Assembly: GCA_963810495.1 (NCBI GenBank) | Contig: CAWENP010000001.1 | Span: forward strand, 72,990-136,989 | Source: an uncultured delta proteobacterium | GTDB taxonomy: Bacteria > Desulfobacterota > Binatia > Binatales > Binataceae | Direction of reading: 5' to 3' | Length of the DNA: 64,000 nt | Shown: one piece after another, positions 1 to 64,000 of the stretch | Layout of the letters: each line of letters opens with the position of its first letter | Position numbering within the stretch: the stretch's first letter is position 1 | Translations under genes and position numbers: made by a program | The notes under the pieces: generated by a model | What the model was told of the DNA's origin: nothing | The model's input: the letters and a program-made list of their open reading frames with translations, nothing else | Database searches by the model: none

Positions 1-10
1 AAAGAGCACG

Positions 11-1069
11 GTGAGCTGCGCCGGACAGCAGGCGGACGCATACACCGCAAGCGATGGGAGCATTCACGTTTGGGTAAGAGGTCCCACCGGTTGGTTCGCC
101 CTGCACTTTCATCCCCTGGGCGACCGCGGACAGGCCGCTCCCGTTTTTCGGCACATTCTTGCAACCTTTGCCTTTATTCCGTTTGCCACATCGCAGAACG
201 CTTATCCGCCGGAAACCGCCCTATTCGAGGGCCTCGCCCATTGGATGCGCCATGAGAGCGGCACAGGATATTTCGGCTGTGAGGATGTGTGCAAGCAGCG
301 GCCTAAGCGTTATCGCCTGTTCAGGATGGAGGCCGACAGCAACGTCGAGTCTCGTAACCCATCCAACGTCGACTACATGAAACAGTTGTCGGAAAAGGTG
401 GTTGCGGTCCTAAACGCAAATGGCTGGAAAAAGTGCAAATCGGTATACGACGACAGCAGCGGTGCCATCACGGACACATATTCAAAGGACGACAGCTTTA
501 TCACAGTCGCGACTGCTTGCTCGCATATCGGAGGTTGCGCAGTAAATATTGCGATGAGCACATCGCGACTGCCGGAAGATCGGACACCGACCCCTAATCC
601 CTCCGTAGCGATAACGCCTAACTGGAAAACCTACAGAAACGACTCGCTTGGGTTCGAAGTAAGCTACCCGCCCAACTGGAAGGTTGTGTGGGTGCAAGCA
701 GGACGCGGAGCGATCACGACCATCGGACAATGCAGCTCTAGAAACTGCCTCAGAATGCGACTCGGTGTTGACCAATACACGGGTGATGCCTTCTATGTTG
801 TGATCACTCCAAAGGAGGACTTCGAGGATACTTGGACGAGGGGCACCGTGGCGAGTTACCGCATAGGTCAATATCCCACGCGTGAAGTGCAGGGCCAAAA
901 CTCACTATGGTCGCTGTGCGGCAGAGGGGTGACGTTGCTAACCACAGAAGGCGGTTATCGATATCAATTTGAACCGCTCGGATCGCCCTTTGTTGACGAT
1001 TCTTTTCGACTCAGAGACGTTTTCTTGAAAATTCTCTCAACGGTCAAAATTAATTCGGTGAACCAATAG
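11..1069 (+). CDS. hypothetical protein; GC drops to ~50% from ~300 onward; true start may be the internal Met near 326
   Basis: 352-aa ORF in track; no recognisable motif; compositional shift relative to flanks. Confidence 0.3.
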   Translation: MSCAGQQADAYTASDGSIHVWVRGPTGWFALHFHPLGDRGQAAPVFRHILATFAFIPFATSQNAYPPETALFEGLAHWMRHESGTGYFGCEDVCKQRPKRYRLFRMEADSNVESRNPSNVDYMKQLSEKVVAVLNANGWKKCKSVYDDSSGAITDTYSKDDSFITVATACSHIGGCAVNIAMSTSRLPEDRTPTPNPSVAITPNWKTYRNDSLGFEVSYPPNWKVVWVQAGRGAITTIGQCSSRNCLRMRLGVDQYTGDAFYVVITPKEDFEDTWTRGTVASYRIGQYPTREVQGQNSLWSLCGRGVTLLTTEGGYRYQFEPLGSPFVDDSFRLRDVFLKILSTVKINSVNQ

Positions 1070-1375
1070 ACCTGCCTTCTCATGTGGCTAGGGCTGAAGC
1101 CAAAGCTTCGGATGGGGCAACGTGATGCGGTCGGCACCAAAATCCACCGGCTCGTCGACCACGAAAGACCAATTGAAACAGCCGCGGCCCTCGACCATTT
1201 ACCTTCCGCGGATCGGCTCGCCGGCTTCGAGCAGGCGCACGAGTGGAGGAGTAGCCAGGATCCCATGTTGGTCCAGGATGCTGTCACAGTGCTCACCAAC
1301 ATCGGTGGATACAAATCAGACTTGCGCGCGGCCGAGGCAGCGCCTAAAGCCGCGCAGGACCGCGAAAGCAACTCT

Positions 1376-1990
1376 TTACGCTGAGCCCAGGAGTACACTT
1401 GCGACAGTACATATCTCGTGCAGGAGCGTCGCGTAAAATTCTTCGGCCGTCGTGAACAGTTCTCGCGGCGGCATCGTCACGCGATCGGTGAGCGAGCTGT
1501 AGAATGCCTTCGAACCTGCGGTTTCGAGTTCCGGACGCTGCGGCATGTTGGCGACAATCAATTCCGCCGCGTCGATCGGATCATGCTCGTGCGCCTCGAT
1601 CTTCGGCAGTTTGTCGATCACACCCTGCGGCAGGTCGCATTGTTCGAGATTGAAAACGCGGTAATGGCGTAGAAGAAACCGGCGCTGGGCTTCTTCGTTT
1701 CCGGCGTCGTCGGTCTCGTCTTCCTTCTGGTCAATCCTCCAGAAAACGATGACGGTGCTTTGCTCGCCCCTGCGGACGCTTCCGCCAAGCTCGTTCGCTT
1801 GTCTGATCGTTAACCAGAGCGGCGAGACATACTTGCTCGCGGATAACAAAAAGTGGTTGATGCCCCGATAGGGCTTTTTCGTAACGAGATTGCGCGGCAG
1901 TCCGCCAGAGGTCCAAGGCCTACGCCACGGCACAACGCCAGCCTCCAGCATGGCAACGATCTTGTCGGTTACGATTTGGTACACGTCCAT
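1376..1990 (-). CDS. ardC: ArdC-like antirestriction protein, N-terminal ssDNA-binding domain (DUF1738); C-terminal metalloprotease part lost after the LLHE motif (frameshift/truncation)
   Basis: MDVYQIVTDKIVAMLEAGVVPWRRPW...YRGINHFLL matches the ArdC_N signature; the ORF ends at FYATLLHE, where ArdC normally continues with HExxH... Confidence 0.55.
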   Translation of the reverse strand: MDVYQIVTDKIVAMLEAGVVPWRRPWTSGGLPRNLVTKKPYRGINHFLLSASKYVSPLWLTIRQANELGGSVRRGEQSTVIVFWRIDQKEDETDDAGNEEAQRRFLLRHYRVFNLEQCDLPQGVIDKLPKIEAHEHDPIDAAELIVANMPQRPELETAGSKAFYSSLTDRVTMPPRELFTTAEEFYATLLHEICTVASVLLGSA

Positions 1991-2252
1991 TTTGTCTCTC
2001 CTGTCCCTAAAAAGGGAATTTTTCCGTCGTCCCTCTCACAACAGGACCGAGGGCGACGAAAAATTCGGAAATCAGGAATCTTGGACTGCGACGGCGCAAA
2101 GCTTCGCGGACGCAGGCGAGGACGCTTTCACCTGGCCGAGGCCGCGCGGCGCGACAAGCCACAATGAGTTATTGTTCGTTGCTACTTTGGGGGTGGGCGA
2201 CTAGGCGAAAAAAAGGAGAGATGCCTCGCGTGGTGGAAGCCCTCGGATTCAG

Positions 2253-2830
2253 ATGGTTCATTCCGACATGCGGCAAATAGGGGGTCCATTGCGCCGCCGA
2301 AAAAAGCCTTTCGAGTCAAAAGCGTGCACGAACGTCGCGTTTGCAACCACGAACCGTCGGAGCTGGCCGACCTCTTACAAATGGAAGTCGAAGTACGGCG
2401 GGTTGGAGATCTTGCACGCGAAGCAGCTCAAGGCGCTGGAGGATGAGAATCGGTAATTGAAGCGGCTGTTGGCGGACTCGCTCCTGGACAACGCAACGCT
2501 CAAGGGCCTGCTCGGAAGAAACGTCTGAAGCCTGCGGCGCGGCGAGTAGCCGTGATTCGGGTGATGGAGCGTCACGGGCTGAGTCAGCGGCATGCGTACG
2601 AATTGGTGGGGCTGGATCGTGCGACTCTGCGCTACCGGTGCAGACGACCGGACGACTCGGCAGTGAGGCAACGACTCCGAGAGCTGGCCTCGGGGCGGGG
2701 GCGCTTCGGGAATCGGCGATTTGGGGTGGATGCCGGCGCGGGAAGGTCGCGCACTGAATCACAAGAAACTCTATCGACTGTACGGCGAGGAGCGGCTGAT
2801 GGTGCGCCGACGCAGGTCGTTTCTGTAGCG
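2253..2830 (+). mobile_element. IS3-family insertion sequence remnant (OrfA C-terminal leucine-zipper fragment plus ~90 codons of the OrfB N-terminus, with stop and frameshift; truncated at both ends)
   Basis: KWKSKYGGLEILHAKQLKALEDENR*LKRLLADSLLDNATLKGLL (OrfA-like); ERHGLSQRHAYELVGLDRATLRYR...LRELASGRGRFGNRRF then EGRALNHKKLYRLYGEERLMVRRRRSF in the next frame (OrfB start). Confidence 0.55.
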
Positions 2831-2950
2831 GAGGGCGCGACGCGAATGCGCTTACCAGCCGGCAAGGATCGCTCGTTCCGGCGCCGTGCGCGCTTCGCCT
2901 TCAGTTCGTTTAGTCATATAGCGCCGTGCATAGCTGCAGCCGGACGAGGT

Positions 2951-3811
2951 TCAGCGGAGCGAATCGCATGTGCTTAGCGCCTTAGTCGCGGTTCGTCGCG
3001 CGTAATCGAGCTGCCGCCTGAACGCGCCTTTTTTTGATAGGTCGCGGGCAGTCAGTATTTCGTCCCTGATTTGTTGTTCTGAGAGGCCGCGGCTTGCGGC
3101 GTATAGAGCCCACGCCATGTCAGCGCAATGCAGATCCCCGCTGTATCGAGGATCCGAGTGGAACTCAGTGAGGGGCCGTATCGAATCTTCGGTCGAAGTC
3201 CAACGTGAGATCGTCCACTCCGCGCGTTCGGCACGGGCCTTCTCTTCGAGCGATTTCACTTCCTCGAGAAATTCGCGCGCTGCGCTGTAAGAGCGGCCCT
3301 CGCATTCATGCAATCGTACGAATGGTTGGAGACCATTGCTCAAGCGCCGCTTCGGCTTCTGGTTCGTGAAACCGGCGAGCCGACCAAAGTGGCGCCAATC
3401 GGCGCTGGAAGGATCGCCTCCGAAGCGACGGGCCAATTCCTTAGCTGCTTGGGTGCTGAACGTGTGATCGGAGAGCACTCGTCCGTGGTTGACCCATACC
3501 TGAAAGTTGCCGGACGAAGTCTCTACGACGACAGCTGGCTGAAAGCCCGCCTCTTTCATCGCAGCGATCGCTTCAGCGCTGACATCATCGACCACGCTGA
3601 GAGCATGAGCGCCGTGTGGGCGGACGAAGATGTGCGCACCGTGTGCATTTTCCCGTCTGAACCAGCTGATTGCCGCGTCGACCTGCTCGGCATTCCAACG
3701 CTCGCGCAGCAACATGCGTCCGTTGCGATGAAAGATGCCAACGTCGAATCGTTGGCATCCCATCGCGGAGAGCTGCTTAGCGACGATCGATCGTGCGATT
3801 GAAGCGCTCAT
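2951..3811 (-). CDS. RepB'-type DNA primase domain protein (RSF1010 RepB' / conjugative primase family)
   Basis: C-terminal 286 aa of the 707-aa ORF: AHGAHIFVRPHGAHALSVVDDV...GFQPAVVVETSSGNFQVWVNH...GGDPSSADWRHFGRLAGFTNQKP; ATG at 3811. Confidence 0.55.
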   Translation of the reverse strand: MSASIARSIVAKQLSAMGCQRFDVGIFHRNGRMLLRERWNAEQVDAAISWFRRENAHGAHIFVRPHGAHALSVVDDVSAEAIAAMKEAGFQPAVVVETSSGNFQVWVNHGRVLSDHTFSTQAAKELARRFGGDPSSADWRHFGRLAGFTNQKPKRRLSNGLQPFVRLHECEGRSYSAAREFLEEVKSLEEKARAERAEWTISRWTSTEDSIRPLTEFHSDPRYSGDLHCADMAWALYAASRGLSEQQIRDEILTARDLSKKGAFRRQLDYARRTATKALSTCDSLR

Positions 3812-3849
3812 TGACACTGCTTTAGGCGGCGCCGTTGGCGGAGAAATTC

Positions 3850-5074
3850 CGCTCAGATTTTGCTGGTCGCTTTTCCCATCGTCGTTGTGCTGTTGCCGTT
3901 CCCATAGCGCGCTGTGCCTGGATTTATCGCCGTTGTATTTGGGGCGCGCGACGGCATGACCGACGTGCCGCGAACATCCTTGGGTGCCGGCACGCGCTGT
4001 CCGCTGTCGGGACCAAGATTGCTCAGTTGTTGCGTTTGCCGACCAAAGTCCATTGCGTTGACCCAGCCGGCGCGCTTCGCTGCTATTGCCCGCGCTGCCG
4101 CTGCCGAGTTGCGCGGCCTTGTTGAATCCGGTCTGGAGCGCGCTTGTGATCGGCCGAATGACGGTTTGAGCGATAAATGCAGCTTCGAAAGCATGGCTCA
4201 GAGCGAGGCCGACTGTGCCGCCGGCAATACTGGCCGCCATGTGTACGGAACAGCAATGCTTACGATCATGAAGACAATGGCACCCGCCGTGTAGTTGAGC
4301 ATTGCCGATACCGGTATGGCTTCCCGAACAAACTGTCGTAACGATTGAGCTGGGCGGAACTCCGTAAGTGGTCCACCAAGGCAGAGTCGCGGGAATTGGT
4401 TTGCAGGCAGCGATCAACGCGGCGCTCCATTGGTTGGCCATCTGCACTCCGATCGCCAGAACGAGATAGAAGAAGAGAAGTCTGACGCCGACACGGATGA
4501 CGTAGCCGAAGTAGCCTTCTGCTGCCGGAGCCGTGAAGCGGTTTGCGCCAAAGCCCAAGCAGGATGCACTCCACCGCCCACGACCAGATAAGATTCGATC
4601 AGGGTGAGCAGCAGCATCGCCGCCGTGATCACGAATGAGAGAAGGACGACGAAGGCGGATATGCTTTGAACGATTGCGAGCTCGAAGTTCGTCATCATGC
4701 TGGCGTTTGCCGGAGAGTTGAAAATCGTGTTGGCCATGTTGGCGCCGATATGCGAGCACGGTCTGTGGACTGAGGGCGGGTAGACCGGTGATAGATGCAC
4801 CGATGGCGGAGAAGCTCTTGAGCACAGCATTCATCCACGAGAATGCGTTGACGATCATCAAGTAGACGAACCCACCGCTCAGCACTTGTTTGATGAGCCG
4901 GCCTAGGAAATGTGGTGCGTCAAGCTGACCTTCGGCGGTGAATTGAATCCAGGTTACGAGGATGTCGATCAGCAGAAGCGCGATAAAGAGCTTGAGCGCA
5001 TAGGGTTGGATGGCAGCGCTGTAATTGAGGCCTGCGTTGTAATATTGGGCTGCAATTGCATCGAAGCCGCTCAT
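3850..5074 (-). pseudogene. trbL: TrbL/VirB6 conjugal transfer protein, reading frame switches at least twice (around 4740 and 4560)
   Basis: TrbL-like N-terminus MSGFDAIAAQYYNAGLNYSAAIQPYALKLFIALLLIDILVTW in one frame; hydrophobic continuation ELAIVQSISAFVVLLSFVITAAMLLLTLIESYLVVGGG in ORF 4414..4830; the middle of the 707-aa ORF is R/H-rich out-of-frame text. Confidence 0.5.
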
Positions 5075-5328
5075 GATTGTGGACCTCCAAAAGAAGTCTT
5101 CTTTTATGGCTGTGGCGGTGGTGCCCCGGCGTAGCGTTGAGAAAGTCGGGAAGGCCCGAGGGTGCGGGCGCGCTAAAGATCTGAGCGTGCTTGTTCTTCA
5201 GCGACCTGTCGCTGATAGAGATGCCAGACGCCGTAAAGCGACTGCGCATACTCCGATGATCGCCAAGACCAAGATCGACGGGTTCTTCTGCCTTTGATTC
5301 ATTCTCTTACGACTGCTCGCATCAATTG

Positions 5329-6048
5329 CTAAGGTTGCGGCGGCGGTGGTCGCGAGCCGCAGCAGTGCAAAGAGTCCGGAGTGCCGGCCGGCGCAGGCGC
5401 AGAGAATAATGCTTGCGCCGCAAGATTGCTTTGCACCTGATTGTTGACCTGGTTCGCCGCCGCGACGTTCTGCGAATTCATCTCGGCCATCACGAGCTGG
5501 CGGAGCATCTGAACCTGCTGTACCTGCGCGAGCGCGATTTCGTTGCTGACCTGAACCGCCTGCAGATTACCTATCGCCGTTTGGTTCTTGAGCTCAAGGG
5601 TTTGCAGCGTGGCTTGTTCGGCCTGGAAGTTCTGGGCCTGCGCCTGCGCTGAAGCGAGCGCACCGTTGAGCGTGTTCAGCGTGGTATCGATCGTCGTTTG
5701 CGGACTCTGGACTCCTGCGGTCGAGGCAGCGTTGAAGCCCGGATAGAGTTGCTGGAACTGCTGCGTCAGGCCCTGAAAGGTGTACGAAAGCCCTTCCTGC
5801 TGATTGATCAGATTGCCGAGGTTCGTGAGCAGATTCTGGTTCGACTGCCAGACCCCTGCGCCGCCGCCGGTCGTGTTCTTGATCGCGTACTGAAGTTGCT
5901 GCGCGAGGTTCGTGACGGTAGCGGTTTCCTGCTGAAGCTGCTGGAGCTGGCGGGCGAACATATTCGGGTCGAAGACAATCTGCGTGCCGCCTCCGAACTG
6001 GGCGCGGGCAGGAACGGACCTTCCGAACAGACAAACCAACGCGGCCAC
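5329..6048 (-). CDS. trbJ: TrbJ/VirB5-like conjugal transfer protein; the signal-peptide N-terminus (MKCTK.. at 6088) is in a different frame, implying a frameshift near an A-run
   Basis: IVFDPNMFARQLQQLQQETATVTNLAQQLQ and a Q/N-rich coiled coil typical of TrbJ; upstream in-frame text reads KALAHFLAIVAALVCLFGRSVPARAQ (signal peptide) but hits a stop at 6085. Confidence 0.65.
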   Translation of the reverse strand: MAALVCLFGRSVPARAQFGGGTQIVFDPNMFARQLQQLQQETATVTNLAQQLQYAIKNTTGGGAGVWQSNQNLLTNLGNLINQQEGLSYTFQGLTQQFQQLYPGFNAASTAGVQSPQTTIDTTLNTLNGALASAQAQAQNFQAEQATLQTLELKNQTAIGNLQAVQVSNEIALAQVQQVQMLRQLVMAEMNSQNVAAANQVNNQVQSNLAAQALFSAPAPAGTPDSLHCCGSRPPPPQP

Positions 6049-6268
6049 GATCGCGAGGAAATGCGCGAGAGCTTTTCGTGCACTTCATTGATGTATCTCC
6101 CTTTGATTGAGCTTCCCGTTGGTATGGAACGGAATTCCCGTTCACTCCGATGATCGCTTCTAACGGGCGTCTCGACATGACCGTGGAGTTTGTCGAGGTA
6201 CTCCGCCCAGTCGTGCAATCCGCGCGCGCGAAGCCATTCGACGGTCCAGCGATCGCCGTGCTGTTCGA

Positions 6269-8500
6269 TCATCCGTCGCGCGGCGAGTACATCGTCCTTC
6301 GATCCCGCGCCGATAAAGGCGAGCGCCGCAGGACCGAGCGAGAACTGGAACAGCCGCCGCCCGAGCGGCGAAACGTAATAGTAGTGCCGCTTGGGAGTGG
6401 CATCGGCGACGATGTCGATCTGCCGATCGGAAAGTCCGAATCGTCGGTACATCTCCGGCTCGCGGTGTTCTTCGCCTCGGGATTCGGCAGATAGAGCTTC
6501 GTCGGACAGGACTCGAGAATCACGTCGCGATGAGGCGAATTGGCAATTTCGCTCAGGCTCTGCGTCGCGAGCACCACCGCGGCGTTCTTCTTGCGCAGCG
6601 TGCGAAGCCACTCCTCGATCTTCGCGCCAAAGACGCTGTTGGTGAGCATGATCCACGCTTCATCGAGGATGATGAGCGTGGGTCTGCCGTCGAGGCGCTG
6701 ATCGATGCGGTGGAAGAGATAAGTGGCGACGGGCACGACGACCTTCGGCCCCATCGCCATCAACGTTTCGAGCTCGAAGGTGACGAAGCGCCCTTCGAGC
6801 AGAACGTCATGGTCGGCGTCAAGGAAGCGCCCGAGCGGACCCGCGAGCGAAAAGGCGCTCAGCCCGTCGCGCACGACATTGTCCTGCACCTGGGTGACGA
6901 GGTTGCTGATGGTGCGCTGCTCCGGCGGACCTTCCGCGACCAGTTCAAGCGCGCGCCACAGCGCCTTGCGCTGATTCGGAACGAGTCGAACGCCCTGAAG
7001 TTCGAGCCAGTCTTCGAGCAGTCCCTGCAGCTTCATCCGGTCGGTCTCGTCGTCGATGCGCGCGAGCGGTTGCAGCGGAACCTCGTCCTCTCCGAGATCG
7101 AGATGCTGTCCGCCGAGAGCCTTGGTCAGAACGTAGGCAGAGTAGCCCTTGTCGAAGAAGAAGACCTGCCCGTCAGGAACTGCACGGAAGTTCGCCGCGA
7201 TCGTGCCGAGCGCGACGCTCTTGCCGCTCCCCGTTGGACCGTAGATGCCGGTATGACCGGTATCGCCAACATGCAGGTTTAGCCGGAAGGGCGTGCTGCC
7301 CGTGGTCGCGCCGTAGCAAAGCGCCGGCGTGTTCTTCGGATAGTAGGGGCACGGGTTGGTCGCGAGCCCCGCCCAGATGCTCGTTAGCGGCAGAATGTCG
7401 GCGAGGTTCTGAGTGTTAACCAGCGGGCGGCGCACGTCGTACCAGCCGTGTCCCGGGAGCGAACCGAGCCACGCTTCGACTGCGTTGATGGTTTCGATGC
7501 GCGGATCGAAGCCCATGTTCTGGCAGACCTTGAAGACCAGCTGCGCGTTCTCATCGGCAACGTCGGCCCGGTCTTCGGTGATGATCACCTTTGGCGTGAC
7601 GTAGCAATATCGAACCGCGCCGCCCTCGGCCTCGGTGATCGCCTCGTCGGCGTCAGCCGCCATCTTGAGCGCATGCTGGTTCTGAAAAGCTGCTCCCGCG
7701 CCGGAGCCGAAATGTTCGCTGATGATGCCGCGCAGTCCGAGTCGCTTCTGGAACCAGTTGCGCCGATACACGGTCAGCTGGCTGATCGCCGTCCGCGGGC
7801 CTACGGGAATCCCGCGCGTTGAGTAGCGATAAGAGATCGGCAGTTCGCTCAGGAACGCGGCCATCTCCGCGTAGGAGAAGGGCGGGAACCCGGCCAGCGC
7901 GACGACGCGGATGTGCCTGCCGCCGATGCGCGGTTTGAATCCCGCGATCAAATCCTGATTGCCGAGAACCGCGTCCAGATAGGTTGGCGTTCTCGGCGCG
8001 GCGATTTCGCACATCCGCCCGTTGATGCAGCTCGCGAGATGCGAAAGCAAAGCATCCATCCGGAGCGGAGTCAGTTTCCAGACCGGGCTGATCGCATCTT
8101 CAAACTCGCGGAGTCTCTGCTTGAACCATCCGAGCTGTCGCCGCCAGTCGGCACGCTTCGGCGTGCCCGAGAGGAAGACGCCGGCGATCCGCGTTTGCGC
8201 GTCGGCCGGCGGGCGATACGTGATCGTGAGAACGCATCTTGTCTCGAAGTGCTGGCCCTCCTCCGAATATTGAATCTCCCGCTCGCGATCGAGCGTCGCG
8301 CTGACCGGATCGGGAAACGTTCGGCTCGGGTATTCAACGCTCGGATGACGGATGAGGTCGACGTTGTACATGAAGCCGTCGTCCAGACGCGCAAGTGCGC
8401 GATTGGCCTGCGCGCGATGGGCGTCGAGTTCTTCGACGCTCGCAGAATTGAGGTCGAGCCCCGAGCACTCGAAGGCCGACAGGAACGCGCCGTCCTTCAT
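6269..8500 (-). CDS. trbE: TrbE/VirB4 conjugal transfer ATPase; N-terminus (8501-8606) and C-terminus (~6164-6480) lie in other frames, so at least 2 frameshifts
   Basis: Walker A GPTGSGKS; MFLKEFKDLRRKRDKLLGLPDQLNYAIP (TrbE N-terminus) in ORF 8334..8606; C-terminal ATPKRHYYYVSPLGRRLF...WLRARGLHDWAEYL in ORF 5808..6656. Confidence 0.75.
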   Translation of the reverse strand: MKDGAFLSAFECSGLDLNSASVEELDAHRAQANRALARLDDGFMYNVDLIRHPSVEYPSRTFPDPVSATLDREREIQYSEEGQHFETRCVLTITYRPPADAQTRIAGVFLSGTPKRADWRRQLGWFKQRLREFEDAISPVWKLTPLRMDALLSHLASCINGRMCEIAAPRTPTYLDAVLGNQDLIAGFKPRIGGRHIRVVALAGFPPFSYAEMAAFLSELPISYRYSTRGIPVGPRTAISQLTVYRRNWFQKRLGLRGIISEHFGSGAGAAFQNQHALKMAADADEAITEAEGGAVRYCYVTPKVIITEDRADVADENAQLVFKVCQNMGFDPRIETINAVEAWLGSLPGHGWYDVRRPLVNTQNLADILPLTSIWAGLATNPCPYYPKNTPALCYGATTGSTPFRLNLHVGDTGHTGIYGPTGSGKSVALGTIAANFRAVPDGQVFFFDKGYSAYVLTKALGGQHLDLGEDEVPLQPLARIDDETDRMKLQGLLEDWLELQGVRLVPNQRKALWRALELVAEGPPEQRTISNLVTQVQDNVVRDGLSAFSLAGPLGRFLDADHDVLLEGRFVTFELETLMAMGPKVVVPVATYLFHRIDQRLDGRPTLIILDEAWIMLTNSVFGAKIEEWLRTLRKKNAAVVLATQSLSEIANSPHRDVILESCPTKLYLPNPEAKNTASRRCTDDSDFPIGRSTSSPMPLPSGTTITFRRSGGGCSSSRSVLRRSPLSARDRRTMYSPRDG

Positions 8501-8624
8501 CGCGATTGTGTAGTCGTCGATCGGGAATTGCGTAGTTGAGCTGGTCGGGCAGCCCGAGCAGCTTGTCGCGCTTTCGTCTTAAATCCTTGAACTCTTTGAG
8601 AAACATATTCCCACCTCTCCACCA

Positions 8625-8966
8625 TTACGCGCGCATCTCCTTCGGTGTCGGTACAGACGGCCGGATTCGGGGTGGCGACGCAGAGATTGAGGCGCGAGCC
8701 GGATAGTAGTCCTGGTAGCGGACGTGCCGGACGTAGACCCGGCTGAGCTGGGGATCGAACTTCGCCGCCTGAACCAGCGCCCAATGCCCGACCGTCAGCA
8801 GGAACGCTCCCATGGCGATCGTGTACCAGTGGAGTCCGCCGCCAAGGATCAAGGCGGCGGCGGTGATCCAGTTTGCGATCGCCAGAGGACGTTCCGCTCC
8901 CGCCAGAAGAATTGGCTGGGTGAGCGATTGATGAATCGCGCTTACCCGCCGCTCGCTTTCCGCCAT
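8625..8966 (-). CDS. trbD: TrbD/VirB3 conjugal transfer protein
   Basis: 113-aa membrane protein between TrbC and TrbE; LLAGAERPLAIANWITAAALIL is VirB3-like. Confidence 0.65.
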   Translation of the reverse strand: MAESERRVSAIHQSLTQPILLAGAERPLAIANWITAAALILGGGLHWYTIAMGAFLLTVGHWALVQAAKFDPQLSRVYVRHVRYQDYYPARASISASPPRIRPSVPTPKEMRA

Positions 8967-8979
8967 CGGCCCATCCTCC

Positions 8980-9363
8980 CTAAAAGAGCGCTCCGCCGAG
9001 CGGAAACAGCGTCGTCATCAGCTGCGTCGCGCCCAGCGCGCACGAGCCGCCGAAGGCGAGCGACGACATCTTCCGCACGCCGGTTCCGTGTTCGCTGACC
9101 GACCACATGATCCCGGTACCGATGATCGCGGCGGTGGTGATCGCGTGAGCGACCGGACCCTGCAGGTCGTTCTGCAGAGTCGTGAGTGGCGCGTCCCACG
9201 GCAGTGCGCCGCCAGCCACCGCGGCGAACGCTCGCGCAGGCCAGGCAACGGTCAGAACGCCGAAGGCGTACGTGACCATTGATGCCCACTTTGCCAACAA
9301 ACCTTTCATCTCTTTCAAACGCTTCATTTTGCGAACCTCCTTGGTTGATTGAATAAACCTCAA
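8980..9363 (-). CDS. trbC: TrbC/VirB2 pilin
   Basis: Small protein with signal peptide and two hydrophobic segments, immediately downstream of trbB and overlapping its stop. Confidence 0.65.
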   Translation of the reverse strand: MRFIQSTKEVRKMKRLKEMKGLLAKWASMVTYAFGVLTVAWPARAFAAVAGGALPWDAPLTTLQNDLQGPVAHAITTAAIIGTGIMWSVSEHGTGVRKMSSLAFGGSCALGATQLMTTLFPLGGALF

Positions 9364-10265
9364 GCTCTGATGGCTTCGAGTCCTTGATCCGGCTTCACTG
9401 GGGTTAGTGAGAATCCGTCGCCCGCGTTGTATCCGGCGACGCGGACAAGTTCCGTGACTCGTCGTCCTGCAGGCGTGCGGACGATGAAGACGAGCAGATT
9501 GATCGTTTCGGCGATTAGCTCTGGCTGAGGCGGAACGCCGGCCTCCTGCACAAGGCTCGAAAGCCTCGTCAGCGCGGCCTTCGCGCTGTTGGCGTGGATC
9601 GTCGTAACGCCTCCCGGATGGCCGGTGTTCCAGGCTTTCAGCAACGCGAGAGCTTCCGCGCCGCGCACCTCGCCGATGATGATGCGATCGGGGCGAAGCC
9701 GCATCGTCGTCCGGACGAGACGCGTCATATCGGCGCTTTCAGCCGTGTGAAGTTGAGCGAGATTATGGGCGCGGCACTGGATTTCGAGGGTGTCTTCGAT
9801 AATCACGTAGCGTTCGTTCGGGTCGGAGCGCTCGACCATTTCATTGATCATCGCGCCGGCAAGCGTCGTCTTGCCGGAGCCGGTGCCTCCGGCGACGACG
9901 ATATTCAGACGCTGGTCAATTGCTTCGCGCAAAACCTCGGCATGTGTCTTGTCGAGAATGCCATCGCGAATGTAATCGTCGAGCGTGTAAAGCACATGCG
10001 CAGGCTTGCGCATCACGCAGCAGGGCTTTCTTGCGACTGGTGGTAGGAGGCCTTCGAAGCGAATGCCATCGATTAGCAGTTCACCCTCTATGATCGGACT
10101 GTTCGTGTTCGCCACGGTTCCAAGCGACGCCGCGACGGTTCCGATAAGGCTCTCGACCTGCGAGGCTGCGAGCCGCAGGCCGGCTTCGTGCATACCTTTG
10201 CCGTAGGATTCGAACCAGACGCGGCCGTCCTCGTTGATGATGATCTCGGTGATCTGCGGGATCGC
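9360..10265 (-). CDS. trbB: TrbB/VirB11 conjugal transfer ATPase; first ~25 codons missing (in-frame stop at 10266), suggesting an N-terminal frameshift
   Basis: Walker [12 protein letters not shown]; RFEGLLPP...[12 protein letters not shown]; upstream in-frame [18 protein letters not shown] matches TrbB but ends at a stop codon. Confidence 0.75.
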
Positions 10266-10346
10266 CTATCGCCGCCAGAATTCTTGTCCCGAGTTGGCGT
10301 CTGAGGAGTTCGTCCAGGCGTCGTTCCTGAAGCTGCTGCGCCGAAA

Positions 10347-10791
10347 TCATGCCGACTCTCCGTTCCGGCTCGCGCCGCTCTTCGGCGCTGGCGCTGACTG
10401 TTCCATCCGTTTCAGCGTCTCCTCGACCTCTGCGCGCCATCCGCGATGGCGGCGCTGGCCGGAAGCGAGGGCTTGCTTGCGTTGCGCTTCGGGGATTTCC
10501 GCCAGATGGCTCAACATGCTCAGAGCGAACTGATCGATCATGGCAAGCAGCGTGGTGAGCTGGTGGGCGACCGGTTTCAGGGTTTCCGCACGCGGAAACA
10601 CGACTGGCCTGGATGATTCGCTTTTCAGCTGAGGCGAGCGCGGCGTCCGAGAAAGTCAGCCCCGAACCGCCATCAGCTTGAAAGAGACGCTCCTTCACGT
10701 ATCGCGACAGCGTGATGCCGCGCTCGTCGGCTTCGTCGCGCAGCCGATGAAATTCTTCTTCGCTCAGGTAAGCGGTGAGTTGTCGCCTCAC
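10347..10791 (-). CDS. ribbon-helix-helix (CopG-family) protein of the transfer operon; body continues in a second frame (frameshift ~10580-10605)
   Basis: MRRQLTAYLSEEEFHRLRDEADERGITLSRYVKERL (RHH) in one frame; plausible continuation KPVAHQLTTLLAMIDQFALSMLSHLAEIPEAQRKQ in ORF 10347..10601. Confidence 0.45.
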
Positions 10792-11022
10792 AGTAGTCTC
10801 TCCTTGGCGTCCTGGCTGCTCGCCCTATCGTCGGAGCCGTCTTTGTTTTCGATAGCGAATCTAAGGAACGAGAGTTGCTTGCCGGGTTGCGATTTTGCGG
10901 CGGGTTCCTTCGCAGCAATCACCGCCGGCGCGAGCGTCTCGGGAATGGTCGTTGCGCCTTCGCTCTGCGGCTCGACTTGTGCGACGGTCTCGACCTCCGG
11001 CTCTTTGTCGCGCTCGATTCGA

Positions 11023-12885
11023 TCACTCGCGTCGGGCGGCTTGATTGCCGACAGCCGTCTGAAGTACCGCTGCTTGTGGTATGTGAGCAACGGCGCTCGG
11101 ATGGGGTGCTGGCCGCGCGCGAAAATCAGCACCTCGTCCACGGCCATGCATCGCGCCTCGTCCGGGGTCATCAAGGGCCGCGCCCGTCTCCGGTTCCGAG
11201 ATGCTGGCGCCGCCCCCGGATTGTGTGCGATACGCGTGGCGAACGCTGGTCTGGCCGACCAGCCGGGAAATCTCTTCGGCACTGTCGATGTTGTTGGGCG
11301 TGAACCTGACCATGCTGTCGCAGTTGTCGGTGATCGACTCGTTGGTGCCGTAAAACTTGTAGATCTGGCTCAGGCTCTGCACCGCCAGGCAGGCACGCAC
11401 GCCGAATCCGGCCATGTGGCTCATCGCCTCGGCAAACGGCTCGAAGTGCTGGAGCAAGGCGAACTCGTCGAGCATCAGGAGCATCGGGCGGCGGTGCGGC
11501 GACACGGGGCGGCCGTCTTTGTACGCGAGCTTTGCCGTCAGCCGCCCAACGATCTGATTGATCATCAGTCTCATCAGGGGCCTGAGCCGGTTGCGGTGTT
11601 CGTGAGGCACGTTCAGGTAGAGCGATGCCGGGTGCTGGTGATTAACAAGATCATCGATCCTGAACTCTGAATACTCGGTTGCGGCGGCAATGAGCGGGTC
11701 GCGGTACAGCGGCAGCCGCCTGACTACTTCGCCCACCACGCCGCTTCGCTCTTTTTCGGCTTTGTTCAGCACCTCTCTCATGCTCTCGGCGACGCTCGGA
11801 TGGGTACGAGTCGGCTCGCCGCGCGAGGTCCGCCAGCCCATCGCCCCGGCAGGATCGTGCTCCGCCGTCATCATCCGGTTGATGGTCTCGTCGATGGGCG
11901 AGGATGGATCGCTCAAAAGCCCGACGAGGCCGCGCAGAGTCTTGGCTGGCTCGACATACAGGATGTGGAGGATGGCTCCGGTTAGGAGCGCCATACCGGC
12001 CGCGACCCAGTAATTGTCGTTTCCGAAGCCGCGGCCATCGGGGTCGACCAGCATCTGCACGATGTTCTGCACGTCGGCGGTTTCATACGGGGTCCTGAGG
12101 CGCACCTCTTCCAGCGGGTTGTACTTGACGCCGGGATCGTCCGGATTGGTCGGATTGAATCTGAAGCACAGATGGCCCATCCGTTTGCGCGCCCCGGCGG
12201 TCACCTTCCAGAGTTCTTCCTTGAAGTCGTGGACGAGCGCCGAGTGTCGCCACGTGAGCAGGGTTGGAACCATCGTGTTGACGCCCTTGCCGGCGCGGGT
12301 CGGCGCCTCGATCAGGACGTGTCCGGGGCCGCAGTCGCGCAGATAATGGAGTCTGCCGTGAACGCGCCACGCGCCCAGATAGATTCCGTCGCGAGGTTCG
12401 AGCGGCTTGAGCTTGCCCGCGTGTTCCAGCCGTTCGGCGAAGCCAGCGCGGCAGGTAACTCGGCGGAGCCAGGAACCCGGTCGCGCGCACGTCGCGTGTG
12501 TTGGCCCATCGCGCCGAACCATGCAGGTCGGGCGTGCTATCGGCGAGCCACCACGCGCGAGGTTGATTGCGCCCGCCGCGATCGCGGCGGCCACGAGCAA
12601 CGGTAGCGCCGCCTCGCGCGCGCACAGATCCCAAACCGGTTGCAGCTGCATCGCGCCGTGCCATCGCGTCCACCAGACGATCCATTCCCATGGAGCGTAT
12701 AACCTGCCGGCAAGATTTGGCCCGAGCGCCCGCGCATAACCAAGCATCCGCGCGGCGCGCTCTGTCACCCACCAGTTGATGACCAGCGCCGCCGCCGCGA
12801 AGCTCGCTACGCTGATGAACTTGACCTGGTCGAGGCGCGCCTTCGCGGACCTGTTCGCGACCCGGTAGGGACGATATTCCGCCAT
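11023..12885 (-). CDS. traG: TraG/VirD4 type IV coupling protein; the conserved HGSARWA motif sits in an alternate frame (12487-12538), implying two compensating frameshifts
   Basis: IYLGAWRVHGRLHYLRDCGPGHVLIEAPTRAGKGVNTMVPTLLTW and LLMLDEFALL in the main frame; TPDLHGSARWANTRDVRATGFLAP in ORF 12083..12772. Confidence 0.8.
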   Translation of the reverse strand: MAEYRPYRVANRSAKARLDQVKFISVASFAAAALVINWWVTERAARMLGYARALGPNLAGRLYAPWEWIVWWTRWHGAMQLQPVWDLCAREAALPLLVAAAIAAGAINLARGGSPIARPTCMVRRDGPTHATCARPGSWLRRVTCRAGFAERLEHAGKLKPLEPRDGIYLGAWRVHGRLHYLRDCGPGHVLIEAPTRAGKGVNTMVPTLLTWRHSALVHDFKEELWKVTAGARKRMGHLCFRFNPTNPDDPGVKYNPLEEVRLRTPYETADVQNIVQMLVDPDGRGFGNDNYWVAAGMALLTGAILHILYVEPAKTLRGLVGLLSDPSSPIDETINRMMTAEHDPAGAMGWRTSRGEPTRTHPSVAESMREVLNKAEKERSGVVGEVVRRLPLYRDPLIAAATEYSEFRIDDLVNHQHPASLYLNVPHEHRNRLRPLMRLMINQIVGRLTAKLAYKDGRPVSPHRRPMLLMLDEFALLQHFEPFAEAMSHMAGFGVRACLAVQSLSQIYKFYGTNESITDNCDSMVRFTPNNIDSAEEISRLVGQTSVRHAYRTQSGGGASISEPETGAALDDPGRGAMHGRGRGADFRARPAPHPSAVAHIPQAAVLQTAVGNQAARRE

Positions 12886-12890
12886 GACGA

Positions 12891-13901
12891 CTACCTCTCC
12901 AGCCCGCGCTCTACGCTCATTTGCCGCTGGCGGTCGCGGGCGCGGGTCTTGATCACGTCATTGGATTGCTGGCGGTCGCGAAGCTCGCGCTCATGGTTTT
13001 CGGAAAGCTGCCATGACCGTTCGTCGATCCGCTGCGCCAGTCCGAGCCCGGTGAGGTAATTGAGCCGATCTATCTCCTGCTCGGCTCGAATCCGAGGCCC
13101 CTCATTGAGTGGTTGGAACTGGTCGTATGTGACGATGCCGTTCGCATCAGCCTTTCTCTGCAAGGCGCGGTCGATCTCGGTCCACTGCTCGCGTCTGACC
13201 ACGCGTTCACGTGCCCGCAGCATCTCCGGCTCCAGACGCGGACCCAGTTCGCGCGTCGCGATCTCCTGGCTGCGGATACGAATGCCCGAGCGCAAATACT
13301 CGCGGTTGATCTCCAGTGGCCTGCCATTCTCCCGAACGCCACGGACCAGCAGATGAACATGCGCGTCGTCCGTGTTGTGATGATCGATCGCGACCCACTC
13401 CAACTTTGTGTCGAGGTCGCGTCCCATCCGACTAACCAGTTCCCGCACATGTTCGCGAAGGTTTAGACGGTCCGCGTCTTCGGGGGACACAATGAAGCGC
13501 CACATCAGCTCGTCGCTCTTTTCCCAGTCTCTGACTGTGGCGAGCATGTCGATTTCCTCGCGCTCCGCGTCGAACCCCAACCCCTTGGCAAATTCCTGTT
13601 GAGCGCCGGGGCGCGCGAGGTAGCGAGCGTGCGCTGCCCACGCACCGCTGCGGCGGTTGCGCGAGAATGACGCCTTGACCACGCTGCGCCGCGCGTATGC
13701 CGGTGGTTCTGAGACGCGAACTCGCGCCGCGCGCATCCCGCTCAGACTTCCGCTCGGCTGCTGATGGCGGAGACCCCGTCGCATGCCCATCCGCCCCAGT
13801 GCGCGCGCCCACCACGGCACGAGTTTGCGCGGACGCTCCGCATGCTCGTGGCGAAGCTTGATATCCACCTCCCTCTGTCGCAGGAACCTAGGCCGTTTCA
13901 T
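12891..13901 (-). CDS. conjugative relaxase (HUH relaxase/mobilisation nuclease, VirD2-like, DUF3363-type N-terminus); 336 aa, possibly C-terminally short
   Basis: AHARYLARPG...LEWVAIDHHNTDDAHVHLLVRG (HUH motif)...REYLRSGIRIRSQEIATRELGP; directly upstream of traG. Confidence 0.7.
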   Translation of the reverse strand: MKRPRFLRQREVDIKLRHEHAERPRKLVPWWARALGRMGMRRGLRHQQPSGSLSGMRAARVRVSEPPAYARRSVVKASFSRNRRSGAWAAHARYLARPGAQQEFAKGLGFDAEREEIDMLATVRDWEKSDELMWRFIVSPEDADRLNLREHVRELVSRMGRDLDTKLEWVAIDHHNTDDAHVHLLVRGVRENGRPLEINREYLRSGIRIRSQEIATRELGPRLEPEMLRARERVVRREQWTEIDRALQRKADANGIVTYDQFQPLNEGPRIRAEQEIDRLNYLTGLGLAQRIDERSWQLSENHERELRDRQQSNDVIKTRARDRQRQMSVERGLER

Positions 13902-14298
13902 CGCACACCTCGGTCAATGCCTCGCTGAGGGCTAGTACCAGCTTGGTCGGATTCTCCGGTGTCTGTCCGCCAAGCGCCTCGATGATCTCGCGCACCTGCC
14001 CGCTGCTGAGCGTGATCGCATGGAGATCCTGTGCGCGCCGCCATGACTTCCACGCGCGCTTGCCGGTCGCCCGTTCGTCGAGTTTCTTGCGCCCGATTGT
14101 CGCAACGAGTGCGCGCTGCGAAGTCGTAAGTTTGGTGGCTTCCTGCGCGACGCTCAGTAATGCGCCCAGCAAAAAGTCCGGCGGCTCCAGATCGAGCCCC
14201 GCCAGTGCGATCAGTCCACCGAGGTTGGCGAGATGATGCACACGGAGCCCTTGCTCAGGGCTGTGACTGTCGCCATTGCCGTTACCGTTGCTGCTCAT
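13888..14298 (-). CDS. hypothetical protein between traF and relaxase (candidate relaxosome accessory protein)
   Basis: ATG at 14298, 5 nt after the traF stop; 136 aa MSSNGNGNG...; no recognisable motif. Confidence 0.4.
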   Translation of the reverse strand: MSSNGNGNGDSHSPEQGLRVHHLANLGGLIALAGLDLEPPDFLLGALLSVAQEATKLTTSQRALVATIGRKKLDERATGKRAWKSWRRAQDLHAITLSSGQVREIIEALGGQTPENPTKLVLALSEALTEVCDETA

Positions 14299-14303
14299 GG
14301 CAT

Positions 14304-14909
14304 TCACCACACGACGACCGGTTTGATCTCGCCGCGTACGTTGGCGAGCGGAACCGGGCCGAAGTAGCGCGAGTCCCAACTCCGGCGATCGTTAAAACCG
14401 AACAACCACACCTGGCCAACCGCGACTCGATGGCTGCCCCACGCGACATGAGGAAGTGGACGGCCCGCGCTGTCGTGCGTTGCGACGGCGCAGCGTTTGA
14501 AACGCACGCCGTTGACTGCGACCCATCCGGGTTGGATCACGACAACGTCCCCGGCAAGAGCGCCTACGATCTTGCCAACCGGCTCCGCGTTACCAACGCA
14601 CGCGCCGGTGCGCAGATATCCGTGGGCCAGACCTTCCTGGGCGAGCGCAATCGGCAGGCAGGCAACGACCAGATCGCCACGTTGGAATTTCCCGGAGACA
14701 ACGCGATAGACCCCGACGGGAGCGGCACTGTCGGTGTCCGAAATCAGCACGCCGAACGCATTGCCGACCGCGATCAGGACCGCTACTGCAATCGCAATTC
14801 CGGCCATCGCCCCGATGGGTCCGCGCGCACCTTCCAGACGCTGTAAATGCAGGCGCTGAGCAAGCGATCCGGCGGGGTTTTCTGCCGTGCTGCACAGTGT
14901 GCCGCTCAT
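14304..14909 (-). CDS. traF: TraF-type conjugative signal peptidase (S26 family)
   Basis: Signal-peptidase I-like WDSRYFGP motif; N-terminal TM segment; position next to the relaxase as in Ti/ICE tra modules. Confidence 0.7.
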   Translation of the reverse strand: MSGTLCSTAENPAGSLAQRLHLQRLEGARGPIGAMAGIAIAVAVLIAVGNAFGVLISDTDSAAPVGVYRVVSGKFQRGDLVVACLPIALAQEGLAHGYLRTGACVGNAEPVGKIVGALAGDVVVIQPGWVAVNGVRFKRCAVATHDSAGRPLPHVAWGSHRVAVGQVWLFGFNDRRSWDSRYFGPVPLANVRGEIKPVVVW

Positions 14910-15087
14910 GACCGCCTCCGAGGGGGAAAGGCCGCGAGTTCGTTGGAGAATCCGCCGAAAATGCCGCGCCGTACCGCAGGTCCTTTATCTTGCTCTACGA
15001 ACGACCGGCCTTCCCCCCTCTCCAACTCGACCTCCAAATCCCCTCTTTCCGCGCGCCGCAAAGCGGCGGAGAAATTCCCGAAAATCC

Positions 15088-15333
15088 TCACTGCACTTTC
15101 TCCGCAGAAGGCTCGCTTGCGCGGCCATTCAGTTTCCGGCCCGGACGAGGCGCACCTTCGAGCTCGGCCTTGATCTGTTTGCAGAGCCGCCACATCGCCG
15201 CCGTAATCGTCTCGCCCAGATCGAAGCCGGCGTCTTCGGCCCGGCTGCGTAGTTGGTCGATCTCCCGTTTGAGCGCAGCTGGCAGCTTGAAGGTGATCGC
15301 TTCGCTTTCCTGTTTGCGTTTGAGAACTCCCAT
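15088..15333 (-). CDS. small ribbon-helix-helix-like DNA-binding protein
   Basis: 81 aa MGVLKRKQESEAITFKLPAALKREIDQLRSRAEDAGFDLGETITAAMWRL (beta-strand, two helices); ATG at 15333. Confidence 0.4.
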   Translation of the reverse strand: MGVLKRKQESEAITFKLPAALKREIDQLRSRAEDAGFDLGETITAAMWRLCKQIKAELEGAPRPGRKLNGRASEPSAEKVQ

Positions 15334-15365
15334 CGCACTTCTCCTTGAAAAATTGGATTGCGGAT

Positions 15366-16502
15366 TTACTTCCCGTAGGGGCCGGGGAATACGAGGTCCT
15401 GGGTGATCATCACGTCGAACTGATAGCCCGGCCGGATTTCGATCGTTGGCGGCCGATTCAATCCCTGCCCCATCATCTGCTGACCCAGCGCACCGAATTG
15501 TCCCGAGGCGGCTGAACCCGCCGTCTGGCTCGCCATCGCCCACTGATTCGGTTGGTAGTAACCGTACGGTCCGTATGTGCCACCGCCTCCGAGCGTCGCC
15601 ATCTGGCCGACCGCCTGTCCGGCGCTGATCAGGCTCATCACGGCGGCAGTTCCAAACGTTGCAAGGTAATGGTGGTCGACCTGATCGGAGAAGCCGGCGT
15701 AACCGCTCTGATCGGCCCCCGGCATCATTGGCAGATTCATGCTGGCGGTGTTGGGAAAGATGAGACGCTGCCACGCGATCTGAACGCGCTGCTGGCCGTA
15801 TGAAGACGCGTTCTGATAGGCGCCGATGAGGCGACTCCCCTGCGGGATCAGAACCGATCTGCCGGTCGCGCTGTCGAGAACGTTCTGGCTGACCTGCGCG
15901 AGAATCGGTCCGGGCAGATCCGAATTGATGCCGCTGATCAGGACTGCCGGAAGAATGCTTCCCGCCATCACCGTATACGGCGAAGCTGCGGGATGAACGC
16001 TTATCGCCGGGTTGTTCTGATCACCGGAAATATACGAGTCGGCCTGTTGTCCTTTAGCGCTCGCGATCTCGAGTGTTCCGCCACTATGAAACGCCTGCAC
16101 CATCTCCGGCGATTCGAGCGCCTTCATGTACTTCTCTTCGGCCCATTGCGCATACCGGCTGGGAGGCTTCGGCGCGCTCGGCTGAACCGGCGCCTGGGAG
16201 ATCGGCAGGGCCGGTATCGGCATGACCGTCGGTGCCGCGTGGGGCAGTGCGCCATGAGCCGCGAGGTCCTCGATTTCGCCGCGATCTCGGGCTGCCGAGC
16301 CTGGGTCATCCGCCAATTTCTGGGAAGCGGAACTTTGACTGTTTCCCGAGGACTGGACACCGAGTGCAAGCGCCACTCCTCCGACCATCGCGACCGCGAC
16401 GAAAACAACGCCGAGAAGGCGATTGAACCGGCCGCCCCCGAGGTGCTCCTGTTCCTGCTCTTCCTGTTCCTGAATCACTTCTGCGGTTGCCATGGCTGTC
16501 AC
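15366..16502 (-). CDS. trbI: TrbI/VirB10 conjugal transfer protein
   Basis: N-terminal TM, Pro-rich linker, C-terminal IPQGSRLIGAY...RVQIAWQRLIFPN...GYQFDVMITQDLVF (VirB10 signature). Confidence 0.8.
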   Translation of the reverse strand: MTAMATAEVIQEQEEQEQEHLGGGRFNRLLGVVFVAVAMVGGVALALGVQSSGNSQSSASQKLADDPGSAARDRGEIEDLAAHGALPHAAPTVMPIPALPISQAPVQPSAPKPPSRYAQWAEEKYMKALESPEMVQAFHSGGTLEIASAKGQQADSYISGDQNNPAISVHPAASPYTVMAGSILPAVLISGINSDLPGPILAQVSQNVLDSATGRSVLIPQGSRLIGAYQNASSYGQQRVQIAWQRLIFPNTASMNLPMMPGADQSGYAGFSDQVDHHYLATFGTAAVMSLISAGQAVGQMATLGGGGTYGPYGYYQPNQWAMASQTAGSAASGQFGALGQQMMGQGLNRPPTIEIRPGYQFDVMITQDLVFPGPYGK

Positions 16503-17446
16503 CTCGCTCCGCCCGCATAGGAGATGGTCACGCGGTCCTGATCGCGGCCGACGCCCGAGACCAAAATCGCGTCGCTGAAGAGCCGGTCGACGACGTAGTA
16601 ATTTCCCTTGACCCGGTAGTTCACCATCTGGGTTCCGCTGCCTGCGTTGATGAGCAGCGCGGGAGCTTCGCTCGACTTCATTCCGGCCGGCATCTGCACA
16701 TACACGTGAGAGCCGTCATCGAAGGCACGAATCGGCTTCCACGGAATGTTTGGCCCTGCGACGGTGTAGGCGAAGTTGAGCTGTGCCGGATCGACCGCTG
16801 CGACCTTCACGACGTTGTCGGAATCACCCGGCGGATCGACCGCTTCCTGCTTGGCCCTCGATGCGGCTGCGTCGGTAGCTTCCATCGCCGTGGTCAGCTC
16901 CTCGGGGTAGTAGAACTCCACCTCCTGCATCGCGCGTCCGCGCGACCGGAGCAGCAGGTGGTAAATGTGCTTCGTCGTGTAGATCGTCAGGTTGGTTTCG
17001 ATACCGGGAATCTGCGGCTTCACCGCCAGGTGAGGGACGGCATTGCGCGGGTCGCCAGAGGCGGCCGGCGTCGCCATCCAGCGTTCCGTATCTCCCAGCG
17101 CAACATCGGTAATCGTCTCTCCCGGCTGCAGCTGGATGTCGGTGGTGCGCAGTGGCGCGCAATCGACCGCCGGCTCCGGTTTTTGGTTGTAGGGATAGAG
17201 CGTGTACTCGGCCGTTCGGTAGACCGGCCATTTGCCGCCTTGCTGATGCTCCTTGATCGCAGCCTGCACCTCGGCTGGCTGCTGGGCGAGCAGTTGCGCT
17301 CCGGTCGGCGGTGGTGGCGTCGCGGACGACTCCGCCGGGGCCTCTGTTACGATTTTCAGTGGCGGCGGCGTGGATGCTTGTTGCTGACTCGCGCATGCAC
17401 TCAAGAAGAGTGCGAACGTCATCGTGGCAGCTGCCATAAGCTTCAT
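16499..17446 (-). CDS. trbG: TrbG/VirB9 conjugal transfer protein
   Basis: Signal peptide/lipobox (LSACAS), VirB9-like beta-rich body; overlaps the trbI start by 4 nt. Confidence 0.8.
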   Translation of the reverse strand: MKLMAAATMTFALFLSACASQQQASTPPPLKIVTEAPAESSATPPPPTGAQLLAQQPAEVQAAIKEHQQGGKWPVYRTAEYTLYPYNQKPEPAVDCAPLRTTDIQLQPGETITDVALGDTERWMATPAASGDPRNAVPHLAVKPQIPGIETNLTIYTTKHIYHLLLRSRGRAMQEVEFYYPEELTTAMEATDAAASRAKQEAVDPPGDSDNVVKVAAVDPAQLNFAYTVAGPNIPWKPIRAFDDGSHVYVQMPAGMKSSEAPALLINAGSGTQMVNYRVKGNYYVVDRLFSDAILVSGVGRDQDRVTISYAGGAR

Positions 17447-17470
17447 CGCTCTTCCTCCCTTGTGGCCGGA

Positions 17471-18139
17471 CTATCCCTGCTGCTCGGTCCAGCTGATTTG
17501 CGTCACGTAAAATCCGAGCGGATTGCTGATGATCGCGGCGTCGGAATTGGGCGGGACGATCTGCGTCTGGAGTACCGCCTCCCAGTGCGTGGGCGCTCCG
17601 ATAACGACTCCGTTGAGATCGCGTTGCTGCTCCGACCAGCGCACCTGGTAGCTGCTGGGCGAGAGCTGAAGGATCGAATCGATCTGGATCGAAACGGTCT
17701 GCTTCTCCGCGAGCTTGAAGGGGTTACGAGTGAAGCCGTCGGAGTGGTAGTAGGCGTCGAGAAATCTGTCCGCCGCGCCGCGCGCATGCGCGAGCAGCGA
17801 ATTGAGCATCTGATGTTCGACCTGCGAATCGCTGGTGACCGATCGTGCATTGCGAATAAAGGCCGCGACCTCGTAACGCTGCATTCGCGCGGTTACATCG
17901 GGCACGGACGTGGGAGTGAGCGGCTGGGGAACGGTCAGCGCATATCCGAGTTTGTCGACTTCGACGACATAGGGAATGTAGCGGCTTCGGCTGATGAGCC
18001 AGACCATCCCGCTGGCGAGAATCAGCGAGAGCAGAAGCAGCCCGCCGGCCGCTATCTGCCAGTTGCGTTTGCCGAGAACGAGATCGGCGTAACGCTCATC
18101 CCATTCACGACGCGCTTCGACGTAAGGATTTGCGGCCAT
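17471..18139 (-). CDS. trbF: TrbF/VirB8 conjugal transfer protein
   Basis: MAANPYVEARREWDERYADLVLGKRNWQIAA..TM..NTF2-like body typical of TrbF. Confidence 0.75.
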   Translation of the reverse strand: MAANPYVEARREWDERYADLVLGKRNWQIAAGGLLLLSLILASGMVWLISRSRYIPYVVEVDKLGYALTVPQPLTPTSVPDVTARMQRYEVAAFIRNARSVTSDSQVEHQMLNSLLAHARGAADRFLDAYYHSDGFTRNPFKLAEKQTVSIQIDSILQLSPSSYQVRWSEQQRDLNGVVIGAPTHWEAVLQTQIVPPNSDAAIISNPLGFYVTQISWTEQQG

Positions 18140-18330
18140 ACGACGAACACTCCTCGGACGGCCCAGTGACGGCCCGTCCTCTGTCCGTAGATTGTCCGCA
18201 CTTTGTCCGAGAACTCTTCGCGACAGGTTCCAAAAGACCCCGAAGCGAAGTGCGCGAAATCTTGATATTTATTGGGGATTCTCGGTTTGGCTTGGAGCCT
18301 GTGGCAGCATGGAACCGAATGGCATTCAGG

Positions 18331-18363
18331 AGGTCGCGCGTTCGATCCGCGTCAGCTCCACCA
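18331..18363 (+). other. tRNA 3'-end-like fragment (variable loop AGGTC, T-arm GCGCG-TTCGATC-CGCGT, acceptor 3' strand, discriminator, CCA); a 5' half could not be folded, so a candidate att-site remnant rather than a tRNA gene
   Basis: aggtcgcgcgttcgatccgcgtcagctccacca; opposite-strand translation gives the tell-tale LVELTRIERATS. Confidence 0.35.
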
Positions 18364-18645
18364 ATAAAATCAGGCATTTACGGCGATTTGAGGGCGACCG
18401 AAATCGGTTAGAAATGCAAGATGTATGCAGGCGACGACCCCCAGTCGCGTCGCCTTTAGCTCCGTAATTGAGCCTCCGTCTATGCCGGCTATGCCGGTGC
18501 CACGATTTCCCAAAGCCCAAAGTTCTACTGCTGGGGCTCGTCGAGCAAATCGTCTATCGCTACAAAACAGACCGACAAGACCGAGTGCGAAACAATACGT
18601 TCCACCTATCGCGAGTATTCACGGCACAGACGGAAATAGCCAAGT

Positions 18646-18960
18646 ATGAGAATGTCGCGCTATTGGAATCGTCTTAAGAGATGGTGGTACCGACAATCCG
18701 GCTCAGAAAGGTTGATGGTCAGTTTTCAGGCTGTCATCGCCTTGGCGACCATTGTCGCTCTTCTTCAATGGAGTGCGTTGCGTAAAGCCAACGATCTGGC
18801 GCGACGGAACTTCGAGGCGAGTGAACGGGCCGCTGTCAATCTTGGCGGCCCTGACGGAACGCTTGCGGAGTTGAAAGAACAGGATGGAGAGAAAGCAATC
18901 TTGCTTCACTTTTTCAATTCCGGCAAGAGCGTAGCAAAACGCGTGTCGATTAATGCTTAG
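18646..18960 (+). CDS. hypothetical small membrane protein (low-GC island)
   Basis: 104-aa ORF with one TM segment; ~50% GC. Confidence 0.3.
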   Translation: MRMSRYWNRLKRWWYRQSGSERLMVSFQAVIALATIVALLQWSALRKANDLARRNFEASERAAVNLGGPDGTLAELKEQDGEKAILLHFFNSGKSVAKRVSINA

Positions 18961-19153
18961 ACCGATCCACAACACCCACCTCCCCTGCAACATCTGAGCA
19001 GATATCAAGTCACGATGGTTCCACCGGGTATGAATGCTGTGGTCAGCAATCCAGTCTCATTCGAAATGGAGTTGAAGTAAAAGTTGTGGTCAGTTTTCCT
19101 ACATTGACGAAGTTCCCGAATATCGACTTCCATCTGCCGACCGCCTTGCGGCA

Positions 19154-19546
19154 ATGATAAAGCCGCCCAAGGGACCACCGGGACCGCTCCCGGAACGGCT
19201 CGAAGTAGACGGCGAAATCGAGTATTGTGATCTTTTCGGTGAATATCACTGCGAAGCATTCACACTACAGTATATACTGCCTCCAGTCGGTCGCTTTCTT
19301 CAAGCAGTGAACATTGGGCACTGTGGACTGGACGCGCCCATCTGGAAAAGCACTCCGCAAGGCGGAGCCGCTATTAGAGCTTTCATGGCAAAATTCGGCA
19401 ATGTAACATTCCAAGCCCCCATTGCTCGGTGTCCTCGGCCCGGTGATTTAGACGAGCAATGGGAAGAACAAGAGGGCCCATATCAAATAACGCCCTCTTT
19501 CCCGTTTCCATTCAGGCCCTCCGCCACTAAAAAGGGTTCCGACTGA
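19154..19546 (+). CDS. hypothetical protein (low-GC island)
   Basis: 130-aa ORF, Cys/His-containing, no recognisable family. Confidence 0.3.
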   Translation: MIKPPKGPPGPLPERLEVDGEIEYCDLFGEYHCEAFTLQYILPPVGRFLQAVNIGHCGLDAPIWKSTPQGGAAIRAFMAKFGNVTFQAPIARCPRPGDLDEQWEEQEGPYQITPSFPFPFRPSATKKGSD

Positions 19547-19967
19547 ATCCGACCTGTCACACAGATCATGCTCACATCGAGAAGCAGTCGCCCCGCGACG
19601 CTCAGCGGCTCGCCCAGAATGTCCGTGAAAGCCAACGTCTCAAGACAGCACGAGGATCGAGACGACGCGGCGGCTGCGTTCACGCGAACGGAAACGACTC
19701 GACCCTGTAGTTGAGACTCGGCGCGGGCGTTAAGCCGCCAGGCTGCAAGCGCCAAAGCCAATTCGGGCAAGGTGGAAGCGGCGGAAGGCGGGACGCTCTT
19801 GCTCTGCTGACTCGGGTGTTTCAACCGACGTTGGTTTATCTGTTCCGTCGGCCGCTCGGCCTGACCGACAAGCACGGAGGCCAGCAGGCATCGGTAGGCG
19901 CGAATCTTGCCCATGAATAATCTTGCGGATGATTGAATTGGTGCCCCACAAAAAAAAGCTCGGCGCC

Positions 19968-20750
19968 TTAGAACGTCCACCCGACAATCGACTTGAGAAA
20001 CACCCCGTCACTCGCGCGCGTCACTCCCAATCCGACGCCGAGATTCAGCTCGAGTTGCGGAATGAAATAGAAGTTCAGGGCCGGCACGATGAAATGCTGC
20101 TGCTCCTGCACCTTTTCCAGCGGCTGAATAGGCCCCATGTCGCCATAGTACTCAAGTGCCGGCGAAACCCAGCGGCTCAAATCATAGAGTAGCTCGCCCG
20201 ACGGCTCGAATTGAAACCCGCGATGCGTCTGCGGGCCGCTGAACGGCTTTATAAGCGGAAAGTCCGCGACCACGCGAAATGGCTTGTAGGTCGCGCCGAC
20301 GATCGGCCGCAACTCGAGCGTCAGAGGATTTTCCTCAGCCGCGCGCCGCATGTAGTCGAGCTCAATATTGCCGCCGAACTGCACCGGCCATTCGAAGGTC
20401 TGCGGAATGCCGAAGTGAACCTTCGTGCGCGAACCCGAGTATTCGTAATGTCCGTTCGAGAGCTTCGCCGTGGCGAAATACTGGCCGACCTCGAGCCAGC
20501 GCAGGACGCCATAGGTGGCCTCGAGCGTCTCGTGTATCTGATGCACATCCATCTGGCTCTTCGCCAACTCTCCGGTCGCGGTCGAGGTCGTATTGGAATG
20601 GAGTTCGAGCGTCAGATGACCGACCGGCGCGGTGTCGGTATCGTAAATCTGGATTTCGTAGAAGTCGATCGCGTGCGATGGGCGCGCGGCCGCCAGCATC
20701 GCGAGGATGCACACCGCGAGCGCGAAAACATAATGGGAAAATTTCGTCAC
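19968..20750 (-). CDS. outer-membrane beta-barrel protein of the transporter / MetA-pathway (phenol degradation)-like OMP family
   Basis: Signal peptide VTKFSHYVFALAVCILAMLAAARPSHA (GTG at 20750), alternating beta-strand pattern, C-terminal aromatic ...GWTF. Confidence 0.5.
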   Translation of the reverse strand: MTKFSHYVFALAVCILAMLAAARPSHAIDFYEIQIYDTDTAPVGHLTLELHSNTTSTATGELAKSQMDVHQIHETLEATYGVLRWLEVGQYFATAKLSNGHYEYSGSRTKVHFGIPQTFEWPVQFGGNIELDYMRRAAEENPLTLELRPIVGATYKPFRVVADFPLIKPFSGPQTHRGFQFEPSGELLYDLSRWVSPALEYYGDMGPIQPLEKVQEQQHFIVPALNFYFIPQLELNLGVGLGVTRASDGVFLKSIVGWTF

Positions 20751-21548
20751 GCGCGTCACGCAGGAAATTCTCGGCGCGATTCCTTGAATTTTGTGTCGTC
20801 GGCCGATTCCAGAACGATAGCGGACCAACCTATGTCGGCGCGTCCCCTCTCGTAAAATGGTGAGGCCGTACTCGCGCGGTTGTCAAGATATTCGGCTACG
20901 GTGATCGATCGGGAAAGTCTCAGACTTCTCGCCGCATGCGGAATTTTAAACGCGCACAAGGTGAGAGGTCGACCTGCCGGGCTCTGGCCGGCGCCTCGGT
21001 GGTCAGTGGCATCGCGACCCTGCTGGTCTGCGCGACGGGCCGGCAGACGGCGCTGGGCATGCTCGCCGCCACATTGATCGCTAAACCGCCTCCGACCGCG
21101 TTTGAAATCGGGCTGCGCGGGTTCAGCGTGCTGTTCGTGCTGACCGAGAGCCTGTGGTTTCATCGCGGCTGGCTTGAATCTCTTCTCCGCTTGCAATTGA
21201 GCCTTCGAACGAGCAGACTGCGTCGCGAGGCGTTTTGCGGAAACGCTTCTACGTGCAGCAGAAGAGGGGAGCTGCAAGATGCGCAATCGGGACCAATACC
21301 GCTGCGATCGCAAATATCCAAACGGCTTCGAATTTCGGGCTAGCGGCCTCGTGAGAGATTTCATCACCGTGCACACCTTCGGCGGGCGCGGCTCGCCCTC
21401 GTTCTAGACCTCCCGGCAAAAGAGTGGTCAGACGCTGCGATGCGTGCTGACCTTTGCGGGCCTTCGGAATTCCGTCCCCTGACGGGTGTTCTGTTGGATC
21501 GCAAAACCATAGAAATCCGACGCTAGCCGGCGGACTGGAGAGCCTTGC

Positions 21549-21635
21549 GGCTCCTCCAATCGATAGTCATCCACGGCTAGAGGACAGTCCAAGCTCTATC
21601 TACCTTAAGTGGTGGAGAGGTTGAGATCTGCCCTG
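21549..21635 (+). promoter_or_regulatory. conserved 5' leader element of DUF1111 gene copy 1 (ggctcctcca..atagtcatccacggc..gtggtggagaggttgagatctgcc)
   Basis: Shares two conserved blocks with 23313..23400 although the downstream coding regions have very different codon usage. Confidence 0.45.
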
Positions 21636-21697
21636 ACCCCCCGTCGCCGTCTGTTCAAATACAGACAAGCAGCGGGCAGATTCTAAGGAAGACAAAC

Positions 21698-23185
21698 ATG
21701 AAATATGGTATCAAGATACCAGTAGCAGTAGGACTCATCTTGCTTTTGTGTGTAGGTTCTGCTCGTTCGCAAACTCACTTTAGGAATCACACCGCCGGCT
21801 ATTCCGGAATGGGAGACCCACTTCCGGAAATAACAAACAATCCAACTGACCTGATAAACTTCGTCAATGGTCAGTTGAATATGAAAGAAATCGAGACCTT
21901 GAATCCGGCAACTAACCCCACCGGTCCAGCTGGTCAATTAGGGCCTTTATTCAATAATACATCCTGTGCAGCTTGTCATAGTAACCCTGCAATGGGAGGG
22001 GGCGGACTGAATCTATTTGAGCAACGCCTATCAACCGGAGGACCTCCAGTAAGAATCTTTGCTGTAGACAACATGCTCATGGGAGGTCCAATAATGGAGG
22101 ATACGACTGTGATCTTTCCATATGGGACAGCGGCTGCCACACTCGGTGGACAGATAGGATTGATGGATAATTCGGCCTCTACTTGTCAACAAGTTGAATT
22201 GGCGAGAGGATTTTCCTTTAAATTGCCAATTTGTATTCCAGGAACTTCTAATGATACGGGATTAACTGGAAGGCCAACTTGCATTGCTCACCGTGAGGCA
22301 TTGCCAATATTCGGAGATGGCTTGGTTGAAGCAACTGCCGATGCAACCTTTGAGCAAATCGCAGCTAGCCAGGATCCATCGATTCGCGGATCGACTCGGA
22401 TGATTGTCGAGACGAACCAGAATGGACCACCTACATCTGAAGTGTCACCAACCACTTTGGCAGCGCTAGCAGCTGCTCATGTTGGCAGATTTGGATGGAA
22501 AGATGAGCATTCTAGTCTGCTGGCTTTTGCCGGCGACGCCTATTTGAACGAAATTGGCATTACTAATGATTTGAATAAGAATCCAAACACAACTTGTGCA
22601 ATGGGTGTCACTCAGTTTGGAGTAGTCCTGCAGTCGCCTGACGACCCGGAAGATACCGTTGATTCGACCGGACGTGCAGATTTAGATCGCTTTACTGATT
22701 TCATGCGCGGATTACAGCCTCCACCCGAAGCTCCACAAACTGCTGATACCGAGGCCGGACAGCAATTATTTGAACAAATAAATTGCTCAGGTTGTCATGT
22801 CGAGTCGATTACGACTGCATCTAATCCATCTGCATTCATTCCACCGACAATCGATGGCAAGCCTCTTACTTCGACCCTTAATTCGGCGTTAACCAACGTG
22901 ACCTATCACCCATATAGCGATTTTCTGATGCACGATATGGGCAGCATGGGAGATGGAGTTAACGATAATGAATCACCTACGGATATGGGTGGACCAACTA
23001 TGATGCGTACTATGCCATTGTGGGGAATACGTGCTCGTGAAGTCTTTTTACATGATGGTCGTGCTGCCGACATAGCTACCGCGATAGTGTTGCACGACGG
23101 GCAAGGTAAGGCTGCATCGCAAGCGTTTCAGGCCTTAAGCCCTAGCGAGCAACAGCAGATTGTGGATTTTATCGAAACTCTATAA
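21698..23185 (+). CDS. di-heme cytochrome c peroxidase-like oxidoreductase (DUF1111 family), AT-rich paralog
   Basis: Signal peptide; two CxxCH motifs (CAACH, CSGCH); FGDGLVEA, GRFGWK, PLWGIRAREVFLHDGRA blocks. Confidence 0.75.
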   Translation: MKYGIKIPVAVGLILLLCVGSARSQTHFRNHTAGYSGMGDPLPEITNNPTDLINFVNGQLNMKEIETLNPATNPTGPAGQLGPLFNNTSCAACHSNPAMGGGGLNLFEQRLSTGGPPVRIFAVDNMLMGGPIMEDTTVIFPYGTAAATLGGQIGLMDNSASTCQQVELARGFSFKLPICIPGTSNDTGLTGRPTCIAHREALPIFGDGLVEATADATFEQIAASQDPSIRGSTRMIVETNQNGPPTSEVSPTTLAALAAAHVGRFGWKDEHSSLLAFAGDAYLNEIGITNDLNKNPNTTCAMGVTQFGVVLQSPDDPEDTVDSTGRADLDRFTDFMRGLQPPPEAPQTADTEAGQQLFEQINCSGCHVESITTASNPSAFIPPTIDGKPLTSTLNSALTNVTYHPYSDFLMHDMGSMGDGVNDNESPTDMGGPTMMRTMPLWGIRAREVFLHDGRAADIATAIVLHDGQGKAASQAFQALSPSEQQQIVDFIETL

Positions 23186-23312
23186 GCGCTGCGACCGTGG
23201 GTTGGGGGCATCCCACGCTAAAGCTCGGAACCCCCTTCACGCCGGAGCATCACCGTCAGACGCCGGTAGCAATCAGGTTGAAGGACCGAACATCATAGCC
23301 TGCCCCGTCTGA

Positions 23313-23400
23313 GGCTCCTCCAGTTAATAGTCATCCACGGCAAAAGCGTTCCGATCGCTACTACCACTCATACGTAGTGGAGAGGTTGGAGTCTGCCTTG
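23313..23400 (+). promoter_or_regulatory. conserved 5' leader element of DUF1111 gene copy 2
   Basis: ggctcctccagttaatagtcatccacggc ... gtagtggagaggttggagtctgcc, homologous to 21549..21635. Confidence 0.45.
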
Positions 23401-23435
23401 GGGTCGCCCTGGTGTCGATTTAATCGAACACGAAA

Positions 23436-24869
23436 TTGCAGAGAAAGAATCATATGGTTAGTCGATTGATTTTACTGTTGATCGGTATGTTGTGTATTTG
23501 GACGCAAGTCGCAAACGCGGGACCGGCCAATCGAAGAGCCAGTTCAACAACAGGAAGCCAGGCGAGCGTGCCGATAAATCTGGACGGTTTCGGTTCTCCA
23601 CTACCCGCAGTGGCGCAAAACGGATCGGATCTGACGGTCTTCGCGACCGGACAAGTGAACTTCAAGGAAGTCGAGACGCTGCCACAGGTAGGACCGATCA
23701 TGAATCGCGTATCTTGCGCGGGGTGTCATTCGCAGCCGGCGATCGGCGGCGGCGGATTGTTTATCAACGAGATCCGGGTGCGCAACAATACTCAGGCGGG
23801 TCCGGTACATATCTTCGCAGTGGACAATTTCGTGCGCAATGGGCCGCAGACCCAGGGTAACACGGCGATTTGTACGCAGGGTATCGAGGGCGAGCCGCTC
23901 GGTTGCCAAATAACCGTTCCTGGATGCTAATTATCGCCCTGTCAGCAGGAGGAGGCGGCGAAGACCACCTTTAGTACGGACCTTGGCGTCTGCGATCCGA
24001 CGAGCGTCGAATTCCACAGCGGCGGCAATTGCGTAGTGGGGCGCGCGGCGCTGGCGCTCTTCGGTGACGGCCTGATCGAAGCGGTCCCGGATCAGACCCT
24101 CGAGCAAATCGCAGAGAGCGAGCCACCTGAGATTCAGGGCACTGTGAAAATGGTGACCGAGAATTTCACCAAGGTTGCGCATGTCGGACGCTTCGGATGG
24201 AAAAATGACCACGCATTGCTGCGCGGCTTTGCCGGCGACGCCTACCTGAACGAGATGGGTATAACCAACCCTGACAACCAGGACGAAGTGAGCCAATGCG
24301 CCATCAACGAGAAGGCCTATGGGCTGGAGCTCGAGGACACGGGGGTCGAGGACACCATCGATCCGGATGGGCGCGCGGACATCGATCGTTTCTCGGACTT
24401 CATGCGCGGGCTGGCGCCGCCGCCGACCCTGCCTCAAAGCGCGTCGGCCCAAAACGGATCGAAGCTATTCACCAGCATGGGCTGCGGAGGCTGCCGTACC
24501 GAGAGCATGACCACCGCGTCAAATCCGGCATCGTTCATTCCGGCGTCCACGGGCGGCGTCTCGATCAGCCAGACGTTGAACGACACGCTCGCCAACCAGA
24601 CGTTTCATCCATATTCGGACTTTCTGCTGGACGACATGGGATCGCTCGGCGACGGCATCAGCTCGGGTGCCGCGGGACCGACCATGATGCGGACGGTGCC
24701 GCCGTGGGGCTTTCGCGCGAAGTCGCAATTCCTGCACGACGGTCGCGCGGCTGACGTCCCGACCGCAATCAAGCTGCATGACGGGCAGGGCAAGCCGGCA
24801 GCGCAGGCCTTCGAGGCGCTCAGCGCACAACAACAGTTGGACGTTGTGAATTTTCTCAATACACTGTGA
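23436..24869 (+). pseudogene. di-heme cytochrome c peroxidase-like (DUF1111) GC-rich paralog interrupted by an in-frame TAA at 23928-23930 (ORFs 23436..23930 and 24036..24869 share one frame)
   Basis: CAGCH and CGGCR(T) heme motifs; ALALFGDGLIEA, GRFGWKNDH, PPWGFRAKSQFLHDGRA; the frame is continuous apart from a single stop codon. Confidence 0.6.
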
Positions 24870-25094
24870 CGGGACGCGCAGGCGCATCGCCTGACCGGAG
24901 CGACGTCGGCGCCGAGGTTCAATAGCGAGAGTCAACCTGGCGGGCGGCGGCCGTTCAATGGCCGTCGCCCGCAGCAGAAGTCGCGCATCATGCGCTGCGG
25001 CAAAAGATTTCGCGTCAAGCCCGGACACACGGTCGAGCTCGCCGACATTGATCCCGGCTTCCAGTCCACGCTTGAAGGCGAGGCGGCGGCGTGA
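24770..25094 (+). repeat. direct repeat copy A: DUF1111 3' end + PPK2 5' end (with an extra ~85-nt intergenic piece)
   Basis: catgacgggcagggcaagccggc...gtgaattttctcaatacact and atgcgctgcggcaaaagatttcgcgtcaagcccggacac... recur at 26735..26955. Confidence 0.6.
24990..25094 (+). pseudogene. polyphosphate kinase 2 N-terminal fragment (34 codons, MRCGKRFRVKPGHTVELADIDPGFQSTLEGEAAA*)
   Basis: Near-identical to the start of the intact PPK2 at 26851 (MRYSNRFRVTPGHKVKLADIDPGFHSTHEDEAAA...). Confidence 0.5.
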
Positions 25095-25157
25095 ACTACG
25101 AGTTTTCGATCATCCCGAAGCTTCTTCATGCGCTTTGGAGAAAAATGGAGGTCTGCG

Positions 25158-25598
25158 ATGCGTGAACTCAAGCTTGACGAAGTGCGCAGGATGCTCGAGG
25201 CATCCGGACGCGAGGCCCAGCGATGCGGTAAGCCCAGCACCACGGCGGTCGTCGATTTCGGCGGCCATCTGCGGGGAATGGAGCGGCCCGAAGGCGGCCG
25301 GATCGCCAACGTCGATATCGCAATCAAAAAGGCGTGGACGGCGATCGCGTTCAAGCGACCTACCGCGATGGTGCGAGCGGTGATGATGCCCGAGGCGATG
25401 GGTTACGGATTGCAGCATACCGATGCGCGCATCTGCATGGTCGCCGGTGGTCTGCCGATCGTGGAAAACGGCGAATTCCTGGGCGCCGTCGGCGTCAGCG
25501 GCGGCACCATCGACGAGGACATCACCTGCTGCCTCGAGGCGCTCAAGGCGTGCAACTTTGCCACAGAATTCGCCGATCCGCTGAAGGCCGCCAGATAG
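25158..25598 (+). CDS. GlcG/HbpS-like heme-binding protein (DUF336 family)
   Basis: MRELKLDEVRRMLEASGREAQRCGKPSTTAVVDFGGHL...GGLPIVENGEFLGAVGVSGGTIDED; RBS ggag 8 nt upstream of the ATG at 25158. Confidence 0.65.
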   Translation: MRELKLDEVRRMLEASGREAQRCGKPSTTAVVDFGGHLRGMERPEGGRIANVDIAIKKAWTAIAFKRPTAMVRAVMMPEAMGYGLQHTDARICMVAGGLPIVENGEFLGAVGVSGGTIDEDITCCLEALKACNFATEFADPLKAAR

Positions 25599-25732
25599 GA
25601 AGCCCCGGATTCCCACTCATGCGGAACCCGAGACAGACTAAGCCAGGATCGGTCCGAAGCAATAGCAAGCGCCTAACGAAAATGACCACATCAAGCTAAA
25701 AAGAGCAGGCTGAAGCCACTGGCCAGGAGAGT

Positions 25733-26101
25733 TTAGTGGTGGCCACCCCCTCCATGGCCACCTCCTGCATGTCCACCAGAGCCGCCCGTATGCCCACCGG
25801 AGCCCCCACTACGGGCAAAGGAATGCCCACCACCCGCTGAGGAATGGTAGAAGCTCTCACTGTGGCCGGGGCCATGATGCTCCTCCCAGGAATGATGCAC
25901 GGCGAAGTTCGGTGAGTAGCCACGGGCATATATCGGCCAGCCATAGGAGTAGGGCGAGTAGCCGTAGCCCGGATAGCCGTAGGTAGGGCCGTAGTCGGGG
26001 CCCACGCATCCACCCAGCCCACACAGCGAACTCAGTATCAAGATGATTTGGATTAAGCGCAGCACGGCTAAAAATACCTCCCGGTAACATGCGTCTGCCA
26101 T
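25733..26101 (-). CDS. small secreted/lipoprotein-like Gly/Tyr/His-rich protein with a His-rich C-terminal tail (putative metal-binding)
   Basis: Hydrophobic N-terminus ...ILILSSLCGLGGC (lipobox-like), YGYPGYGYSPYSYGW repeats, C-terminus GGHTGGSGGHAGGGHGGGGHH. Confidence 0.4.
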   Translation of the reverse strand: MADACYREVFLAVLRLIQIILILSSLCGLGGCVGPDYGPTYGYPGYGYSPYSYGWPIYARGYSPNFAVHHSWEEHHGPGHSESFYHSSAGGGHSFARSGGSGGHTGGSGGHAGGGHGGGGHH

Positions 26102-26110
26102 GCGCTTCGC

Positions 26111-26611
26111 TTAGGGAGCACCCCAAGCCGGTTTGCCGTCGGGATGGTAGAAGGCCAGGCCGGGAGTCTCAGCGGCAGGAACATCAAGGCTGGTGCGCAA
26201 CTTGCCGCTTGGATCGTAAAGCCCCAGGCCTGGTGTTCCCACCGGTCCCAGCGCGAGCGTCGCACGCATCCTGCCGCTCTCGTCATAGAGATCGACCCCG
26301 GGTGATCCATTGGCGGCAAGATCAATCGTGATCCGCGTCTGGCCCTTGGCGTCGTTTAGGTTGATCCCCACCGCGCCATTGTCCCCGATACCCATCGCAC
26401 CTCTTACTTTGCCGTCGCTGCCGCGCAGCACAAACTGCTCGGCCTCAAGGCTCTGGGTCGGCGCCGTTTGGCCCATAAGGACCGCCGCACCCGTCAACAG
26501 TACTAGAGCGCCGGTCACCAGCCGCAGCCGCCGATTGGCGCGTCGAAGCTCGGCCTGTTGATCCTCCAGCCGCGCCATCCGTTCGATCAATTCGCCTGTG
26601 GGTTGTTCCAT
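26111..26611 (-). CDS. membrane-anchored protein with N-terminal coiled coil and degenerate G..G(L/I)..D..GK.R..L repeats
   Basis: LEDQQAELRRANRRL, TM segment LVTGALVLLTGAAVLMG, three repeat units (GINLNDAKGQTRITI / GVDLYDESGRMRATL / GLGLYDPSGKLRTSL). Confidence 0.4.
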   Translation of the reverse strand: MEQPTGELIERMARLEDQQAELRRANRRLRLVTGALVLLTGAAVLMGQTAPTQSLEAEQFVLRGSDGKVRGAMGIGDNGAVGINLNDAKGQTRITIDLAANGSPGVDLYDESGRMRATLALGPVGTPGLGLYDPSGKLRTSLDVPAAETPGLAFYHPDGKPAWGAP

Positions 26612-26734
26612 GTCACTTTTCTCATCAGGTCATTGAGATCATTTTCATAAGTTCGGAAGGACCGACTAACTAGTTCATCTTACCAAATGTGTGGGCAAAG
26701 CCGCCAACTGCCCGTGCGGGCGACAGCGCTCGCG

Positions 26735-26955
26735 CGGCATGACGGGCAGGGCAAGCCGGCTGCGCAGGCCTTCAGCGCGCCAAGCGCGCAACAACGGTTG
26801 GAGGTTGTGAATTTTCCCAATACACTTTGCCGCAGCGGAAGTCTCGCATCATGCGCTACAGCAACAGATTTCGCGTCACGCCCGGACACAAGGTCAAGCT
26901 CGCCGATATTGATCCCGGCTTTCACTCCACGCATGAAGACGAGGCGGCGGCCAAG
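26735..26955 (+). repeat. direct repeat copy B: DUF1111 3' end fragment (pseudogene piece) fused to the PPK2 5' end
   Basis: Aligns with 24770..24868 and 24975..25090; translation HDGQGKPAAQAF..SAQQ.L.VVNF.NTL matches the copy 2 C-terminus. Confidence 0.6.
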
Positions 26956-27696
26956 GGTGAGATCGTGACGAACCTCGAGAAGCTGCGCGCCTTGCAGTAT
27001 TTGATGTATGCCGAGAACAAGCGATCGCTCCTGGTCTGCCTGCAAGCGATGGATGCCGGCGGCAAGGACGGCACTATCGAGCACGTCATGGGCGCGATGA
27101 ACCCGCAGGGCTGCCGGGTGCAGGCGTTCAAGACGCCTTCCGCCGAAGAGGCCGCTCATGATTTCCTGTGGCGCGTACACAAGGCCGTCGGGGGCAAGGG
27201 AACGGTGACCGTTTTCAACCGATCACATTACGAGGACGTGCTGGTCGTGCGAGTGCATAAGCTGGTTCCGAAAGAGGTATGGTCCCGGCGCTACGATCTT
27301 ATCAACGACTTCGAAAAAGAGCTGACTGACGGCGGCACGCATATCCTCAAATTCTTTCTGCACATCAGCAAGGAGGAGCAGCTCGCTCGATTCAAGGACC
27401 GGCTCAACGATCCGACCAAGCAATGGAAGATCAGTGAGAGTGACTACCGGGAACGCGAGTTCTGGGATGACTACATGAAAGCCTATGAGGACGTCTTGCG
27501 AGAGTGCAGCACCGACGATGCGCCCTGGTTCATCATTCCGTCCAACCACAAGTGGTTCCGCAATCTTGCGGTTTCACAGATCCTCGTGGAGCATCTCGAG
27601 GCTTTGAAAATGGAATTCCCCAAGCCCACGGCCGATCTCAAACAGATCGAACGCCGGTATCACCGCGCGGAAAGGGAAGCGCACAAGCGCCGGTAA
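26851..27696 (+). CDS. ppk2: polyphosphate kinase 2 (PPK2 family polyphosphate:nucleotide phosphotransferase)
   Basis: LLVCLQAMDAGGKDGTI (Walker A-like), VFNRSHYEDVLVVRVH, FLHISKEEQLARFKDR, PWFIIPSNHKWFRNLAVSQIL. Confidence 0.8.
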   Translation: MRYSNRFRVTPGHKVKLADIDPGFHSTHEDEAAAKGEIVTNLEKLRALQYLMYAENKRSLLVCLQAMDAGGKDGTIEHVMGAMNPQGCRVQAFKTPSAEEAAHDFLWRVHKAVGGKGTVTVFNRSHYEDVLVVRVHKLVPKEVWSRRYDLINDFEKELTDGGTHILKFFLHISKEEQLARFKDRLNDPTKQWKISESDYREREFWDDYMKAYEDVLRECSTDDAPWFIIPSNHKWFRNLAVSQILVEHLEALKMEFPKPTADLKQIERRYHRAEREAHKRR

Positions 27697-28013
27697 AAAC
27701 TGGCCCAACGTTGGACGCTTCGCGCGCGGCGGTTACCGCTCGGGCTCGCTGAAACTGTCCGGCGTCAGCCTGAGCGGATTTGCGGCAGGATTTCATCGAA
27801 CTTGGCAGCGGAATTCAGAGACTTGGGGGTCATATCAGCGCAGCGCGACGTTGCGGTTCAGCGACGGCGGTTACGTAGGCGATCCCACCGTGCAAGGCTA
27901 GGCCCGAAATAGCAGTTCTATGCGTCACGAGACGCTGTTGGCACGTCTCGTGCCTAAGAAGGTTCCTATTTGGGCATTTTCGACGTCAGCAGGGAAGTAA
28001 GGACGGTTCGAGC

Positions 28014-28226
28014 GTGAGTCTGAAAAGCAGAATCCGCGAAGCACAGCGCGAGGCGGCCAAACGCATGAAGCGTGATACTCGGCGCAACGCCAGCGACAAG
28101 GACGGCGCTCCTATCTTCGGTTCAAAAGACGGCGTTGAAGACGAAATGAGGGAAGCGATGCCCACGGTCGAGGAAATCAGGATCGCGCTGTTGCGCAAAT
28201 CCACCAACGGAAAGAACACGCAGTGA
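28014..28226 (+). CDS. hypothetical small charged protein
   Basis: 70-aa ORF; weak. Confidence 0.2.
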   Translation: MSLKSRIREAQREAAKRMKRDTRRNASDKDGAPIFGSKDGVEDEMREAMPTVEEIRIALLRKSTNGKNTQ

Positions 28227-28254
28227 AGCATCGCCACGCCCTCGGGACTCGCTT

Positions 28255-28509
28255 GTGAGTATCATGCTCCGATTTTTTTTCCTGGTCGGCCTGCTCGGGT
28301 TTGCAGCCGTATTTCGATTGCCCGAAACCCGGCTGCTAGGCCTGATAGTGATGGACTATGCCAGCTTCTCCGTCCTCTATCGCCTCGCGCAAAGATCGCA
28401 CGCCCGAAGCTTCGCGAAAGACTGCCGGGAGCTCATCGAGACCTACAACGTCGGCGACGAACTCGCGAAAAAGCTGACCAGCTATTGGGCCAACGAGCGC
28501 CGGCAGTGA
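28255..28509 (+). CDS. hypothetical small membrane protein
   Basis: 84-aa ORF with two hydrophobic segments. Confidence 0.25.
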   Translation: MSIMLRFFFLVGLLGFAAVFRLPETRLLGLIVMDYASFSVLYRLAQRSHARSFAKDCRELIETYNVGDELAKKLTSYWANERRQ

Positions 28510-28608
28510 AGCCGGCCTCGATCGCGCTCGCGCAATGACGGCCGCCGCGGACGGATTTTTTCCGAAGCTCATGGTCCGGTTCCTCAAGTGACGCGGGCCT
28601 CCCACGAA

Positions 28609-29582
28609 CTAGAACTGCAGCTGCAACTCGCTTAACAGCACGCTTTCATCGGGGCGGTCATGGCCGTTCGCAGCGCCGTAGCGAAAACCGGTATGCGCGT
28701 AGTCGAACTGCATCTTCACGTTGGGATTCAAATACCAGTTGACGCCGAGCGTCCATTCGAAAGCCTCGAGCGCCGAGGTCGACGAACTGGCAAACCCGTA
28801 GTTGTAGACATCACGATCGATCAGCAGCTGGTCGATTCGCGCCGCCAACTCCCAGGCGCCGTCTTGTAAGTGCTGTCGATGGTCGTCGACCACTCGTCAC
28901 CATAGGTGCCAGCGATGCCGAAGCCGAGCTGGCGGACGTACTCCAGCGAGGTGTCGGCGAAGGGATGGACGAAGATACGGCCGGCGAAGTCCTTGCCGTC
29001 GTTGTTGTCGCTATCGGCAGTGGCGGTATTGTCCGGCGTGCCGTTGAAGAGCCCCAACGCGTAGTCGACCCGCTGGCAAACAGATTGCCGTGAAGGTCAA
29101 AGCCCAGGTCCCGGTCGGGCACGAGGTCGGACGGCAGTGCGCGCTCGACAAACTTGAGCGCACGGTCCTCTTCCAATCTTTCGAGGCCCACGGGTTCCCT
29201 GAATTTACCCACAAGGAGCTGAAATTCTTGCCAGTAATGAATGTCGGCGTAGGCGTCCTCCAGTGTGGTAGTACCCTGACCGAAATCCATCATGAAGCGA
29301 AAGTCATAGTACTTGGCGACCGTGCCTTAGAAGTACGGGCGCAGACGGCGAATTAGAAATTCACTGCCGCTTGGCTTCGGCTCTGAAAGATAGAAACGCC
29401 CGTCGGCCTGCATATAGCCGCCGATACGTCTCCAGCGCTTCGACTTTCTGCTTTAGCTGACCGATCTCCTTCCGGAGCTCGGCTTGCGACTCTATTTTCG
29501 ATTGCGCCAATACCGTACGTGATCCAAGTAACCCGATCCCGGCCGCCGCTCTGAGCGAGTATTTGGATTTCTGCGTAAGCAT
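28609..29582 (-). pseudogene. phosphate-selective porin O/P family gene broken into at least 3 frames
   Basis: N-terminal signal/coiled coil (29361..29582), middle (28811..29293) and C-terminal ...FDYAHTGFRYGAANGHDRPDESVLLSELQLQF (28609..28893) in different frames. Confidence 0.55.
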
Positions 29583-29766
29583 CTTTCGCGACCGCGGTCG
29601 GTATCGGTGCGGCGCTGAGTCAAACCATCGCCGGAGCCATCGTTCATCATTTCGGCGATCGGGCCGGATTCTTGTTCCTGGCCTCCGTGGCCGCAGCGGC
29701 CCTGCTGATGTTGTGGTTGTTTATGCCTGAAACCCTCAAATGAAAGGCGGCCGTAGATGTTACTGG

Positions 29767-30752
29767 TCAGCGTATAAAAGGATCCCGCGCACGGGCAGCA
29801 CGCTGAATCCCAGGAGCAGCAACGGTTTTCTGCCCCAGGTGCCCGCGGTGCGGCCAGCCCACGCGGCGATTTAGGGTGATCGTGAACTGCGTGGTCACAA
29901 CGCAGGCCGACATGAACATCATCGAACTGCGGCCCCTGCCCTTCGCCAGCATCTCGCCGAGCAGCGGCAGCATCGCCGCGTTGGCGAAGTGAAACAGCAC
30001 CGCGCAGCAGAGAAAGATTACGAGCGGACGATCGCGCAGCAGATACCGGATGCTGGCGCGCCGATCATCGTCGTCCGCGCCGGCGCCTCGCGCGAGTTCG
30101 TAGTCGATCTCGTCGGGCCGGATGAGCGTCAGCGACAGGATCGTCGGAATCGCGAGCAGTGCGACAAAGAAAAGACCGCGCGGTTGGAGATGAAATATCC
30201 GACGAGCCCGATCGTCACGGCGGCGGCCACGTTGCCGGCCGAATTGAAGGTCTGATTTCGGCCCTGGCGGCGATTGAACAGCCTGTGCCCCACCAGGCCG
30301 AGCGAGATCACCGCGATGGCGGGCATGAAGAAGCTGGACATCGCGCCGATGAGCGCCTGGGTCGTCATCACGGTCCAGAACGACGGAAAGAACGCGATTA
30401 GGAGCGCTCCGAGCGCCAACGCGCACACGCCCAACGCGACGAGCGCTCTCTTGGACCTGAGCCGGTCCACCAAACCGCCCGCTGGAGTTTGCGACACGAT
30501 ACCGGCAATTCCGCCGATCATGAGCGCCAGCCCGACGCGCTGTTCGTTCCAACCATAGCCGGCAAGATAGATCGCGAGGAACGGCCCGACGCCTGACTGG
30601 ACGTCGGCAAGCAGAAAATTGAGCCAGTCGAGTCCGCGCAGGCTGCGGGCGGAAGGCCGCCTTTCTTCGTTCAAGCCGGCCCCGGCAAGCGCCTTGTCAC
30701 CCGTCTCCAGCCCGCTCGCGGAAAAACCCGTCTCTCGCTGCGTCATTCGCAA
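29767..30752 (-). pseudogene. MFS transporter split by a frameshift (N-half 30129..30752, C-half 29767..30552); an additional plus-strand MFS C-terminal fragment at ~29583-29752
   Basis: Multiple TM helices with an MFS-like pattern in two overlapping ORFs. Confidence 0.5.
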
Positions 30753-30994
30753 GGATCCTCAAGTCGGCGCAGTTCCAACTTGCCCGCCGATCTTTACAGA
30801 TTAGCGCGGCAGTGGATGATCAAGCATGCGTGGTTGCTTCGTCTTGATGCAACGCACTAAATCGATTCGGCAATCTTGTGCCGACCCGCGATTCAATTCC
30901 TCGAGCGCGCGCCCACTTTGAAACAGGAGCCGCGCCGCCAAGGCCGGCGGCGCGGCTCCACGTATCGCATCGTCATTTCCCGGCAGCGGAATTT

Positions 30995-31399
30995 CTACGC
31001 GGGCTTCGGCAGGTCCTCCAGATGAAAGTCGCCATGCCGGCCAAGATAGATGGTCCGCCAGCGGTTGAGGAATACCACGTAACTCGCGCTGCCGGCTGCG
31101 ATGGCGCGGCGCAGAAACTCCGGGTAGTCGATCTCCCGACGCTGGACCGCCAGCAGCGCCGCCTTCAGGTCGTCCACGGCGAAACGATCGGCGACCCTTC
31201 CTGAGTCGGTCAGCGGCAGCGGTTCGACCTGGGCCTCCCCCGACGCCGTGTAGAAGGTTTTGCAAAGGCGCACCAGGTCCGCTTCGTAGCGTTCGATCCC
31301 GTCAGCGGCCAGCCTTCTGACCTCCTGCGGGAAGCTCGTCCTGCCCGCGAACGAATCCTGAATGCATTCCCTGATCATCGCGACCTTCGACGCATCCAT
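30995..31399 (-). CDS. DUF1398-like protein
   Basis: MIRECIQDSFAGRTSFPQEVRRLAADGIERYEADLVRL...YPEFLRRAIAAG pattern. Confidence 0.4.
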   Translation of the reverse strand: MDASKVAMIRECIQDSFAGRTSFPQEVRRLAADGIERYEADLVRLCKTFYTASGEAQVEPLPLTDSGRVADRFAVDDLKAALLAVQRREIDYPEFLRRAIAAGSASYVVFLNRWRTIYLGRHGDFHLEDLPKPA

Positions 31400-31426
31400 T
31401 TGCGATCCTCCTTGGCGCTGCCGCGT

Positions 31427-31804
31427 CTATTCCTTGCGGCCGCAGTACGCTTCGATCCGGTTGCCGTCAGGATCGGTGACGAAAGCGGCGTAGTAGTTTT
31501 CGCCGTAGTCGGCACGCAGTCCCGGCTTGCCATTGTCGCGGCCACCCGAATGGACGGCGGCCGCATGAAAGGCGTCCACCGCGGCGCGCCGCCCGGCCTC
31601 GAGGCAGATGTGCAGGCCCGCGATGTCGCGCGGCACCTTCCCCCCCGCCGCGAGCAGCCACAATCGCGGCCCGTCGCCACCGCCATAGCCGAGCGCGCTT
31701 GCGTCCTCGCTCAGGCACTTGGCGCCAAGAGGCGCCAGAGCCGCATCGTAGAACCGCCGCGCCTTGGCGATATCACTTACCCCAATCGAAACGTGATGAA
31801 TCAT
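31427..31804 (-). CDS. VOC family protein (glyoxalase/bleomycin-resistance fold)
   Basis: MIHHVSIGVSDIAKARRFYDAALAPLG...HICLEA...AFVTDPDGNRIEA. Confidence 0.7.
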   Translation of the reverse strand: MIHHVSIGVSDIAKARRFYDAALAPLGAKCLSEDASALGYGGGDGPRLWLLAAGGKVPRDIAGLHICLEAGRRAAVDAFHAAAVHSGGRDNGKPGLRADYGENYYAAFVTDPDGNRIEAYCGRKE

Positions 31805-31951
31805 GACCCTGCTCCTTTTTTGTGACCGGAGCGCCGCTCGCTTTCCGGTCTTCTAACTGGTTAGCTGGTTGAAACAAACCAGCATGATGGTTAGATAGAT
31901 CATTGGTAGGTGATTGTCAACCCTCATGGCGGTTAGTATGGTGAAGACCAG

Positions 31952-32593
31952 GTGACGACTCCACGACGCATCGGGCGGGCGGGAGCTTTGGTTTTGGCTC
32001 CCCGCCGCGATCTCTGCCTCGATTTCGCGAACACGCTCGCTTGGCGCGGCAGCGCGCCAAGCGAAAGCCTGCACGGGTTGCCGGATCTCGTGCAGTGGTG
32101 CGCCTCCTCGGGCAGCGTGTTGGCGGGCGCGATCGCGGGTAGCGGGACGAACGGGATTTGGGCCGAGCGCCATCCGGCACAGGCGGCGGCGATTTTTCTC
32201 CGCTCAATCGCGATCCGGGAGACGACCTACCGCATCTTTCATGCGGTCGCGAGCGGCAACGCGCCGGCCGACGGCGATCTGTCGGAGCTTAACCGCGCAT
32301 TGAAGGAAACCCCGGCGCGTAGCGCCGTTCAGCGTATCGGCGCGGGCTTCGGCTGGCGAGTCGAGGGAAACCCGCTCGTGACCGCCTCGGCGCTGCTGGC
32401 CCCGGTGCTATGGTCGGCGGGCGATTTGCTGACCGGGCCGCAACTGGCCCGGGTGCGCGAGTGCGCGAACGGCAAGTGCCTGTGGCTATTCCTGGACGAG
32501 AGCAAGAACGGCACCCGGCGCTGGTGCTCGATGAGCGCGTGCGGAAACCGCGCGAAGGCGCATCGCCACTACGCTCGCCTCAAGGGCGGTTGA
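31952..32593 (+). CDS. ABATE/CGNR zinc-finger domain protein
   Basis: LCLDFANT... and C-terminal RWCSMSACGNRAKAHRHYAR (CGNR zinc finger). Confidence 0.7.
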   Translation: MTTPRRIGRAGALVLAPRRDLCLDFANTLAWRGSAPSESLHGLPDLVQWCASSGSVLAGAIAGSGTNGIWAERHPAQAAAIFLRSIAIRETTYRIFHAVASGNAPADGDLSELNRALKETPARSAVQRIGAGFGWRVEGNPLVTASALLAPVLWSAGDLLTGPQLARVRECANGKCLWLFLDESKNGTRRWCSMSACGNRAKAHRHYARLKGG

Positions 32594-32681
32594 ACCGCCG
32601 ATTCGCCGCGCGACCGGAAGCGCGCAACGTCACGCCATCGAAGAGCCGCAGGCGCCGCGGCGCAGGCGCCACTTTTCACTT

Positions 32682-33233
32682 TTACTTCTCGTCCAGCTTC
32701 TTGATCCAGTCGTCGGTGCCCATCACCTTGCTGAACATCGAGGCCTGCGTGACCAGCACCGAGTTGTGCAGGTCCTTGTCGGCAACCTTGCCCGAGTTGT
32801 TGCCGACGGTCAGCGTGCCGGTTGCGTCGGAGAGAAATTCCACCTTGTAGCCGCGATGGAAGCCGTCGCGCGCAGTACTGTCGCAGCACATCTGCGTCAT
32901 GTACCCGCTCACGGTCAGAGTATCGATCTGGTTCTCGCGCAGCCACTTCTCCAGGTCGGTCCCGGCGAAGCTCGAGGGCAGGTTCTTATCGACCAGCAAA
33001 TCGGCGGGGCGGGCCGCGATGTCCTTGTGCAGGTTCCATTCCTCGGTTCCGGCCTTGAACACTCCGCGATCGCCCTTCGCCTCATGGCGCACCACGACTA
33101 CCGGGACATGGTGCGCGCGCGCCGAATCCATCGCCTTCAGGATGTTGTCGAGCGAGCCGGGCGGATAGCTGACCGGCATTTTGCCGGTGAAATACTCATT
33201 CTGTACGTCGATGACCAGGAGCGCGCGTTTCAT
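32682..33233 (-). CDS. isochorismatase-family cysteine hydrolase
   Basis: [15 protein letters not shown]...VVVVRHE...[20 protein letters not shown]. Confidence 0.75.
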
Positions 33234-33287
33234 AGTGTGAATTCCTCTTTCTGTTTCAGATCGCCGGGCCGCGCGACGCGCGAGCGG

Positions 33288-35570
33288 CTACTTCATCACG
33301 CGACGGGCGAAGCCTCTGCGCCGCCGCCGGGTCTTTTCCTCTTCCTTCTCGCGCTTTTCGACGACGTCGATCATTGCGAGCTGGCAGTTGTTCTTCCGAT
33401 CGCCGGGCAGCCGCACGTAGCTGCCATCGGAACGCATCTCCCACGCCGCGTGATTGGGCTTGAGCTGCAGGTCGAACACCGCCCGCAGTTCCTTGCGCAG
33501 CGTCGGGTCCTCGACCGGCGCCACAGCCTCGACCCGGCTCTCCAGGTTGCGTTTCATGCAATCGGCCGAGCCGATGAAATATTCCTCCGCGCCGCCGTTG
33601 CGAAAATAGTAGATGCGCCCGTGCTCGAGGAAGCGCCCGACGACGCTCACCACGCGCACGCTTTCTGAGAGGCCGGGGATTCCCGGGCGCAACCGGCAGG
33701 TGTCGCGTACGATCAGATCGATCTTCACTCCGGCCTGCGCGGCGCGGTAGAGCGCGCGCGTGATGTCGACGTCCTCGAGCGCGTTCATCTTCATCTGGAT
33801 CAGGCCCGGCGAGCCGGATCGCTGGAGTTTGACCTCGCGATCGATCTTCTCGAGCAGGGCCCGCTTGAGCAGGGCCGGCGCCGGCAGAATTTTTCTGAAC
33901 GTGCGGCCGGCGCGATAGCCGGTGGTGAGAAAATTGAACAGCTGCGTAAGGTCGGCTCCGATCGCGTCGTCGTTGGTCAGCAATCCGAAGTCGGCGTACA
34001 GGCGCGCGGTGCCCGCGTGATAGTTGCCGGTGCCGATATGCGCGTAGCGGCGCAGCCCGTTGTAATCCTGGCGCACCACCAGGATCACCTTGCAATGAGT
34101 CTTGAGTCCCACCACGCCGTAGGTGACGTGGATGCCGTATTCCTCGAGCTGCTCGGCGAACTGGATGTTGGCGGCTTCGTCGAAGCGCGCCTTGAGCTCG
34201 ACCACCACGGCAACCTGCTTGCCGTTGCGCGCCGCGTCGCACAGATATCCGATCACTTCCGAATCGCTCGAGGTGCGGTAGAGCGTCATCTTGATCGCCC
34301 GCACCTTGGGGTCCTCGCTGGCCTCGCGCAGAAAGCGTCCGACCGAGGTCGGAAACGATTCGTACGGATGCATCAGCAGAATCGAGCCGGCCTCGCGAAT
34401 CACGTGAAAGATGTTGCGCGAGGGCGCGAGACGCGCGTGGTCGGCCGGATGGTGGGGTGGATCGTGCAGCGCCGGGTTATCGACGGAGGTCAATTCCATA
34501 AGATCGCGCATCGCCAGCATCCCCGCGTCGATCTCGAACACGTCGTCGTGCTCGTCCAGGCCAAGCTCGGCCGCGAGCATCCCGCGATGCGCGGGATTCA
34601 TGCCGCGCACGGCCTCCATCCGGACGATCGGCGCGAAGCGACGGTCGCGCAGCTCGGACTCGATTAGCGCCAGCAGATCGTCGGCCTCGTCCTCGTCGCG
34701 CTCCGTGTTGGCGTTGCGGGTGACGCGGAAAAATTCGTAGCCGTCGATCTTCGCCTCGGGAAAGAGCAGGTCGAGGGTGTGCGCGACCACGTCCTCGAGT
34801 GGGACGAAGCGCCGGGTGCCGTCGACCCGCAGAAAGCGCGGGATGCCGAGCCCGACCGGCACCTTGACCCGCGCCAGCGACGGCTCGGTGTCGTCGGGGG
34901 CGCGCAACGTGACCAGCAGATTCAGCGAGAGGTTGGAGATGAACGGGAACGGATGCGCCGGGTCCATCGCCTGCGGCGTCATCAGGGGAAAAATGTTGCG
35001 CAGATAGTACTCGCGGATGGCGGCCTGCTCGGCCGGGCTGAGCTGGTCGAAGGCGAGTATGTGGATGTCGGCTTCGGCAAGCCGCTTGAGCAGATCGGGC
35101 AGCAGCGCGCGCTGCTCCGCCTCGAAGGCACGCACCTCGGCCAGGCACTCCGCGATCTGCTGCTGCGGCGTGCGCCCATCGTCGGTCAGCTCCTGCATCC
35201 CGGCGATCGCCTGCTGCTTGAGGCCGCCGATCCGCTTCATGAAAAATTCGTCGAGGTTCGACGCGGTGATGGCCAGGAACTTCACCCGCTCGAGCAGCGG
35301 ATTGCCCTCGTCGAGCGCCTCGGCAAAAACGCGCCGGTTGAACGCGAGCCAGGTGAGTTCGCGATTGAGGAACAGTTCGGGCGCTTTGAGATCGGCGTCG
35401 ATGCGGACCGCTGCCGCCGCACCGCCATTGACGCCGTGGGCCTCCGTGAGAGGCCCGTCACCGTTGGCTACCTCGACGCCGGCCGCCGGAACGACGGCCG
35501 CCTCGCGCGCCATCGACGGTTCGAGTGAGAGCGACTGGAGCGGCTGAAAGGGCTCTGTTTGACTCGCCAT
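33288..35570 (-). CDS. ppk: polyphosphate kinase 1 (start probably downstream of the first listed Met)
   Basis: FLNRELTWLAFNRRVFAEA...KFLAITASNLDEFFMKR...; two PLD-like HxK regions; 760-aa intact ORF. Confidence 0.9.
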   Translation of the reverse strand: MASQTEPFQPLQSLSLEPSMAREAAVVPAAGVEVANGDGPLTEAHGVNGGAAAAVRIDADLKAPELFLNRELTWLAFNRRVFAEALDEGNPLLERVKFLAITASNLDEFFMKRIGGLKQQAIAGMQELTDDGRTPQQQIAECLAEVRAFEAEQRALLPDLLKRLAEADIHILAFDQLSPAEQAAIREYYLRNIFPLMTPQAMDPAHPFPFISNLSLNLLVTLRAPDDTEPSLARVKVPVGLGIPRFLRVDGTRRFVPLEDVVAHTLDLLFPEAKIDGYEFFRVTRNANTERDEDEADDLLALIESELRDRRFAPIVRMEAVRGMNPAHRGMLAAELGLDEHDDVFEIDAGMLAMRDLMELTSVDNPALHDPPHHPADHARLAPSRNIFHVIREAGSILLMHPYESFPTSVGRFLREASEDPKVRAIKMTLYRTSSDSEVIGYLCDAARNGKQVAVVVELKARFDEAANIQFAEQLEEYGIHVTYGVVGLKTHCKVILVVRQDYNGLRRYAHIGTGNYHAGTARLYADFGLLTNDDAIGADLTQLFNFLTTGYRAGRTFRKILPAPALLKRALLEKIDREVKLQRSGSPGLIQMKMNALEDVDITRALYRAAQAGVKIDLIVRDTCRLRPGIPGLSESVRVVSVVGRFLEHGRIYYFRNGGAEEYFIGSADCMKRNLESRVEAVAPVEDPTLRKELRAVFDLQLKPNHAAWEMRSDGSYVRLPGDRKNNCQLAMIDVVEKREKEEEKTRRRRRGFARRVMK

Positions 35571-35790
35571 AGGTGCAGTCTACGTCAATTCGACCCCGCT
35601 TCGGAATGAGGGTAGCCCGGACCCGCTGGAGGCTGCAATCGGGGAGTGTTACGGCCGGTTTACGGTTGTTAGACCCAAGTTTGCCCCGCCCACACGGCTG
35701 TTTTCGCGAACCGGGCGGTTATTTTGCGCCCGGCGTTGGACCTCCCGGCCCGGTCGCACTAGAGATGTTCCGGGGAACGAGGTCATCGCC

Positions 35791-37146
35791 ATGGCTTTTC
35801 TGTCATTCACGCTTCGCGTGCTCTTGACGCTCGCACTCGCGAGCGCACTCCGCATCGCGATTTCCGATAGCGCGGCCGCCGCCGCGGAGAGCGCTCCCGC
35901 GCCCGCGGTCACGATACCCGCGGGCACCGTCATAACCGCGGCGAACTGGCAGCGGTACTCGAGCTTCATGCCCGTCGGGATGCAGGCGATCTTCGCCGGC
36001 GATCATTTCTGGCGGATGCCGCCCGACGTGCAGATCGAGATCGGGCCCACCATCCCGATCGCATTGCCTCGTCGATATCTCGATGACACCGCCAATTACG
36101 CGAAGCAAGTGACGCTCACGCACGCAGCGGACGGCGGCTACGTCCCGGCCGGGTACGTAGCCGGTATTCCATTCCCGCAGCCGGACAAGGATCCGGTGCT
36201 GGCGCCCTACGAAATTTTCTACGACGCCTACTATCACTACGCGCCACGGGTGCAACGGAATTTTTCCTGCAACTACATCTCCGATTCCTACGGAAACTTC
36301 ACCCAGTCCGAGACCGCCGACTCGATCTATTCGCAACTCACGCATCTGAGCGACGCCGGTTTTCCGCAGACCGTGCCGGATTCGAGCGGATACTTCCTGA
36401 CCAAATACTACCAGCAAATCACGCCCGAGCAGGGAAAATATAGTACCACCCTCGACATCAGCTATGCCGACGTGACGCGGCTCGATGATATCTACATATA
36501 CCTTCCCTCGACTCGCAGGCCGCTTCGCATGTCGGAGGCGTCACGCTGCGCGCCGCTTCCGGGCGGCGACTTCACCTTCGAGGAATCCAACAACGGACCG
36601 CCCTCGTTGCCGCAGAAATACAAAATCGTCAACGGCGGCGTGCGGCGAATGATGGTCCTTGCGCACGCCGATCCGAAATCGTTCGAAAGCTGCGGCTCCG
36701 CGACGGGCCTTCTATCCGACTACTTTTACCCGAGCGACAAGGGCGTATTGCCGTGGCCGCGGCCGGCGCTGGGCAAGTGGGAAATGCGCGAAGTGTATGT
36801 GATCGAGATGCGCCGGCTGCCGGCCTACGCTAGTGGCTATTGCTACAGCCGACGAGTGATCTACGTGGACAAGGAGACACTCTTTCCACTGGCTATCGAC
36901 CTGTACGATTCGGCCGGCGCCTTGTACAAGTTCTGGGTGGGGTTTGAAACTCCGCTGCGCGTGCCCAACACCGGGACGGCCCTCGGCGTGAACGGCGCCA
37001 CCGATTTGCTGATCGTAAATTTCAAGGACAAGCACATGACCGCAGCGACCGCGGCGAGTCCGTGCTTCAACACCGACTGTAACGCGCAGTACCTTGATGC
37101 GAGCCGCTACGCGAGCCCCGAAGGGCTGAGCAAGATCGCGCAGTGA
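35791..37146 (+). CDS. secreted DUF1329-like protein (paralog 1)
   Basis: Signal peptide; similar size and organisation to the downstream DUF1329 protein. Confidence 0.45.
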   Translation: MAFLSFTLRVLLTLALASALRIAISDSAAAAAESAPAPAVTIPAGTVITAANWQRYSSFMPVGMQAIFAGDHFWRMPPDVQIEIGPTIPIALPRRYLDDTANYAKQVTLTHAADGGYVPAGYVAGIPFPQPDKDPVLAPYEIFYDAYYHYAPRVQRNFSCNYISDSYGNFTQSETADSIYSQLTHLSDAGFPQTVPDSSGYFLTKYYQQITPEQGKYSTTLDISYADVTRLDDIYIYLPSTRRPLRMSEASRCAPLPGGDFTFEESNNGPPSLPQKYKIVNGGVRRMMVLAHADPKSFESCGSATGLLSDYFYPSDKGVLPWPRPALGKWEMREVYVIEMRRLPAYASGYCYSRRVIYVDKETLFPLAIDLYDSAGALYKFWVGFETPLRVPNTGTALGVNGATDLLIVNFKDKHMTAATAASPCFNTDCNAQYLDASRYASPEGLSKIAQ

Positions 37147-37235
37147 GGTTCCGCGCCGGTTGCGCGCGGAGACGGGGCTATTGCAAGATGGCCTGATGGC
37201 AACCTGGGCCCGGTGCCAATCTGAGGAGAAAACGA

Positions 37236-38699
37236 GTGAGACAGAGTTTCAGAAACCGCAGATGGGAGCGAGTGATCGTGCTCCCGTCGATGTTCGCCGC
37301 AGTCATCGCAGTTATCGCGGCAGTGGTCGCACTCGGCGCCTCTCGCGCCGCGGCGCAGAACGTCAAGACCTACACGCGGGCGAACGTCGACCAATGGATG
37401 AGCAAGTACGCCGACGCCAAACCCGACTTCAAGCCGGGAGACGTCCTAGGCAGCAAGGACCTCGAGCGGATTCGCCCGTTCGTGCCGCCCGGATGGTTCG
37501 ATCAGCTCAACTTCCCGGAATTCAAGATGGAGATCATGGCGGCGCGCAGCCACATGCCGCGCAAGGACTTTCAGGAATGCACCGAGAAATACCAGGCGCA
37601 GGTCAAGCTCAACCCTGACGGCTCACTGGCCAACTACGTTTGCGGGCAGCCGTTTCCTAACGCCTCGCTCAGCACTTCGGATGCGCTCTCGGGAATCAAA
37701 GCAGCCTGGAATTTCGATTATCGATGGCAGAACTACGGCGAGTTCTCGCTTAACTATCTTTTCATCGTCTCCCAGTTCGGCGGCAATCACGACGGCGACG
37801 CGCCCAAATTGATCGAGTCGCCGCCCTCGAACTGGGTCGGGGGTGTCGAGTATCATAGCAAGCTGCCCACGGATGCGAGCAAGTTTTTCGGCGGCGGCGG
37901 GAGCTTCGCCCGCACCTTGAGCAGTTTCTACCGGCGGGTTTATTTCAGCCATCTCGCCCAGCGCGCGGACCAGAAGGGATTGCTGGGCACGCCCGACTCG
38001 GGGCAATTCCTGTGGAAGGAATTCACCGGCTTCTTTTCGCCCTACGACGTGCGCGGGCAGGTGTTCATCACCTACCGCTATGCCGATCCTCATCGCGCCG
38101 ACGACGCCTGGGCCTACGATCCGCAGTCGCGCCGCGTCCGGCGCGTCTCGGTCGAGGTCAAATCCGACTCGGTCGAAGGCACCGACACCACGCAGGAAGA
38201 TTTCTACACTTTCTCGGGCCGCGAGCTGCACTGGCACTGGAAGTTCCTCGGCTGGAAGGACGTGCTGGCAGTTCTCGACTCGCGCGACGATTACGCTCAC
38301 CTGTTTGGCCCCAACGGCGAAATTCCCAACGACCGCTGGTCGTTGCGGCGCTTCGCGGTGGTCGAACGTACTCCTGTCGAGGCTCATCATCCCTACAGCA
38401 ATGTGGTGATGTTCTGGGACGCCGAGAACTGGCATCCGTGGATGGCGCTCGCGTTCAACCGCGACGGCAAACTATGGAAGCTGTGGGAACTCCAATGCCG
38501 CTGGACCGAGGACTTCCACAGTTTCGCCGAGATCAATCATGGCGTGGAGTCGACCATGTTGATCGGAGAGGATGTCGTCGATCTGCAAAACGACCGCGCC
38601 ACGATATTCGCAGGGTTCGGCAGTGGCTATCCCGACGCGGTACCGGCCAACGTCACCCAACTCTACGACATCAGCAAATTGGAGGAGATGCATCGCTGA
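37236..38699 (+). CDS. secreted DUF1329 family protein (paralog 2)
   Basis: Signal peptide; AYDPQSRRVRRVSVEVKSDSVEGTD and NWVGGVEYH blocks reminiscent of DUF1329. Confidence 0.55.
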   Translation: MRQSFRNRRWERVIVLPSMFAAVIAVIAAVVALGASRAAAQNVKTYTRANVDQWMSKYADAKPDFKPGDVLGSKDLERIRPFVPPGWFDQLNFPEFKMEIMAARSHMPRKDFQECTEKYQAQVKLNPDGSLANYVCGQPFPNASLSTSDALSGIKAAWNFDYRWQNYGEFSLNYLFIVSQFGGNHDGDAPKLIESPPSNWVGGVEYHSKLPTDASKFFGGGGSFARTLSSFYRRVYFSHLAQRADQKGLLGTPDSGQFLWKEFTGFFSPYDVRGQVFITYRYADPHRADDAWAYDPQSRRVRRVSVEVKSDSVEGTDTTQEDFYTFSGRELHWHWKFLGWKDVLAVLDSRDDYAHLFGPNGEIPNDRWSLRRFAVVERTPVEAHHPYSNVVMFWDAENWHPWMALAFNRDGKLWKLWELQCRWTEDFHSFAEINHGVESTMLIGEDVVDLQNDRATIFAGFGSGYPDAVPANVTQLYDISKLEEMHR

Positions 38700-38748
38700 C
38701 GCGGCACGCCCCATCGGCGTATGCTGCTGCCCCGGCGGCGGGCGCGTC

Positions 38749-39765
38749 CTAATCCTGGCTTTTGGCCGTATCCTTGGTCGTGGTTGCGGCCGCGCTCCAT
38801 ATAGCGGTCTTCGGATGAAACGCCGCCCACGCGAACCAGTAGCCATTGTAGATCGGGACGCGCTCGCCTGACACGCTTGCGGTGACCGCGCCGGAGTCCG
38901 CGTCATAGGCAATAGTCAGATCCGCGCCGCCCAGTTGAACCCGAAGCGGCATCGGTGCCTCACTGAGCTTTGACAGCGGAAACGCTTCGTCCTGGCCGCC
39001 CGCCGATAGGCCCAGGACCAGTTCATGAGCGGAGAGCCGCTCGTCGAGATGCGTGACCGGCGACACTACCTGATCGCCGTGCTCATATCCCCAGTACGGA
39101 TCGACTCCATAGTCGCGCGTATAGCCAGTATTGATACTAAGTACGTCGGTCGAGGGATGTTTCTTTTGCCAGGCCTCCCAGGTCATGATCGTGCTCGGTA
39201 TCGCCGTCAGCTTCTGACCCGCCATCGGTCCGGCCAACGCCTGACCCTCGAGCTGCGACCACAGGCTCTGCGTGCCCTCATCGTAGAGCACCAGGTTGCT
39301 CTGGTAGAGCTTGCCCGATACGGCGAAGGTGAGCGTCTTGCCGCCGGCGTCGCGGCTGTACACGGCGGCGCCCTGGACCAACGGGCAGAAGGTCACCGCG
39401 AGCGGCGTCCCTGCGATCGAATCGTCGACGACCTCGTGCCAATTGAGAATCTTGATCGGATAGGCGCGCGCCCGCCCTTGGACGACCACGCCGATCACCT
39501 TGTCGTTGGATTCGAGAAACGTTGCGTGATCGGCCTTGACGAATTGCGGCTCCAGCACGGCCGGAATCGCGTCCTTCGCCGGGCCGCCGTCGCGAATCTC
39601 TGCGGGCGGCACCACGTGATGGCTAAGGTCGAAGCCGCTTAAGACCGGATAAATCGCAACCGCGGCGGCAATCGCCAGCGCGCGGCCGAATCGCTTGCGG
39701 CGCGGAGGCTGCCCTCGCCTATTTATCGTAGCACCTGGCATTGCACCTCGCATCACATCCCGCAT
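38749..39765 (-). CDS. DUF3179 family protein
   Basis: ARAYPIKILNWHEVVDDSIAGTPLAVTFCPLVQG...SGKLYQSNLVLYDEGTQSLWSQ. Confidence 0.55.
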   Translation of the reverse strand: MRDVMRGAMPGATINRRGQPPRRKRFGRALAIAAAVAIYPVLSGFDLSHHVVPPAEIRDGGPAKDAIPAVLEPQFVKADHATFLESNDKVIGVVVQGRARAYPIKILNWHEVVDDSIAGTPLAVTFCPLVQGAAVYSRDAGGKTLTFAVSGKLYQSNLVLYDEGTQSLWSQLEGQALAGPMAGQKLTAIPSTIMTWEAWQKKHPSTDVLSINTGYTRDYGVDPYWGYEHGDQVVSPVTHLDERLSAHELVLGLSAGGQDEAFPLSKLSEAPMPLRVQLGGADLTIAYDADSGAVTASVSGERVPIYNGYWFAWAAFHPKTAIWSAAATTTKDTAKSQD

Positions 39766-39835
39766 CGAATGCTCTCGCCCGTTGCCTCGTCCCGTCTCTA
39801 TTCAATGCGGCCGGCCGCCCGCGGGTTCCCCGGAC

Positions 39836-40828
39836 CTAACTGGAGAGCCGGGCACGATCGTGCGGCGCGCCGAAATCGATCGCCGGGCCCTTGGGCACGA
39901 TGCGAGTCGGGTTGATCATCGCGTGACTTGCATAATAGTGACGCTTGATATGCGCGAGGCTGACCGTCTCGGCGACACCGGGCACCTGGTAGAGATCACG
40001 CGTGTAACCCCATAGATTCGAGTAGTCAATGATGCGGCGCAAGTTGCATTTGAAGTGGCTATAGTAAACCGCGTCGAAACGCACCAGCGTGGGGAACAGC
40101 CGCCAGTCGGCCTCGGTCGCGCGACCGCCGAAGAGGTAGCGCTGGCGCGCCAGGCGCTGCTCGAGCCGATCGAGCGTCTCGAACAGCGGGTCGAAAACCG
40201 CCTCGTAGGCCTCCTGCGTTTTGGCGAAGCCGCACTTGTATACACCGTTGTTGACGGTGTCGTAAATGACAGCGTTGAGTTCGTCGATCTCCGCGCGCTG
40301 CGCCTGCGGATAGAGATCGTCGCCCGCGGCGCCCAGCGCGTTGAAGGCCGAATTGAACATCCGGATTATCTCGGACGACTCGTTGCTGACGATGGTCCCG
40401 GTCTCGCGGTCCCATAACACCGGCACCGTGACGCGTCCCGTGTAGTCGCGCCGAGCCTTGGTATAAACCTCGTGCAGGTAGCGCGCGCCGTTCAGATCAT
40501 CGCGCGTCGCGCCGGGTGTGAGCGACCCGTCCGGCGCGCTGAAGGCCCATCCGTCATCGCCCATGAACGGATCGACCACCGACACCGTGATCGCGTCGTC
40601 GAGCTTCTTCAGCTTGCGCACGATGAGCGTGCGATGGGCCCACGGGCAGGCGAGCGATACGTACAAGTGGTAGCGCCCGCGTTCGGCCTTGAAGCCGCCC
40701 TCCCCGCTCGGCCCGGGGCGGCCGTCGGCCGTCACCCAATTCCTGAACACGGTCTGCGGACGGACGAAATGGGCCCCCGCCGAGCGAAGGTCATCGCGCT
40801 GCCATTGGCCGTCGAGCATCATACCCAT
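39836..40828 (-). CDS. glutathionyl-hydroquinone reductase (YqjG/Xi-class GST)
   Basis: CPWAHRTLIVRKLKKL active-site motif; ~330 aa; start at MGMMLDGQWQ. Confidence 0.75.
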   Translation of the reverse strand: MGMMLDGQWQRDDLRSAGAHFVRPQTVFRNWVTADGRPGPSGEGGFKAERGRYHLYVSLACPWAHRTLIVRKLKKLDDAITVSVVDPFMGDDGWAFSAPDGSLTPGATRDDLNGARYLHEVYTKARRDYTGRVTVPVLWDRETGTIVSNESSEIIRMFNSAFNALGAAGDDLYPQAQRAEIDELNAVIYDTVNNGVYKCGFAKTQEAYEAVFDPLFETLDRLEQRLARQRYLFGGRATEADWRLFPTLVRFDAVYYSHFKCNLRRIIDYSNLWGYTRDLYQVPGVAETVSLAHIKRHYYASHAMINPTRIVPKGPAIDFGAPHDRARLSS

Positions 40829-40874
40829 CGCTGACTCCTTGCGTACGCCCCAGGAATCCTCCGATGATATTCCG

Positions 40875-41762
40875 ATGGGCCAAAGTCTCACAAACCCCGG
40901 CCTCGCAGGGCTGCAAGCGCTGCTCTACCGGCTGATCACGGCGCCCGAGGGCGTAGCCGCCGGTCTCGCCGCCGAACGCCCCGAGGTGCGCGCCGATTTG
41001 GACCATTTTATTGAGAGCGATGATCGCCTCTCCGCGACCGAGCGTCTCGAGATTTACGCCAACGCCTACTTCTACCGCATCCTGGACTGCCTGAAGGAGG
41101 ATTTCCCGGCGACGCTCGCAACGCTCGGCGCCGACGACTTCCACAACCTGGTCACCGGCTACCTGATCGAGTATCCGCCGACCGAACCTTCTATCTCTTA
41201 CGCCGGCCGCCATCTGGCCGAGTTCCTGCGCCACGATTCGATGCGGGCGATGATCGAACGATGGCCGTTCATCGCCGAGCTGGCGCGGCTGGAGCGGACG
41301 TTGATCGAGGTTTTCCATGCTGCGGAGGCCGAACCGTTGAACGCCGAAGCGATGCGTTCGGTCGCGCCTGAGGATTGGCCGGCGCTCGCGATGCGCACGC
41401 ATCCGGCGCTTGCGATCGTCGATTGCGAATGGCGCGTGGACGAGCTATTGCGCGAAGTCGAAGCCGCCGCGGGCGAAAGCGATCAAACCCATGACACGCC
41501 CGCGCATGCTCGTGGCGCGCCCACGCATGCGCCGGTCAGCGTGCTGGTGTGGCGGCACAACTCGCGTGTCCATTACCGCGCGTTGGAGCGCCCGGAGCGC
41601 GCGGCGCTCGAAGTCGCGAGCGCCGGCGCAAGTTTCGCGACGATATGCGAGACGGTTGCCGCGGCATGCGGCCAGGACGAAATGATTGCGCCGGTTGCGC
41701 TTATCAACCGGTTGCTTGAGCAATGGATCGCGGCGGGCCTGCTCGTCCTGGCGGACAAGTGA
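40875..41762 (+). CDS. DUF2063 domain protein (putative DNA-binding)
   Basis: ERLEIYANAYFYRILDCL...; first 62 codons of the ORF overlap the convergent GS-HQR gene, so start taken at the Met at 40875. Confidence 0.55.
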   Translation: MGQSLTNPGLAGLQALLYRLITAPEGVAAGLAAERPEVRADLDHFIESDDRLSATERLEIYANAYFYRILDCLKEDFPATLATLGADDFHNLVTGYLIEYPPTEPSISYAGRHLAEFLRHDSMRAMIERWPFIAELARLERTLIEVFHAAEAEPLNAEAMRSVAPEDWPALAMRTHPALAIVDCEWRVDELLREVEAAAGESDQTHDTPAHARGAPTHAPVSVLVWRHNSRVHYRALERPERAALEVASAGASFATICETVAAACGQDEMIAPVALINRLLEQWIAAGLLVLADK

Positions 41763-41820
41763 CCGGGCTGACTTAGCTGCGGAGCGCGCGGCTTCGCTAC
41801 GAGCGCTCCAGGAGCGCCCT

Positions 41821-42075
41821 CTAAACCGAATCTTCCCGCAGTTGCGGATGCTCCAGAAGCTTGTAGCTGACGAGAGCCGTCGGCGTACCCTCCTCAATAT
41901 TGCGCAGGCGGAAGTACGGCGCGTCCATCCCTCCGCCCGACTTGAGGCTGACCACCTCGTGAAGCCTGCCGCGGAAGATCACGCGGCTCCCCGGCAGCAT
42001 CCTTATCGCTGTGCGCTTCTCCATCGTGGCTAACTCCTCCACCCCCTTGAGCTCACCGCCACCCAGCCTCGTCAT
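41821..42075 (-). CDS. hypothetical small protein
   Basis: 84-aa ORF only. Confidence 0.2.
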   Translation of the reverse strand: MTRLGGGELKGVEELATMEKRTAIRMLPGSRVIFRGRLHEVVSLKSGGGMDAPYFRLRNIEEGTPTALVSYKLLEHPQLREDSV

Positions 42076-42207
42076 GTGATGATCAGCAACTATTGCACCT
42101 GCTCTCGCATGTCAAGGCTCGCGATCCCAGGATGAGCGTGCGCTTGACAGGGCGGCGGCTCTGTTGCTCCAACCATTCCCGAGGCCAACGAGGAGAGCTT
42201 TACCGAT

Positions 42208-43839
42208 ATGGCAATCGTGAGGGGCGAGCAGATAATCGCACGCTGCTTAAGCAACGAAAAAGTCGACACGATCTTTTTCATGATGGGCGGACCGACCAGC
42301 GGCACCGCGGGCGCGTGCCTCGACCTCGGGATGAAGGGCATCTACGTACGCCACGAGCAGGCGGCGGCGATGATGGCGCACGCCTACGCGCGCGTCACGG
42401 GCAAACCGGGCGTCTGCATCACGCCGTCGGGACCCGGCACGGCCAACGCGCTCACGGGGCTCGCCAACGCGTGGGCCGACGCCACGCCGATAATCGCGAT
42501 TGGCGGTTCGGCGCCGATGCGCGCGACCACGCTCGACGCCTTCCAGGAGATGGACCAGGTCGCGATCATGAAGCCGGTGGTCAAGGCGGCCTACCGGGTC
42601 GACATGGCAAGCCGCATCCCGGAGTACATCAGCGTCGCGTTTCGTGAGGCGCTCGACGCCAAGAAGGGGCCGGTCTACCTCGACCTGCCCGGCGACATTC
42701 TAAATCACAAGGTCGACGACGAAAAACTCCTGTTCCCCGCCAACTACCGCGTCGAGAGCCGCCCCGCCGGCGACCCTGTGCAGGTGGAATGCGCAATCGA
42801 GTTGCTCGCCGGGGCCGAACGCCCGATCGTGGTTACCGGCAGCGGAGTGTTATGGTCGGGCGCGTCCGCCGAACTGCGCGACTTCATCGACAGCACCGGG
42901 TTGCCGTTTTACACCACGCCGCAGGGCCGCGGCGTGATACCCGAAGACCATCAGCGTTCGTTCCCGGGCGCGCGCTCGATGGCGTTTCGCGAGGCCGACG
43001 TGGTGCTGGTGGTGGGCGCGCGGGCGAATTCGATGCTCTCGTTTCTGCGCGCGCCGCGCTTTTCGCCCGGGGCCCGCTTCATCAGCGTCAACCTCGACGG
43101 CCGCGAGATCGGCCACAACCGCGGCGTCGAGGTCGGGATCATCGGCGACGCCAAGCTGGTTCTGCGCCAGTTGACGGAGGAGGCGGACGGCCGCTTCGAG
43201 GCGCATCGTGAGAGCGCGTGGGTCGCGCAGCTTAGCGCGAAGCATCGCTCCAACCAGGAGCGCTCGACGCCGTTGCTCCATTCCGACGCCGTGCCGATCC
43301 ATCCGCTGCGCCTGTGCCGCGAGGTTCGCGATCTGATCTCGCGCGACACCATCCTCATCGTCGACGGCCACGAGATTCTGAACTTCGCGCGCCAGTCGAT
43401 TCCGATCTACCAGGCCGGATGCAGCCTCAACGCGGGACCGCACGGATGTATGGGCGTCGGCGTGCCGTTCGGAATCGGCGCCAAGGTCGCCAGGCCCGAA
43501 GCGCCGGTGCTGGTGCTCTCGGGCGACGGCGCATTTGGATGGAACGGGATGGAGATGGACACGGCGATTCGCCATCAACTGCCGATTGTGGTGGTGATCT
43601 CGAACAACGCCGGCTTCACCTCGCGCAAGACCGGCGGCACGGTCGGGCGTGAGCTGGGATGGCAGCGCTACGACAAGATGGTCGAGGCGCTGGGCGGATA
43701 CGGCGAGTTCGTCGAGAAGCCCGAGGGCATCCGCGGCGCGATCGAGCGCGCGTTCAAAACCGGCAAGCCCGCGCTGGTCAACGTCTGCACCGACCCCGAG
43801 GCTCAGGCGACCACGGACATGGGGTTTGCGGGTTACTGA
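42208..43839 (+). CDS. thiamine-diphosphate-dependent enzyme (oxalyl-CoA decarboxylase / 2-hydroxyacyl-CoA lyase / acetolactate synthase-like)
   Basis: N-terminal Pyr domain (GVCITPSGPGTANALTGLANAWAD), C-terminal TPP-binding GDGAFGWNGMEMDTA...NN. Confidence 0.8.
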   Translation: MAIVRGEQIIARCLSNEKVDTIFFMMGGPTSGTAGACLDLGMKGIYVRHEQAAAMMAHAYARVTGKPGVCITPSGPGTANALTGLANAWADATPIIAIGGSAPMRATTLDAFQEMDQVAIMKPVVKAAYRVDMASRIPEYISVAFREALDAKKGPVYLDLPGDILNHKVDDEKLLFPANYRVESRPAGDPVQVECAIELLAGAERPIVVTGSGVLWSGASAELRDFIDSTGLPFYTTPQGRGVIPEDHQRSFPGARSMAFREADVVLVVGARANSMLSFLRAPRFSPGARFISVNLDGREIGHNRGVEVGIIGDAKLVLRQLTEEADGRFEAHRESAWVAQLSAKHRSNQERSTPLLHSDAVPIHPLRLCREVRDLISRDTILIVDGHEILNFARQSIPIYQAGCSLNAGPHGCMGVGVPFGIGAKVARPEAPVLVLSGDGAFGWNGMEMDTAIRHQLPIVVVISNNAGFTSRKTGGTVGRELGWQRYDKMVEALGGYGEFVEKPEGIRGAIERAFKTGKPALVNVCTDPEAQATTDMGFAGY

Positions 43840-43924
43840 GGCTGGTCACGCGATGAACTGAGAGGCGCGCGGGCAAATTCTGAACCCCTCGTGTTTTGGG
43901 GGGGGGTTAAAGTGGAGGTCAATC

Positions 43925-43962
43925 GAGGAAGCGCCATTTTCTAATTCCCGCGGCGCTTCCTC
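43925..43962. terminator. perfect 11-bp inverted repeat (gaggaagcgcc / ggcgcttcctc, 16-nt loop) between convergent genes, a candidate bidirectional terminator; a G9 homopolymer lies just upstream (43897-43905)
   Basis: Seen directly; no flanking U-run. Confidence 0.35.
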
Positions 43963-44002
43963 GAATCCTTTCACCGCAGTGCAGTCGCAATCGTTTACGA
44001 AC

Positions 44003-44893
44003 TCATCGCGCGCCCGTGCGGCGAGCCACCTCGAGCACGCGGCGCGCGCGCGTCAGATGCGGCACGTCGACCATCTCGCCGCGAAACGTGAACGCCATCC
44101 GCCCGGCCTTGCTGTTTTCCTCAAACGCCGCGAGCAGTTCCTCGGCGTCCGCGATCTCCTGCTTCGAGGGCGAAAAAACCTCGTTGACGATTTCGATCTG
44201 GCTTGGATGGATCGTAATTTTGCCGGTGAAACCCATCCAGGCGCCCTCGATACAATCGCGGCGGCATCCGTCGGGATCCTTGATATTGACAAACACGGTA
44301 TCGATCGGCTGCACCGCGGCCGCGGTGGCCGCGAGCAGCGTCATGATCCGCGCGTAGCGGAATACTTCGAGGAATTCGCCGCGTTCGTCGCGATTGCGCC
44401 GCGCGCCGATCGCCGCCGAAAGGTCCTCGGCGCCCCAGGACATGCTGTCGACGCGCGGATGCAGCCCGAGGTCCTTGATGTTGAGCAGACCCTGCGGCGT
44501 CTCGGTCGCAAGCAGCAGCAGCTTGACGCTGCGCTCGGGATAGCCGTACTGCTTCTCGAGGCCGCTCAGAATCGAATCGATCTTTTCCACGTCGGCGAAG
44601 GTCCGCACCTTGGGCACCATGTAGGAATCCGGCCGCCCCGCCATCGTGGCCTCGAGGTCGGCGACTCCCCACGGCGTCTCCAGCGGATTCATCCGCACCA
44701 TCCGCTCGCGCCCCTTGAAGTCGACCTTCTGCAGCCACTCGGTGACCGTCTTGCGCGCGGAGGCCTTGTTGTCGGGCGTGACCGAGTCCTCGAGGTCGAG
44801 CACCAGCGCGTCGGCCGGGAGATCGATCGACTTGGCCAGCATCTTGTCGTTGGCGCCGGGCACGAAATGCACGGCGCGGCGCAGCGTCTCCAT
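44003..44893 (-). CDS. HpcH/HpaI aldolase / citrate-lyase beta (CitE)-like acyl-CoA lyase (malyl/citramalyl-CoA lyase-like)
   Basis: VPGANDKMLAKSIDLPADALVLDLEDSV...; EGAWMGFTGKITIHPSQIEIVN. Confidence 0.75.
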   Translation of the reverse strand: METLRRAVHFVPGANDKMLAKSIDLPADALVLDLEDSVTPDNKASARKTVTEWLQKVDFKGRERMVRMNPLETPWGVADLEATMAGRPDSYMVPKVRTFADVEKIDSILSGLEKQYGYPERSVKLLLLATETPQGLLNIKDLGLHPRVDSMSWGAEDLSAAIGARRNRDERGEFLEVFRYARIMTLLAATAAAVQPIDTVFVNIKDPDGCRRDCIEGAWMGFTGKITIHPSQIEIVNEVFSPSKQEIADAEELLAAFEENSKAGRMAFTFRGEMVDVPHLTRARRVLEVARRTGAR

Positions 44894-44928
44894 AGTCGGC
44901 TACTCCAGATGTTCGCTTCGGCGCGCGG

Positions 44929-45396
44929 CTACTTGTTGGGCTTGCGCAGCATCATCGCTGCCCGCTTGCAGCGCATCACGGTCTCATTGCGCTGGTTGCG
45001 CGCGCGATGCTCGAGGATGACGATGCCCCAGTTGGGATGCGATTTCGACGGCCGCACCTCCAGCACTTCGCTCTCGGCGTAGAGCGTGTCGCCGATGAAT
45101 ACCGGTTTGGGAAATTCAACCTTCTCGAACCCCAGATTGCCGACCGTGGTGCCGAGCGTGAGGTCGCCGACCGAAAGGCCGACCGCCAGCCCGAGGGTGA
45201 AGATCGAGTTGACGAGGCGCTGGCCGAATTCGGCCTTTTTGCCGAACTCGGCGTCCAGATGCAGCGGCTGCACGTTCATTGTGAGCGTCGTGATCAGCAG
45301 GTTGTCGGTCTCGGTGACTGTGCGGCCGGGCTGATGCTGAAACGTTTCGCCGACTTTGAACTCTTCGAAATACTTGCCCATCGTGATCGCTCCCAA
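44929..45396 (-). CDS. MaoC-like (R)-specific enoyl-CoA hydratase/dehydratase
   Basis: Hot-dog fold MaoC pattern [33 protein letters not shown]. Confidence 0.75.
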
Positions 45397-45492
45397 CGCG
45401 AATATGCGCGAGTTTTTGCGTGCGCCGCCTGGCGCAGGCGCTCCGAATCATAGTCCAGGTGCGCGCCCGCAACCAGCCGCGCGCGAGTATGC

Positions 45493-47502
<2,010 letters not shown>

Positions 47503-47518
47503 GGCGATAGCCTGGGCG

Positions 47519-48370
47519 CTACACCTTGTCGATTATCTCAGCACGGAAGCGCTCGAGCTCCGAGCCCTCGAGCGCCTTGATCGGAAGCCCGGCAAGCGTG
47601 CGATCCACGCCGAGCTCGGCCATCCGGCGCACGTCGTCGGCCGTGAGCGGCTTGCCGGTGCGCAGGCTGAGCGTGATCTCGATCGGCCGCGTGCGCTCCG
47701 CCGCGCGCGCGTACTCACGCAGGCGCGAAATCAGCGTCCCCGCCTCGTCCAGGCTGTGCGCGATCCCGTACCATCCGTCGCCCAGCCGAACGGTGCGCTT
47801 GAGCGCGGGCTCGCTGGTGCCGCCGAAGACGATGGGTGGATGCGGCTGCTGGACGGTTTTGGGCATGAACTTCATCCCCTGGGTCGCAACCGTCTTGCCC
47901 TTGTAAAGCGGATCGCTCTTGCTCCACAGCTCGATCATCACCTCCAAGTACTCGCGAGTGCGCAGCGCGCGATCCTCGAACTTCATCCCCACCGCCTCGA
48001 ACTCCTCCTTGAGCCATCCGATACCGACGCCGAAGATGACGCGGCCCTGGCTCAGTTGGTCGAGCGTGGCGATCGCCTTGGCGGTGGCAAAGGCGTTGCG
48101 CAGCGGCACCACGAAGATGCCGGTGGCGAGGCGAATCTTCGTGGTCAGCGCGGCGACGTAGGCGAGCGTAAGCAGCGGATCGTGAAACGGCGCGTCAGGC
48201 GGCACGAGAAAGCGGCCGTCGGGCGTGTACGGATAGGCCGAGGTCTGCTTCACCGGCATGATCAGGTGCTCGGCGATCCAGGCCGACTCGAAACCGAGCT
48301 GCTCGGCCTGGCGCACGTCGGCGGCGATCGCCTCGCCGCGCTGCTTGGTGATGAAGGTGCCGAATTTCAT
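47519..48370 (-). CDS. LLM-class flavin/F420-dependent oxidoreductase
   Basis: MKFGTFI...[15 protein letters not shown]...VPL luciferase-like pattern. Confidence 0.7.
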
Positions 48371-48408
48371 GAGCGCGTACCTCGCCGCAAACTCGTCATG
48401 TAAATTGG

Positions 48409-49689
48409 CTAATAAATCGGCCCGAAAGCCGCGCGCGCATGGCGCTCGAGCGGCTCGCGAAAGTCCGGATGCGCGATCGCGATCAGCCGCCGCGCGCGTT
48501 CCTCCAGGCTCATGCCGCGCAGATGCGCCGCACCGTACTCGGTCGCCACGATATCGACGTCGGAGCGCGCCGTGGTCACGATCGGATCGTTCAGCGACGC
48601 CACGATCCGGCTGACCTTGCCGCTGCGCGCCGTCGCCGGCAGCGCGATTATCGATTTCCCGCCGCGCGAGCGCCGCGCCGCGCGCACATAGTCGACCTGG
48701 CCGCCGACCGCGCCGATATACGTTCCGCCGGCGACTTCGGCGTTGACCTGGCCGCTTAGGTCGACCTCGATCGCGGAATTGAGCGAGACGAATCCGTCGA
48801 TTCGCGCCAGTAGCTCGATCTTGTGCGTGACGCTGAGCGGCACGAGGCGCAAGGCGCGGTTGCGATGGGCGAAGTCGTACAGCTTTCGCGTGCCCAGCAG
48901 CGTCCCGGTGATGCTTGCGTCGCGATCGAACGGCTTGGTCTCGTTGGTCACCGCCCCCGACTTAATCAGATCCACCACGGCGTCGCTGAGCATCCCCGAG
49001 TGCAGCCCGAGCCGGCGATGGCTATGCAGGGCGTCGAGGATCGCGCACGGCATCGCACCGATTCCCATCTGGATTACCGCGCCGTCGGGCACCAACTCCG
49101 CGACCCCCCGCGCGATCCTTTTATCGATCTCGCTCGGCTCGCGCGTGGAATGCTCCAGCGGCGGACGCGAGCTGCGCACGAGATAGTCGACCCGCGCCAT
49201 ATCGAGCGGCTCGTCGGAGTAAGTCCACGGCAGTTGATCGTTGACCTGGGCAATCACCGTGCGCGCGCGGCGCATCGCGATTTTCAGATAGTCGTTAACA
49301 AGCCCCATGCTGTATTCGCCGGCACCATCGGCGGGCGGGCTCAGATGGAGCATCACTACGTCGGCTTTGAGGATGCCGCTATCGAACAGCGACTCGACGT
49401 CGGAAAGCTGGCAGGGGATGAGACGCAGCACGCCCGCGTCGACCAGGCGACGCCGGGTCCCTATAGCGCTCATCCCGAGAAACGTGAGGCAATCAGCATG
49501 CTCCGGTTGAAGCGTCTCCGAATATCCCGGCCCGAGAAATAGCGTGATCGGACCGATCGCGTGGCGCTGCGCGACCAGCGTCTCTGAGAGCGTCAGCGGC
49601 TCGGCCGCCCCTTGCGCCCAGACCACGGTGTCGCCGCGCCGGATATAGCGCGCAAGCTCAAGTTCTTCGGCTCGCAGTTCGATAGTCAT
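48409..49689 (-). CDS. acetyl-CoA hydrolase/transferase family protein (Ach1/Cat1-like CoA-transferase)
   Basis: Start MTIELRAEEL at 49689; two-domain CoA-transferase pattern. Confidence 0.7.
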   Translation of the reverse strand: MTIELRAEELELARYIRRGDTVVWAQGAAEPLTLSETLVAQRHAIGPITLFLGPGYSETLQPEHADCLTFLGMSAIGTRRRLVDAGVLRLIPCQLSDVESLFDSGILKADVVMLHLSPPADGAGEYSMGLVNDYLKIAMRRARTVIAQVNDQLPWTYSDEPLDMARVDYLVRSSRPPLEHSTREPSEIDKRIARGVAELVPDGAVIQMGIGAMPCAILDALHSHRRLGLHSGMLSDAVVDLIKSGAVTNETKPFDRDASITGTLLGTRKLYDFAHRNRALRLVPLSVTHKIELLARIDGFVSLNSAIEVDLSGQVNAEVAGGTYIGAVGGQVDYVRAARRSRGGKSIIALPATARSGKVSRIVASLNDPIVTTARSDVDIVATEYGAAHLRGMSLEERARRLIAIAHPDFREPLERHARAAFGPIY

Positions 49690-49795
49690 CGTGAAAAGTG
49701 AAAAGCGGCGTGGCAACGGCTGGACGAGAGGCTCCTGCGAGAGGTCCGGTGTTTCGCGATAAGTTCTAACCGATGCGCTTGCTCGGCCAGCGGCG

Positions 49796-50233
49796 CTAAC
49801 CGGCGGACGAGGTCGCGGTCCGCTTGCGGCGGTCGGGCCGGCGACGCGGCCGTGCGGAAATCGCCCGCTGGGGTATCCGCAACGGACGCGTCTGGCGCTC
49901 AACCGGTATTCCGGGCGTTGGCGGAGGCGGCGCGGGTGGCGGATCCAACCGCGCCTCGTCCTGCATCAAGAGAAAGAAGAACATGTTGGCGAGCACGATC
50001 TTGGTGAGTCCGATAACCGATACCAGCGCCGCCACCAGCACCCACTTCGAGGAGTCGTGGCCGAGCCATCCAGTCTTCACCCCGACACCCAGCGTCGCAA
50101 CGGCCGCCACGATGATGACGCCCATCCCGATCGACGCCGGCACCATCGATTTGCGCCAGAACGCCTCGGCCGAGTACGGATTAACCGCGGCGTTTAGCGG
50201 TCGCCGGCGCTGGAGCGGAATGACGATTGCCAC
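49796..50233 (-). CDS. hypothetical small membrane protein with Pro-rich tail
   Basis: 145-aa ORF with 2 TM segments. Confidence 0.25.
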   Translation of the reverse strand: MAIVIPLQRRRPLNAAVNPYSAEAFWRKSMVPASIGMGVIIVAAVATLGVGVKTGWLGHDSSKWVLVAALVSVIGLTKIVLANMFFFLLMQDEARLDPPPAPPPPTPGIPVERQTRPLRIPQRAISARPRRRPDRRKRTATSSAG

Positions 50234-50445
50234 GTTCTACCCCGTCGATGTTTTATGCTCCACTGCGCGGCGAGGCGCAAGCGGCGGGATGGGATTCGTC
50301 GCCGCAGGACTGAAGCGCTCCACAGGCTCGCCGCTGGGTGAAAAAGCCTTTGCCTCCTCGCGCAATAAAGTCTAGACAGGATGCGGGGTGAATTCAGTGA
50401 ATCCATAGACCCGCGACCGGGGAGTCCGAAACGGAGGGCAGTACG

Positions 50446-51468
50446 ATGAAGTTCGGTGTGATGTACGACTTTCGTAATCCGAAACAGTGGCGGCGTCCCT
50501 TTCCGGAATTGTACGCAACGATGATCGATCAGGCCGCGATGCTCGACGAACTCGGCTATGACAACGTGTGGCTGACCGAGCATCATTTCGTCGACGACGG
50601 CTACAATCCGGCGGTGCTGCCAACGGCCGCGGCGATCGCCGCGCGCACCAAAAAAATCCGCATCGGGACGTTCGTGCTGCTACTGCCGTTCCATAACCCG
50701 GTGCGCGTCGCCGAAGACGCCACCTGCGTCGACATTATCTCCAACGGACGCTTCGACCTTGGTATCGGACAGGGTTACCGTGCCGAGGAGTTTGCGGCGT
50801 TCAAGCAGCCGCGGCCCGAGCGCTCGGCCCGCCTGGCCGAGGGCGTCGAGCTTATCCGCCGGCTGTGGACCGAGGAGCGGGTCACCTTCGAAGGCAAGTT
50901 CAATCACGTTGAAGCGATGGAGTTATATCCCAAGCCCGTGCAGCAGCCGCACATACCGATCTGGATCGGCGCGCGGACCGACAAGGCCGCCCGCCGCGCC
51001 GCCCGGCTGGGCCATCATCTGCTCGCCACGATCGGGCCCGATCCCGCGATCCCGTATCGCGACGAACTCAAGCTGCTCGGCCGCGACCCGGCGAAATTTT
51101 CGATCGCGCAATTGCGGGTCGTTTACGTCGCCGAATCGGCCGACCGCGCCTGGCGCGACGTCCAGGATCATCTGAACTACATGATGGGCGAGTACGCGAT
51201 GTGGCTGGGCGAAGCCAACGACGTGGCCGGCGACAAGACGGTATGGGAGCTGAAGCGTCCCGAGGACCTGCGCACGTCGCCGTATGCCGAGCACATGATG
51301 GTCGGTACGCCTTCGGAGTGTATCGCGAAGTTCAAGGCCTTCAGCCGCCAGTACGCCTGCACGCATTTCATCATGGCGACGCCGCTGCCCGGGATGGACC
51401 CGGCCAAGGCGCGCCGTTCGCTGGAGATGTTCGCGCGCGAAGTGCGCCCCCATCTGGAGGGACTCTGA
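50446..51468 (+). CDS. LLM-class flavin-dependent oxidoreductase (luciferase-like monooxygenase)
   Basis: MKFGVMYDF...LGYDNVWLTEHHF... Confidence 0.75.
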   Translation: MKFGVMYDFRNPKQWRRPFPELYATMIDQAAMLDELGYDNVWLTEHHFVDDGYNPAVLPTAAAIAARTKKIRIGTFVLLLPFHNPVRVAEDATCVDIISNGRFDLGIGQGYRAEEFAAFKQPRPERSARLAEGVELIRRLWTEERVTFEGKFNHVEAMELYPKPVQQPHIPIWIGARTDKAARRAARLGHHLLATIGPDPAIPYRDELKLLGRDPAKFSIAQLRVVYVAESADRAWRDVQDHLNYMMGEYAMWLGEANDVAGDKTVWELKRPEDLRTSPYAEHMMVGTPSECIAKFKAFSRQYACTHFIMATPLPGMDPAKARRSLEMFAREVRPHLEGL

Positions 51469-51526
51469 TTTCGCCGCTCATGTTGGAAACCGATTTGCCT
51501 CAATTTCAACCCTGACGAGGTACCAG

Positions 51527-52594
51527 ATGGATTTCGGATGTGTGTTCTTCGCCAGCCCCGAGGCTTACAAGGATGCCGCGCTGGCCGAGCGGCTGGGCTT
51601 CTCGCACGGCTGGCTTTACGATTCGCAGATGCTCGGCAGCGACGTGTATGCGGCGCTCGCACTGTGCGCGGTCAATACGCGCCGGCTCATCATCGGCCCG
51701 GGCGTGACCAATCCGCTCTCGCGGATCGCGCCGGTCACCGCCTGCGCGATCGCGACGATCAACGCGCTCGCGCCCGGCCGCGTGGTGCTCGGAATCGGCA
51801 CCGGCAACACGGCCCGGCGCACGCTTGGGATGCCGGCCGCGCGGGTCGACCAGATGCGCGAACATATCGAGATCTGCCGCGGCCTGCTGAAGGGCGAAAC
51901 CGTCCCCTACCAGGAAGGCGAGCGGCATCGGATGATCAAGTTTCTCAATCCCGGCGGCGGCTATATCAACATCCGCAAGAAGGTGCCGATTTACGTCGCC
52001 GCGAGCGGGACGCGCAGTCTGGAGATGGCGGGTGAAATCGCGGACGGCGTGATCCTGTTCGGCGCCGTGGGGCCGAGCCTGATCAACTTCGTGATGGACC
52101 GCGTGCGCGTCGGAGCCGAGCGCGCGGGACGCAAACTCTCGAGCATCTACACGCTCTGCATGACCGCCTTTCATCTGACGCGCCCCGGCCAGAAACTCGA
52201 ATCGACGCAGGTGCGGCGCGCCGTGGGGCCGTTTGTCGCATCATCGTCGAACATCTTCGCGCTGGCCGCGCCCGACAAGAGCGATCTGCCCTCGGACCTG
52301 CGCGACGACATCACCAAGTTCGCCGCCGCCTACAAGGTCGAGAACGAGCCCGCCGAGACGCGCCATCTCAAGCTCTACGCGGGCTACCTGCGCGGCTTCC
52401 GCAAGGAACACGAGGCGCTGGTGACGGAGCGGATGATTCGCGCGACCACGCTTACCGGAACGCGCGAGGAGATCGTCGATTCGATCTGCGCGATGAAGAA
52501 GGCGGGCATCCGCCAGGTCGCGATCCAGCCGATCGTGGACAATCGCACGACGCTGCAGACTTTCTCGCGCGAGATTATCAAGGCGATGCGCTAG
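51527..52594 (+). CDS. LLM-class F420/flavin-dependent oxidoreductase (methylene-H4MPT reductase-like)
   Basis: MDFGCVFFASPEAYKDAALAERLGFSHGWLYDSQML... Confidence 0.75.
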   Translation: MDFGCVFFASPEAYKDAALAERLGFSHGWLYDSQMLGSDVYAALALCAVNTRRLIIGPGVTNPLSRIAPVTACAIATINALAPGRVVLGIGTGNTARRTLGMPAARVDQMREHIEICRGLLKGETVPYQEGERHRMIKFLNPGGGYINIRKKVPIYVAASGTRSLEMAGEIADGVILFGAVGPSLINFVMDRVRVGAERAGRKLSSIYTLCMTAFHLTRPGQKLESTQVRRAVGPFVASSSNIFALAAPDKSDLPSDLRDDITKFAAAYKVENEPAETRHLKLYAGYLRGFRKEHEALVTERMIRATTLTGTREEIVDSICAMKKAGIRQVAIQPIVDNRTTLQTFSREIIKAMR

Positions 52595-52881
52595 TGTAAC
52601 GCCTCATTAATAAGTTGCATAAGAAGACTTGTGATCCTGCGCGAAGGGGCAGCCTCGGTTCAGGATGACGGAGCACGGCCGGTACGAAATGGCCTCCGCC
52701 GGACCGCCGCGGCTCCGACATGCTTTTGCCCCGCAGCGGCAAAAATCTGTCTCTGCGGCGAGTCACCCCACACCTGCGCCCAAATAGAGCCGCTTCTGAA
52801 GTGAGTTTCCCGATTTTGCAGGTCTAGCCCGAGAGCGGTCTGAAAGTTGCTCCTGTTGTGAGACAGGGACGGAATCTCCGT

Positions 52882-54366
52882 ATGCATCGAATATTGATCG
52901 TTGAGGACAATCCGGTCGACCAGCGGCTGTTCGAGCAGGCGCTCAGCGACCCTACGCGCGAAATCGAAATCTGCAGCGACGGGCGCGAGGCGCTGGCCGC
53001 CTTCGAGCGCCGCGCCGCCGACCTGGTGATCTCGGACATCATGATGCCCAACATGGAGGGCAACGAGCTGCTCACCGAGCTGCATCGCCGGGTGCCCGGC
53101 CTGCCGATCATCCTGGTCACCCGCTTCGGCAGTATCTCGGCGGCGGTGTCGGCAATGCAGGCCGGCGCGTTTGACTACGTCACCAAGCCGGTGGAGGTGT
53201 TCGAGTTACAGACCCGGGTGAAGCGGGCGCTCGAGCTGGACCAGCTCCATCACGAAAATGACACTCTGCGCCAGGAGCTCGCCGGGCGCTTCGGCCCCGA
53301 CTCGGTGGTCGCCGAAAGTATCGAGAGCCGCAAGCTGATGGAACTGGTGCGGCGGATCGCGGCCAGCCATTCCACGGTGCTGATCCAGGGTGAGAGCGGC
53401 ACGGGCAAGGAGCTGGTCGCGCGGCTGGTGCATTATTGGAGCGACCGGGTTGGCCGTCCGTTTGTCGCGGTCAATTGCAAGGCCTTCGCCGAGAGCGTGC
53501 TCGAGAGCGAACTGTTCGGCCATGAGAAAGGCGCCTTCACCGGCGCTATCGCGGCGCGCCAGGGATGCTTCGAGCGGGCCTCGGGCGGCACGCTGCTGCT
53601 CGACGAGATCGGGGATATCAGCCCCGAATTCCAAGCCAAGCTGCTGCGCGTGCTGCAGGAGGGCGAAGTGCTGCGGGTCGGCGGTTCCGAGCCGCGGCGG
53701 ATCAACGTGCGCGTGGTGGCGGCGACCAACAGCTCGCTCCAGGACAAGGTCGCGGCGGGCCGCTTTCGCGAGGACCTTTATTTCCGGCTCAACGTCATTC
53801 CGATCCAGCTCCTGCCGCTGCGCGAGCGGCGCGAGGACATCCTGGCGCTGGCGCGCAATTTTCTGGCCCGGATGGCGGCCGAGGCCGGGCGTCATATGAC
53901 GCTCGACTCGGAGGCTGCGGAGATGCTGCTTCGGCACTCGTGGCCAGGCAACGTGCGGGAGCTCGAAAACGCGATCGAACGGGCCGTGGTTCTCACCCGC
54001 GCCGACGCTATCACCGCCGCGGACCTGATGCTTGATCGGGTCGGCGGATCGCCGCCGGCTTCTGCGGCAAGCAGCGTGCCCGCCGACAATTCCGCTCTCG
54101 CGCCGGCGCCGGAGATAAACGAGGCGGACTTGCGGGCTCGCCGCGCGACCGCATTGGAGGAAAGCGGAGACGTCGGGCTTAGCGAATATCTCGACAAGGC
54201 GGCCGGCGAGCGAATCGCGCGCGCGCTGGCCAAGGCCAAGGGCAATCGAGCCGAGGCCGCACGCAGCCTCAGGATCGGCCGCGCGACGCTGTACCGCTTC
54301 ATGCGGCGGCTGGGTAACGAATCCATCGGCGAGCGGCGCGCGCATGAGCCGGGGGAACAGCAATAG
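52882..54366 (+). CDS. sigma-54-dependent response regulator (NtrC family: receiver + AAA+ + HTH)
   Basis: Receiver D residue context (LVISDIMMPNMEG), GESGTGKE Walker A, GAFTGA sigma54-interaction motif, ESELFGHEKGAFTGA, C-terminal HTH. Confidence 0.85.
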   Translation: MHRILIVEDNPVDQRLFEQALSDPTREIEICSDGREALAAFERRAADLVISDIMMPNMEGNELLTELHRRVPGLPIILVTRFGSISAAVSAMQAGAFDYVTKPVEVFELQTRVKRALELDQLHHENDTLRQELAGRFGPDSVVAESIESRKLMELVRRIAASHSTVLIQGESGTGKELVARLVHYWSDRVGRPFVAVNCKAFAESVLESELFGHEKGAFTGAIAARQGCFERASGGTLLLDEIGDISPEFQAKLLRVLQEGEVLRVGGSEPRRINVRVVAATNSSLQDKVAAGRFREDLYFRLNVIPIQLLPLRERREDILALARNFLARMAAEAGRHMTLDSEAAEMLLRHSWPGNVRELENAIERAVVLTRADAITAADLMLDRVGGSPPASAASSVPADNSALAPAPEINEADLRARRATALEESGDVGLSEYLDKAAGERIARALAKAKGNRAEAARSLRIGRATLYRFMRRLGNESIGERRAHEPGEQQ

Positions 54367-54874
54367 CTCGCGCGCGACCTCGGGCGCCACGCCCGAGACA
54401 GGCGAAGAAAAAGTCACGGAGCAAATTACGGAGCAAATTACGGATGACGGCCCTGTCAGCGAAGGCACTGTCAGCCGCGCCCGGATCGATCGCTTGCGCA
54501 ACTCGATGCCCGGCAAGGACGCCCTTATCGACGAGTTGATCGATCTCTTTGTCGCCGACCTGCCCAGACGGCTCGGCGCGATCACACAGGCCATCGAGCG
54601 CGCCGACGCGCCGGCCCTTGCGCTGCAAGCCCATGCGTTGCGCGGCGGCGCGGCCAACTTCGGCGCCGGCCGTCTCGACGAGCTATGCGGCAAGCTCGAA
54701 GAGATCGGAGTGCGCGGCACACTCGCGGAGGCGGCTGCGATGCTCGACGCGCTCGAGCGCGAAAGCGCGCGGGTGCGCGACGCGCTGCTGGCGCTTAGGT
54801 CGCAACATCCCGCTACGCCGCCGGGCGCGCGCCGCGGCGCTCAGAAGTCCAGCGGCAGCTCGAGAAAGTTGTGA
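54344..54874 (+). CDS. Hpt (histidine phosphotransfer) domain protein; start uncertain (possibly the Met at 54506)
   Basis: LQAHALRGGAANFGAGRL is a classic Hpt motif; overlaps the end of the regulator. Confidence 0.5.
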   Translation: MSRGNSNSSRATSGATPETGEEKVTEQITEQITDDGPVSEGTVSRARIDRLRNSMPGKDALIDELIDLFVADLPRRLGAITQAIERADAPALALQAHALRGGAANFGAGRLDELCGKLEEIGVRGTLAEAAAMLDALERESARVRDALLALRSQHPATPPGARRGAQKSSGSSRKL

Positions 54875-55614
54875 TAGATGAAGTCGCGATGCTCGAGCAG
54901 GATGGGCGCGGTGGCGCCCTTGATCGTCGGATCCGTGTTCGTGTACACGCTCCTGAACCCCGGCGCCATTGGACATAGCTCGTCGGGCAGCGGGTTGTTC
55001 ATCGCTGCGAAGGTCGCCCAATAGATGTCGAGCGCGGTGAGCGCGTCGCCGATGAAAAACCGGCTGCCGCGCTTGCGCTGCGCTTCCAGCCGGGCGGTGA
55101 GCGCGTGCAGAATTCCCGCGATCCGCGCCGGTGCGGCCTCGGCTGCCGTCTTGTCATAGCCGTACTTGTTGGCCAGGTAGTTGAAGAGCCGGCGCCCGGC
55201 CTCGTTGGGATTCCCGAGGCCATCGCGGATGATCATCAGCCGCTTCGACCATCCGAATCCGTTCGCGCCGCATATTTCGTTGGCGTAGCCGAACATCAGG
55301 ACGCGATCCTCGAGGTTGGCCGGAACCAGCGGCGGATTGGACTGGAGCCGCTCGGCCAGGTTGAGTTGGTCGTTCCAGAGACTGCGCGGCCATTCTTCGT
55401 TCCAGACCATGACGGGAGCGCTCGCCTGCGCGGTCCACTCCAGCAGCGCGCGATTCTCGCCGCCCAACTCCTGGCGCACCTTCACATAGGGGAGTTTCTT
55501 GACGTGAAGCACGCCCTTGGCCGCCTCGCTCCATGGTCCCGGCACTCCGGGCGTCAGCACCAACCGCAGGCCCGACATCGCACGCGCCCGCTCTACTTCG
55601 ATATATTCCGCCAT
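54841..55614 (-). CDS. glutathione S-transferase-like family protein
   Basis: Thioredoxin-like N-terminus LVLTPGVPGPWSEAAKGVLHVKKLPYVKV; weak. Confidence 0.4.
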   Translation of the reverse strand: MAEYIEVERARAMSGLRLVLTPGVPGPWSEAAKGVLHVKKLPYVKVRQELGGENRALLEWTAQASAPVMVWNEEWPRSLWNDQLNLAERLQSNPPLVPANLEDRVLMFGYANEICGANGFGWSKRLMIIRDGLGNPNEAGRRLFNYLANKYGYDKTAAEAAPARIAGILHALTARLEAQRKRGSRFFIGDALTALDIYWATFAAMNNPLPDELCPMAPGFRSVYTNTDPTIKGATAPILLEHRDFIYHNFLELPLDF

Positions 55615-55793
55615 GACGTCACTCTCCCCTGCATGGATTATGGGCCGGCCGGCGCCTGTCCTCCGCCGATGGCCGGCGGGCGTTACAAAGGCCGCACCTT
55701 CGAATCAAGTTTGTCGCAGAAAAGGGCTCAAAAAGAAAAGCCCTCGAGAGCGTCGCCGCTTTCGAGGGCGCAAACGCAGCCGGCCGCGCTCAG

Positions 55794-56282
55794 CTAGTAG
55801 CTGATCACCATCTGTGCCGAACTCGAGAGCGGCAGGGTCACCGAGGCAAACGGATAAAACGGATGATAGCTATACGCGACACTGACGCTCACCACTTGTC
55901 CGGGTGCGTTATTTCCGGTTGGGCCGGGACATTGGTTGGGCGGAGTTTGGGGATTCCAGCAGGAGGTAACGGTTATCGAGCTGGGATTAAGGCCCTGCGC
56001 TTCGTTGCGCACGTAGGTCTGGATGTCGTCCGAGCTGGCCGGCGACGTGCTCTTGGAGCCGTGGACAATCGCGTAGCGGACGGCGTCGCGCGCGGCGTTG
56101 GAGAGAAAGCTCCAGGTATAAATCGTCATCGCGAAACTGATGATGCCGAATATGAGCGACAGCGCCGGCAGCACCACCATCATGAATTCGGCGAAGGTCT
56201 GTCCGCGCGACCATCCGATCCAGGAGCGTGTCGGACGAACGTGGCGCGACGCACTCCGCAACATTTTATCGTGTGACTTCAC
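55794..56282 (-). CDS. TadE-like pilus assembly protein
   Basis: GQTFAEFMMVVLPALSLIFGIISF N-terminal motif. Confidence 0.65.
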   Translation of the reverse strand: MKSHDKMLRSASRHVRPTRSWIGWSRGQTFAEFMMVVLPALSLIFGIISFAMTIYTWSFLSNAARDAVRYAIVHGSKSTSPASSDDIQTYVRNEAQGLNPSSITVTSCWNPQTPPNQCPGPTGNNAPGQVVSVSVAYSYHPFYPFASVTLPLSSSAQMVISY

Positions 56283-56749
56283 GACGTTCCCTTCTGCGCT
56301 TGCATCACCGCGACGGAACTCAGCGGGATGTTATTGGGGAGGCCCCAGATCAACCCGGTTTGGAAGGTCGCGCTGGTCGTAACCTTGACGAAGACCTTGG
56401 GTTCGGTGCAAGTCGAGGGCGGCGCGGCGCAGGAGACGACACAGGCGGACGCCTGCGCGGGACTGCATTGCGCGCCGTCGCACATGCAGAAGTGCGTCGG
56501 GGTGACCGAGAGCCCGCTGATATTTTTACCGTCGTTGTCCGCGGCCAGAGTCATGCCGGAGTTGTCGATCGCCTTTACGTAGCTCTGCGCTCCGTACTGA
56601 ACCCCGGCCCGCGCGGCGCTGGCAACGCCCATCGCTACGTAAAACACGCGCGCAAACTCACAAACCACGAACAGCAGAACCGCGAGAAATGGCAGCCCTA
56701 AAGCCAACTCGACCGCGCTTTGCCCCCTCGCCATTTTCCGTAAAGTCAT
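56279..56749 (-). CDS. TadE-like pilus assembly protein
   Basis: ARGQSAVELALGLPFLAVLLFVVCEFARVFY N-terminal motif. Confidence 0.65.
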   Translation of the reverse strand: MTLRKMARGQSAVELALGLPFLAVLLFVVCEFARVFYVAMGVASAARAGVQYGAQSYVKAIDNSGMTLAADNDGKNISGLSVTPTHFCMCDGAQCSPAQASACVVSCAAPPSTCTEPKVFVKVTTSATFQTGLIWGLPNNIPLSSVAVMQAQKGTS

Positions 56750-56768
56750 ACCCGTATATTCCTCCCTC

Positions 56769-58055
56769 TTATTCGACCAGCGCCGCGTCCTTGATCAGCG
56801 ACCCGTTGGCAAGACAACTGAAGTTGTTACCGACGGTGGAATTGCCGAGGAAACTCAGCGTATCGGAGACCAGCAGCGTGAACATGTTGGCGGTGGTGTT
56901 CCCGGCGTACGAGAGAGAGGTCGTCGGAAAATAGATCGCACCGCCGAAGGTCGACCCCGCCCCGCCGTTGATTGTGCTTCCGTTGTTGGCCGTCGCCGTT
57001 ATGGAGCGGTCTTGAAAGAACAGCATCCCCGCGATGCTGCCGCCCGAGGAGGTGCATGGCGAACTCAGGTTCACGGTTGCATTGCTGTTGATTGTGAGCC
57101 CGCCATAGCCTGAGTTGCCGTTTCCGTTGGTACCGGTCAGGTAGAAGGTCACATCGCTGCCAGAGACGGTGCCGCTGTTGATTTGAATTCCACCGCCGTC
57201 GATGACGTACAGGCCGCGGCTAAAGGTAACCGTGTTCCCGCCTGTAATCTGGATGCCCCCGCAATACGTTTGGGGGCTTTGGGCTCCACTGAGCTTCTGG
57301 CCGCTAAACTTGGTACAAGGGCTAAACGTCGGAGCCGGAATGTAGGCCAGCGGATCGCCGAACTGCGCGATACCCGTCGAGGGAGGCGAACTGCCGCCGC
57401 CGGCGATGGTCGTTCCACCGACCACACCGACCAGCGGCGCGGTAATGGCTCCCCCGCCGTGAACTATCAGCGCCGAGGAACTATCCGAATTGACGTACAG
57501 GCCGCACGCCGAACTGACGCTCGCGGTACCGCCCACGTCCACCGCTCCCGACACCGACGGATCAAGCGAGTATATGCACGAGCCCGATCCGAGCGTCACC
57601 GCGACCGCGGCGGTGGAAACCGGGACCGCCTGCCATCCGAGCACCTTCATGAAATAAGTGGGCTGGCTCTGCGAGACGTCGACCTCGACCGCGTTGGAAT
57701 TGGCGGCAAAGGGTCCGGACGTGGGAGGATTGTGGACCGCCACGGTTATAGTGTTCGAGGTGCCCGGACGAGTGCCGCCGTCGGCGAAGCCGTTGTGCGA
57801 AGCGGCATCCTTGGCGGCTGCGGTTATGGCGGTGCTGCTGCCCCCGATTGCGATTTCGTCGGCTCCGGCCACCGCCCCTGCGTCCGCCGCGCTTTGCATC
57901 AGCCGCCTGGTGGTCCAAAGGTCTCCGACATCAACCGCCAGGGCGGCCATCCCGAGCAGCACGACAAGAGCGATACTCAGCAGCAGGAATGTCTGGCCGC
58001 AGCGCTGGCGCGCAAGCCGCCGTGGCAGAGATGCAACATCGATGCGCCAAGTCAT
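56769..58055 (-). CDS. TadG-like (Tad N-terminal domain) pilus assembly protein with a long Gly/Ser/Thr-rich beta-repeat body
   Basis: GQTFLLLSIALVVLLGMAALAVDVGDLW...SAADAGAVAGA; ATG at 58055. Confidence 0.65.
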   Translation of the reverse strand: MTWRIDVASLPRRLARQRCGQTFLLLSIALVVLLGMAALAVDVGDLWTTRRLMQSAADAGAVAGADEIAIGGSSTAITAAAKDAASHNGFADGGTRPGTSNTITVAVHNPPTSGPFAANSNAVEVDVSQSQPTYFMKVLGWQAVPVSTAAVAVTLGSGSCIYSLDPSVSGAVDVGGTASVSSACGLYVNSDSSSALIVHGGGAITAPLVGVVGGTTIAGGGSSPPSTGIAQFGDPLAYIPAPTFSPCTKFSGQKLSGAQSPQTYCGGIQITGGNTVTFSRGLYVIDGGGIQINSGTVSGSDVTFYLTGTNGNGNSGYGGLTINSNATVNLSSPCTSSGGSIAGMLFFQDRSITATANNGSTINGGAGSTFGGAIYFPTTSLSYAGNTTANMFTLLVSDTLSFLGNSTVGNNFSCLANGSLIKDAALVE

Positions 58056-58341
58056 GCGTTTCCCCTCCGCTGATCGAAATGATGCGTCGCTAATGCCAAC
58101 GTTAGAAGAGCGTAGCGAATTCGAAAGCCATGTCGCAGACAGTGTTGAGCAAAAACCAAGCCGCGCGCGCCAACGAATCAAAGAGGGTCGAAAAACAGCC
58201 AAAGATTACCTTCAACCTTTTGACGCGCGGCTCCGCTTGTCCTCGGCTTTGGCGAGACCAAACGAATCAATTTGCCTTTTCACCGCATTTGCAGTTATTG
58301 ACGCACAGGCGCGCGAAAACCACCTTCGAGGAGACCGAGCG

Positions 58342-58788
58342 ATGAAGCAGATCATCTACGCGATGCAGTTCAAGGGACAGGGCGGCCCCGGCGGATCGCC
58401 AAATGTGCTCAAGGCTATGACGAGTTCTCCGAGCTGCACGCTCACCACCGTGATCGGTTCCGAAGGTGTGCACGGCAGCGTGCAGCCGGCGGCCGGCGGC
58501 AAGGCGGCGTTCGAGTCGGAAGTGACCGTCACCGGCGAGACGTCATTCCTTGAGTCGGGCAGTATCCGCTTCGGCGACGGCAACCATCGCCTGCGCTTCA
58601 GCACGGTGGGACAGGGTTATCTCGCCGACAGCCCGGAGCCGAAGCTCAAGTCGGGGGCCGTGATGTGGCGGATCGATAGCGGTGAGGGGCAGTTTGCCGG
58701 CGCCAGCGGCTACATCACGTCGAACTTCACGATGGACGAAGCGGGCCACGTGACCGACAACCAGTTCGGCGTGATCTACATCAAATAG
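58342..58788 (+). CDS. hypothetical protein (146 aa)
   Basis: ATG at 58342 with GAGGAG 8 nt upstream; the rest of the 376-aa ORF is antisense to tadG. Confidence 0.4.
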   Translation: MKQIIYAMQFKGQGGPGGSPNVLKAMTSSPSCTLTTVIGSEGVHGSVQPAAGGKAAFESEVTVTGETSFLESGSIRFGDGNHRLRFSTVGQGYLADSPEPKLKSGAVMWRIDSGEGQFAGASGYITSNFTMDEAGHVTDNQFGVIYIK

Positions 58789-58876
58789 AGGAGGGCGCCG
58801 GAACGAATCGCGCCGGCTGGCGCACTCGCATTCACAGATGCGGAAAGGGTACGGAGGATGCTGGTGCCGAGCGCGC

Positions 58877-59935
58877 TCAGTGTTCGAGCAGGCGCGAGAG
58901 CGCGCGGGCGGTATAGTCGACGAGCGGAATGACCCGCTCGTAGTCCATCCGCACCGGACCGACGATCGCGACGCTCCCGAGCGGCATCGCGCCACTCTGG
59001 TAGGACGCCGCGACCACGCTGAGACTCGCCAGGCGCGCGTCGAAATTCTCCGAGCCGATCGACACCGTGAGCCCGCTATGCGCGACGCTGCGCTCGAGCA
59101 GGTCGAGCAGCGCGCTGCGGTCCTCGAGCGCATGGAGCAGTTCGCGCAGCCGGTTATGGTCGGCGAACTCCGGCTGGTCGGCGACCTTGGCGCTGCCTTC
59201 GACATAGACCTCGGACGAGCCGGCGCGCTCGGCCAGCGCGCCGCCGAGCGCCAATGCGGCGCGCATGAAGCGGTCGTAGCGGGCGCGATCCTCGCGCTGG
59301 CGCTCCTCGATCCATTCGCGCGCCTCTTCCAACGTGCGCCCGTGCAGCGCTTCGTTGAGGTAGCGCGCCATGCGGTCGAGTTCCTCCTGGCCGTGGTCGC
59401 TCTCGGTCTGGACCAGCCGGTTATGCACCCCGCCGGCGGCGGCGACGAAAATCGCCAGCACTTCGCGTTCGCGCAAACGCATGAAGCTCACGCGTTCGAA
59501 CTTGATCGACTCCAGCCGCGGCGCCATCACCAGCGCCGCCTGCCCGGTCAGCAGTGCGAGCAGGCGCGAGGTCTCGCGCATCACCTCGCCCAGCTCGCGC
59601 GGCCCAGCCGAATAGCACAGCTCGATTTGCGAGCGGTCCTCGAACCCGATATGCCGCACCGGCATCACGTGGTCAACGTAGTGGCGAAAGGCGCGGTCGG
59701 TCGGGACGCGGCCGGCCGAGGTGTGCGGCTGGCGCAGGTAGCCCGTGCTCTCCAGTTCGGCCATCAGGTTACGGACCATCGCGGCGCGCACGCCGAGCGG
59801 ATAGCGCGCGGCGATCTGCTGCGAGCCGACCGGCTCGGCGGTCGCGATGAACTCCTGCACTGTGGCGAGCAGCACTGAATGCTGGCGGTGGGATAGTTCG
59901 CCCTGTGCCGTTGGAGTTTCCATCGTGTCCGACAA
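58877..59935 (-). CDS. hrcA: heat-inducible transcription repressor HrcA
   Basis: LSHRQHSVLLATVQEFIATAEPVGSQ...RNLMAELESTGYLRQPHTSAGRVPTD. Confidence 0.85.
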   Translation of the reverse strand: MSDTMETPTAQGELSHRQHSVLLATVQEFIATAEPVGSQQIAARYPLGVRAAMVRNLMAELESTGYLRQPHTSAGRVPTDRAFRHYVDHVMPVRHIGFEDRSQIELCYSAGPRELGEVMRETSRLLALLTGQAALVMAPRLESIKFERVSFMRLREREVLAIFVAAAGGVHNRLVQTESDHGQEELDRMARYLNEALHGRTLEEAREWIEERQREDRARYDRFMRAALALGGALAERAGSSEVYVEGSAKVADQPEFADHNRLRELLHALEDRSALLDLLERSVAHSGLTVSIGSENFDARLASLSVVAASYQSGAMPLGSVAIVGPVRMDYERVIPLVDYTARALSRLLEH

Positions 59936-60060
59936 TACTGGTTCGAGCAGAGGGCGCCGCGCAAGGGCTCGGCGCCTTCGCTACTATGCATTTTAGCACA
60001 GCCGAGCCTCCTGATAGGCTCTATCAGTAGGCGCGTCGTGACGCGCCTGCACTCTCTCTG

Positions 60061-61645
60061 ATGGCAAAAAAGGCAGCCAAACCTCGGCGCTTGTATATCC
60101 CGGTCGTGCCGGCCGGCGCGTCGTGGATCGAAAGCGACAGCTACGATCGCCGCGCCTGGAGCGATATCGGGCTGGGCGCGCCGGCGATCGGCGAGCTGGT
60201 CGAGGCCGGCCGCCGCCTCGTGCCGCATTTCGACGCGCTGCTCGGCGACCTGTTTTTCGCGCTGTTCAAGTACAACCTGGTCTGGCTCAAAACCGACGCG
60301 GTGCGCAAAAGCGCGATCCTCAATCACACCATCCTCGATCGCCTGGTCGCGTCGCCCGCCTTCGAGGCGCTCAAGGGCCGCACGCTGCTCGAGGAGGACA
60401 AGGCCGCGATAGCCGCGCTCGCGCTCGCCGAACAGGCGCTCGAGCTCGTGCGCTCCGAGCGCCTGCTCAACCGCCGCGAACTGCTCGACCTTTGGGATTT
60501 GCATCATCAGGAAGAGGACCTGGGCGAGCGCGCCGACGAATTGAAGGCGATGGCGGAGGCGGGCGCGCCGGCCGACGGCGAGCCCCAGCCCGACCACGAG
60601 CTCAAAAAAAAGATCGAGAAGCTCAAAGAGGCGGCCGCGCGCGCCGTTCAGGTCTCCGAGGCGCGGCTCAACCAGAAGGCGCGCCAGGTGACCGAGCAGA
60701 TCGGCCATGCCGACCAGAGCGAGCTGCGCCGGATGGAAGCCAAGAGTCTCGGATTGGCGCAAGAGATCGATCGCGTCGCGCAGGACAGCCATGACTTCAG
60801 CCTGGAGTTCGGCCAGGGCGGCCGGCTCTCGGCCGGGGAGCGGCTGGAGCTCGGGCGTCATCTCGCGCGCAACCGCAAGCTCGGCGAGCTGGCGCGGCTG
60901 GTCGGCCGCTTCAAGCAGGACGCGCGCGCGCTGCAGGCGCAAAACGATGGAGCGCGGCGTGGCCGAGGCTTACGACATCGAACGCGGCTCGGAGCTGGGG
61001 CGGCTGATCCCGGCCGAGCTGCTCGCGATGCATCATCCGGGGCTGCGGCGCGACTTCGGCCGCCGTCTGCTCGAAGGCGAGCTGCTTCAGTACCGCCTGC
61101 GCGAGGAGGAGCAGAAGGGCAAGGGCCCGATGGTCGTGTGCATCGACGTTAGCTCCTCGATGCAAGGCGACAAGGAGCTGTGGGCCAAGGCGGTGAGCCT
61201 GACCCTGATGGATATAGCGCGCCGTCAACGCCGGCTGTTCCGCGCCGTGCTGTTTTCCTCGGGTCCCGGCAGCCTCAAGGTGCTCGACCTCAACCAGGAG
61301 CGCCGCTATCAGCCGGAGCTCGGCAAGGTGATGGAGCTGGCGGAGTATTTTCCGGGCGGCGGCACGGATTTCCAGCAGCCGATCGACGCGGCGATGGAGC
61401 TGATCGAACACAAGCGGCTGCGCCGCGCCGACATCGTGATCATCACCGACGGCGAGTGCCAGGTAGCCCCGGAATGGCTGGCCGAACTGCGCCGGCGCAA
61501 GGACGAGTTGCAATTCTCGATCTTCGCGGTGCTGGTCGACGTCGGTTCGAGCGACCTTTCGACGTTGGCCCAGATGAGCGACCGCGTCACTTCGGTCAAG
61601 AAGCTGAGCGCCGAGAGCACCCGCGAGATTTTCCTGAAGATGTAG
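60061..61645 (+). CDS. VWA domain-containing protein (CoxE-like) split by a frameshift near 60935-60950 (ORFs 60061..61152 and 60707..61645)
   Basis: N-part in frame 1 up to ...ARALQAQNDG; VWA part in frame 2: MVVCIDVSSSMQG...GGGTDF...ADIVIITDGE. Confidence 0.6.
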
Positions 61646-61677
61646 TCACGCTGGAGGTGGCGTGGTCGCCCACTTAA

Positions 61678-62460
61678 CTAGGGGTTGGAGCTGGAGCCTT
61701 CCGGAATCACCGGAGCCGTGGGCTGCACGAAGTCCGGGTTCACATTGCAGCACAGAACGTAGCTGGTCCCGGCGCGCGGCTCGGCCTCGTAGCCGTCGAG
61801 CGAGCCGTCCGCCTCAACCCGCACGGCCTCGTAGCTCAAGGTCCCCGAGGCGCGCTGGGCGGTGAAGATGTAGTAGTGGCCGACTTCGAGCGGCTCGGGC
61901 GGACCGCTATCCGGCGTCAGCTGCGCGAAATGCACGGGCAGCTTGCCGTAGGTGACGGACTTGGCGGCGAACTTGTCCCCCGAGCCCACCACTGGCAGCT
62001 TCGAGAACACTCCGGTGTCCGCGTGGATCTCCCAGACCGTCACTCCGCCGTCGAAGCGGATGATCGACGCGACGTGCTGCGCGTCGATGTTGCGCGATTC
62101 GACCATTTCCGTGCCGTTGAATTTCGACACGCTGAGCGAAGCCAGGTAGTCGCCCCTATGCGCGTAGGAAATGGCGACCGTGGCGCCGGGCGGAGGCGAA
62201 TTTGGCTCGCCCGCGCCGCTCTCGGCGGGCGCGCCCTCAGCTGGAGTACCGTCTGCCGGACTGCTCTCGGCGGCGGGCGCCCCTTCTGCCGGACTGCTCT
62301 CGGCCGACGGAGAGGCCTCGGAAGAAGCTTCGGCAGACGCCTGGGCGGAGGGCTCGGCCGGCACGCCGGCGTTGGCCGGCTGGCCGCGATGCAGCATCGA
62401 GCACGCAGCGAACACGAGCGCCGCGCCGAGCACCATCAAGCGCCCAAGCACGCGCCGCAT
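61678..62460 (-). CDS. lipoprotein with an Ala/Glu/Ser/Pro low-complexity linker and a C-terminal beta-rich domain
   Basis: MRRVLGRLMVLGAALVFAACS signal/lipobox, then AEPSAQASAEASSEASPSAESSPAEG...; ATG at 62460. Confidence 0.45.
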   Translation of the reverse strand: MRRVLGRLMVLGAALVFAACSMLHRGQPANAGVPAEPSAQASAEASSEASPSAESSPAEGAPAAESSPADGTPAEGAPAESGAGEPNSPPPGATVAISYAHRGDYLASLSVSKFNGTEMVESRNIDAQHVASIIRFDGGVTVWEIHADTGVFSKLPVVGSGDKFAAKSVTYGKLPVHFAQLTPDSGPPEPLEVGHYYIFTAQRASGTLSYEAVRVEADGSLDGYEAEPRAGTSYVLCCNVNPDFVQPTAPVIPEGSSSNP

Positions 62461-62531
62461 GGCCAGGCCCTCAGACCGCAAGCGCATCGTCTCGTCCGGC
62501 TTCCCGGCAGAATACAACATCATCCATCGAT

Positions 62532-63041
62532 CTACTGGCTGAACTCGATCGGCTGGCCGCACGCGTAGCCACCGGCATTGTAGTCGTAAACCATCCGGCC
62601 GCCGTAATCGGCGCCCTTGGCGATAAGCGCCGCCACCACCACCAGCATCGCGAGAAACACTTTGCGGCCCCGCGCCGGCGTCGGCCGCGCCGCGATCGCC
62701 CACAACGCCAGCACCACGCTCAGTATCGTCACCGCGATCATCAGCCGCTTGTGGTTCGCCAGCAGCACCGTCTTGACCGACGGCGCAAGCATCACGCCGG
62801 GCGCGGCATAAAGTCCGGTGGCGGTGGCCGCCGCCGCGCCGAGCGCGCCGAGCACCAGCATCCACAAGCCGCTCCATTGCCATGCTTCGCGCCGCGCAAA
62901 AACTCCCAACCAGTAAATCAGCGTCGCCGCGAACAGCAATGCGATTGGGAAGTGGACGACCAGCGGATGGATGTTCTGCAGATGCTGCGCGCCAGGAAAC
63001 GAAAACAGATGCGCCGCCGCCCGGAACAGATCGCCTAGCAC
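62532..63041 (-). CDS. DUF2231 domain membrane protein
   Basis: HPLVVHFPIALLFAATLIYWL... four TM helices. Confidence 0.5.
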   Translation of the reverse strand: MLGDLFRAAAHLFSFPGAQHLQNIHPLVVHFPIALLFAATLIYWLGVFARREAWQWSGLWMLVLGALGAAAATATGLYAAPGVMLAPSVKTVLLANHKRLMIAVTILSVVLALWAIAARPTPARGRKVFLAMLVVVAALIAKGADYGGRMVYDYNAGGYACGQPIEFSQ

Positions 63042-63045
63042 CGGA

Positions 63046-63423
63046 TCATTTCACCGATTCGACGGTCAGAAACTCGACCCCGCCTTTGGAGTACGACTTG
63101 CCGGTGACCGTGACTTCCTTCTCCATGTTCTTCAGCACGTCGTCGGGCATCGCCTCCTCGTTCTTGGGCGGCAGCAGGATGTACATCTTCTCGGTCCCCT
63201 TTTCGACCAGGCCGACCGGGATGCCTTTCTGTGCGCACTTGAGCGCGCACTGCGCGTGGCCCGCACCGTGCGCGCCAACCACGTTGTAACAGAACGTGTC
63301 CTCCAGGTTGCCCGTGACCGACTTTTGCGTGTCAGCCGCGATCCCCAGGCCGGCAATTCCGATAGCCAGCATCGCGCCCAGTCCGACAAGAGCAGCAAGA
63401 CCGGCAATCATTGTTTTTCGCAT
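63046..63423 (-). CDS. small secreted protein with a CxxxC motif (possible metal/redox partner of DUF2231)
   Basis: Signal peptide; GAHGAGHAQCALKCAQKG. Confidence 0.4.
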   Translation of the reverse strand: MRKTMIAGLAALVGLGAMLAIGIAGLGIAADTQKSVTGNLEDTFCYNVVGAHGAGHAQCALKCAQKGIPVGLVEKGTEKMYILLPPKNEEAMPDDVLKNMEKEVTVTGKSYSKGGVEFLTVESVK

Positions 63424-63614
63424 AGACCCCTACTCCGTAGTTGCATTAACAAGCAATCGTTGCCCCAGCCATCAATCGCTCTCCACTATTCTCCATACCT
63501 TGCGCTCATCTCAAGAGTTACGATCACTGAAGGAGCGGGAGTACGCGAAATCCGGGACACGCGGGATAAGAATAGGCGTTGATTCTTCGACTGCCGAGGC
63601 GCCCGGCAGGCGAG

Positions 63615-64000
63615 CTACCGGCGGGCCGAGCGCGCTTCGACCGGAGAGGCGACGGTGCCGAACTCCTCGTCCCACCGCGCGCGCCGGCGCGGACGCACCG
63701 GTCCGCCGAGTTGCTTCAGATGGCGCTCCAGGACGTCGTGCAACTGCTGATCGAGCCTATCGAGGTCGGCCTCCTCGGGAAGCCGGGGCCGTTCCTGGTC
63801 CTCGGAGATGCCGCGCCGCCGCCGCCCATAGAGCTCCTGCATGCGCAACTCGGCCTTGGCCAACACTGCTCTATAGCGCTGGTCGAGCCGGCGGAGCGAT
63901 TCGTTGAGCTCGGCAATGGCGATAAAGCGCCGACGCAGCAGGAACCATTCGAGCACCGCCAGCGCCGCTACGCCGAGCAGCAGCAGCGCTGCGATGACTG
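63615..64000 (-). CDS. hypothetical protein, partial (start beyond window end), coiled-coil / Arg-rich
   Basis: ORF runs off the window; LxxxQ-rich. Confidence 0.25.
   Translation of the reverse strand, partial: VIAALLLLGVAALAVLEWFLLRRRFIAIAELNESLRRLDQRYRAVLAKAELRMQELYGRRRRGISEDQERPRLPEEADLDRLDQQLHDVLERHLKQLGGPVRPRRRARWDEEFGTVASPVEARSARR

Follow-up and report, generated by a model that had tools for sequence, protein, structure and literature searches.

The analyzed window, a 64,000-nucleotide stretch of a contig from an uncultured member of the Binataceae, was compared with a set of 130 fetched loci (referred to by L-numbers). The assignments of the DHOR, GlcG/HbpS-like and PPK2 genes made in an earlier note on this DNA were confirmed by Pfam, and the locus contains the following features:

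21698-23185, forward strand: DHOR#1, PF06537 (Pfam)
23436 to about 24869-24871, forward strand: DHOR#2, di-haem oxidoreductase / putative peroxidase, PF06537 (Pfam)
24757-25094, forward strand: repeat copy A, in which the 3' end of DHOR and a PPK2 head of 34 codons are separated by a 97-nt hairpin spacer
24745/24757-24871, forward strand: DHOR part of copy A, the last ~115-130 nt of DHOR#2
24872-24968, forward strand: spacer of copy A, 97 nt, a GC-rich hairpin with a 13-bp stem, GGCGGGCGGCGGCC-GTTCAAT-GGCCGTCGCCCGC
24969-25094, forward strand: PPK2 leader of copy A (CCGCAGCAGAAGTCGCGCATC) and PPK2 head fragment, 89% identical to 26830-26951
25095-25131, forward strand: joint of uncertain origin, 37 nt, ending in TTCTTCATGC
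25132-25608, forward strand: glcG copy, 477 bp (CDS 25158-25598), GlcG/HbpS-like, PF03928 (Pfam and nucleotide identity)
25609-25720, no strand: spacer between the glcG copy and the HisRich-RepProt block, 112 nt
25721-26690, reverse strand: HisRich-RepProt block, with the same ends and 70-90% nucleotide conservation in L092-L104
25733-26101, reverse strand: probable lipoprotein with a Tyr/Gly-rich core and a His/Gly-rich tail (lipobox LGGC visible in the sequence)
26111-26611, reverse strand: RepProt, a membrane-anchored beta-hairpin-repeat protein, with ~80 nt of its own upstream region within the block
26714-26955, forward strand: repeat copy B, a DHOR tail fragment joined straight onto the real PPK2 start
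26714-26829, forward strand: DHOR tail fragment of copy B, a pseudogene piece 84% identical to 24760-24871
26830-27696, forward strand: intact PPK2 (CDS 26851-27696) with the copy B leader, PF03976, TIGR03709 subfamily

As had been noted before, the DHOR|PPK2 junction occurs twice, in the form of two collinear repeat blocks. Block 1 (24760-24871 vs. 26721-26832) extends over 112 nt with 84% identity (BLASTN E 3.5e-27), and block 2 (24969-25090 vs. 26830-26951) over 122 nt with 89% identity (BLASTN E 4e-39); their start-to-start offsets lie 100 nt apart because copy A contains a 97-nt spacer that is absent from copy B. The repeats are thus 84-89% identical across >230 nt, with a longest exact stretch of ~24 nt. 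When the whole 64-kb window was searched for direct repeats (≥50 nt long, no more than 8 kb apart), only the junction copies and the DHOR#1/DHOR#2 paralogy were recovered, and the 27-nt leader motif was present exactly twice (0 expected). The DHOR tail of copy A runs on from DHOR and the PPK2 head of copy B runs on into PPK2, with the stumps facing the insert.

The 34-codon length given earlier for the PPK2 head of copy A was corroborated (ATG at 24990, TGA at 25092-25094), and no significant PPK2 similarity was detected past 25094 in the two segments examined (25091-25160 and 25599-25732). The DHOR piece of copy B lacks an ORF context, its former stop codon now reads TGC, and it is fused to the PPK2 leader without the 97-nt spacer; left of ~26714, no DHOR similarity was found in the window, L088, L091 or L123. 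Both the 34-codon "PPK2" ORF and the DHOR tail are non-coding pseudogene fragments. No Rfam match to structured RNA was obtained at E ≤ 1 across 20500-28500, no sigma-70-like promoter was found in 24600-27000, and terminator-like matches near the fragments were no better than those of shuffled sequence. A function of the DHOR stump as a promoter was considered and found no support in constraint, the stump diverging about as fast as four-fold sites. Loci in which a divergent gene lies opposite PPK2 are the only ones to have kept this stump. The 97-nt spacer, confined to copy A and conserved in position in the alignments of all lineages, was also evaluated as a dispersed REP/MITE-like element, which was rejected, with no further copy in the window or the 130 loci. 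The 37-nt joint aligned weakly with the junction of DHOR tail and leader (p about 0.015-0.04; scores as high were reached by 2.8% of random pieces of the window), and the exact 9-mer TCATGCGCT lies at its boundary with the glcG block; from its sequence, this joint together with the next 4 nt may represent a third, decayed copy of the junction and leader.

Regarding the flanking genes, DHOR#2 is interrupted in this strain by a premature stop codon (TAA at 23928-23930, the one stop of the in-frame translation), a position that reads CAA/CAG in L002, L070 and L087, and shares 85-86% nucleotide identity with the intact 470-aa orthologues of L070/L086/L087. PPK2 showed 89-91% amino acid identity with its orthologues in L070, L086, L088 and L119, and relatives at ≤80% identity were located in other genomic contexts. 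A widespread DHOR-PPK2 adjacency was rejected, as none of the 80 genome loci of PPK2 relatives at 57-69% identity had DHOR, GlcG or the HisRich-RepProt pair nearby (0/80), and relatives at 76-80% also occupied other contexts.

The enclosed genes have homes elsewhere. The glcG block, extending from ~26 nt 5' of the start codon to ~10 nt beyond the stop codon, shared 91-94% nucleotide identity over exactly this span with the operon glcG of other Binataceae contigs (L124-L130), which sits in the order Fer4/CCG - FAD_binding_4 - GlcG - CMD. The native home of glcG in other Binataceae is the glcF-glcD-glcG operon, and the local GlcG is a displaced gene of this glycolate oxidase operon, not a peroxidase partner. 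The motif ATGC(GC)T is common to the PPK2 start and the region upstream of native glcG, which fits microhomology at the glcG joint. The 112-nt spacer that follows was present only in window-type loci and had no significant similarity to PPK2, DHOR or other fetched loci. The HisRich-RepProt block was detected in L092-L104 in at least four differing genomic contexts with constant ends, and no repeats flanking it were found in these other contexts. Neither of its ORFs (25733-26101 and 26111-26611) belonged to a Pfam or NCBIfam family; for the beta-hairpin-repeat protein, the AlphaFold model (pLDDT 78) matched an OspA-like single-layer sheet in Foldseek (E 3e-5). Synteny with L099 through a DUF1329 gene was rejected, the proteins being just 56% identical and thus paralogues.

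The arrangement of the window was observed in six independent assemblies (two ENA, NCBI GCA_049581525.1, two Logan and one JGI contig), and is therefore no assembly artefact. Three architectures were distinguished among the related loci:

Type I (window, L001-L005, L091): DHOR-spacer-PPK2head'-glcG-HisRich-RepProt-DHORtail'-PPK2
Type II (L119 complete; L088, L105 and L123 partial): DHOR-spacer-short PPK2 stump-SulfT-DUF6691-HisRich-RepProt-DHORtail'-PPK2
Type III (L070, L086, L087, L122): DHOR-spacer-short stump-SulfT-DUF6691-PPK2

SulfT-DUF6691, a YeeE/YedE-like transporter pair, occupies the place of glcG in type II, from which glcG is missing, and stands alone in type III. The A-side PPK2 head has persisted in all lineages, if only as a stump, and sister lineages ~10% diverged have orthologous B fragments. 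On both outer sides, upstream of DHOR as well as downstream of PPK2, the sequence was collinear between lineages and held no extra copy of the enclosed genes; the locus gains and loses gene-sized pieces from one lineage to another, and two different blocks are joined on their left to one short stretch of the PPK2 start, CATGCG. Since homologous exchange between a type I and a type III locus could not yield type II, a type II-like state would have been an evolutionary intermediate. Neither an uninterrupted DHOR-PPK2 junction (empty site) nor a donor lineage was found among the 130 fetched loci.

These comparisons do not sustain the earlier proposal that the three enclosed genes form one accessory module of heme peroxidases: glcG is a copy of an operon gene, HisRich-RepProt is an independent block, sister lineages either combine this pair with SulfT-DUF6691 on its left or lack it, and no functional link to the peroxidases was found. 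The more general suggestion of a segmental duplication or recombination plus insertion held in part, as the junction is duplicated and brackets genes foreign to the site; what brackets them is not recent, and they did not arrive as one three-gene unit. Relatives with the same arrangement and no repeats, the outcome named in the note as contrary to its suggestion, did not turn up; the relatives do have the repeats.

In order to place the duplication relative to the splitting of lineages, the fragments were analyzed in NJ trees. All B-type DHOR fragments clustered together, separate from all functional tails, with those of L002, L091, L088, L119 and L123 being orthologous and forming one clade that has derived sites and the spacer-less fusion in common, and the A-type PPK2 stump was sister to all functional PPK2 heads. 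Judging from this clade of fragments from different lineages, the duplication is not recent. Divergence of PPK2 at four-fold sites between lineages was 0.20-0.24, and fragment distances, based on about 115-125 sites only, were 0.13-0.21 for A versus B and 0.07-0.19 for B versus B, values that fit a duplication dating to the lineage split or somewhat before it, with near-neutral decay afterwards. Synonymous divergence of RepProt between lineages was three-fold lower than that of PPK2, indicating that recombination has blurred the history, so that a simple tree-like order of events may be wrong.

Sequences related to mobility were searched for at the locus. No recombinase or IS was present among the called genes and ORFs that lie between the repeats or next to them, in the window and about 15 related loci, and transposases, site-specific integrases and excisionases were likewise absent from these loci. 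The sole rve-domain gene seen belonged to an unrelated native glcG locus (L130). Inverted repeats in 23000-29000 were at most 24 nt long and 75-83% complementary, and none occurred at both ends of a block; moreover, IS and transposon target duplications are short (2-14 bp), in contrast to the >200 bp of the junction duplication. An att site was not found, as there was no short identical core with a one-sided gene-end duplicate, and a dif/Xer-type site at the leader was rejected from sequence, the likeness being loose, to the XerC half only and not to the XerD arm. A tRNA-Ala integration site lies 5-8 kb from the locus, and is occupied by a conjugative element in this strain and not in L001/L002.

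Several known systems resemble the locus in part. As in integron cassette arrays, gene-sized, promoter-poor units alternate at one site beside a fixed downstream gene and a short sequence, here the PPK2 leader, recurs ahead of successive units; unlike integrons, the locus showed no IntI-like ORF nearby, no attI or attC hairpins, no Rfam or structured element in 20500-28500 and no hairpin common to the block ends, one block is reversed and has its own upstream region, and what recurs is part of the adjacent gene. Small variable segments known as microdiversity loci (Touzain et al. 2010, PMC2884548) are likewise short stretches of gene size that some related genomes have and others lack, with conserved sequence on either side, and direct repeats border about 10-18% of them, yet the repeats described here exceed 200 nt, consist of gene fragments and are common to ~10% diverged lineages rather than to strains of one species. 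At the e14 prophage (and phage 21) of Escherichia coli K-12, the functional end of icd lies on one side and a diverged pseudogene fragment, icdC, on the other (PMC13626634). The window shares with that case a functional end and a diverged fragment that bracket the insert, and recombination between the copies could remove it; e14, however, has a site-specific integrase and duplicates one gene end, whereas here both the tail of the upstream gene and the head of the downstream gene are duplicated, and the 1.6-kb insert has no recombinase and differs in content between sister lineages.

Taken together, the locus is probably a rearrangement scar with no active element, produced by one ancestral insertion with target duplication and followed by turnover of its content. 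The order of gains and losses that we infer would begin with the ancestor of a small Binataceae clade, in which DHOR and PPK2 were adjacent and co-oriented and probably formed an operon. A single event would then have placed the HisRich-RepProt pair, present elsewhere in related genomes, into this junction, duplicating ~250-350 bp made up of the terminal ~115-140 nt of DHOR, the PPK2 leader of 22 nt and at least the initial ~105 nt of PPK2. Intact DHOR would thereby have come to be followed by a PPK2-head stump (copy A), and intact PPK2 to be preceded by a DHOR-tail stump (copy B). Subsequently, the lineage of the window would have gained the 477-bp glcG copy between the stumps, a sister lineage would have gained the YeeE/YedE-like transporter pair and lost most of the PPK2 stump, and in a third lineage both the HisRich-RepProt pair and the DHOR stump would then have disappeared. 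The stumps drift at about the neutral rate, roughly that of synonymous sites. Against this reading stand an empty site that is itself deduced, as no relative with an uninterrupted junction was found, a spacer difference that demands a diverged donor or an extra insertion/deletion, and the common CATGCG joint of two blocks, which purely random breakpoints do not predict.

Campbell-type insertion-duplication consists of a single crossover between a circle and a homologous segment, needs no dedicated recombinase, yields homologous segment, insert and homologous segment in direct order, is used in insertion-duplication mutagenesis and is seen in natural transformation. Direct repeats of one contiguous segment also flank the present insert, each contiguous with its native flank, and the copies differ as donor and recipient would; unlike the usual case, no donor circle was found, the homologous segment spans a gene junction, and the event lies far back and has since been overlain by further gains and losses. 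We favour, as founding mechanism, a circular DNA with a diverged copy of the junction that would have entered by one homologous crossover, which would also explain the 97-nt spacer in copy A but not in copy B, and place replicative template switching (MMBIR-like) as a close second. "Duplication plus insertion" and "recombination with a diverged copy of the junction" are both viable as formal descriptions.

That a single template switch (MMBIR/FoSTeS-like) generated duplication and templated insertion in one step seems unlikely for the locus as a whole. A collapsed fork would have copied the DHOR tail and PPK2 head, moved to the HisRich-RepProt (possibly also glcG) locus and returned upstream in DHOR, giving exactly a duplication around templated inserts; the enclosed pieces being copies of genes with homes elsewhere, and the microhomology at the glcG joint, agree with this, but at least glcG must have arrived separately, given the type II loci without it, the junctions are too old for microhomology to be read reliably, and the spacer difference calls for another step. 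A similarly low probability is assigned to a tandem duplication of DHOR-PPK2 together with neighbouring HisRich-RepProt, after which large deletions would have cost the first unit most of its PPK2 and the second most of its DHOR, and the superfluous set of genes in between would have gone as well. In form, the locus does consist of partial paralogous units in direct order, the A/B divergence is compatible with old paralogy, and gene-sized gains and losses are demonstrable in the region. This history nevertheless needs one duplication and at least three deletions, one of them erasing a second HisRich-RepProt(-glcG) copy without trace; neither such a copy, including in the conserved regions upstream of DHOR and downstream of PPK2, nor full-length paralogous units were found, and the occurrence of the HisRich-RepProt block with the same ends in unrelated contexts is better explained by an inserted block than by a resident neighbour.

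Less probable still is descent from an e14/icd-like element integrated site-specifically at the DHOR 3' end or the PPK2 start, an element that would have brought its own copy of the target and kept the genes intact, the displaced host gene ends persisting as fragments while the integrase and most cargo were later deleted and replaced. The nearby occupied tRNA-Ala site and the common joint of two blocks at the palindromic PPK2 start are in line with such an element, whereas the lack of integrase, excisionase or other mobility genes in or beside the insert in about 15 related loci, a duplication covering both sides of the junction, enclosed copies of Binataceae chromosomal genes, atypical as cargo, and a leader that, as read from its sequence, bears no likeness to the XerD arm of dif-type sites argue against it. 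Finally, and very improbably, the palindromic PPK2 start (GCGCAT-C-ATGCGC) could be a recurrent capture site for gene-sized chromosomal copies (glcG, the YeeE/YedE-like pair and the HisRich-RepProt pair), with the leader re-created each time; such a process could also have carried along, as a passenger, the HisRich-RepProt pair, whose ends are constant in four contexts. If true, this would constitute an integrase-less, cassette-like gene-capture slot in Binatia with some mechanism of site preference behind it, for instance breakage provoked by a hairpin, or template switching, and the locus would gain in importance only if a real mechanism of this kind underlies the repeated joint at the PPK2 start.

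The insert is a patchwork of relocated housekeeping genes in an old, decaying scar common to several Binataceae. As it stands, the locus offers a well-resolved case in which a probable operon junction of an uncultured soil phylum would have been opened once and then have become a slot for relocated core genes, with the gene-end stumps dating the opening, and can serve as a worked case for studies of genome evolution and as an annotation guide to pseudogene fragments and displaced GlcG.

The junction between the 3' end of a di-haem oxidoreductase/putative peroxidase gene (DHOR) and the 5' end of a PPK2 gene is present twice in the window, where the earlier note had placed it, within the following set of genes.

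Genes at the duplicated DHOR-PPK2 junction
21698-23185, DHOR#1 (PF06537)
23436-24869, DHOR#2 (PF06537)
25158-25598, GlcG/HbpS-like protein (PF03928)
25733-26101, minus strand, HisRich, a His-rich probable lipoprotein ORF, no family
26111-26611, minus strand, RepProt, a membrane-anchored beta-hairpin-repeat protein ORF, no family
26851-27696, PPK2 (PF03976/TIGR03709)

A repeat search resolved two blocks of direct repeats, one covering the DHOR tail (24760-24871 and 26721-26832; 112 nt, 84%) and the other the short leader that precedes PPK2 together with the PPK2 head (24969-25090 and 26830-26951; 122 nt, 89%), with BLASTN E values of 3.5e-27 and 4e-39, respectively. The blocks of the two copies were collinear in a MAFFT alignment, in which copy A was longer by 97 nt (24872-24968), a spacer separating the stop codon of DHOR from the PPK2 leader. 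As had been claimed, the PPK2 head of copy A is truncated, running from the ATG at 24990 through 34 codons to a TGA, and copy B is a peroxidase tail fragment fused to the intact PPK2, with ...AATACACTTTG joined straight to CCGCAGCGGAAGTC...ATG without the spacer. Across the whole window, the only further direct repeats of 50 nt or more within 8 kb came from the DHOR#1/DHOR#2 paralogy, and the 27-nt leader occurred exactly twice (0 expected). The same arrangement was recovered from two ENA assemblies, NCBI GCA_049581525.1, two Logan assemblies and a JGI contig, and is therefore not an assembly artefact.

The content between the copies was composite. Homology of glcG to other Binataceae was confined to 25132-25608 (91-94% nt identity), which adds only about 26 nt upstream of the start codon and about 10 nt downstream of the stop to the coding sequence. 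Those genomes have glcG within a Fer4/CCG - FAD_binding_4 - GlcG - CMD operon, the glycolate-oxidase-type setting to which GlcG owes its name. The HisRich-RepProt block (about 25721-26690) recurred at 70-90% nt identity between a luciferase-like oxidoreductase and nuoG/nuoF (related loci L093, L095, L098, L099), between an SDR and DeoC-glucokinase-G6PD (L097), adjoining hydantoinase B (L094), and in further contigs. Its ends were fixed, one lying 13-16 nt past the HisRich stop (...AAACTTTCCTGGCC) and the other some 80 nt upstream of RepProt, and were the same in at least four unrelated contexts across Binataceae (L092-L104); neither flanking repeats nor mobility genes were found with it in these other contexts. 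Its behaviour is that of a roaming pair of genes. No origin was detectable by similarity for the spacers at 25095-25131, 25609-25720 and about 26691-26713. Since glcG and HisRich-RepProt have separate homes elsewhere, the three genes are not one unit: of the duplication plus insertion proposed earlier, the duplicated junction with its insert stands, while the insert as a single three-gene module does not, and no functional link was found between the three genes and the peroxidases, next to which they had been described as an accessory module.

Close homologues of GlcG and RepProt carry the source names Candidatus Binataceae or Binatus, and the RepProt family was found, without a name, throughout Binatia. 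RepProt is predicted to fold into a long N-terminal helix including the membrane span, followed by nine beta-strands (pLDDT 78), which in the model form a repetitive single-layer hairpin sheet; the top PDB matches were OspA variants (E 3e-5). HisRich has a lipobox (LGGC), a core rich in Tyr, Gly and Pro and a His/Gly tail, a composition from which periplasmic metal binding might be guessed.

Three architectures were distinguished among related loci.

Architectures of the locus (nt identity where noted)
Type I (window, L001-L005, L091; 97-99.7%): DHOR - spacer - PPK2 head stump - glcG - HisRich - RepProt - DHOR tail stump - PPK2
Type II (L119 complete; L088, L105, L123 partial; about 85-90%): DHOR - spacer - short stump - SulfT - DUF6691 - HisRich - RepProt - DHOR tail stump - PPK2
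Type III (L070, L086, L087, L122): DHOR - spacer - short stump - SulfT - DUF6691 - leader - PPK2

SulfT-DUF6691 is a YeeE/YedE-like transporter pair, and the short stump of type II consists of the leader, ATGCG and a few further bases. Type III lacks both HisRich-RepProt and the DHOR stump, and types II and III have no glcG. An uninterrupted DHOR-PPK2 junction was not found in any locus compared, and PPK2 relatives at 80% aa identity or less did not adjoin DHOR. The type III locus L070 also contains, at 11636-15480, a sulfate/thiosulfate ABC transporter cluster (a CysA-like ATPase and two permeases), inserted between the porin and the small ORFs that follow PPK2, next to the YeeE/YedE-like pair; this sulfur-uptake theme is missing from the window.

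In neighbour-joining trees, the B-type DHOR fragments of the window, L002, L091, L088 and L119 formed a single clade, separate from all functional DHOR tails, and the A-type PPK2 stump was sister to all functional PPK2 heads. The B copies also had derived sites in common (CCAAGC, ACGGTTGGAGG and TTTTCCC), as well as the identical spacer-less fusion. Taken together, these results argue for a single duplication that preceded the split of the lineages and was not followed by gene conversion. Divergence at four-fold sites of PPK2 between lineages was 0.20-0.24, and the stump distances, rough values from about 115-125 sites, were 0.13-0.21 for A vs B and 0.07-0.19 for B vs B. The stumps thus evolve approximately neutrally, and the age of the duplication roughly equals or somewhat exceeds that of the radiation of these lineages. 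Four-fold-site divergence of RepProt (26111-26611) to the type II lineages was three-fold lower than that of PPK2 (0.06-0.08 vs 0.22), and L091, elsewhere 97% identical to the window, fell to 86-91% in 26400-26550; both patterns point to recombination tracts and a mosaic locus.

A tRNA-Ala(GGC) gene is found 5-8 kb upstream of the locus. Positions 1 to about 18316 belong to a conjugative element (ArdC, RepB primase/TrbL, VirB4, VirB11, T4 coupling protein, relaxase, VirB10, VirB9, VirB8) that abuts the 3' half of this tRNA gene (18317-18363); the near-identical strains L001 and L002 have a whole tRNA-Ala and no element at that site. The VirB8-10 stretch was also found at 92% identity in another Binataceae contig (L124). 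A segment of about 1.2 kb in L001 (16957-18172; a 245-aa ORF, no Pfam match), missing from the window at 19654/19655, is another strain-level indel between tRNA-Ala and DHOR.

DHOR#1 (21698-23185) is intact, low in GC (46-49% vs about 60%) and 49% identical in aa sequence to DHOR#2; the window, L001 and L003 carry it, but L070 and the 99.5% identical strain L002 do not. Two conserved boxes flank it (21546-21635 and 23310-23400; 80-84% repeats), and L002 has a single box made of the left part of the left copy and the right part of the right copy, which would fit either a Campbell-type gain or a deletion between boxes. The boxes are found ahead of DHOR in L070 as well and may represent 5' regulatory sequence that has been conserved; they had no Rfam match, and covariation was assessed from three sequences only. 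In strains with the low-GC DHOR#1, a single nonsense change cuts DHOR#2 (CAA to TAA, 23928-23930; CAA/CAG in L002, L070 and L087), and this co-occurrence may reflect xenologous replacement in progress. A different lesion is seen in L002, whose DHOR#2 appears to be frameshifted around codon 67, perhaps through an assembly error. Porin_O_P (phosphate-selective porin), an MFS transporter and PPK1 are whole in L002 (474, 365 and 760 aa) and fragmented in window-type assemblies (window 28600-30750 and about 33300-35570), through either regional decay in the window strain or indel errors of long-read assemblies.

Formally, the locus has the structure T - insert - T, where T is DHOR tail, leader and PPK2 head. 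Types I and III share nothing between the stumps, so that type II cannot be obtained from them by homologous exchange, and a type II-like or type I-like state is thus ancestral. In the simplest history, HisRich-RepProt would have been inserted with duplication of T, the glcG piece gained later in the window lineage, SulfT-DUF6691 gained in the sister lineage, where the PPK2 stump was for the most part lost, and HisRich-RepProt and the DHOR stump lost in type III. For the founding event we favour a single crossover with circular DNA bearing a diverged junction copy, because this would require no dedicated enzyme and yield exactly the product seen; copies A and B, with and without spacer, may then have differed from birth. 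A template switch would give the same product and would be in keeping with the enclosed pieces being copies of genes that reside elsewhere. Tandem duplication followed by several deletions is less parsimonious, and the remnant of an e14/icd-type integrative element (PMC13626634) would be a further source, but no recombinase was found in about 15 loci.

Two different blocks have their left joints at the same few nucleotides of the PPK2 start, within the palindrome GCGCAT-C-ATGCGC: ...CATGCG/ATC before SulfT and TTCTTCATGCGC/TTTGGAG before the glcG piece (native glcG upstream region, GAATGC--TTTCGAG). The 41 nt before the glcG piece aligned weakly to the spacer-less junction (p about 0.015-0.04, post hoc; 2.8% of random window pieces aligned equally well) and may represent either a decayed third copy of the junction or a chance match. 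These joints and this alignment suggest, with low probability, that the PPK2 start acts as a "capture slot". Overall, the locus is best read as the scar of an insertion-duplication whose content later turned over, a known type of event of which it adds an example, of modest significance, from an uncultured phylum.

Follow-up and report, generated by a model that had tools for sequence, protein, structure and literature searches.

Convergent arrangement of a DUF1329 tandem and a glutathione transferase-DUF3179 unit in a syntenic block of Binataceae

The window analysed, a 64-kb stretch of DNA from a soil bacterium of the Binataceae (phylum Binatota), carries two DUF1329 genes (A and B) followed on the opposite strand by a DUF3179 gene, a group that a first-pass annotation had presented as one cluster. 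With moderate probability, these genes belong to two independent convergent units lying in a syntenic Binataceae block, one coding for putative DUF1329 carriers and the other for a YqjG-type glutathione transferase (GST) and a single-cysteine, presumably redox-active DUF3179 protein, the juxtaposition of DUF1329 and DUF3179 being inherited gene order and not a functional pairing. As a cluster, the DUF1329/DUF3179 arrangement is ordinary.

Gene identity and organisation

The open reading frames (ORFs) of DUF1329-A (35791..37146, plus strand, 451 aa), DUF1329-B (37236..38699, plus strand, 487 aa) and DUF3179 (38749..39765, minus strand, 338 aa) are present at exactly the coordinates of the first-pass annotation, which had described a tandem of DUF1329 proteins of ~450-490 aa and an opposite-strand DUF3179 protein. 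Pfam assigns all three as it had proposed, with scores far over the gathering cut-offs (23.1 bits for DUF1329, PF07044; 27 bits for DUF3179, PF11376): A matches DUF1329 at E 7.7e-30 (104.8 bits), B at E 5.1e-39 (135 bits), and the DUF3179 protein matches its family at E 3.4e-86 (289.7 bits). A and B also match LolA_like (E 1.3e-12 and 2.2e-15, respectively). No match was obtained in NCBIfam with A, B, the DUF3179 protein or the GST.

The DUF1329 pair and DUF3179 are convergently transcribed, their stop codons being separated by a 49-bp spacer read from the sequence (38700..38748), in which no terminator-like site was found and which does not fold more stably than shuffled sequence (z 0.87). 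Shine-Dalgarno-like GAGG/GAGGAG motifs precede both DUF1329 starts, and the GC3 of the three genes (0.76-0.80) is that of the surrounding genes. Immediately 5' of DUF3179, on the same strand, lies the GST gene (39836..40828, minus strand, 330 aa from an internal ATG), with a promoter-like site upstream (40893-40864, minus strand) that is a consensus match only. It is divergent from an orphan DUF2063/HvfC-like gene (40875..41762, plus strand, ~295 aa), the two starts lying 46 bp apart. Judging from strand and spacing, DUF1329-A/B on the plus strand and GST/DUF3179 on the minus strand would form two separate, opposing transcription units, each presumably co-transcribed.

Conservation of the gene order

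In each of the clade loci inspected, the most divergent of which has a DUF3179 protein of 77% identity, DUF1329-B lies next to DUF3179. However, an entire block of ~15 kb, including ppk1, isochorismatase and TPP enzyme genes, is syntenic across this one Binataceae clade and is equally conserved, so that the adjacency of DUF1329 and DUF3179 carries no specific signal. Of the two tandem genes, DUF1329-A is the dispensable one: intact in loci L001, L007 and L095, it is reduced to frameshifted pseudogene remnants in L096-L099 and absent from L005/L006, where an SDR gene stands between DUF3179 and B.

Outside this clade the adjacency vanishes. In L002, the locus of a B homologue of 76% identity, there is no DUF3179, and a BNR, MMPL and DUF1302 cluster begins 6 kb from the B homologue, its DUF1302 gene lying 6-8 kb away; the gene on the 5' side of this homologue is unrelated to A, and the A-B tandem is thus not kept either. 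The B homologue at 65% identity is a lone gene, as are those of A at 75% and 56%, all located among acyl-CoA, luciferase-like and hydrolase genes, while more distant homologues of A or B are solitary or near DUF1302, BNR or RND genes. Conversely, no DUF1329 gene was found near the DUF3179 homologues at 57% and 50% identity. In a survey of 80 species-representative DUF3179 loci with 10-kb flanks, DUF1329 adjoined DUF3179 in none of the 80 outside the window clade, and a short DUF1329-like (LolA-like) ORF occurred within 10 kb in two, at 3.6-6 kb in both. The first-pass annotation was right to call the combination atypical, whereas the cluster or pairing that it implied is not supported.

A single lineage-specific periplasmic module, with DUF3179 acting for instance on B or on its cargo, would account for the B-DUF3179 neighbourhood in all 10 clade loci that extend far enough, for the predicted hydrophobic export or anchor segments of all three proteins and for an invariant cysteine pair in B. 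Such a module is nevertheless very improbable given the convergent transcription, the SDR gene that splits B from DUF3179, the loss or decay of A in sister lineages, the disappearance of the adjacency in the more distant homologues of both B and DUF3179, the presence of a DUF1329-like ORF near DUF3179 in only 2 of the 80 loci, adjacent in neither, and the equal conservation of the whole block. Inherited gene order remains the preferred reading.

The DUF1329 proteins as putative carriers

The two DUF1329 proteins had been described as paralogs, a term that applies in a distant sense only: A and B are 24% identical over a stretch of 210 residues (E 5e-5) and each has a homologue set of its own (43-100% identity). 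They belong to one LolA-like family but diverged long ago. A MAG of Candidatus Binataceae codes for a protein 100% identical to DUF1329-A, and several dispersed copies of the family are present in Binataceae genomes. Both proteins have hydrophobic N-termini with Ala-rich ends (the best 15-residue Kyte-Doolittle means are 2.2 for A, 3.0 for B and 2.1 for the DUF3179 protein), and no lipobox was found in either, so they are predicted to be exported, soluble periplasmic proteins. DUF1329-A contains six cysteines.

Both A and B have the LolA-like half-barrel fold. In B, a signal/anchor helix (residues 17-36) precedes an N-terminal alpha/beta region, and the C-terminal part is the half-barrel, of ~230 residues. 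Compared with the known structures 4z48 (DUF1329 protein DESPIG_00262), 3bk5 and LolA3 of Porphyromonas gingivalis (9tp6), all of ~240 residues and only ~19-20% identical to them, A and B possess an additional N-terminal region of ~130-200 residues.

A and B are most likely orphan periplasmic LolA-like carriers of hydrophobic molecules, a putative role for which the closest described systems are those of AmeB (AmeABCD of Castellaniella defragrans) and PP_0766 (Pseudomonas putida), both DUF1329 components of DUF1302/DUF1329/BNR/HAE3-RND systems. They share with these the Pfam family, the size class (451 aa for AmeB), the predicted periplasmic location, the LolA-like fold and hosts that degrade hydrophobic substrates. 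In contrast to AmeABCD, two DUF1329 genes stand in tandem here, one of them dispensable in sister lineages, and no DUF1302, BNR (COG4447) or RND/MMPL (COG1033) gene was found among the Pfam-scanned larger ORFs of the window; the partners proposed below are therefore assumed, not seen. A and B are also very distant in sequence from the proteobacterial AmeB and PP_0766.

[quoted passage not shown] That DUF1329 usually accompanies DUF1302, as already remarked in the first-pass annotation, is supported, and cofitness links DUF1302, DUF1329, BNR and RND genes to one another in several bacteria (10.1101/072470). In P. putida, PP_0765/PP_0766 are required on Tween 20 and butyl stearate (10.1101/2020.07.04.188060), and monoterpene growth is impaired in a Castellaniella ameB::Tn5 mutant (PMC6394551). 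Published multimer predictions place DUF1329 on the DUF1302 barrel and on the BNR/RND pair (PMC13499233, PMC10866462), LolA3 has a hydrophobic groove (PMC13103446), and the Binatota are predicted degraders of alkanes and fatty acids (PMC8262859).

The P. putida fitness data on these two substrates also gave rise to the proposal that PP_0765/PP_0766 are enzymes (10.1101/2020.07.04.188060), and Binataceae DUF1329 paralogues are indeed located among hydrolase and acyl-CoA genes. That A and B would be esterases or hydrolases of fatty esters instead of carriers is nonetheless improbable, since they fold like the LolA/LolB half-barrels that bind lipids, neither has a hydrolase match or any catalytic-domain match in Pfam, and newer structure-based work from the same community prefers a transport complex for DUF1329 (PMC10866462, PMC13499233).

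The DUF3179 protein

The DUF3179 protein, predicted to be membrane-anchored or exported, comprises an N-terminal membrane/signal helix (residues 23-42) and, after it, an all-beta domain that includes a Rieske-like subdomain; no sequence relative was found in the PDB. Its conserved core, N108-W-H110-E...F-C127-P-L-V130, corresponds in translation to residues 108-130 (39376..39444, minus strand), and the peptide quoted in the first-pass annotation (NWHE...FCPL), NWHEVVDDSIAGTPLAVTFCPL, is found at residues 108-129 (39379-39444, minus strand). The Cys/His character to which that annotation had drawn attention proved a good lead. W109, H110, E111 and C127 are invariant in an alignment of 30 DUF3179 sequences, C127 (codon 39385-39387, minus strand) is the sole cysteine of the protein, and its position is occupied by an in-frame TGA (selenocysteine) in 11 of the 80 species-representative homologues. 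Published lists of selenoprotein families include DUF3179, as a UxxC/T family (PMC9312934, PMC13188914). A small conserved SECIS-like hairpin located 3' of the TGA codons, with compensatory changes in 2/6 pairs only, lends weak support to the selenocysteine reading.

Three motif classes can be distinguished at this site. The canonical form, C-P-L-C-G-T-G, has a second cysteine at position 130 and accounts for 64/80 loci; the selenocysteine forms (11/80) read U-P-L-T/S; and valine at position 130 is confined to the window clade, its CPLV variant being limited to the 28 closest clusters (at least 72% identity). The window protein thus shares with the selenocysteine and CxxC types the invariant W-H-E...C core and the N-terminal hydrophobic segment, whereas it lacks the second cysteine of the majority motif. 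Since C127 lies where other members have selenocysteine, it is most likely redox-active, and we regard it as probably a single-cysteine redox site with H110 and E111 as invariant neighbours. The change from CPLC to CPLV would imply resolution by an external thiol.

A Rieske identity was rejected. The CxH...CxxH ligands of Rieske [2Fe-2S] ferredoxins and NirD-type Rieske-fold proteins are absent, with at most His110 and Cys127 similarly spaced; DUF3179 proteins are about three times larger; and the Pfam Rieske model matched none of 30 members, even at E <= 10. The likeness is at the level of the fold only.

The glutathione transferase partner

The GST, an orthologue of E. coli YqjG, aligns with it end to end (3r3e/4g0i; phmmer E 6.2e-124, across residues 1-325 with 3r3e) and also matches 4fqu (E 9e-104) and 4uss (E 1.8e-97). 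Its translation contains the CPWA active-site motif ('SLACPWAHR'), and it belongs to the Xi class, of the YqjG/glutathionyl-hydroquinone reductase type, as does Sphingobium PcpF. It is found immediately 5' of DUF3179 and on the same strand in the window and in all ten related clade loci (L001, L005-L008 and L095-L099), with gaps of 14-111 bp. Strand and spacing suggest that this GST, rather than DUF1329, is the conserved operon partner of DUF3179 in the clade, a partnership seen in this analysis in the window clade only; to our knowledge, none has been described for YqjG or PcpF. With a cytoplasmic GST and a DUF3179 protein that is predicted to be exported, the operon link gives no direct biochemical relay.

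A tentative and less probable interpretation is that DUF3179 represents an unrecognised exported family derived from the Rieske fold, with a catalytic cysteine or selenocysteine at an old cluster-ligand position, and that its one-cysteine CPLV clade is tied to glutathione chemistry through the YqjG-type glutathionyl-hydroquinone reductase operon, the DUF1329 pair being unrelated.

Genomic context of DUF3179

An assembly index contained no exact match to the DUF3179 protein of the window, and the context of the gene was taken from the loci of its homologues. A Pfam census of the 131 ORFs directly flanking DUF3179 in the 80 genomes revealed no general partner, no family exceeding 5/131, and DUF1329 was not among the best 25 families listed. 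A further census, covering 108 ORFs in the surroundings of the 15 loci without CxxC, showed only weak recurrences: class-I disulfide reductase in 3-4, and VTT/DedA, DUF547 and radical SAM in two each. ECF sigma/anti-sigma genes and CMD genes occur within 10 kb in ~15/80 and ~13/80 loci, respectively; because such genes are common, these were not counted as enrichment.

Concerning the DUF2063 gene, it matches Pfam DUF2063 (E 3.3e-16) and scores 58.6 bits against NCBIfam HvfC, under the 142-bit cut-off. It belongs to a family of MNIO partner proteins, is considered here as neighbourhood context only, and is kept two genes from DUF3179 in all clade loci. This position, together with the complete BufA-MNIO-DUF2063 operons found beside DUF3179 in L009/L010, L011 and L016, mostly with ECF sigma and anti-sigma genes, raises the alternative that DUF3179 is a periplasmic handler of copper or thiophilic metals tied to the bufferin (MNIO RiPP) system, bufferin clusters being copper-stress systems (PMC11626156, PMC12452194). 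H110 and a CPLC knuckle would then make up a mononuclear site that goes back to a Rieske- or rubredoxin-like ancestor, and the window would be a decayed remnant that has kept DUF2063. The Rieske-like fold, an H-x16-CxxC spacing that resembles the Rieske CxH-x15-17-CxxH and the existence of several metal-binding selenoprotein families with UxxC motifs are consistent with this. Yet of the bufferin/Hvf core (precursor, MNIO, DUF2063 and DoxX) the window has the DUF2063 gene only, no MNIO/DUF692 (MbnB), BufA or DoxX ORF being detected in its 64 kb with home-made HMMs; both an MNIO gene and the second cysteine of DUF3179 are missing from the window clade; any bufferin gene lies within 10 kb in only ~3-5 of the 80 diverse loci; and the selenocysteine forms carry Thr/Ser, not Cys, at +3, which is more in keeping with a catalytic selenol than with a chelating pair. 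Metal handling is accordingly rather unlikely, and the redox reading of C127 is retained.

Biological significance

The adjacency of two DUF genes inside one syntenic lineage is no evidence of a shared system. Neither DUF1329 nor DUF3179 has an established function in the literature searched, as the first-pass annotation had noted, and no functional study of DUF3179 was found there. This family nevertheless offers several handles, namely a Rieske-like fold, one Cys/Sec that looks essential and is accompanied by an invariant His and Glu, the division into three motif classes (CxxC, UxxT/S and CxxV) and recurrent redox or metal-stress neighbours, which make a biochemical test straightforward. 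If its proposed link to glutathione chemistry is true, DUF3179 and the YqjG-type GST could, for example, respond to quinone or electrophile stress in two compartments. As for DUF1329, the many dispersed orphan genes that Binataceae carry among catabolic genes for hydrophobic compounds fit the idea that DUF1329 proteins are interchangeable carriers in the periplasm, all serving a common DUF1302/RND machine, and could help to test it.

Identity and coordinates of the three genes

The three open reading frames were confirmed where the first-pass annotation had placed them, and Pfam bore out its family assignments: DUF1329-A (hereafter A; 35791-37146, + strand, 451 aa, E = 7.7e-30) and DUF1329-B (B; 37236-38699, + strand, 487 aa, E = 5.1e-39), each with a secondary LolA_like match, and the DUF3179 protein (C; 38749-39765, - strand, 338 aa, E = 3.4e-86). 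No NCBIfam model matched A, B or C. All three have a codon-position GC like that of the neighbouring genes and a hydrophobic segment at the N-terminus; Shine-Dalgarno-like sequences precede both DUF1329 starts, and no lipobox was found in A or B. HMM and fold comparisons both place A and B in DUF1329, and C belongs to DUF3179 as a variant without the majority CxxC. The cluster adds one more example of families that are known but uncharacterised.

Genes surrounding the cluster

To the left of A lies ppk1 (33288-35570, - strand, identified by Pfam); with a PPK2 gene at 26827-27696 (+), polyphosphate kinases of the two types thus occur no more than 9 kb apart. Between them, an MFS transporter gene (29767-30752, -) is apparently split over two overlapping reading frames, a 207-aa ORF matching the first half of MFS_1 only and a second ORF of 261 aa; the cause could be a frameshift, or the gene may be a pseudogene.

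The next gene to the right of C, on the same strand, encodes a 330-aa glutathione transferase (GST; 39836-40828, -). Over its full length this protein matches E. coli YqjG (E = 6.2e-124); it also aligns end to end with other solved Xi-class glutathionyl-hydroquinone reductases, carries the CPWA motif and is a genuine Xi-class member. Divergent from the GST gene, at a distance of 46 bp, is a DUF2063/HvfC-like gene (40875-41762, +), followed by a small ORF without Pfam match (41821-42075, -), which is called at the same position, with 73-86 aa, in every clade locus examined. Using home-made HMMs, no MNIO, precursor or DoxX gene was found in the 64-kb window, leaving the DUF2063 gene an orphan, and the locus was rejected as a bufferin cluster.

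A catabolic block follows at 42208-52594, comprising a TPP enzyme, an HpcH/citrate-lyase-like protein, a MaoC hydratase and an acyl-CoA synthetase, then three luciferase-like monooxygenases and an acetyl-CoA hydrolase/CoA-transferase; after it comes a sigma-54 response regulator (52858-54366). Such a gene set fits the prediction that Binatota metabolise hydrocarbons and organic acids.

Unrelated to the three-gene finding, the initial ~18 kb of the window carry type IV secretion and relaxase genes (2951-18200, -), including VirB4/TrbE-like (6269-8500), TrbC/VirB2 pilin (8980-9363), VirD4/TraG coupling protein (11023-12885), MobA/VirD2 relaxase (12891-13901), CagX/VirB9 (16499-17446) and VirB8 (17471-18139), all on the - strand. 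The block is probably an integrated conjugative element. At 18-24 kb, GC falls to 0.51-0.57.

Conservation of the gene order among relatives

Gene contexts were gathered for homologues at graded distances from the window proteins, the clade compared being that of the DUF3179 proteins at 77-93% identity. The same order, with DUF2063 divergent from GST, GST co-directional with DUF3179, B convergent with DUF3179 and ppk1 farther on, was found in all of L001, L005, L006, L007 and L095-L099 (homologue loci); in L008, a short contig, what can be seen upstream of DUF3179 is a fragment of GST alone. The surrounding ~15 kb are equally conserved within the clade (isochorismatase, ABATE/CGNR, glyoxalase, TPP enzyme, HpcH and MaoC genes). 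The conserved block is plastic precisely at the DUF3179/B junction: in L005 and L006, an SDR gene lies between DUF3179 and B, and A is absent. As for L096-L099, tblastn detected A between B and ppk1 as frameshifted remnants, in pieces at 57%, 42% and 40% identity (L096 9588-10212; L097 9247-9871; L098 7765-8386; L099 5997-6618), showing that A is in decay in a sister lineage. In the 95%-identical contig L001, many genes are in fragments (DUF3179 of 246 aa; GST of 256 and 82 aa; DUF2063 of 121 aa plus pieces); these breaks are probably assembly frameshift errors rather than biology, and gene lengths there are untrustworthy.

Outside this clade, the association is lost. The B homologue at 76% identity (L002) has no DUF3179 gene; the gene upstream of it bears no relation to A, and a BNR, MMPL and DUF1302 set lies 6 kb away. 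The B homologue at 65% and the A homologues at 75% and 56% identity are solitary genes, surrounded by acyl-CoA dehydrogenase, CoA-transferase, PhyH, lactonase and luciferase-like genes, and no DUF1329 gene was found near the DUF3179 homologues at 57% and 50% identity. Among 80 species-representative loci searched with home-made HMMs, a DUF1329-like ORF lay within 10 kb of DUF3179 in two, both from Motiliproteus and both encoding short LolA-like proteins, 3.6-6 kb off; nor was DUF1329 among the top 25 families listed when the 131 ORFs directly flanking DUF3179 were classified with Pfam. The GST and DUF3179 genes, for their part, lie on the same strand with gaps of 14-111 bp in the window and in all ten related loci, which makes GST the gene with which DUF3179 is consistently partnered in this clade. 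Given this survey and the convergent orientation, A, B and C make up two units, neighbours by chance in a single lineage, and what had been noted as an atypical DUF1329-DUF3179 pairing is an inherited gene-order accident of one Binataceae clade.

DUF1329 paralogues and their proposed role

Identity between A and B is only 24% over 210 residues, and the two have separate homologue series, running from 100% (for A, to a Binataceae MAG protein) or 95% down to about 43-51% identity, in which every homologue with a named source comes from Candidatus Binataceae or Binatus. This assigns the window to a member of the phylum Binatota, and A and B are old paralogues and not the product of a recent duplication.

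Cofitness links DUF1302, DUF1329, a BNR protein and an RND protein of COG1033 in Shewanella, Kangiella and pseudomonads (10.1101/072470). Growth of P. putida on Tween 20 and butyl stearate requires PP_0765/PP_0766 (10.1101/2020.07.04.188060), a Castellaniella ameB::Tn5 mutant grows poorly on monoterpenes, AmeABCD behaving like an HAE3-type transporter (PMC6394551), and, according to a citation in PMC13101534, Delftia with a deleted DUF1329 gene is impaired in growing on phenanthrene. In published multimer predictions, DUF1329 sits on the DUF1302 barrel as well as on the BNR/RND pair (PMC13499233, PMC10866462), and LolA3 has a hydrophobic groove, no LolB binding and no assigned role (PMC13103446). 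The functional genetics from elsewhere point the same way as a LolA-like carrier reading of DUF1329. Since no DUF1302, BNR or RND protein was found among the scanned window ORFs, A and B cannot be shown to belong to a tetrapartite system of the AmeABCD type. They are probably periplasmic carriers of hydrophobic molecules, whose DUF1302/RND partners would be encoded elsewhere in the genome of a lineage, Binatota, predicted to degrade alkanes and fatty acids with many LadA-type monooxygenases (PMC8262859). That copies are scattered singly, and that A is decaying in sister lineages, points to interchangeable, substrate-specific accessories.

The conserved Cys/Sec site of DUF3179

W109, H110 and E111 are invariant in an alignment of 30 sequences. 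Among 120 aligned homologues, the conserved site falls into three classes: the majority (Y/F)CPLCGTG, a CPLT subgroup including other Binataceae, and FCPLVQ(G/D), confined to the 28 closest clusters. At the level of 80 genomic loci, 64 have CxxC, a few CxxT, CxxA or CxxN, and in 11 an in-frame TGA takes the place of the C127 codon itself, with PLT or PLS after it (L013, L014, L015, L017, L020, L021, L023, L029, L030, L044 and L067; mostly Desulfobacterota, with one Candidatus Binatia). As a rule in selenoprotein analysis, Sec/Cys pairs mark redox-active residues, so that C127, the sole cysteine of the window protein, is most likely a redox site; with the second cysteine lost, the mechanism implied is a 1-Cys one, in which an external thiol would do the resolving.

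Among the papers searched, DUF3179 comes up only in one genome paper and in two selenoproteome reviews, both of which give it a UxxC/T motif (PMC9312934, PMC13188914). A small, conserved hairpin with a GGUCU-like loop, 16-18 nt 3' of the TGA and with two of its six pairs compensatory, might tentatively be taken as a SECIS element. Since ORF calling cuts each of the 11 genes into two ORFs at the TGA, standard gene callers probably truncate them as well. In L014, a CMD/AhpD-like gene (4153-4734, -) lies immediately upstream of the DUF3179 gene of Sec type and is likewise split into two ORFs; CMD-like proteins being a listed CxxU selenoprotein family, it may be a second selenoprotein gene.

The H110-x16-C127-x2-(C/T/V) spacing seems to echo the CxH-x15-17-CxxH of Rieske proteins. 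The Rieske ligand set is absent from the protein; its likeness to Rieske domains is one of fold only, and it was rejected as a Rieske protein.

DUF3179 neighbourhoods in other genomes

Elsewhere, DUF3179 neighbourhoods are heterogeneous, with no dominant single partner among those surveyed, and show a tendency to redox and metal-stress genes. Complete bufferin operons (composition as in PMC12452194) with ECF sigma and anti-sigma genes occur near DUF3179 in L009/L010 and L011, and one with no sigma pair detected in L016. CMD/AhpD-like genes lie directly upstream of DUF3179 in three Nitrospira loci, and a few loci contain class-I disulfide reductases, DedA/VTT, thioredoxin/DsbA, AhpC or MAPEG genes.

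In a Binataceae MAG, a CPLT-type DUF3179 gene belongs to a co-directional run (L009 4902-9880; L010 3175-8153) of ECF sigma, anti-sigma (zf-HC2), MauE-like and GRDB-like (160 aa) genes, two ORFs without assignment, DUF3179 and a CMD/AhpD-like gene. The run directly adjoins a BufA-MNIO-DUF2063-DoxX bufferin cluster, with radical SAM, DUF547, CMD, VTT/DedA and class-I disulfide reductase genes farther downstream, and is a candidate regulon for redox or metal stress in the envelope.

Of more interest than the cluster itself are the Rieske-like fold of DUF3179, its Sec/Cys site, the 1-Cys clade with CPLV and the presumed operon with GST; the points on DUF3179 are inferential and bear on the family more than on the window locus.

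Follow-up and report, generated by a model that had tools for sequence, protein, structure and literature searches.

A previously uncharacterised acyl-CoA gene set in Binataceae that appears to combine two separable modules around acetoacetate

The acyl-CoA gene set that we describe here, from an uncultured soil bacterium of the Binataceae (Binatia), is genuine and previously uncharacterised; it looks like two separable modules around acetoacetate and resembles the known itaconate-degradation pathway only loosely. It lies in a window of 64,000 nucleotides (the whole stretch of DNA analysed), where the enzyme genes span about 10.4 kb, from the ThDP enzyme through the luciferase-like oxidoreductase LLM-C, and not the 8 kb given by a first-pass annotation. 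All the gene types named in that annotation were found in place by family and profile matches, and its enzyme families were correct apart from the subfamily of the CoA-transferase.

Our preferred reading, which we hold tentatively at a probability of about 40%, is that the island serves the catabolism of short-chain acyl-CoA esters through two separable modules that share acetoacetate. The invariant first module would comprise a small membrane protein, a CoA-transferase of the 4HB/RipA type, an LLM oxidoreductase and acetoacetyl-CoA synthetase (AACS), transcribed from a conserved sigma-70-type promoter. Through CoA transfer it would activate a short-chain free acid of the hydroxy, oxo or dicarboxylic type, one redox step would be performed, and AACS would re-activate free acetoacetate using ATP. 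The second module, usually adjacent, would pair a hydratase of the MaoC family with a CitE-like lyase, to which a convergent ThDP enzyme of the HACL type may or may not be added. The hydratase may act on a branched enoyl-dicarboxylyl-CoA, i.e., 3-methylglutaconyl-CoA or itaconyl/mesaconyl-CoA, giving a beta-hydroxyacyl-CoA of the (R)-HMG-CoA or (S)-citramalyl-CoA type. The lyase would then cleave this product to acetyl-CoA and either acetoacetate (C6 substrate), which would pass to AACS, or pyruvate (C5 substrate). Since only AACS reaches a curated equivalog threshold, the pathway substrates are those that we infer from the gene set, and the direction of flux and the role of the LLM enzyme are read in the same conditional way. 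That the scheme gives LLM-A no defined reaction counts against it.

The conserved operon and its acetoacetyl-CoA synthetase

The acetoacetate-CoA ligase AACS (45493-47502, minus strand) scores 959 bits against the equivalog model TIGR01217 (cut-off 521) and 992 bits against NF002937 (cut-off 639). These values are far above the equivalog cut-off, and acetoacetate is therefore very likely a metabolite of the pathway. Only 16 nt upstream lies LLM-A (47519-48370, minus strand), a luciferase-like oxidoreductase of the putatively F420-dependent TIGR03619 family (240 bits, cut-off 167). It has no close solved relative, its top match being Mer at 66 bits, and paralogues about 65% identical to it occupy unrelated contexts in Binataceae. 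Another 38 nt separate LLM-A from a class I CoA-transferase (48409-49689, minus strand; AcetylCoA_hyd_C, 180 bits). This protein had been labelled Ach1/Cat1, for which it scores about 60 bits, against 279 for 4HB-CoAT and 221 for RipA, which places it in the 4-hydroxybutyrate-CoA-transferase/RipA subfamily. Its start is likely at 49689, not 49902, as judged by aligning 426-aa homologues. The first gene of the operon, absent from the first-pass annotation, encodes a small conserved membrane protein (49796-50233, minus strand) that matches no Pfam family. It has a basic Pro/Arg-rich tail and, to judge by the alignment, apparently two hydrophobic helices, and it is kept in all related loci at 41-95% identity.

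Upstream of this small gene there is a sigma-70-like promoter motif, TTGCGC-N17-CATAAA (50252-50280, minus strand). The general form, TTGCNN-N17-CATAAR, precedes the operon in 39 of 40 related loci with a spacer of exactly 17 nt, and it persists even where the flanking intergenic DNA no longer aligns. The invariant unit across some 40 related contigs is an Hpt-NtrC pair divergent from the small protein, CoA-transferase, LLM and AACS genes, with CoA-transferase identities of 65-95%. The first-pass annotation had treated the genes as one cluster; since the arrangement recurs in related Binataceae contigs, it is not a chance juxtaposition. Elsewhere, a CoA-transferase relative that is 54% identical stands in the same gene string as ACAD, ECH, HMG-CoA lyase and AACS. 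This analogous design favours the acetoacetate reading.

Separability of the modules and the neighbouring regulator

The MaoC-CitE pair comes next in most loci, and MaoC follows AACS in 13 of the 15 informative ones, the most divergent included. In one close relative (L099) the pair is not adjacent and the break falls at the end of AACS; in another (L119) a mobile element with a serine recombinase sits at the AACS-MaoC junction and splits the pair off. The most divergent loci, L003 and L132, lack CitE. The non-adjacency in L099 and the absence of CitE in L003 and L132 imply that the modules need not act together.

On the other side of the enzyme genes, the first-pass annotation had placed an NtrC-family sigma-54 activator and an Hpt protein, and we confirm both. 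The former is a response regulator of REC-AAA+-HTH_8 architecture (52858-54366, plus strand, with a probable start at 52882; Sigma54_activat, 227 bits) with an intact GAFTGA motif, and its gene lies upstream of the operon in 19/19 loci that extend far enough. The co-conserved Hpt gene (54344-54874, plus strand, start uncertain) encodes a phosphotransfer protein with an Hpt domain of 53.5 bits, in which the candidate phospho-accepting His, assigned by eye, is in a HALRGG stretch. The pair may be linked to the enzyme modules. Sigma-54 control had also been proposed, but no sigma-54 promoter was found upstream of 49902, 47502 or 50446, and the conserved motif at the operon is the sigma-70-like one. 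Between operon and regulator are two accessory luciferase-like oxidoreductases, LLM-B (50446-51468, plus strand, divergent from the operon; Bac_luciferase, 215 bits) and the Mer-like LLM-C (51527-52594, plus strand; Bac_luciferase, 161 bits). They have an identical distribution, confined to closer relatives and missing from the more divergent loci L003, L004, L127, L129 and L132.

This pattern could also arise from two functionally unrelated neighbours, an explanation that we consider somewhat unlikely. The small protein, CoA-transferase, LLM and AACS, together with the AtoC-like regulator and Hpt protein, would then serve the utilisation of C4 ketone bodies or polyhydroxybutyrate monomers, and MaoC, CitE and the ThDP enzyme would be independent. 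For example, the LLM could oxidise 3-hydroxybutyrate to acetoacetate for activation by AACS, and C4 acids would be the substrates of the CoA-transferase. Secondary-alcohol dehydrogenases do exist among the F420-dependent LLMs, and LLM-A passes the TIGR03619 cut-off right beside AACS. Invariance is limited to the CoA-transferase-LLM-AACS unit and the NtrC/Hpt pair, and the breaks in L099 and L119 also speak for this explanation. The best model match of the regulator is AtoC, the controller of acetoacetate metabolism. However, that match (441 bits, cut-off 714) barely exceeds the one to NtrC (416 bits, cut-off 559), and the recurrent succession of AACS and MaoC, the lack of a sigma-54 promoter and the failure to find a thiolase gene adjoining the unit all speak against independent neighbours.

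The hydratase-lyase pair and the itaconate question

The CitE-like beta-hydroxyacyl-CoA lyase (44003-44893, minus strand; HpcH_HpaI, 156 bits) and the single-domain MaoC (R)-specific enoyl-CoA hydratase (44929-45396, minus strand, with a probable start at 45381; MaoC_dehydratas, MC_hydratase) are encoded side by side. An open reading frame on the opposite strand (43979-45082, plus) was rejected as a gene: it has no family match, and the minus-strand genes are the real ones there. Of the named models, MaoC matches RipB_Ich best (about 150 bits, cut-off 340), and its top solved relative is a mesaconyl-CoA-hydratase-type protein (108 bits), with PhaJ at merely 26-32 bits. By sequence, MaoC thus resembles the dicarboxylyl-CoA hydratases (Ich, Mch) rather than PhaJ. 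For the lyase, citE is the best named model (201 bits, cut-off 443) and RipC_Ccl the second (149 bits, cut-off 375). Among solved relatives it scores 161 bits with CLYBL, 149/136 with Mcl, 104 with Rv2498c and 89 with RipC. Residues R64, E112 and D138 of Rv2498c are all conserved, as R67, E131 and D157; they include both Mg ligands, E112 and D138.

The first-pass annotation read the CoA-transferase, MaoC and CitE as a route like RipABC or Ict-Ich-Ccl, in which a C5-dicarboxylate (itaconate, mesaconate or citramalate) is broken down to acetyl-CoA and pyruvate, with the ThDP enzyme, AACS and LLMs widening the substrate range. We regard this as unlikely, although part of it stands. The RipA, RipB and RipC families are all represented, RipB/Ich and RipC/Ccl are among the nearest named models, and the lyase has as its nearest solved relative CLYBL, in humans a citramalyl-CoA lyase. 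The association is also widespread: among 85 loci with a CoA-transferase homologue, 40 have a CitE-like gene nearby and 14 a MaoC orthologue (57-66% identical). But the MaoC and CitE scores are less than half of the RipB and RipC equivalog cut-offs, the trio is separable and interrupted by LLM-A and AACS, and the pathway yields no acetoacetate, which leaves an invariant, bona fide AACS unexplained. A rough neighbour-joining tree puts the lyase in its own clade, which has no characterised member and is distinct from the branches of Rv2498c/RipC, Mcl and CLYBL. Furthermore, MaoC and CitE belong to a tight cross-phylum clade (73-77% identical), with orthologues in Methylomirabilota, Thermodesulfobacteriota and other Binatia. 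There, no CoA-transferase adjoins them; next in line come an HMG-CoA-synthase-like::DUF35 fusion and a thiolase (NF004810, 494 bits, cut-off 403), which are enzymes of acetoacetyl-CoA/HMG-CoA chemistry. Given AACS and these neighbours, acetoacetate/HMG-CoA-type chemistry is at least as indicated as itaconate. One point counts against HMG-CoA: HMG-CoA synthase makes the (S)-isomer, and known CitE-type lyases use the (R)-isomer.

The ThDP enzyme (42208-43839, plus strand; three TPP domains) belongs with the 2-hydroxyacyl-CoA lyases/synthases and oxalyl-CoA decarboxylases. It scores 350-375 bits with bacterial HACL/HACS (8VZ*), 294 with OXC and 260 with an actinobacterial HACL, and stays below every NCBIfam equivalog cut-off. 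A very improbable alternative gives it a central role: the CoA-transferase would make both regio-isomers of citramalyl-CoA, CitE would split the C4 ester into acetyl-CoA and pyruvate, and the HACL-type enzyme would split the C1 ester (a 2-hydroxy-2-methylacyl-CoA) into formyl-CoA and acetoacetate, salvaged by AACS. This could account for an AACS beside a citramalyl-type module, and the ThDP gene adjoins CitE in 9/15 informative Binataceae loci. Yet it is convergent with CitE, hence not co-transcribed with the operon, and AACS stays where it is absent (L001, L003 and L099). We know of no HACL that accepts a dicarboxylyl-CoA. The ThDP enzyme is an accessory part, outside the invariant core.

Comparison with known systems

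RipABC of Yersinia and Salmonella and Ict-Ich-Ccl of Pseudomonas and Cupriavidus use the same three families, i.e., an AcetylCoA_hydro-type CoA-transferase like RipA, a single-domain MaoC and a CitE-like lyase, and share with our set the logic of activation, hydration and cleavage. They differ from it in the low model scores of the window proteins, in the position of its lyase outside the RipC/Rv2498c branch and in a trio broken up by LLM and AACS. The itaconate clusters of saprophytes include an ACAD or MmgE/PrpD gene (PMC12290011). The window set has neither.

In Mycobacterium tuberculosis, the genomic neighbours of Rv2498c presumably extend to Rv2504c, and we take Rv2499c to be MaoC-like and Rv2503c/Rv2504c to be ScoAB acting on acetoacetate. 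The window likewise has a CitE-like lyase (merely 34% identical), but in place of ScoAB it uses an ATP-dependent ligase to activate acetoacetate, and it adds the LLM and the small membrane protein. Neither isovaleryl-CoA dehydrogenase nor methylcrotonyl-CoA carboxylase was found near the cluster, among about 45 larger open reading frames scanned in the window, a point against our preferred reading. Rv2498c is a bifunctional lyase of (S)-citramalyl-CoA and (R)-HMG-CoA, releasing acetoacetate from the latter, and (R)-HMG-CoA cleavage has also been demonstrated for PA0883 (PMC6689899). Itaconyl-CoA hydratase and itaconate:succinyl-CoA transferase activities were shown for Rv2499c and Rv2503c, respectively (PMC11789021). 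Human CLYBL is 38% identical to our lyase, and the C-terminal Asp of the xMxDxP stretch aligns between the two; in the tree CLYBL branches off deeply and separately, and it is a eukaryotic mitochondrial protein with no comparable operon context.

In Escherichia coli, the NtrC-family response regulator of AtoSC lies beside atoDAEB, which brings acetoacetate to the CoA level, and the window similarly pairs an NtrC-family regulator with acetoacetate activation. Here, the AtoC match is far below its cut-off, an Hpt protein is present and no AtoS-type kinase, the CoA-transferase is of a different family from AtoDA, and neither a sigma-54 promoter nor a thiolase was found at the cluster. The full length of the ThDP enzyme can be aligned with bacterial HACL/HACS and oxalyl-CoA decarboxylase, from which it is set apart by its sub-cut-off scores and its place outside the core. 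Finally, true orthologues of the window MaoC and CitE are carried by the cross-phylum cluster Amidohydro_1-MaoC-CitE-HMGCS::DUF35-thiolase (L092-L095), for which our literature search found no published function. In that cluster the partners of MaoC and CitE are a thiolase and an HMG-CoA-synthase-like complex, whereas in the window the two stand with the CoA-transferase, LLM and AACS.

Gene content and modularity of the island

All the gene types named by the first-pass annotation were found at 42208-54874. On the minus strand, in order of transcription, the enzymes are a CoA-transferase (48409-49689, start most likely at 49689), a luciferase-like oxidoreductase (LLM-A, 47519-48370), an acetoacetate-CoA ligase (AACS, 45493-47502), a single-domain MaoC hydratase (44929-45396) and, last, a CitE-like acyl-CoA lyase (44003-44893). 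Divergent from these genes, the plus strand encodes two further luciferase-like oxidoreductases (LLM-B, 50446-51468; LLM-C, 51527-52594), a REC-AAA+-HTH activator (52858-54366) and an Hpt protein (54344-54874). A ThDP enzyme is encoded at 42208-43839, also on the plus strand. The enzyme genes, thought to lie within 8 kb, actually span ~10.4 kb. Furthermore, the CoA-transferase had been taken for an Ach1/Cat1-type enzyme, for which it scores only ~60 bits, versus 279 bits for 4-hydroxybutyrate (4HB)-CoA-transferases and 221 for RipA. We assign it to the 4HB-CoA-transferase/RipA subfamily. A conserved gene between this one and the divergent promoter region had been overlooked; it encodes a small protein of 145 aa (49796-50233, minus strand) with two apparent membrane helices and a C-terminal tail that is basic and rich in Pro and Arg. 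This protein matches no Pfam family, is found only in Binataceae-type loci, and is always encoded by the first gene of the operon that continues with the CoA-transferase, LLM-A and AACS. A role as an accessory to transport or sensing is conceivable. A plus-strand ORF at 43979-45082 was rejected as a gene because it matches no family and overlaps the lyase gene on the other strand.

Related loci were collected from public assemblies by exact look-up of homologues, by scanning a CoA-transferase alignment against species-representative genomes, and by a metagenome scan using the small protein as a specific marker; the window proteins were placed in these loci by tblastn. All instances of the cluster with a taxon label come from Binataceae or from "uncultured delta proteobacterium" MAGs. 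The names carried by homologues assign the source of the window to Candidatus Binataceae (Binatia), which is an uncultured lineage. The invariant unit consists of the Hpt and NtrC-type regulator genes, upstream of and divergent from those of the small protein, CoA-transferase, LLM-A and AACS. The regulator is present in 19/19 loci reaching far enough, and the four operon genes stay in order even where identity to the window has dropped to 41% (small protein) and 65% (CoA-transferase). In some relatives, an insertion of 3.4-4.4 kb between the NtrC gene and LLM-C parts the regulator from the operon (L012, ~2700-6900; L099, 3813-7580). The L099 insertion carries the gene for a 1255-aa protein that combines zinc-ribbon, adenylate/guanylate-cyclase and AAA_16 domains.

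Gene presence is more variable downstream of AACS: of the 15 loci that are informative there, 13 have MaoC following AACS, 11 have CitE and 9 have the convergent ThDP gene. In L099, which has ~92% DNA identity to the window, similarity ends where AACS ends; unrelated genes follow, including those for RNase E/G and an HNH endonuclease, and the MaoC-CitE pair is not adjacent. Two other loci (L003 and L132) have an extra LLM between AACS and MaoC and lack CitE, and the LLM-B and LLM-C genes are confined to closer relatives. Hence, the island is modular, with a stable core and accessory blocks. One could go further and regard it as two unrelated neighbouring units, the core serving the use of C4 ketone bodies. 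The loci without an adjacent MaoC-CitE pair fit this alternative and the frequency of MaoC behind AACS fits it less well; we consider it rather doubtful. What seemed at first a loss of MaoC-CitE in another locus (L119) is in fact an insertion: a mobile element, marked by genes for a DUF2924 protein and a large serine recombinase, interrupts the junction of AACS and MaoC (L119:10015-12193); outside the element this locus is 99.5% identical to L118.

Elsewhere in the window, a conjugative-element gene set occupies 2951-18139 on the minus strand, with a RepB primase with a TrbL-like region, VirB4-like and VirB11-like ATPases, a type IV coupling protein, a MobA/VirD2 relaxase, TrbI/VirB10, CagX/VirB9 and VirB8. 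GC content falls to 0.51-0.57 at 18-24 kb, just downstream of this set, which probably represents a conjugative element that has integrated, or what remains of one. About 24 kb separate it from the acyl-CoA island, and the flanks of the island show synteny with other Binataceae. Other genes encode two di-haem DHOR proteins (21698-23185 and 24036-24869), PPK2 (26827-27696), an ABATE/CGNR regulator (31952-32593), PPK1 (33288-35570), two DUF1329 proteins in tandem (35791-38699), DUF3179, GST and HvfC-like proteins (38749-41762), a conserved 257-aa protein (54841-55614), TadE/TadG pilus proteins (55794-58202) and HrcA (58877-59935).

The adjoining regulator and the promoter region

The regulator is of the sigma-54-dependent enhancer-binding type (Sigma54_activat, 226.7 bits) and its GAFTGA loop is intact, so it should act on sigma-54 promoters. 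Its best model match is AtoC (441 bits, cut-off 714), barely above NtrC (416 bits). The Hpt protein has a candidate phospho-accepting His, assigned by eye, in a HALRGG stretch. The first-pass annotation had proposed a search for sigma-54 promoters upstream of 49902, 47502 and 50446. A consensus scan, a weight matrix and a comparison of 40 loci all failed to reveal a sigma-54 promoter at a conserved position for the operon. Even with two mismatches allowed, no copy of TGGCAC-N5-TTGC occurs in 49903-50445 or upstream of 42208, and its 58 matches across the window are no excess over the 66 expected from shuffled sequence. When an approximate position-weight matrix based on the published consensus was run over the window and three related loci (L001, L003 and L004), none of its hits fell at a conserved position. 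The two best window matches near the cluster, at 48085 (+) and 50693 (-), both fall within coding sequence, and L001, with a layout like that of the window, has none above threshold. Upstream of the small ORF, the 40 loci likewise have no sigma-54 site at a conserved position.

What these loci do share is TTGC(G/A/T)(C/T)-N17-CATAA(A/G), which lies 47-126 nt before the small ORF in 39/40 of them (50252-50280, minus strand, in the window). The 17-nt spacer is exact, the motif is kept even where the flanking DNA no longer aligns, and it has the signature of a putative sigma-70-type promoter. A second conserved block, CTTTATTGCNNNNNNNNGCAAAG / CTTTATTGC-N8-GCAAAG, is found at 50300-50345 and in the equivalent regions of L001 and L012-L014, only in loci bearing LLM-B; it is probably part of the LLM-B promoter, or may be an operator. 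A generic promoter/terminator scan gave nothing above chance. The window contains no Rfam family and no tRNA, and a riboswitch explanation is therefore not available. The adjacency of the regulator is conserved, yet we see no sign in the sequence that it controls these genes. A sigma-54 activator adjoining an operon is not evidence of control over that operon.

Relatives of the enzymes and their neighbourhoods

AACS is the sole island enzyme above an equivalog threshold (TIGR01217, 958.7 bits, cut-off 521). LLM-A exceeds the cut-off of TIGR03619, a family annotated as F420-dependent (240.2 versus 166.9 bits), and LLM-B is just under it (160.9 bits). No close characterised relative of LLM-A was found. 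Its Binataceae paralogues (~65% identical) have quite different neighbours, among them FHA, kinase and PHP genes. A wider association between LLMs and the CoA-transferase was therefore rejected, and LLM-A is a lineage-specific recruit. Among solved proteins, the ThDP enzyme is nearest to bacterial 2-hydroxyacyl-CoA lyases/synthases (HACL/HACS, 350-375 bits), with oxalyl-CoA decarboxylases (OXC) next. It stays below the equivalog level (557-739 bits) for OXC (380 and 360 bits) and actinobacterial HACL (344 bits). This kinship would agree with a ThDP-coupled route in which citramalyl-C1-CoA is split, giving formyl-CoA and acetoacetate; we regard such a function as highly improbable.

The proposal that the CoA-transferase, hydratase and lyase degrade itaconate or mesaconate is partly supported. 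The three gene types are there, and the transferase shares its subfamily with RipA, though 4HB-CoA-transferases are nearer to it. However, MaoC and the lyase are under the cut-offs of the RipB/Ich (NF038241, 150.7 bits, cut-off 340) and RipC/Ccl (NF038242, 149.2 bits, cut-off 375) equivalogs, and the trio is not contiguous. A pure itaconate-type pathway is thus unlikely. Among solved structures, MaoC is most like proteins of the mesaconyl-CoA-hydratase (Mch) type (108 bits), and a PhaJ-type reading was set aside as weak (26-32 bits). The lyase is also below the cut-off for the citrate lyase beta subunit (citE, TIGR01588, 201 bits, cut-off 443), and no citD or citF partner was found among the ORFs scanned. 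It has the HpcH_HpaI fold (156 bits), and its solved relatives are CLYBL (161 bits), Mcl (149 and 136), Rv2498c (104), RipC (89) and the "acyl-CoA lyase beta chain" 8KHL (79). Its R67, E131 and D157 align with R64, E112 and D138 of Rv2498c. The Mg ligands of Rv2498c are Glu112 and Asp138 (PMC6689899).

In a rough neighbour-joining tree, the lyase belongs to a tight, separate clade, outside the CLYBL, Mcl and Rv2498c/RipC branches and apart from both of the CitE types commonly encoded beside homologues of the window CoA-transferase. Its homologues at 73-77% identity are from Methylomirabilota, Thermodesulfobacteriota and other Binatia. At four such loci (L092-L095), an Amidohydro_1 gene precedes the MaoC-CitE pair, which is followed by an HMG-CoA-synthase-like::DUF35 fusion and a thiolase that passes NF004810. 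This cross-phylum cluster (L092:6137-13130 and its counterparts in L093, L094 and L095) is highly conserved and also includes DUF1329/DUF1302 genes, a Haem_oxygenase_2-like protein, a 258-aa unknown, an SSF transporter and sometimes an SDR. Our literature search turned up no report of its function. The orthologous pair of the Binataceae has instead been placed behind the CoA-transferase, LLM and AACS genes.

Homologues of the CoA-transferase with ~50% identity occur in Proteobacteria, Actinobacteria and one Alicyclobacillaceae MAG. Their neighbourhoods (n=85 loci) include family III CoA-transferases (49/85), enoyl-CoA hydratases (ECH, 45/85), CitE-like genes (40/85), acyl-CoA dehydrogenases (ACAD, 37/85), NMO-type flavoenzymes (15/85) and MaoC orthologues (14/85). 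None of the CitE and MaoC neighbours tested reaches the RipB or RipC cut-offs. Neighbourhoods of the NMO-CitE-CoA-transferase-CoA_transf_3-ACAD-MaoC type are widespread in these three groups (~40/85 loci, among them L009, L017, L029, L043, L048 and L054), with two distinct CitE subtypes. In another arrangement (L005/L006:8001-14964), a 54%-identical CoA-transferase is in one gene string with TetR, ACAD, ECH, HMG-CoA lyase (HMGL) and a homologue of AACS that is 59% identical to that of the window. This string contains no carboxylase genes and may encode a 3-methylglutaryl/HMG-type route.

A candidate acetoacetate-yielding route and known systems

Three independent contexts tie the hydratase-lyase pair or its CoA-transferase to the chemistry of acetoacetate and acetoacetyl-CoA. 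One is that the invariant core includes a bona fide AACS. Another is that MaoC-CitE orthologues from other phyla are encoded next to a thiolase and an HMG-CoA-synthase-like protein. The third is the analogous CoA-transferase-ACAD-ECH-HMGL-AACS string. Hence, we suggest, with a probability of about 0.4, that the island encodes a route of CoA transfer, (R)-hydration and lyase cleavage with salvage of acetoacetate by AACS. The CoA-transferase would activate a free branched acid, MaoC would perform the (R)-specific hydration, the CitE-like lyase would cleave the product and free acetyl-CoA, and AACS would salvage the acetoacetate. C6 substrates (3-methylglutaconate, HMG) would account for AACS, and C5 substrates (itaconate, mesaconate, citramalate) could be a second activity. 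LLM-A may replace the acyl-CoA dehydrogenase of the proteobacterial clusters or, alternatively, oxidise a hydroxy acid, e.g., 3-hydroxybutyrate, to acetoacetate. A more ambitious version is a long shot in our view. In it, Binataceae would have an undescribed acetoacetate-yielding pathway for branched hydroxy-dicarboxylates, in which an F420- or flavin-dependent LLM does the redox step of the proteobacterial acyl-CoA dehydrogenase, a HACL-type ThDP enzyme splits the otherwise dead-end citramalyl-C1-CoA into formyl-CoA and acetoacetate, and MaoC-CitE represents a new cross-phylum clade of HMG-CoA/citramalyl-CoA-type lyases.

The families and the pathway logic are already known. Our literature searches found no description of their combination here, in which a 4HB/RipA-type transferase, an LLM, AACS and a small membrane protein are joined by MaoC-CitE from an uncharacterised cross-phylum clade, with or without HACL. 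F420, luciferase, itaconate, acetoacetate and leucine all go unmentioned in the Binatota genome paper. If our suggestion is correct, RipABC/Ict-Ich-Ccl and the mycobacterial Rv2498c system would be joined by a third design for the cleavage of branched C5/C6 dicarboxylyl-CoA esters, one coupled to an LLM oxidoreductase and to the ATP-dependent salvage of acetoacetate. It would also give a first metabolic handle on the Binataceae, an abundant, uncultured soil lineage. The MaoC-CitE clade lacks a characterised member and is 73-77% conserved over several phyla, so that a single enzyme assay would, if the suggestion holds, annotate thousands of genes.

The island differs from the known systems in several ways. 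The regulator is far under the AtoC equivalog cut-off, and the ORFs scanned in the window include no AtoS-type kinase, AtoDA-type transferase or thiolase, which sets it apart from AtoSC/atoDAEB. Of the M. tuberculosis proteins, Rv2499c is active as an itaconyl-CoA hydratase and Rv2503c as an itaconate:succinyl-CoA transferase (PMC11789021). For a system of the RipABC or Ict-Ich-Ccl kind, one would expect the three genes in a single contiguous, co-conserved unit; here LLM-A and AACS stand between the CoA-transferase and MaoC, and the pair can be non-adjacent (L099) or without its CitE member (L003, L132). The lyase, outside the Rv2498c/RipC branch, shares with the Rv2498c/Ccl/CLYBL/Mcl superfamily both the HpcH_HpaI fold and the aligned Mg ligands.
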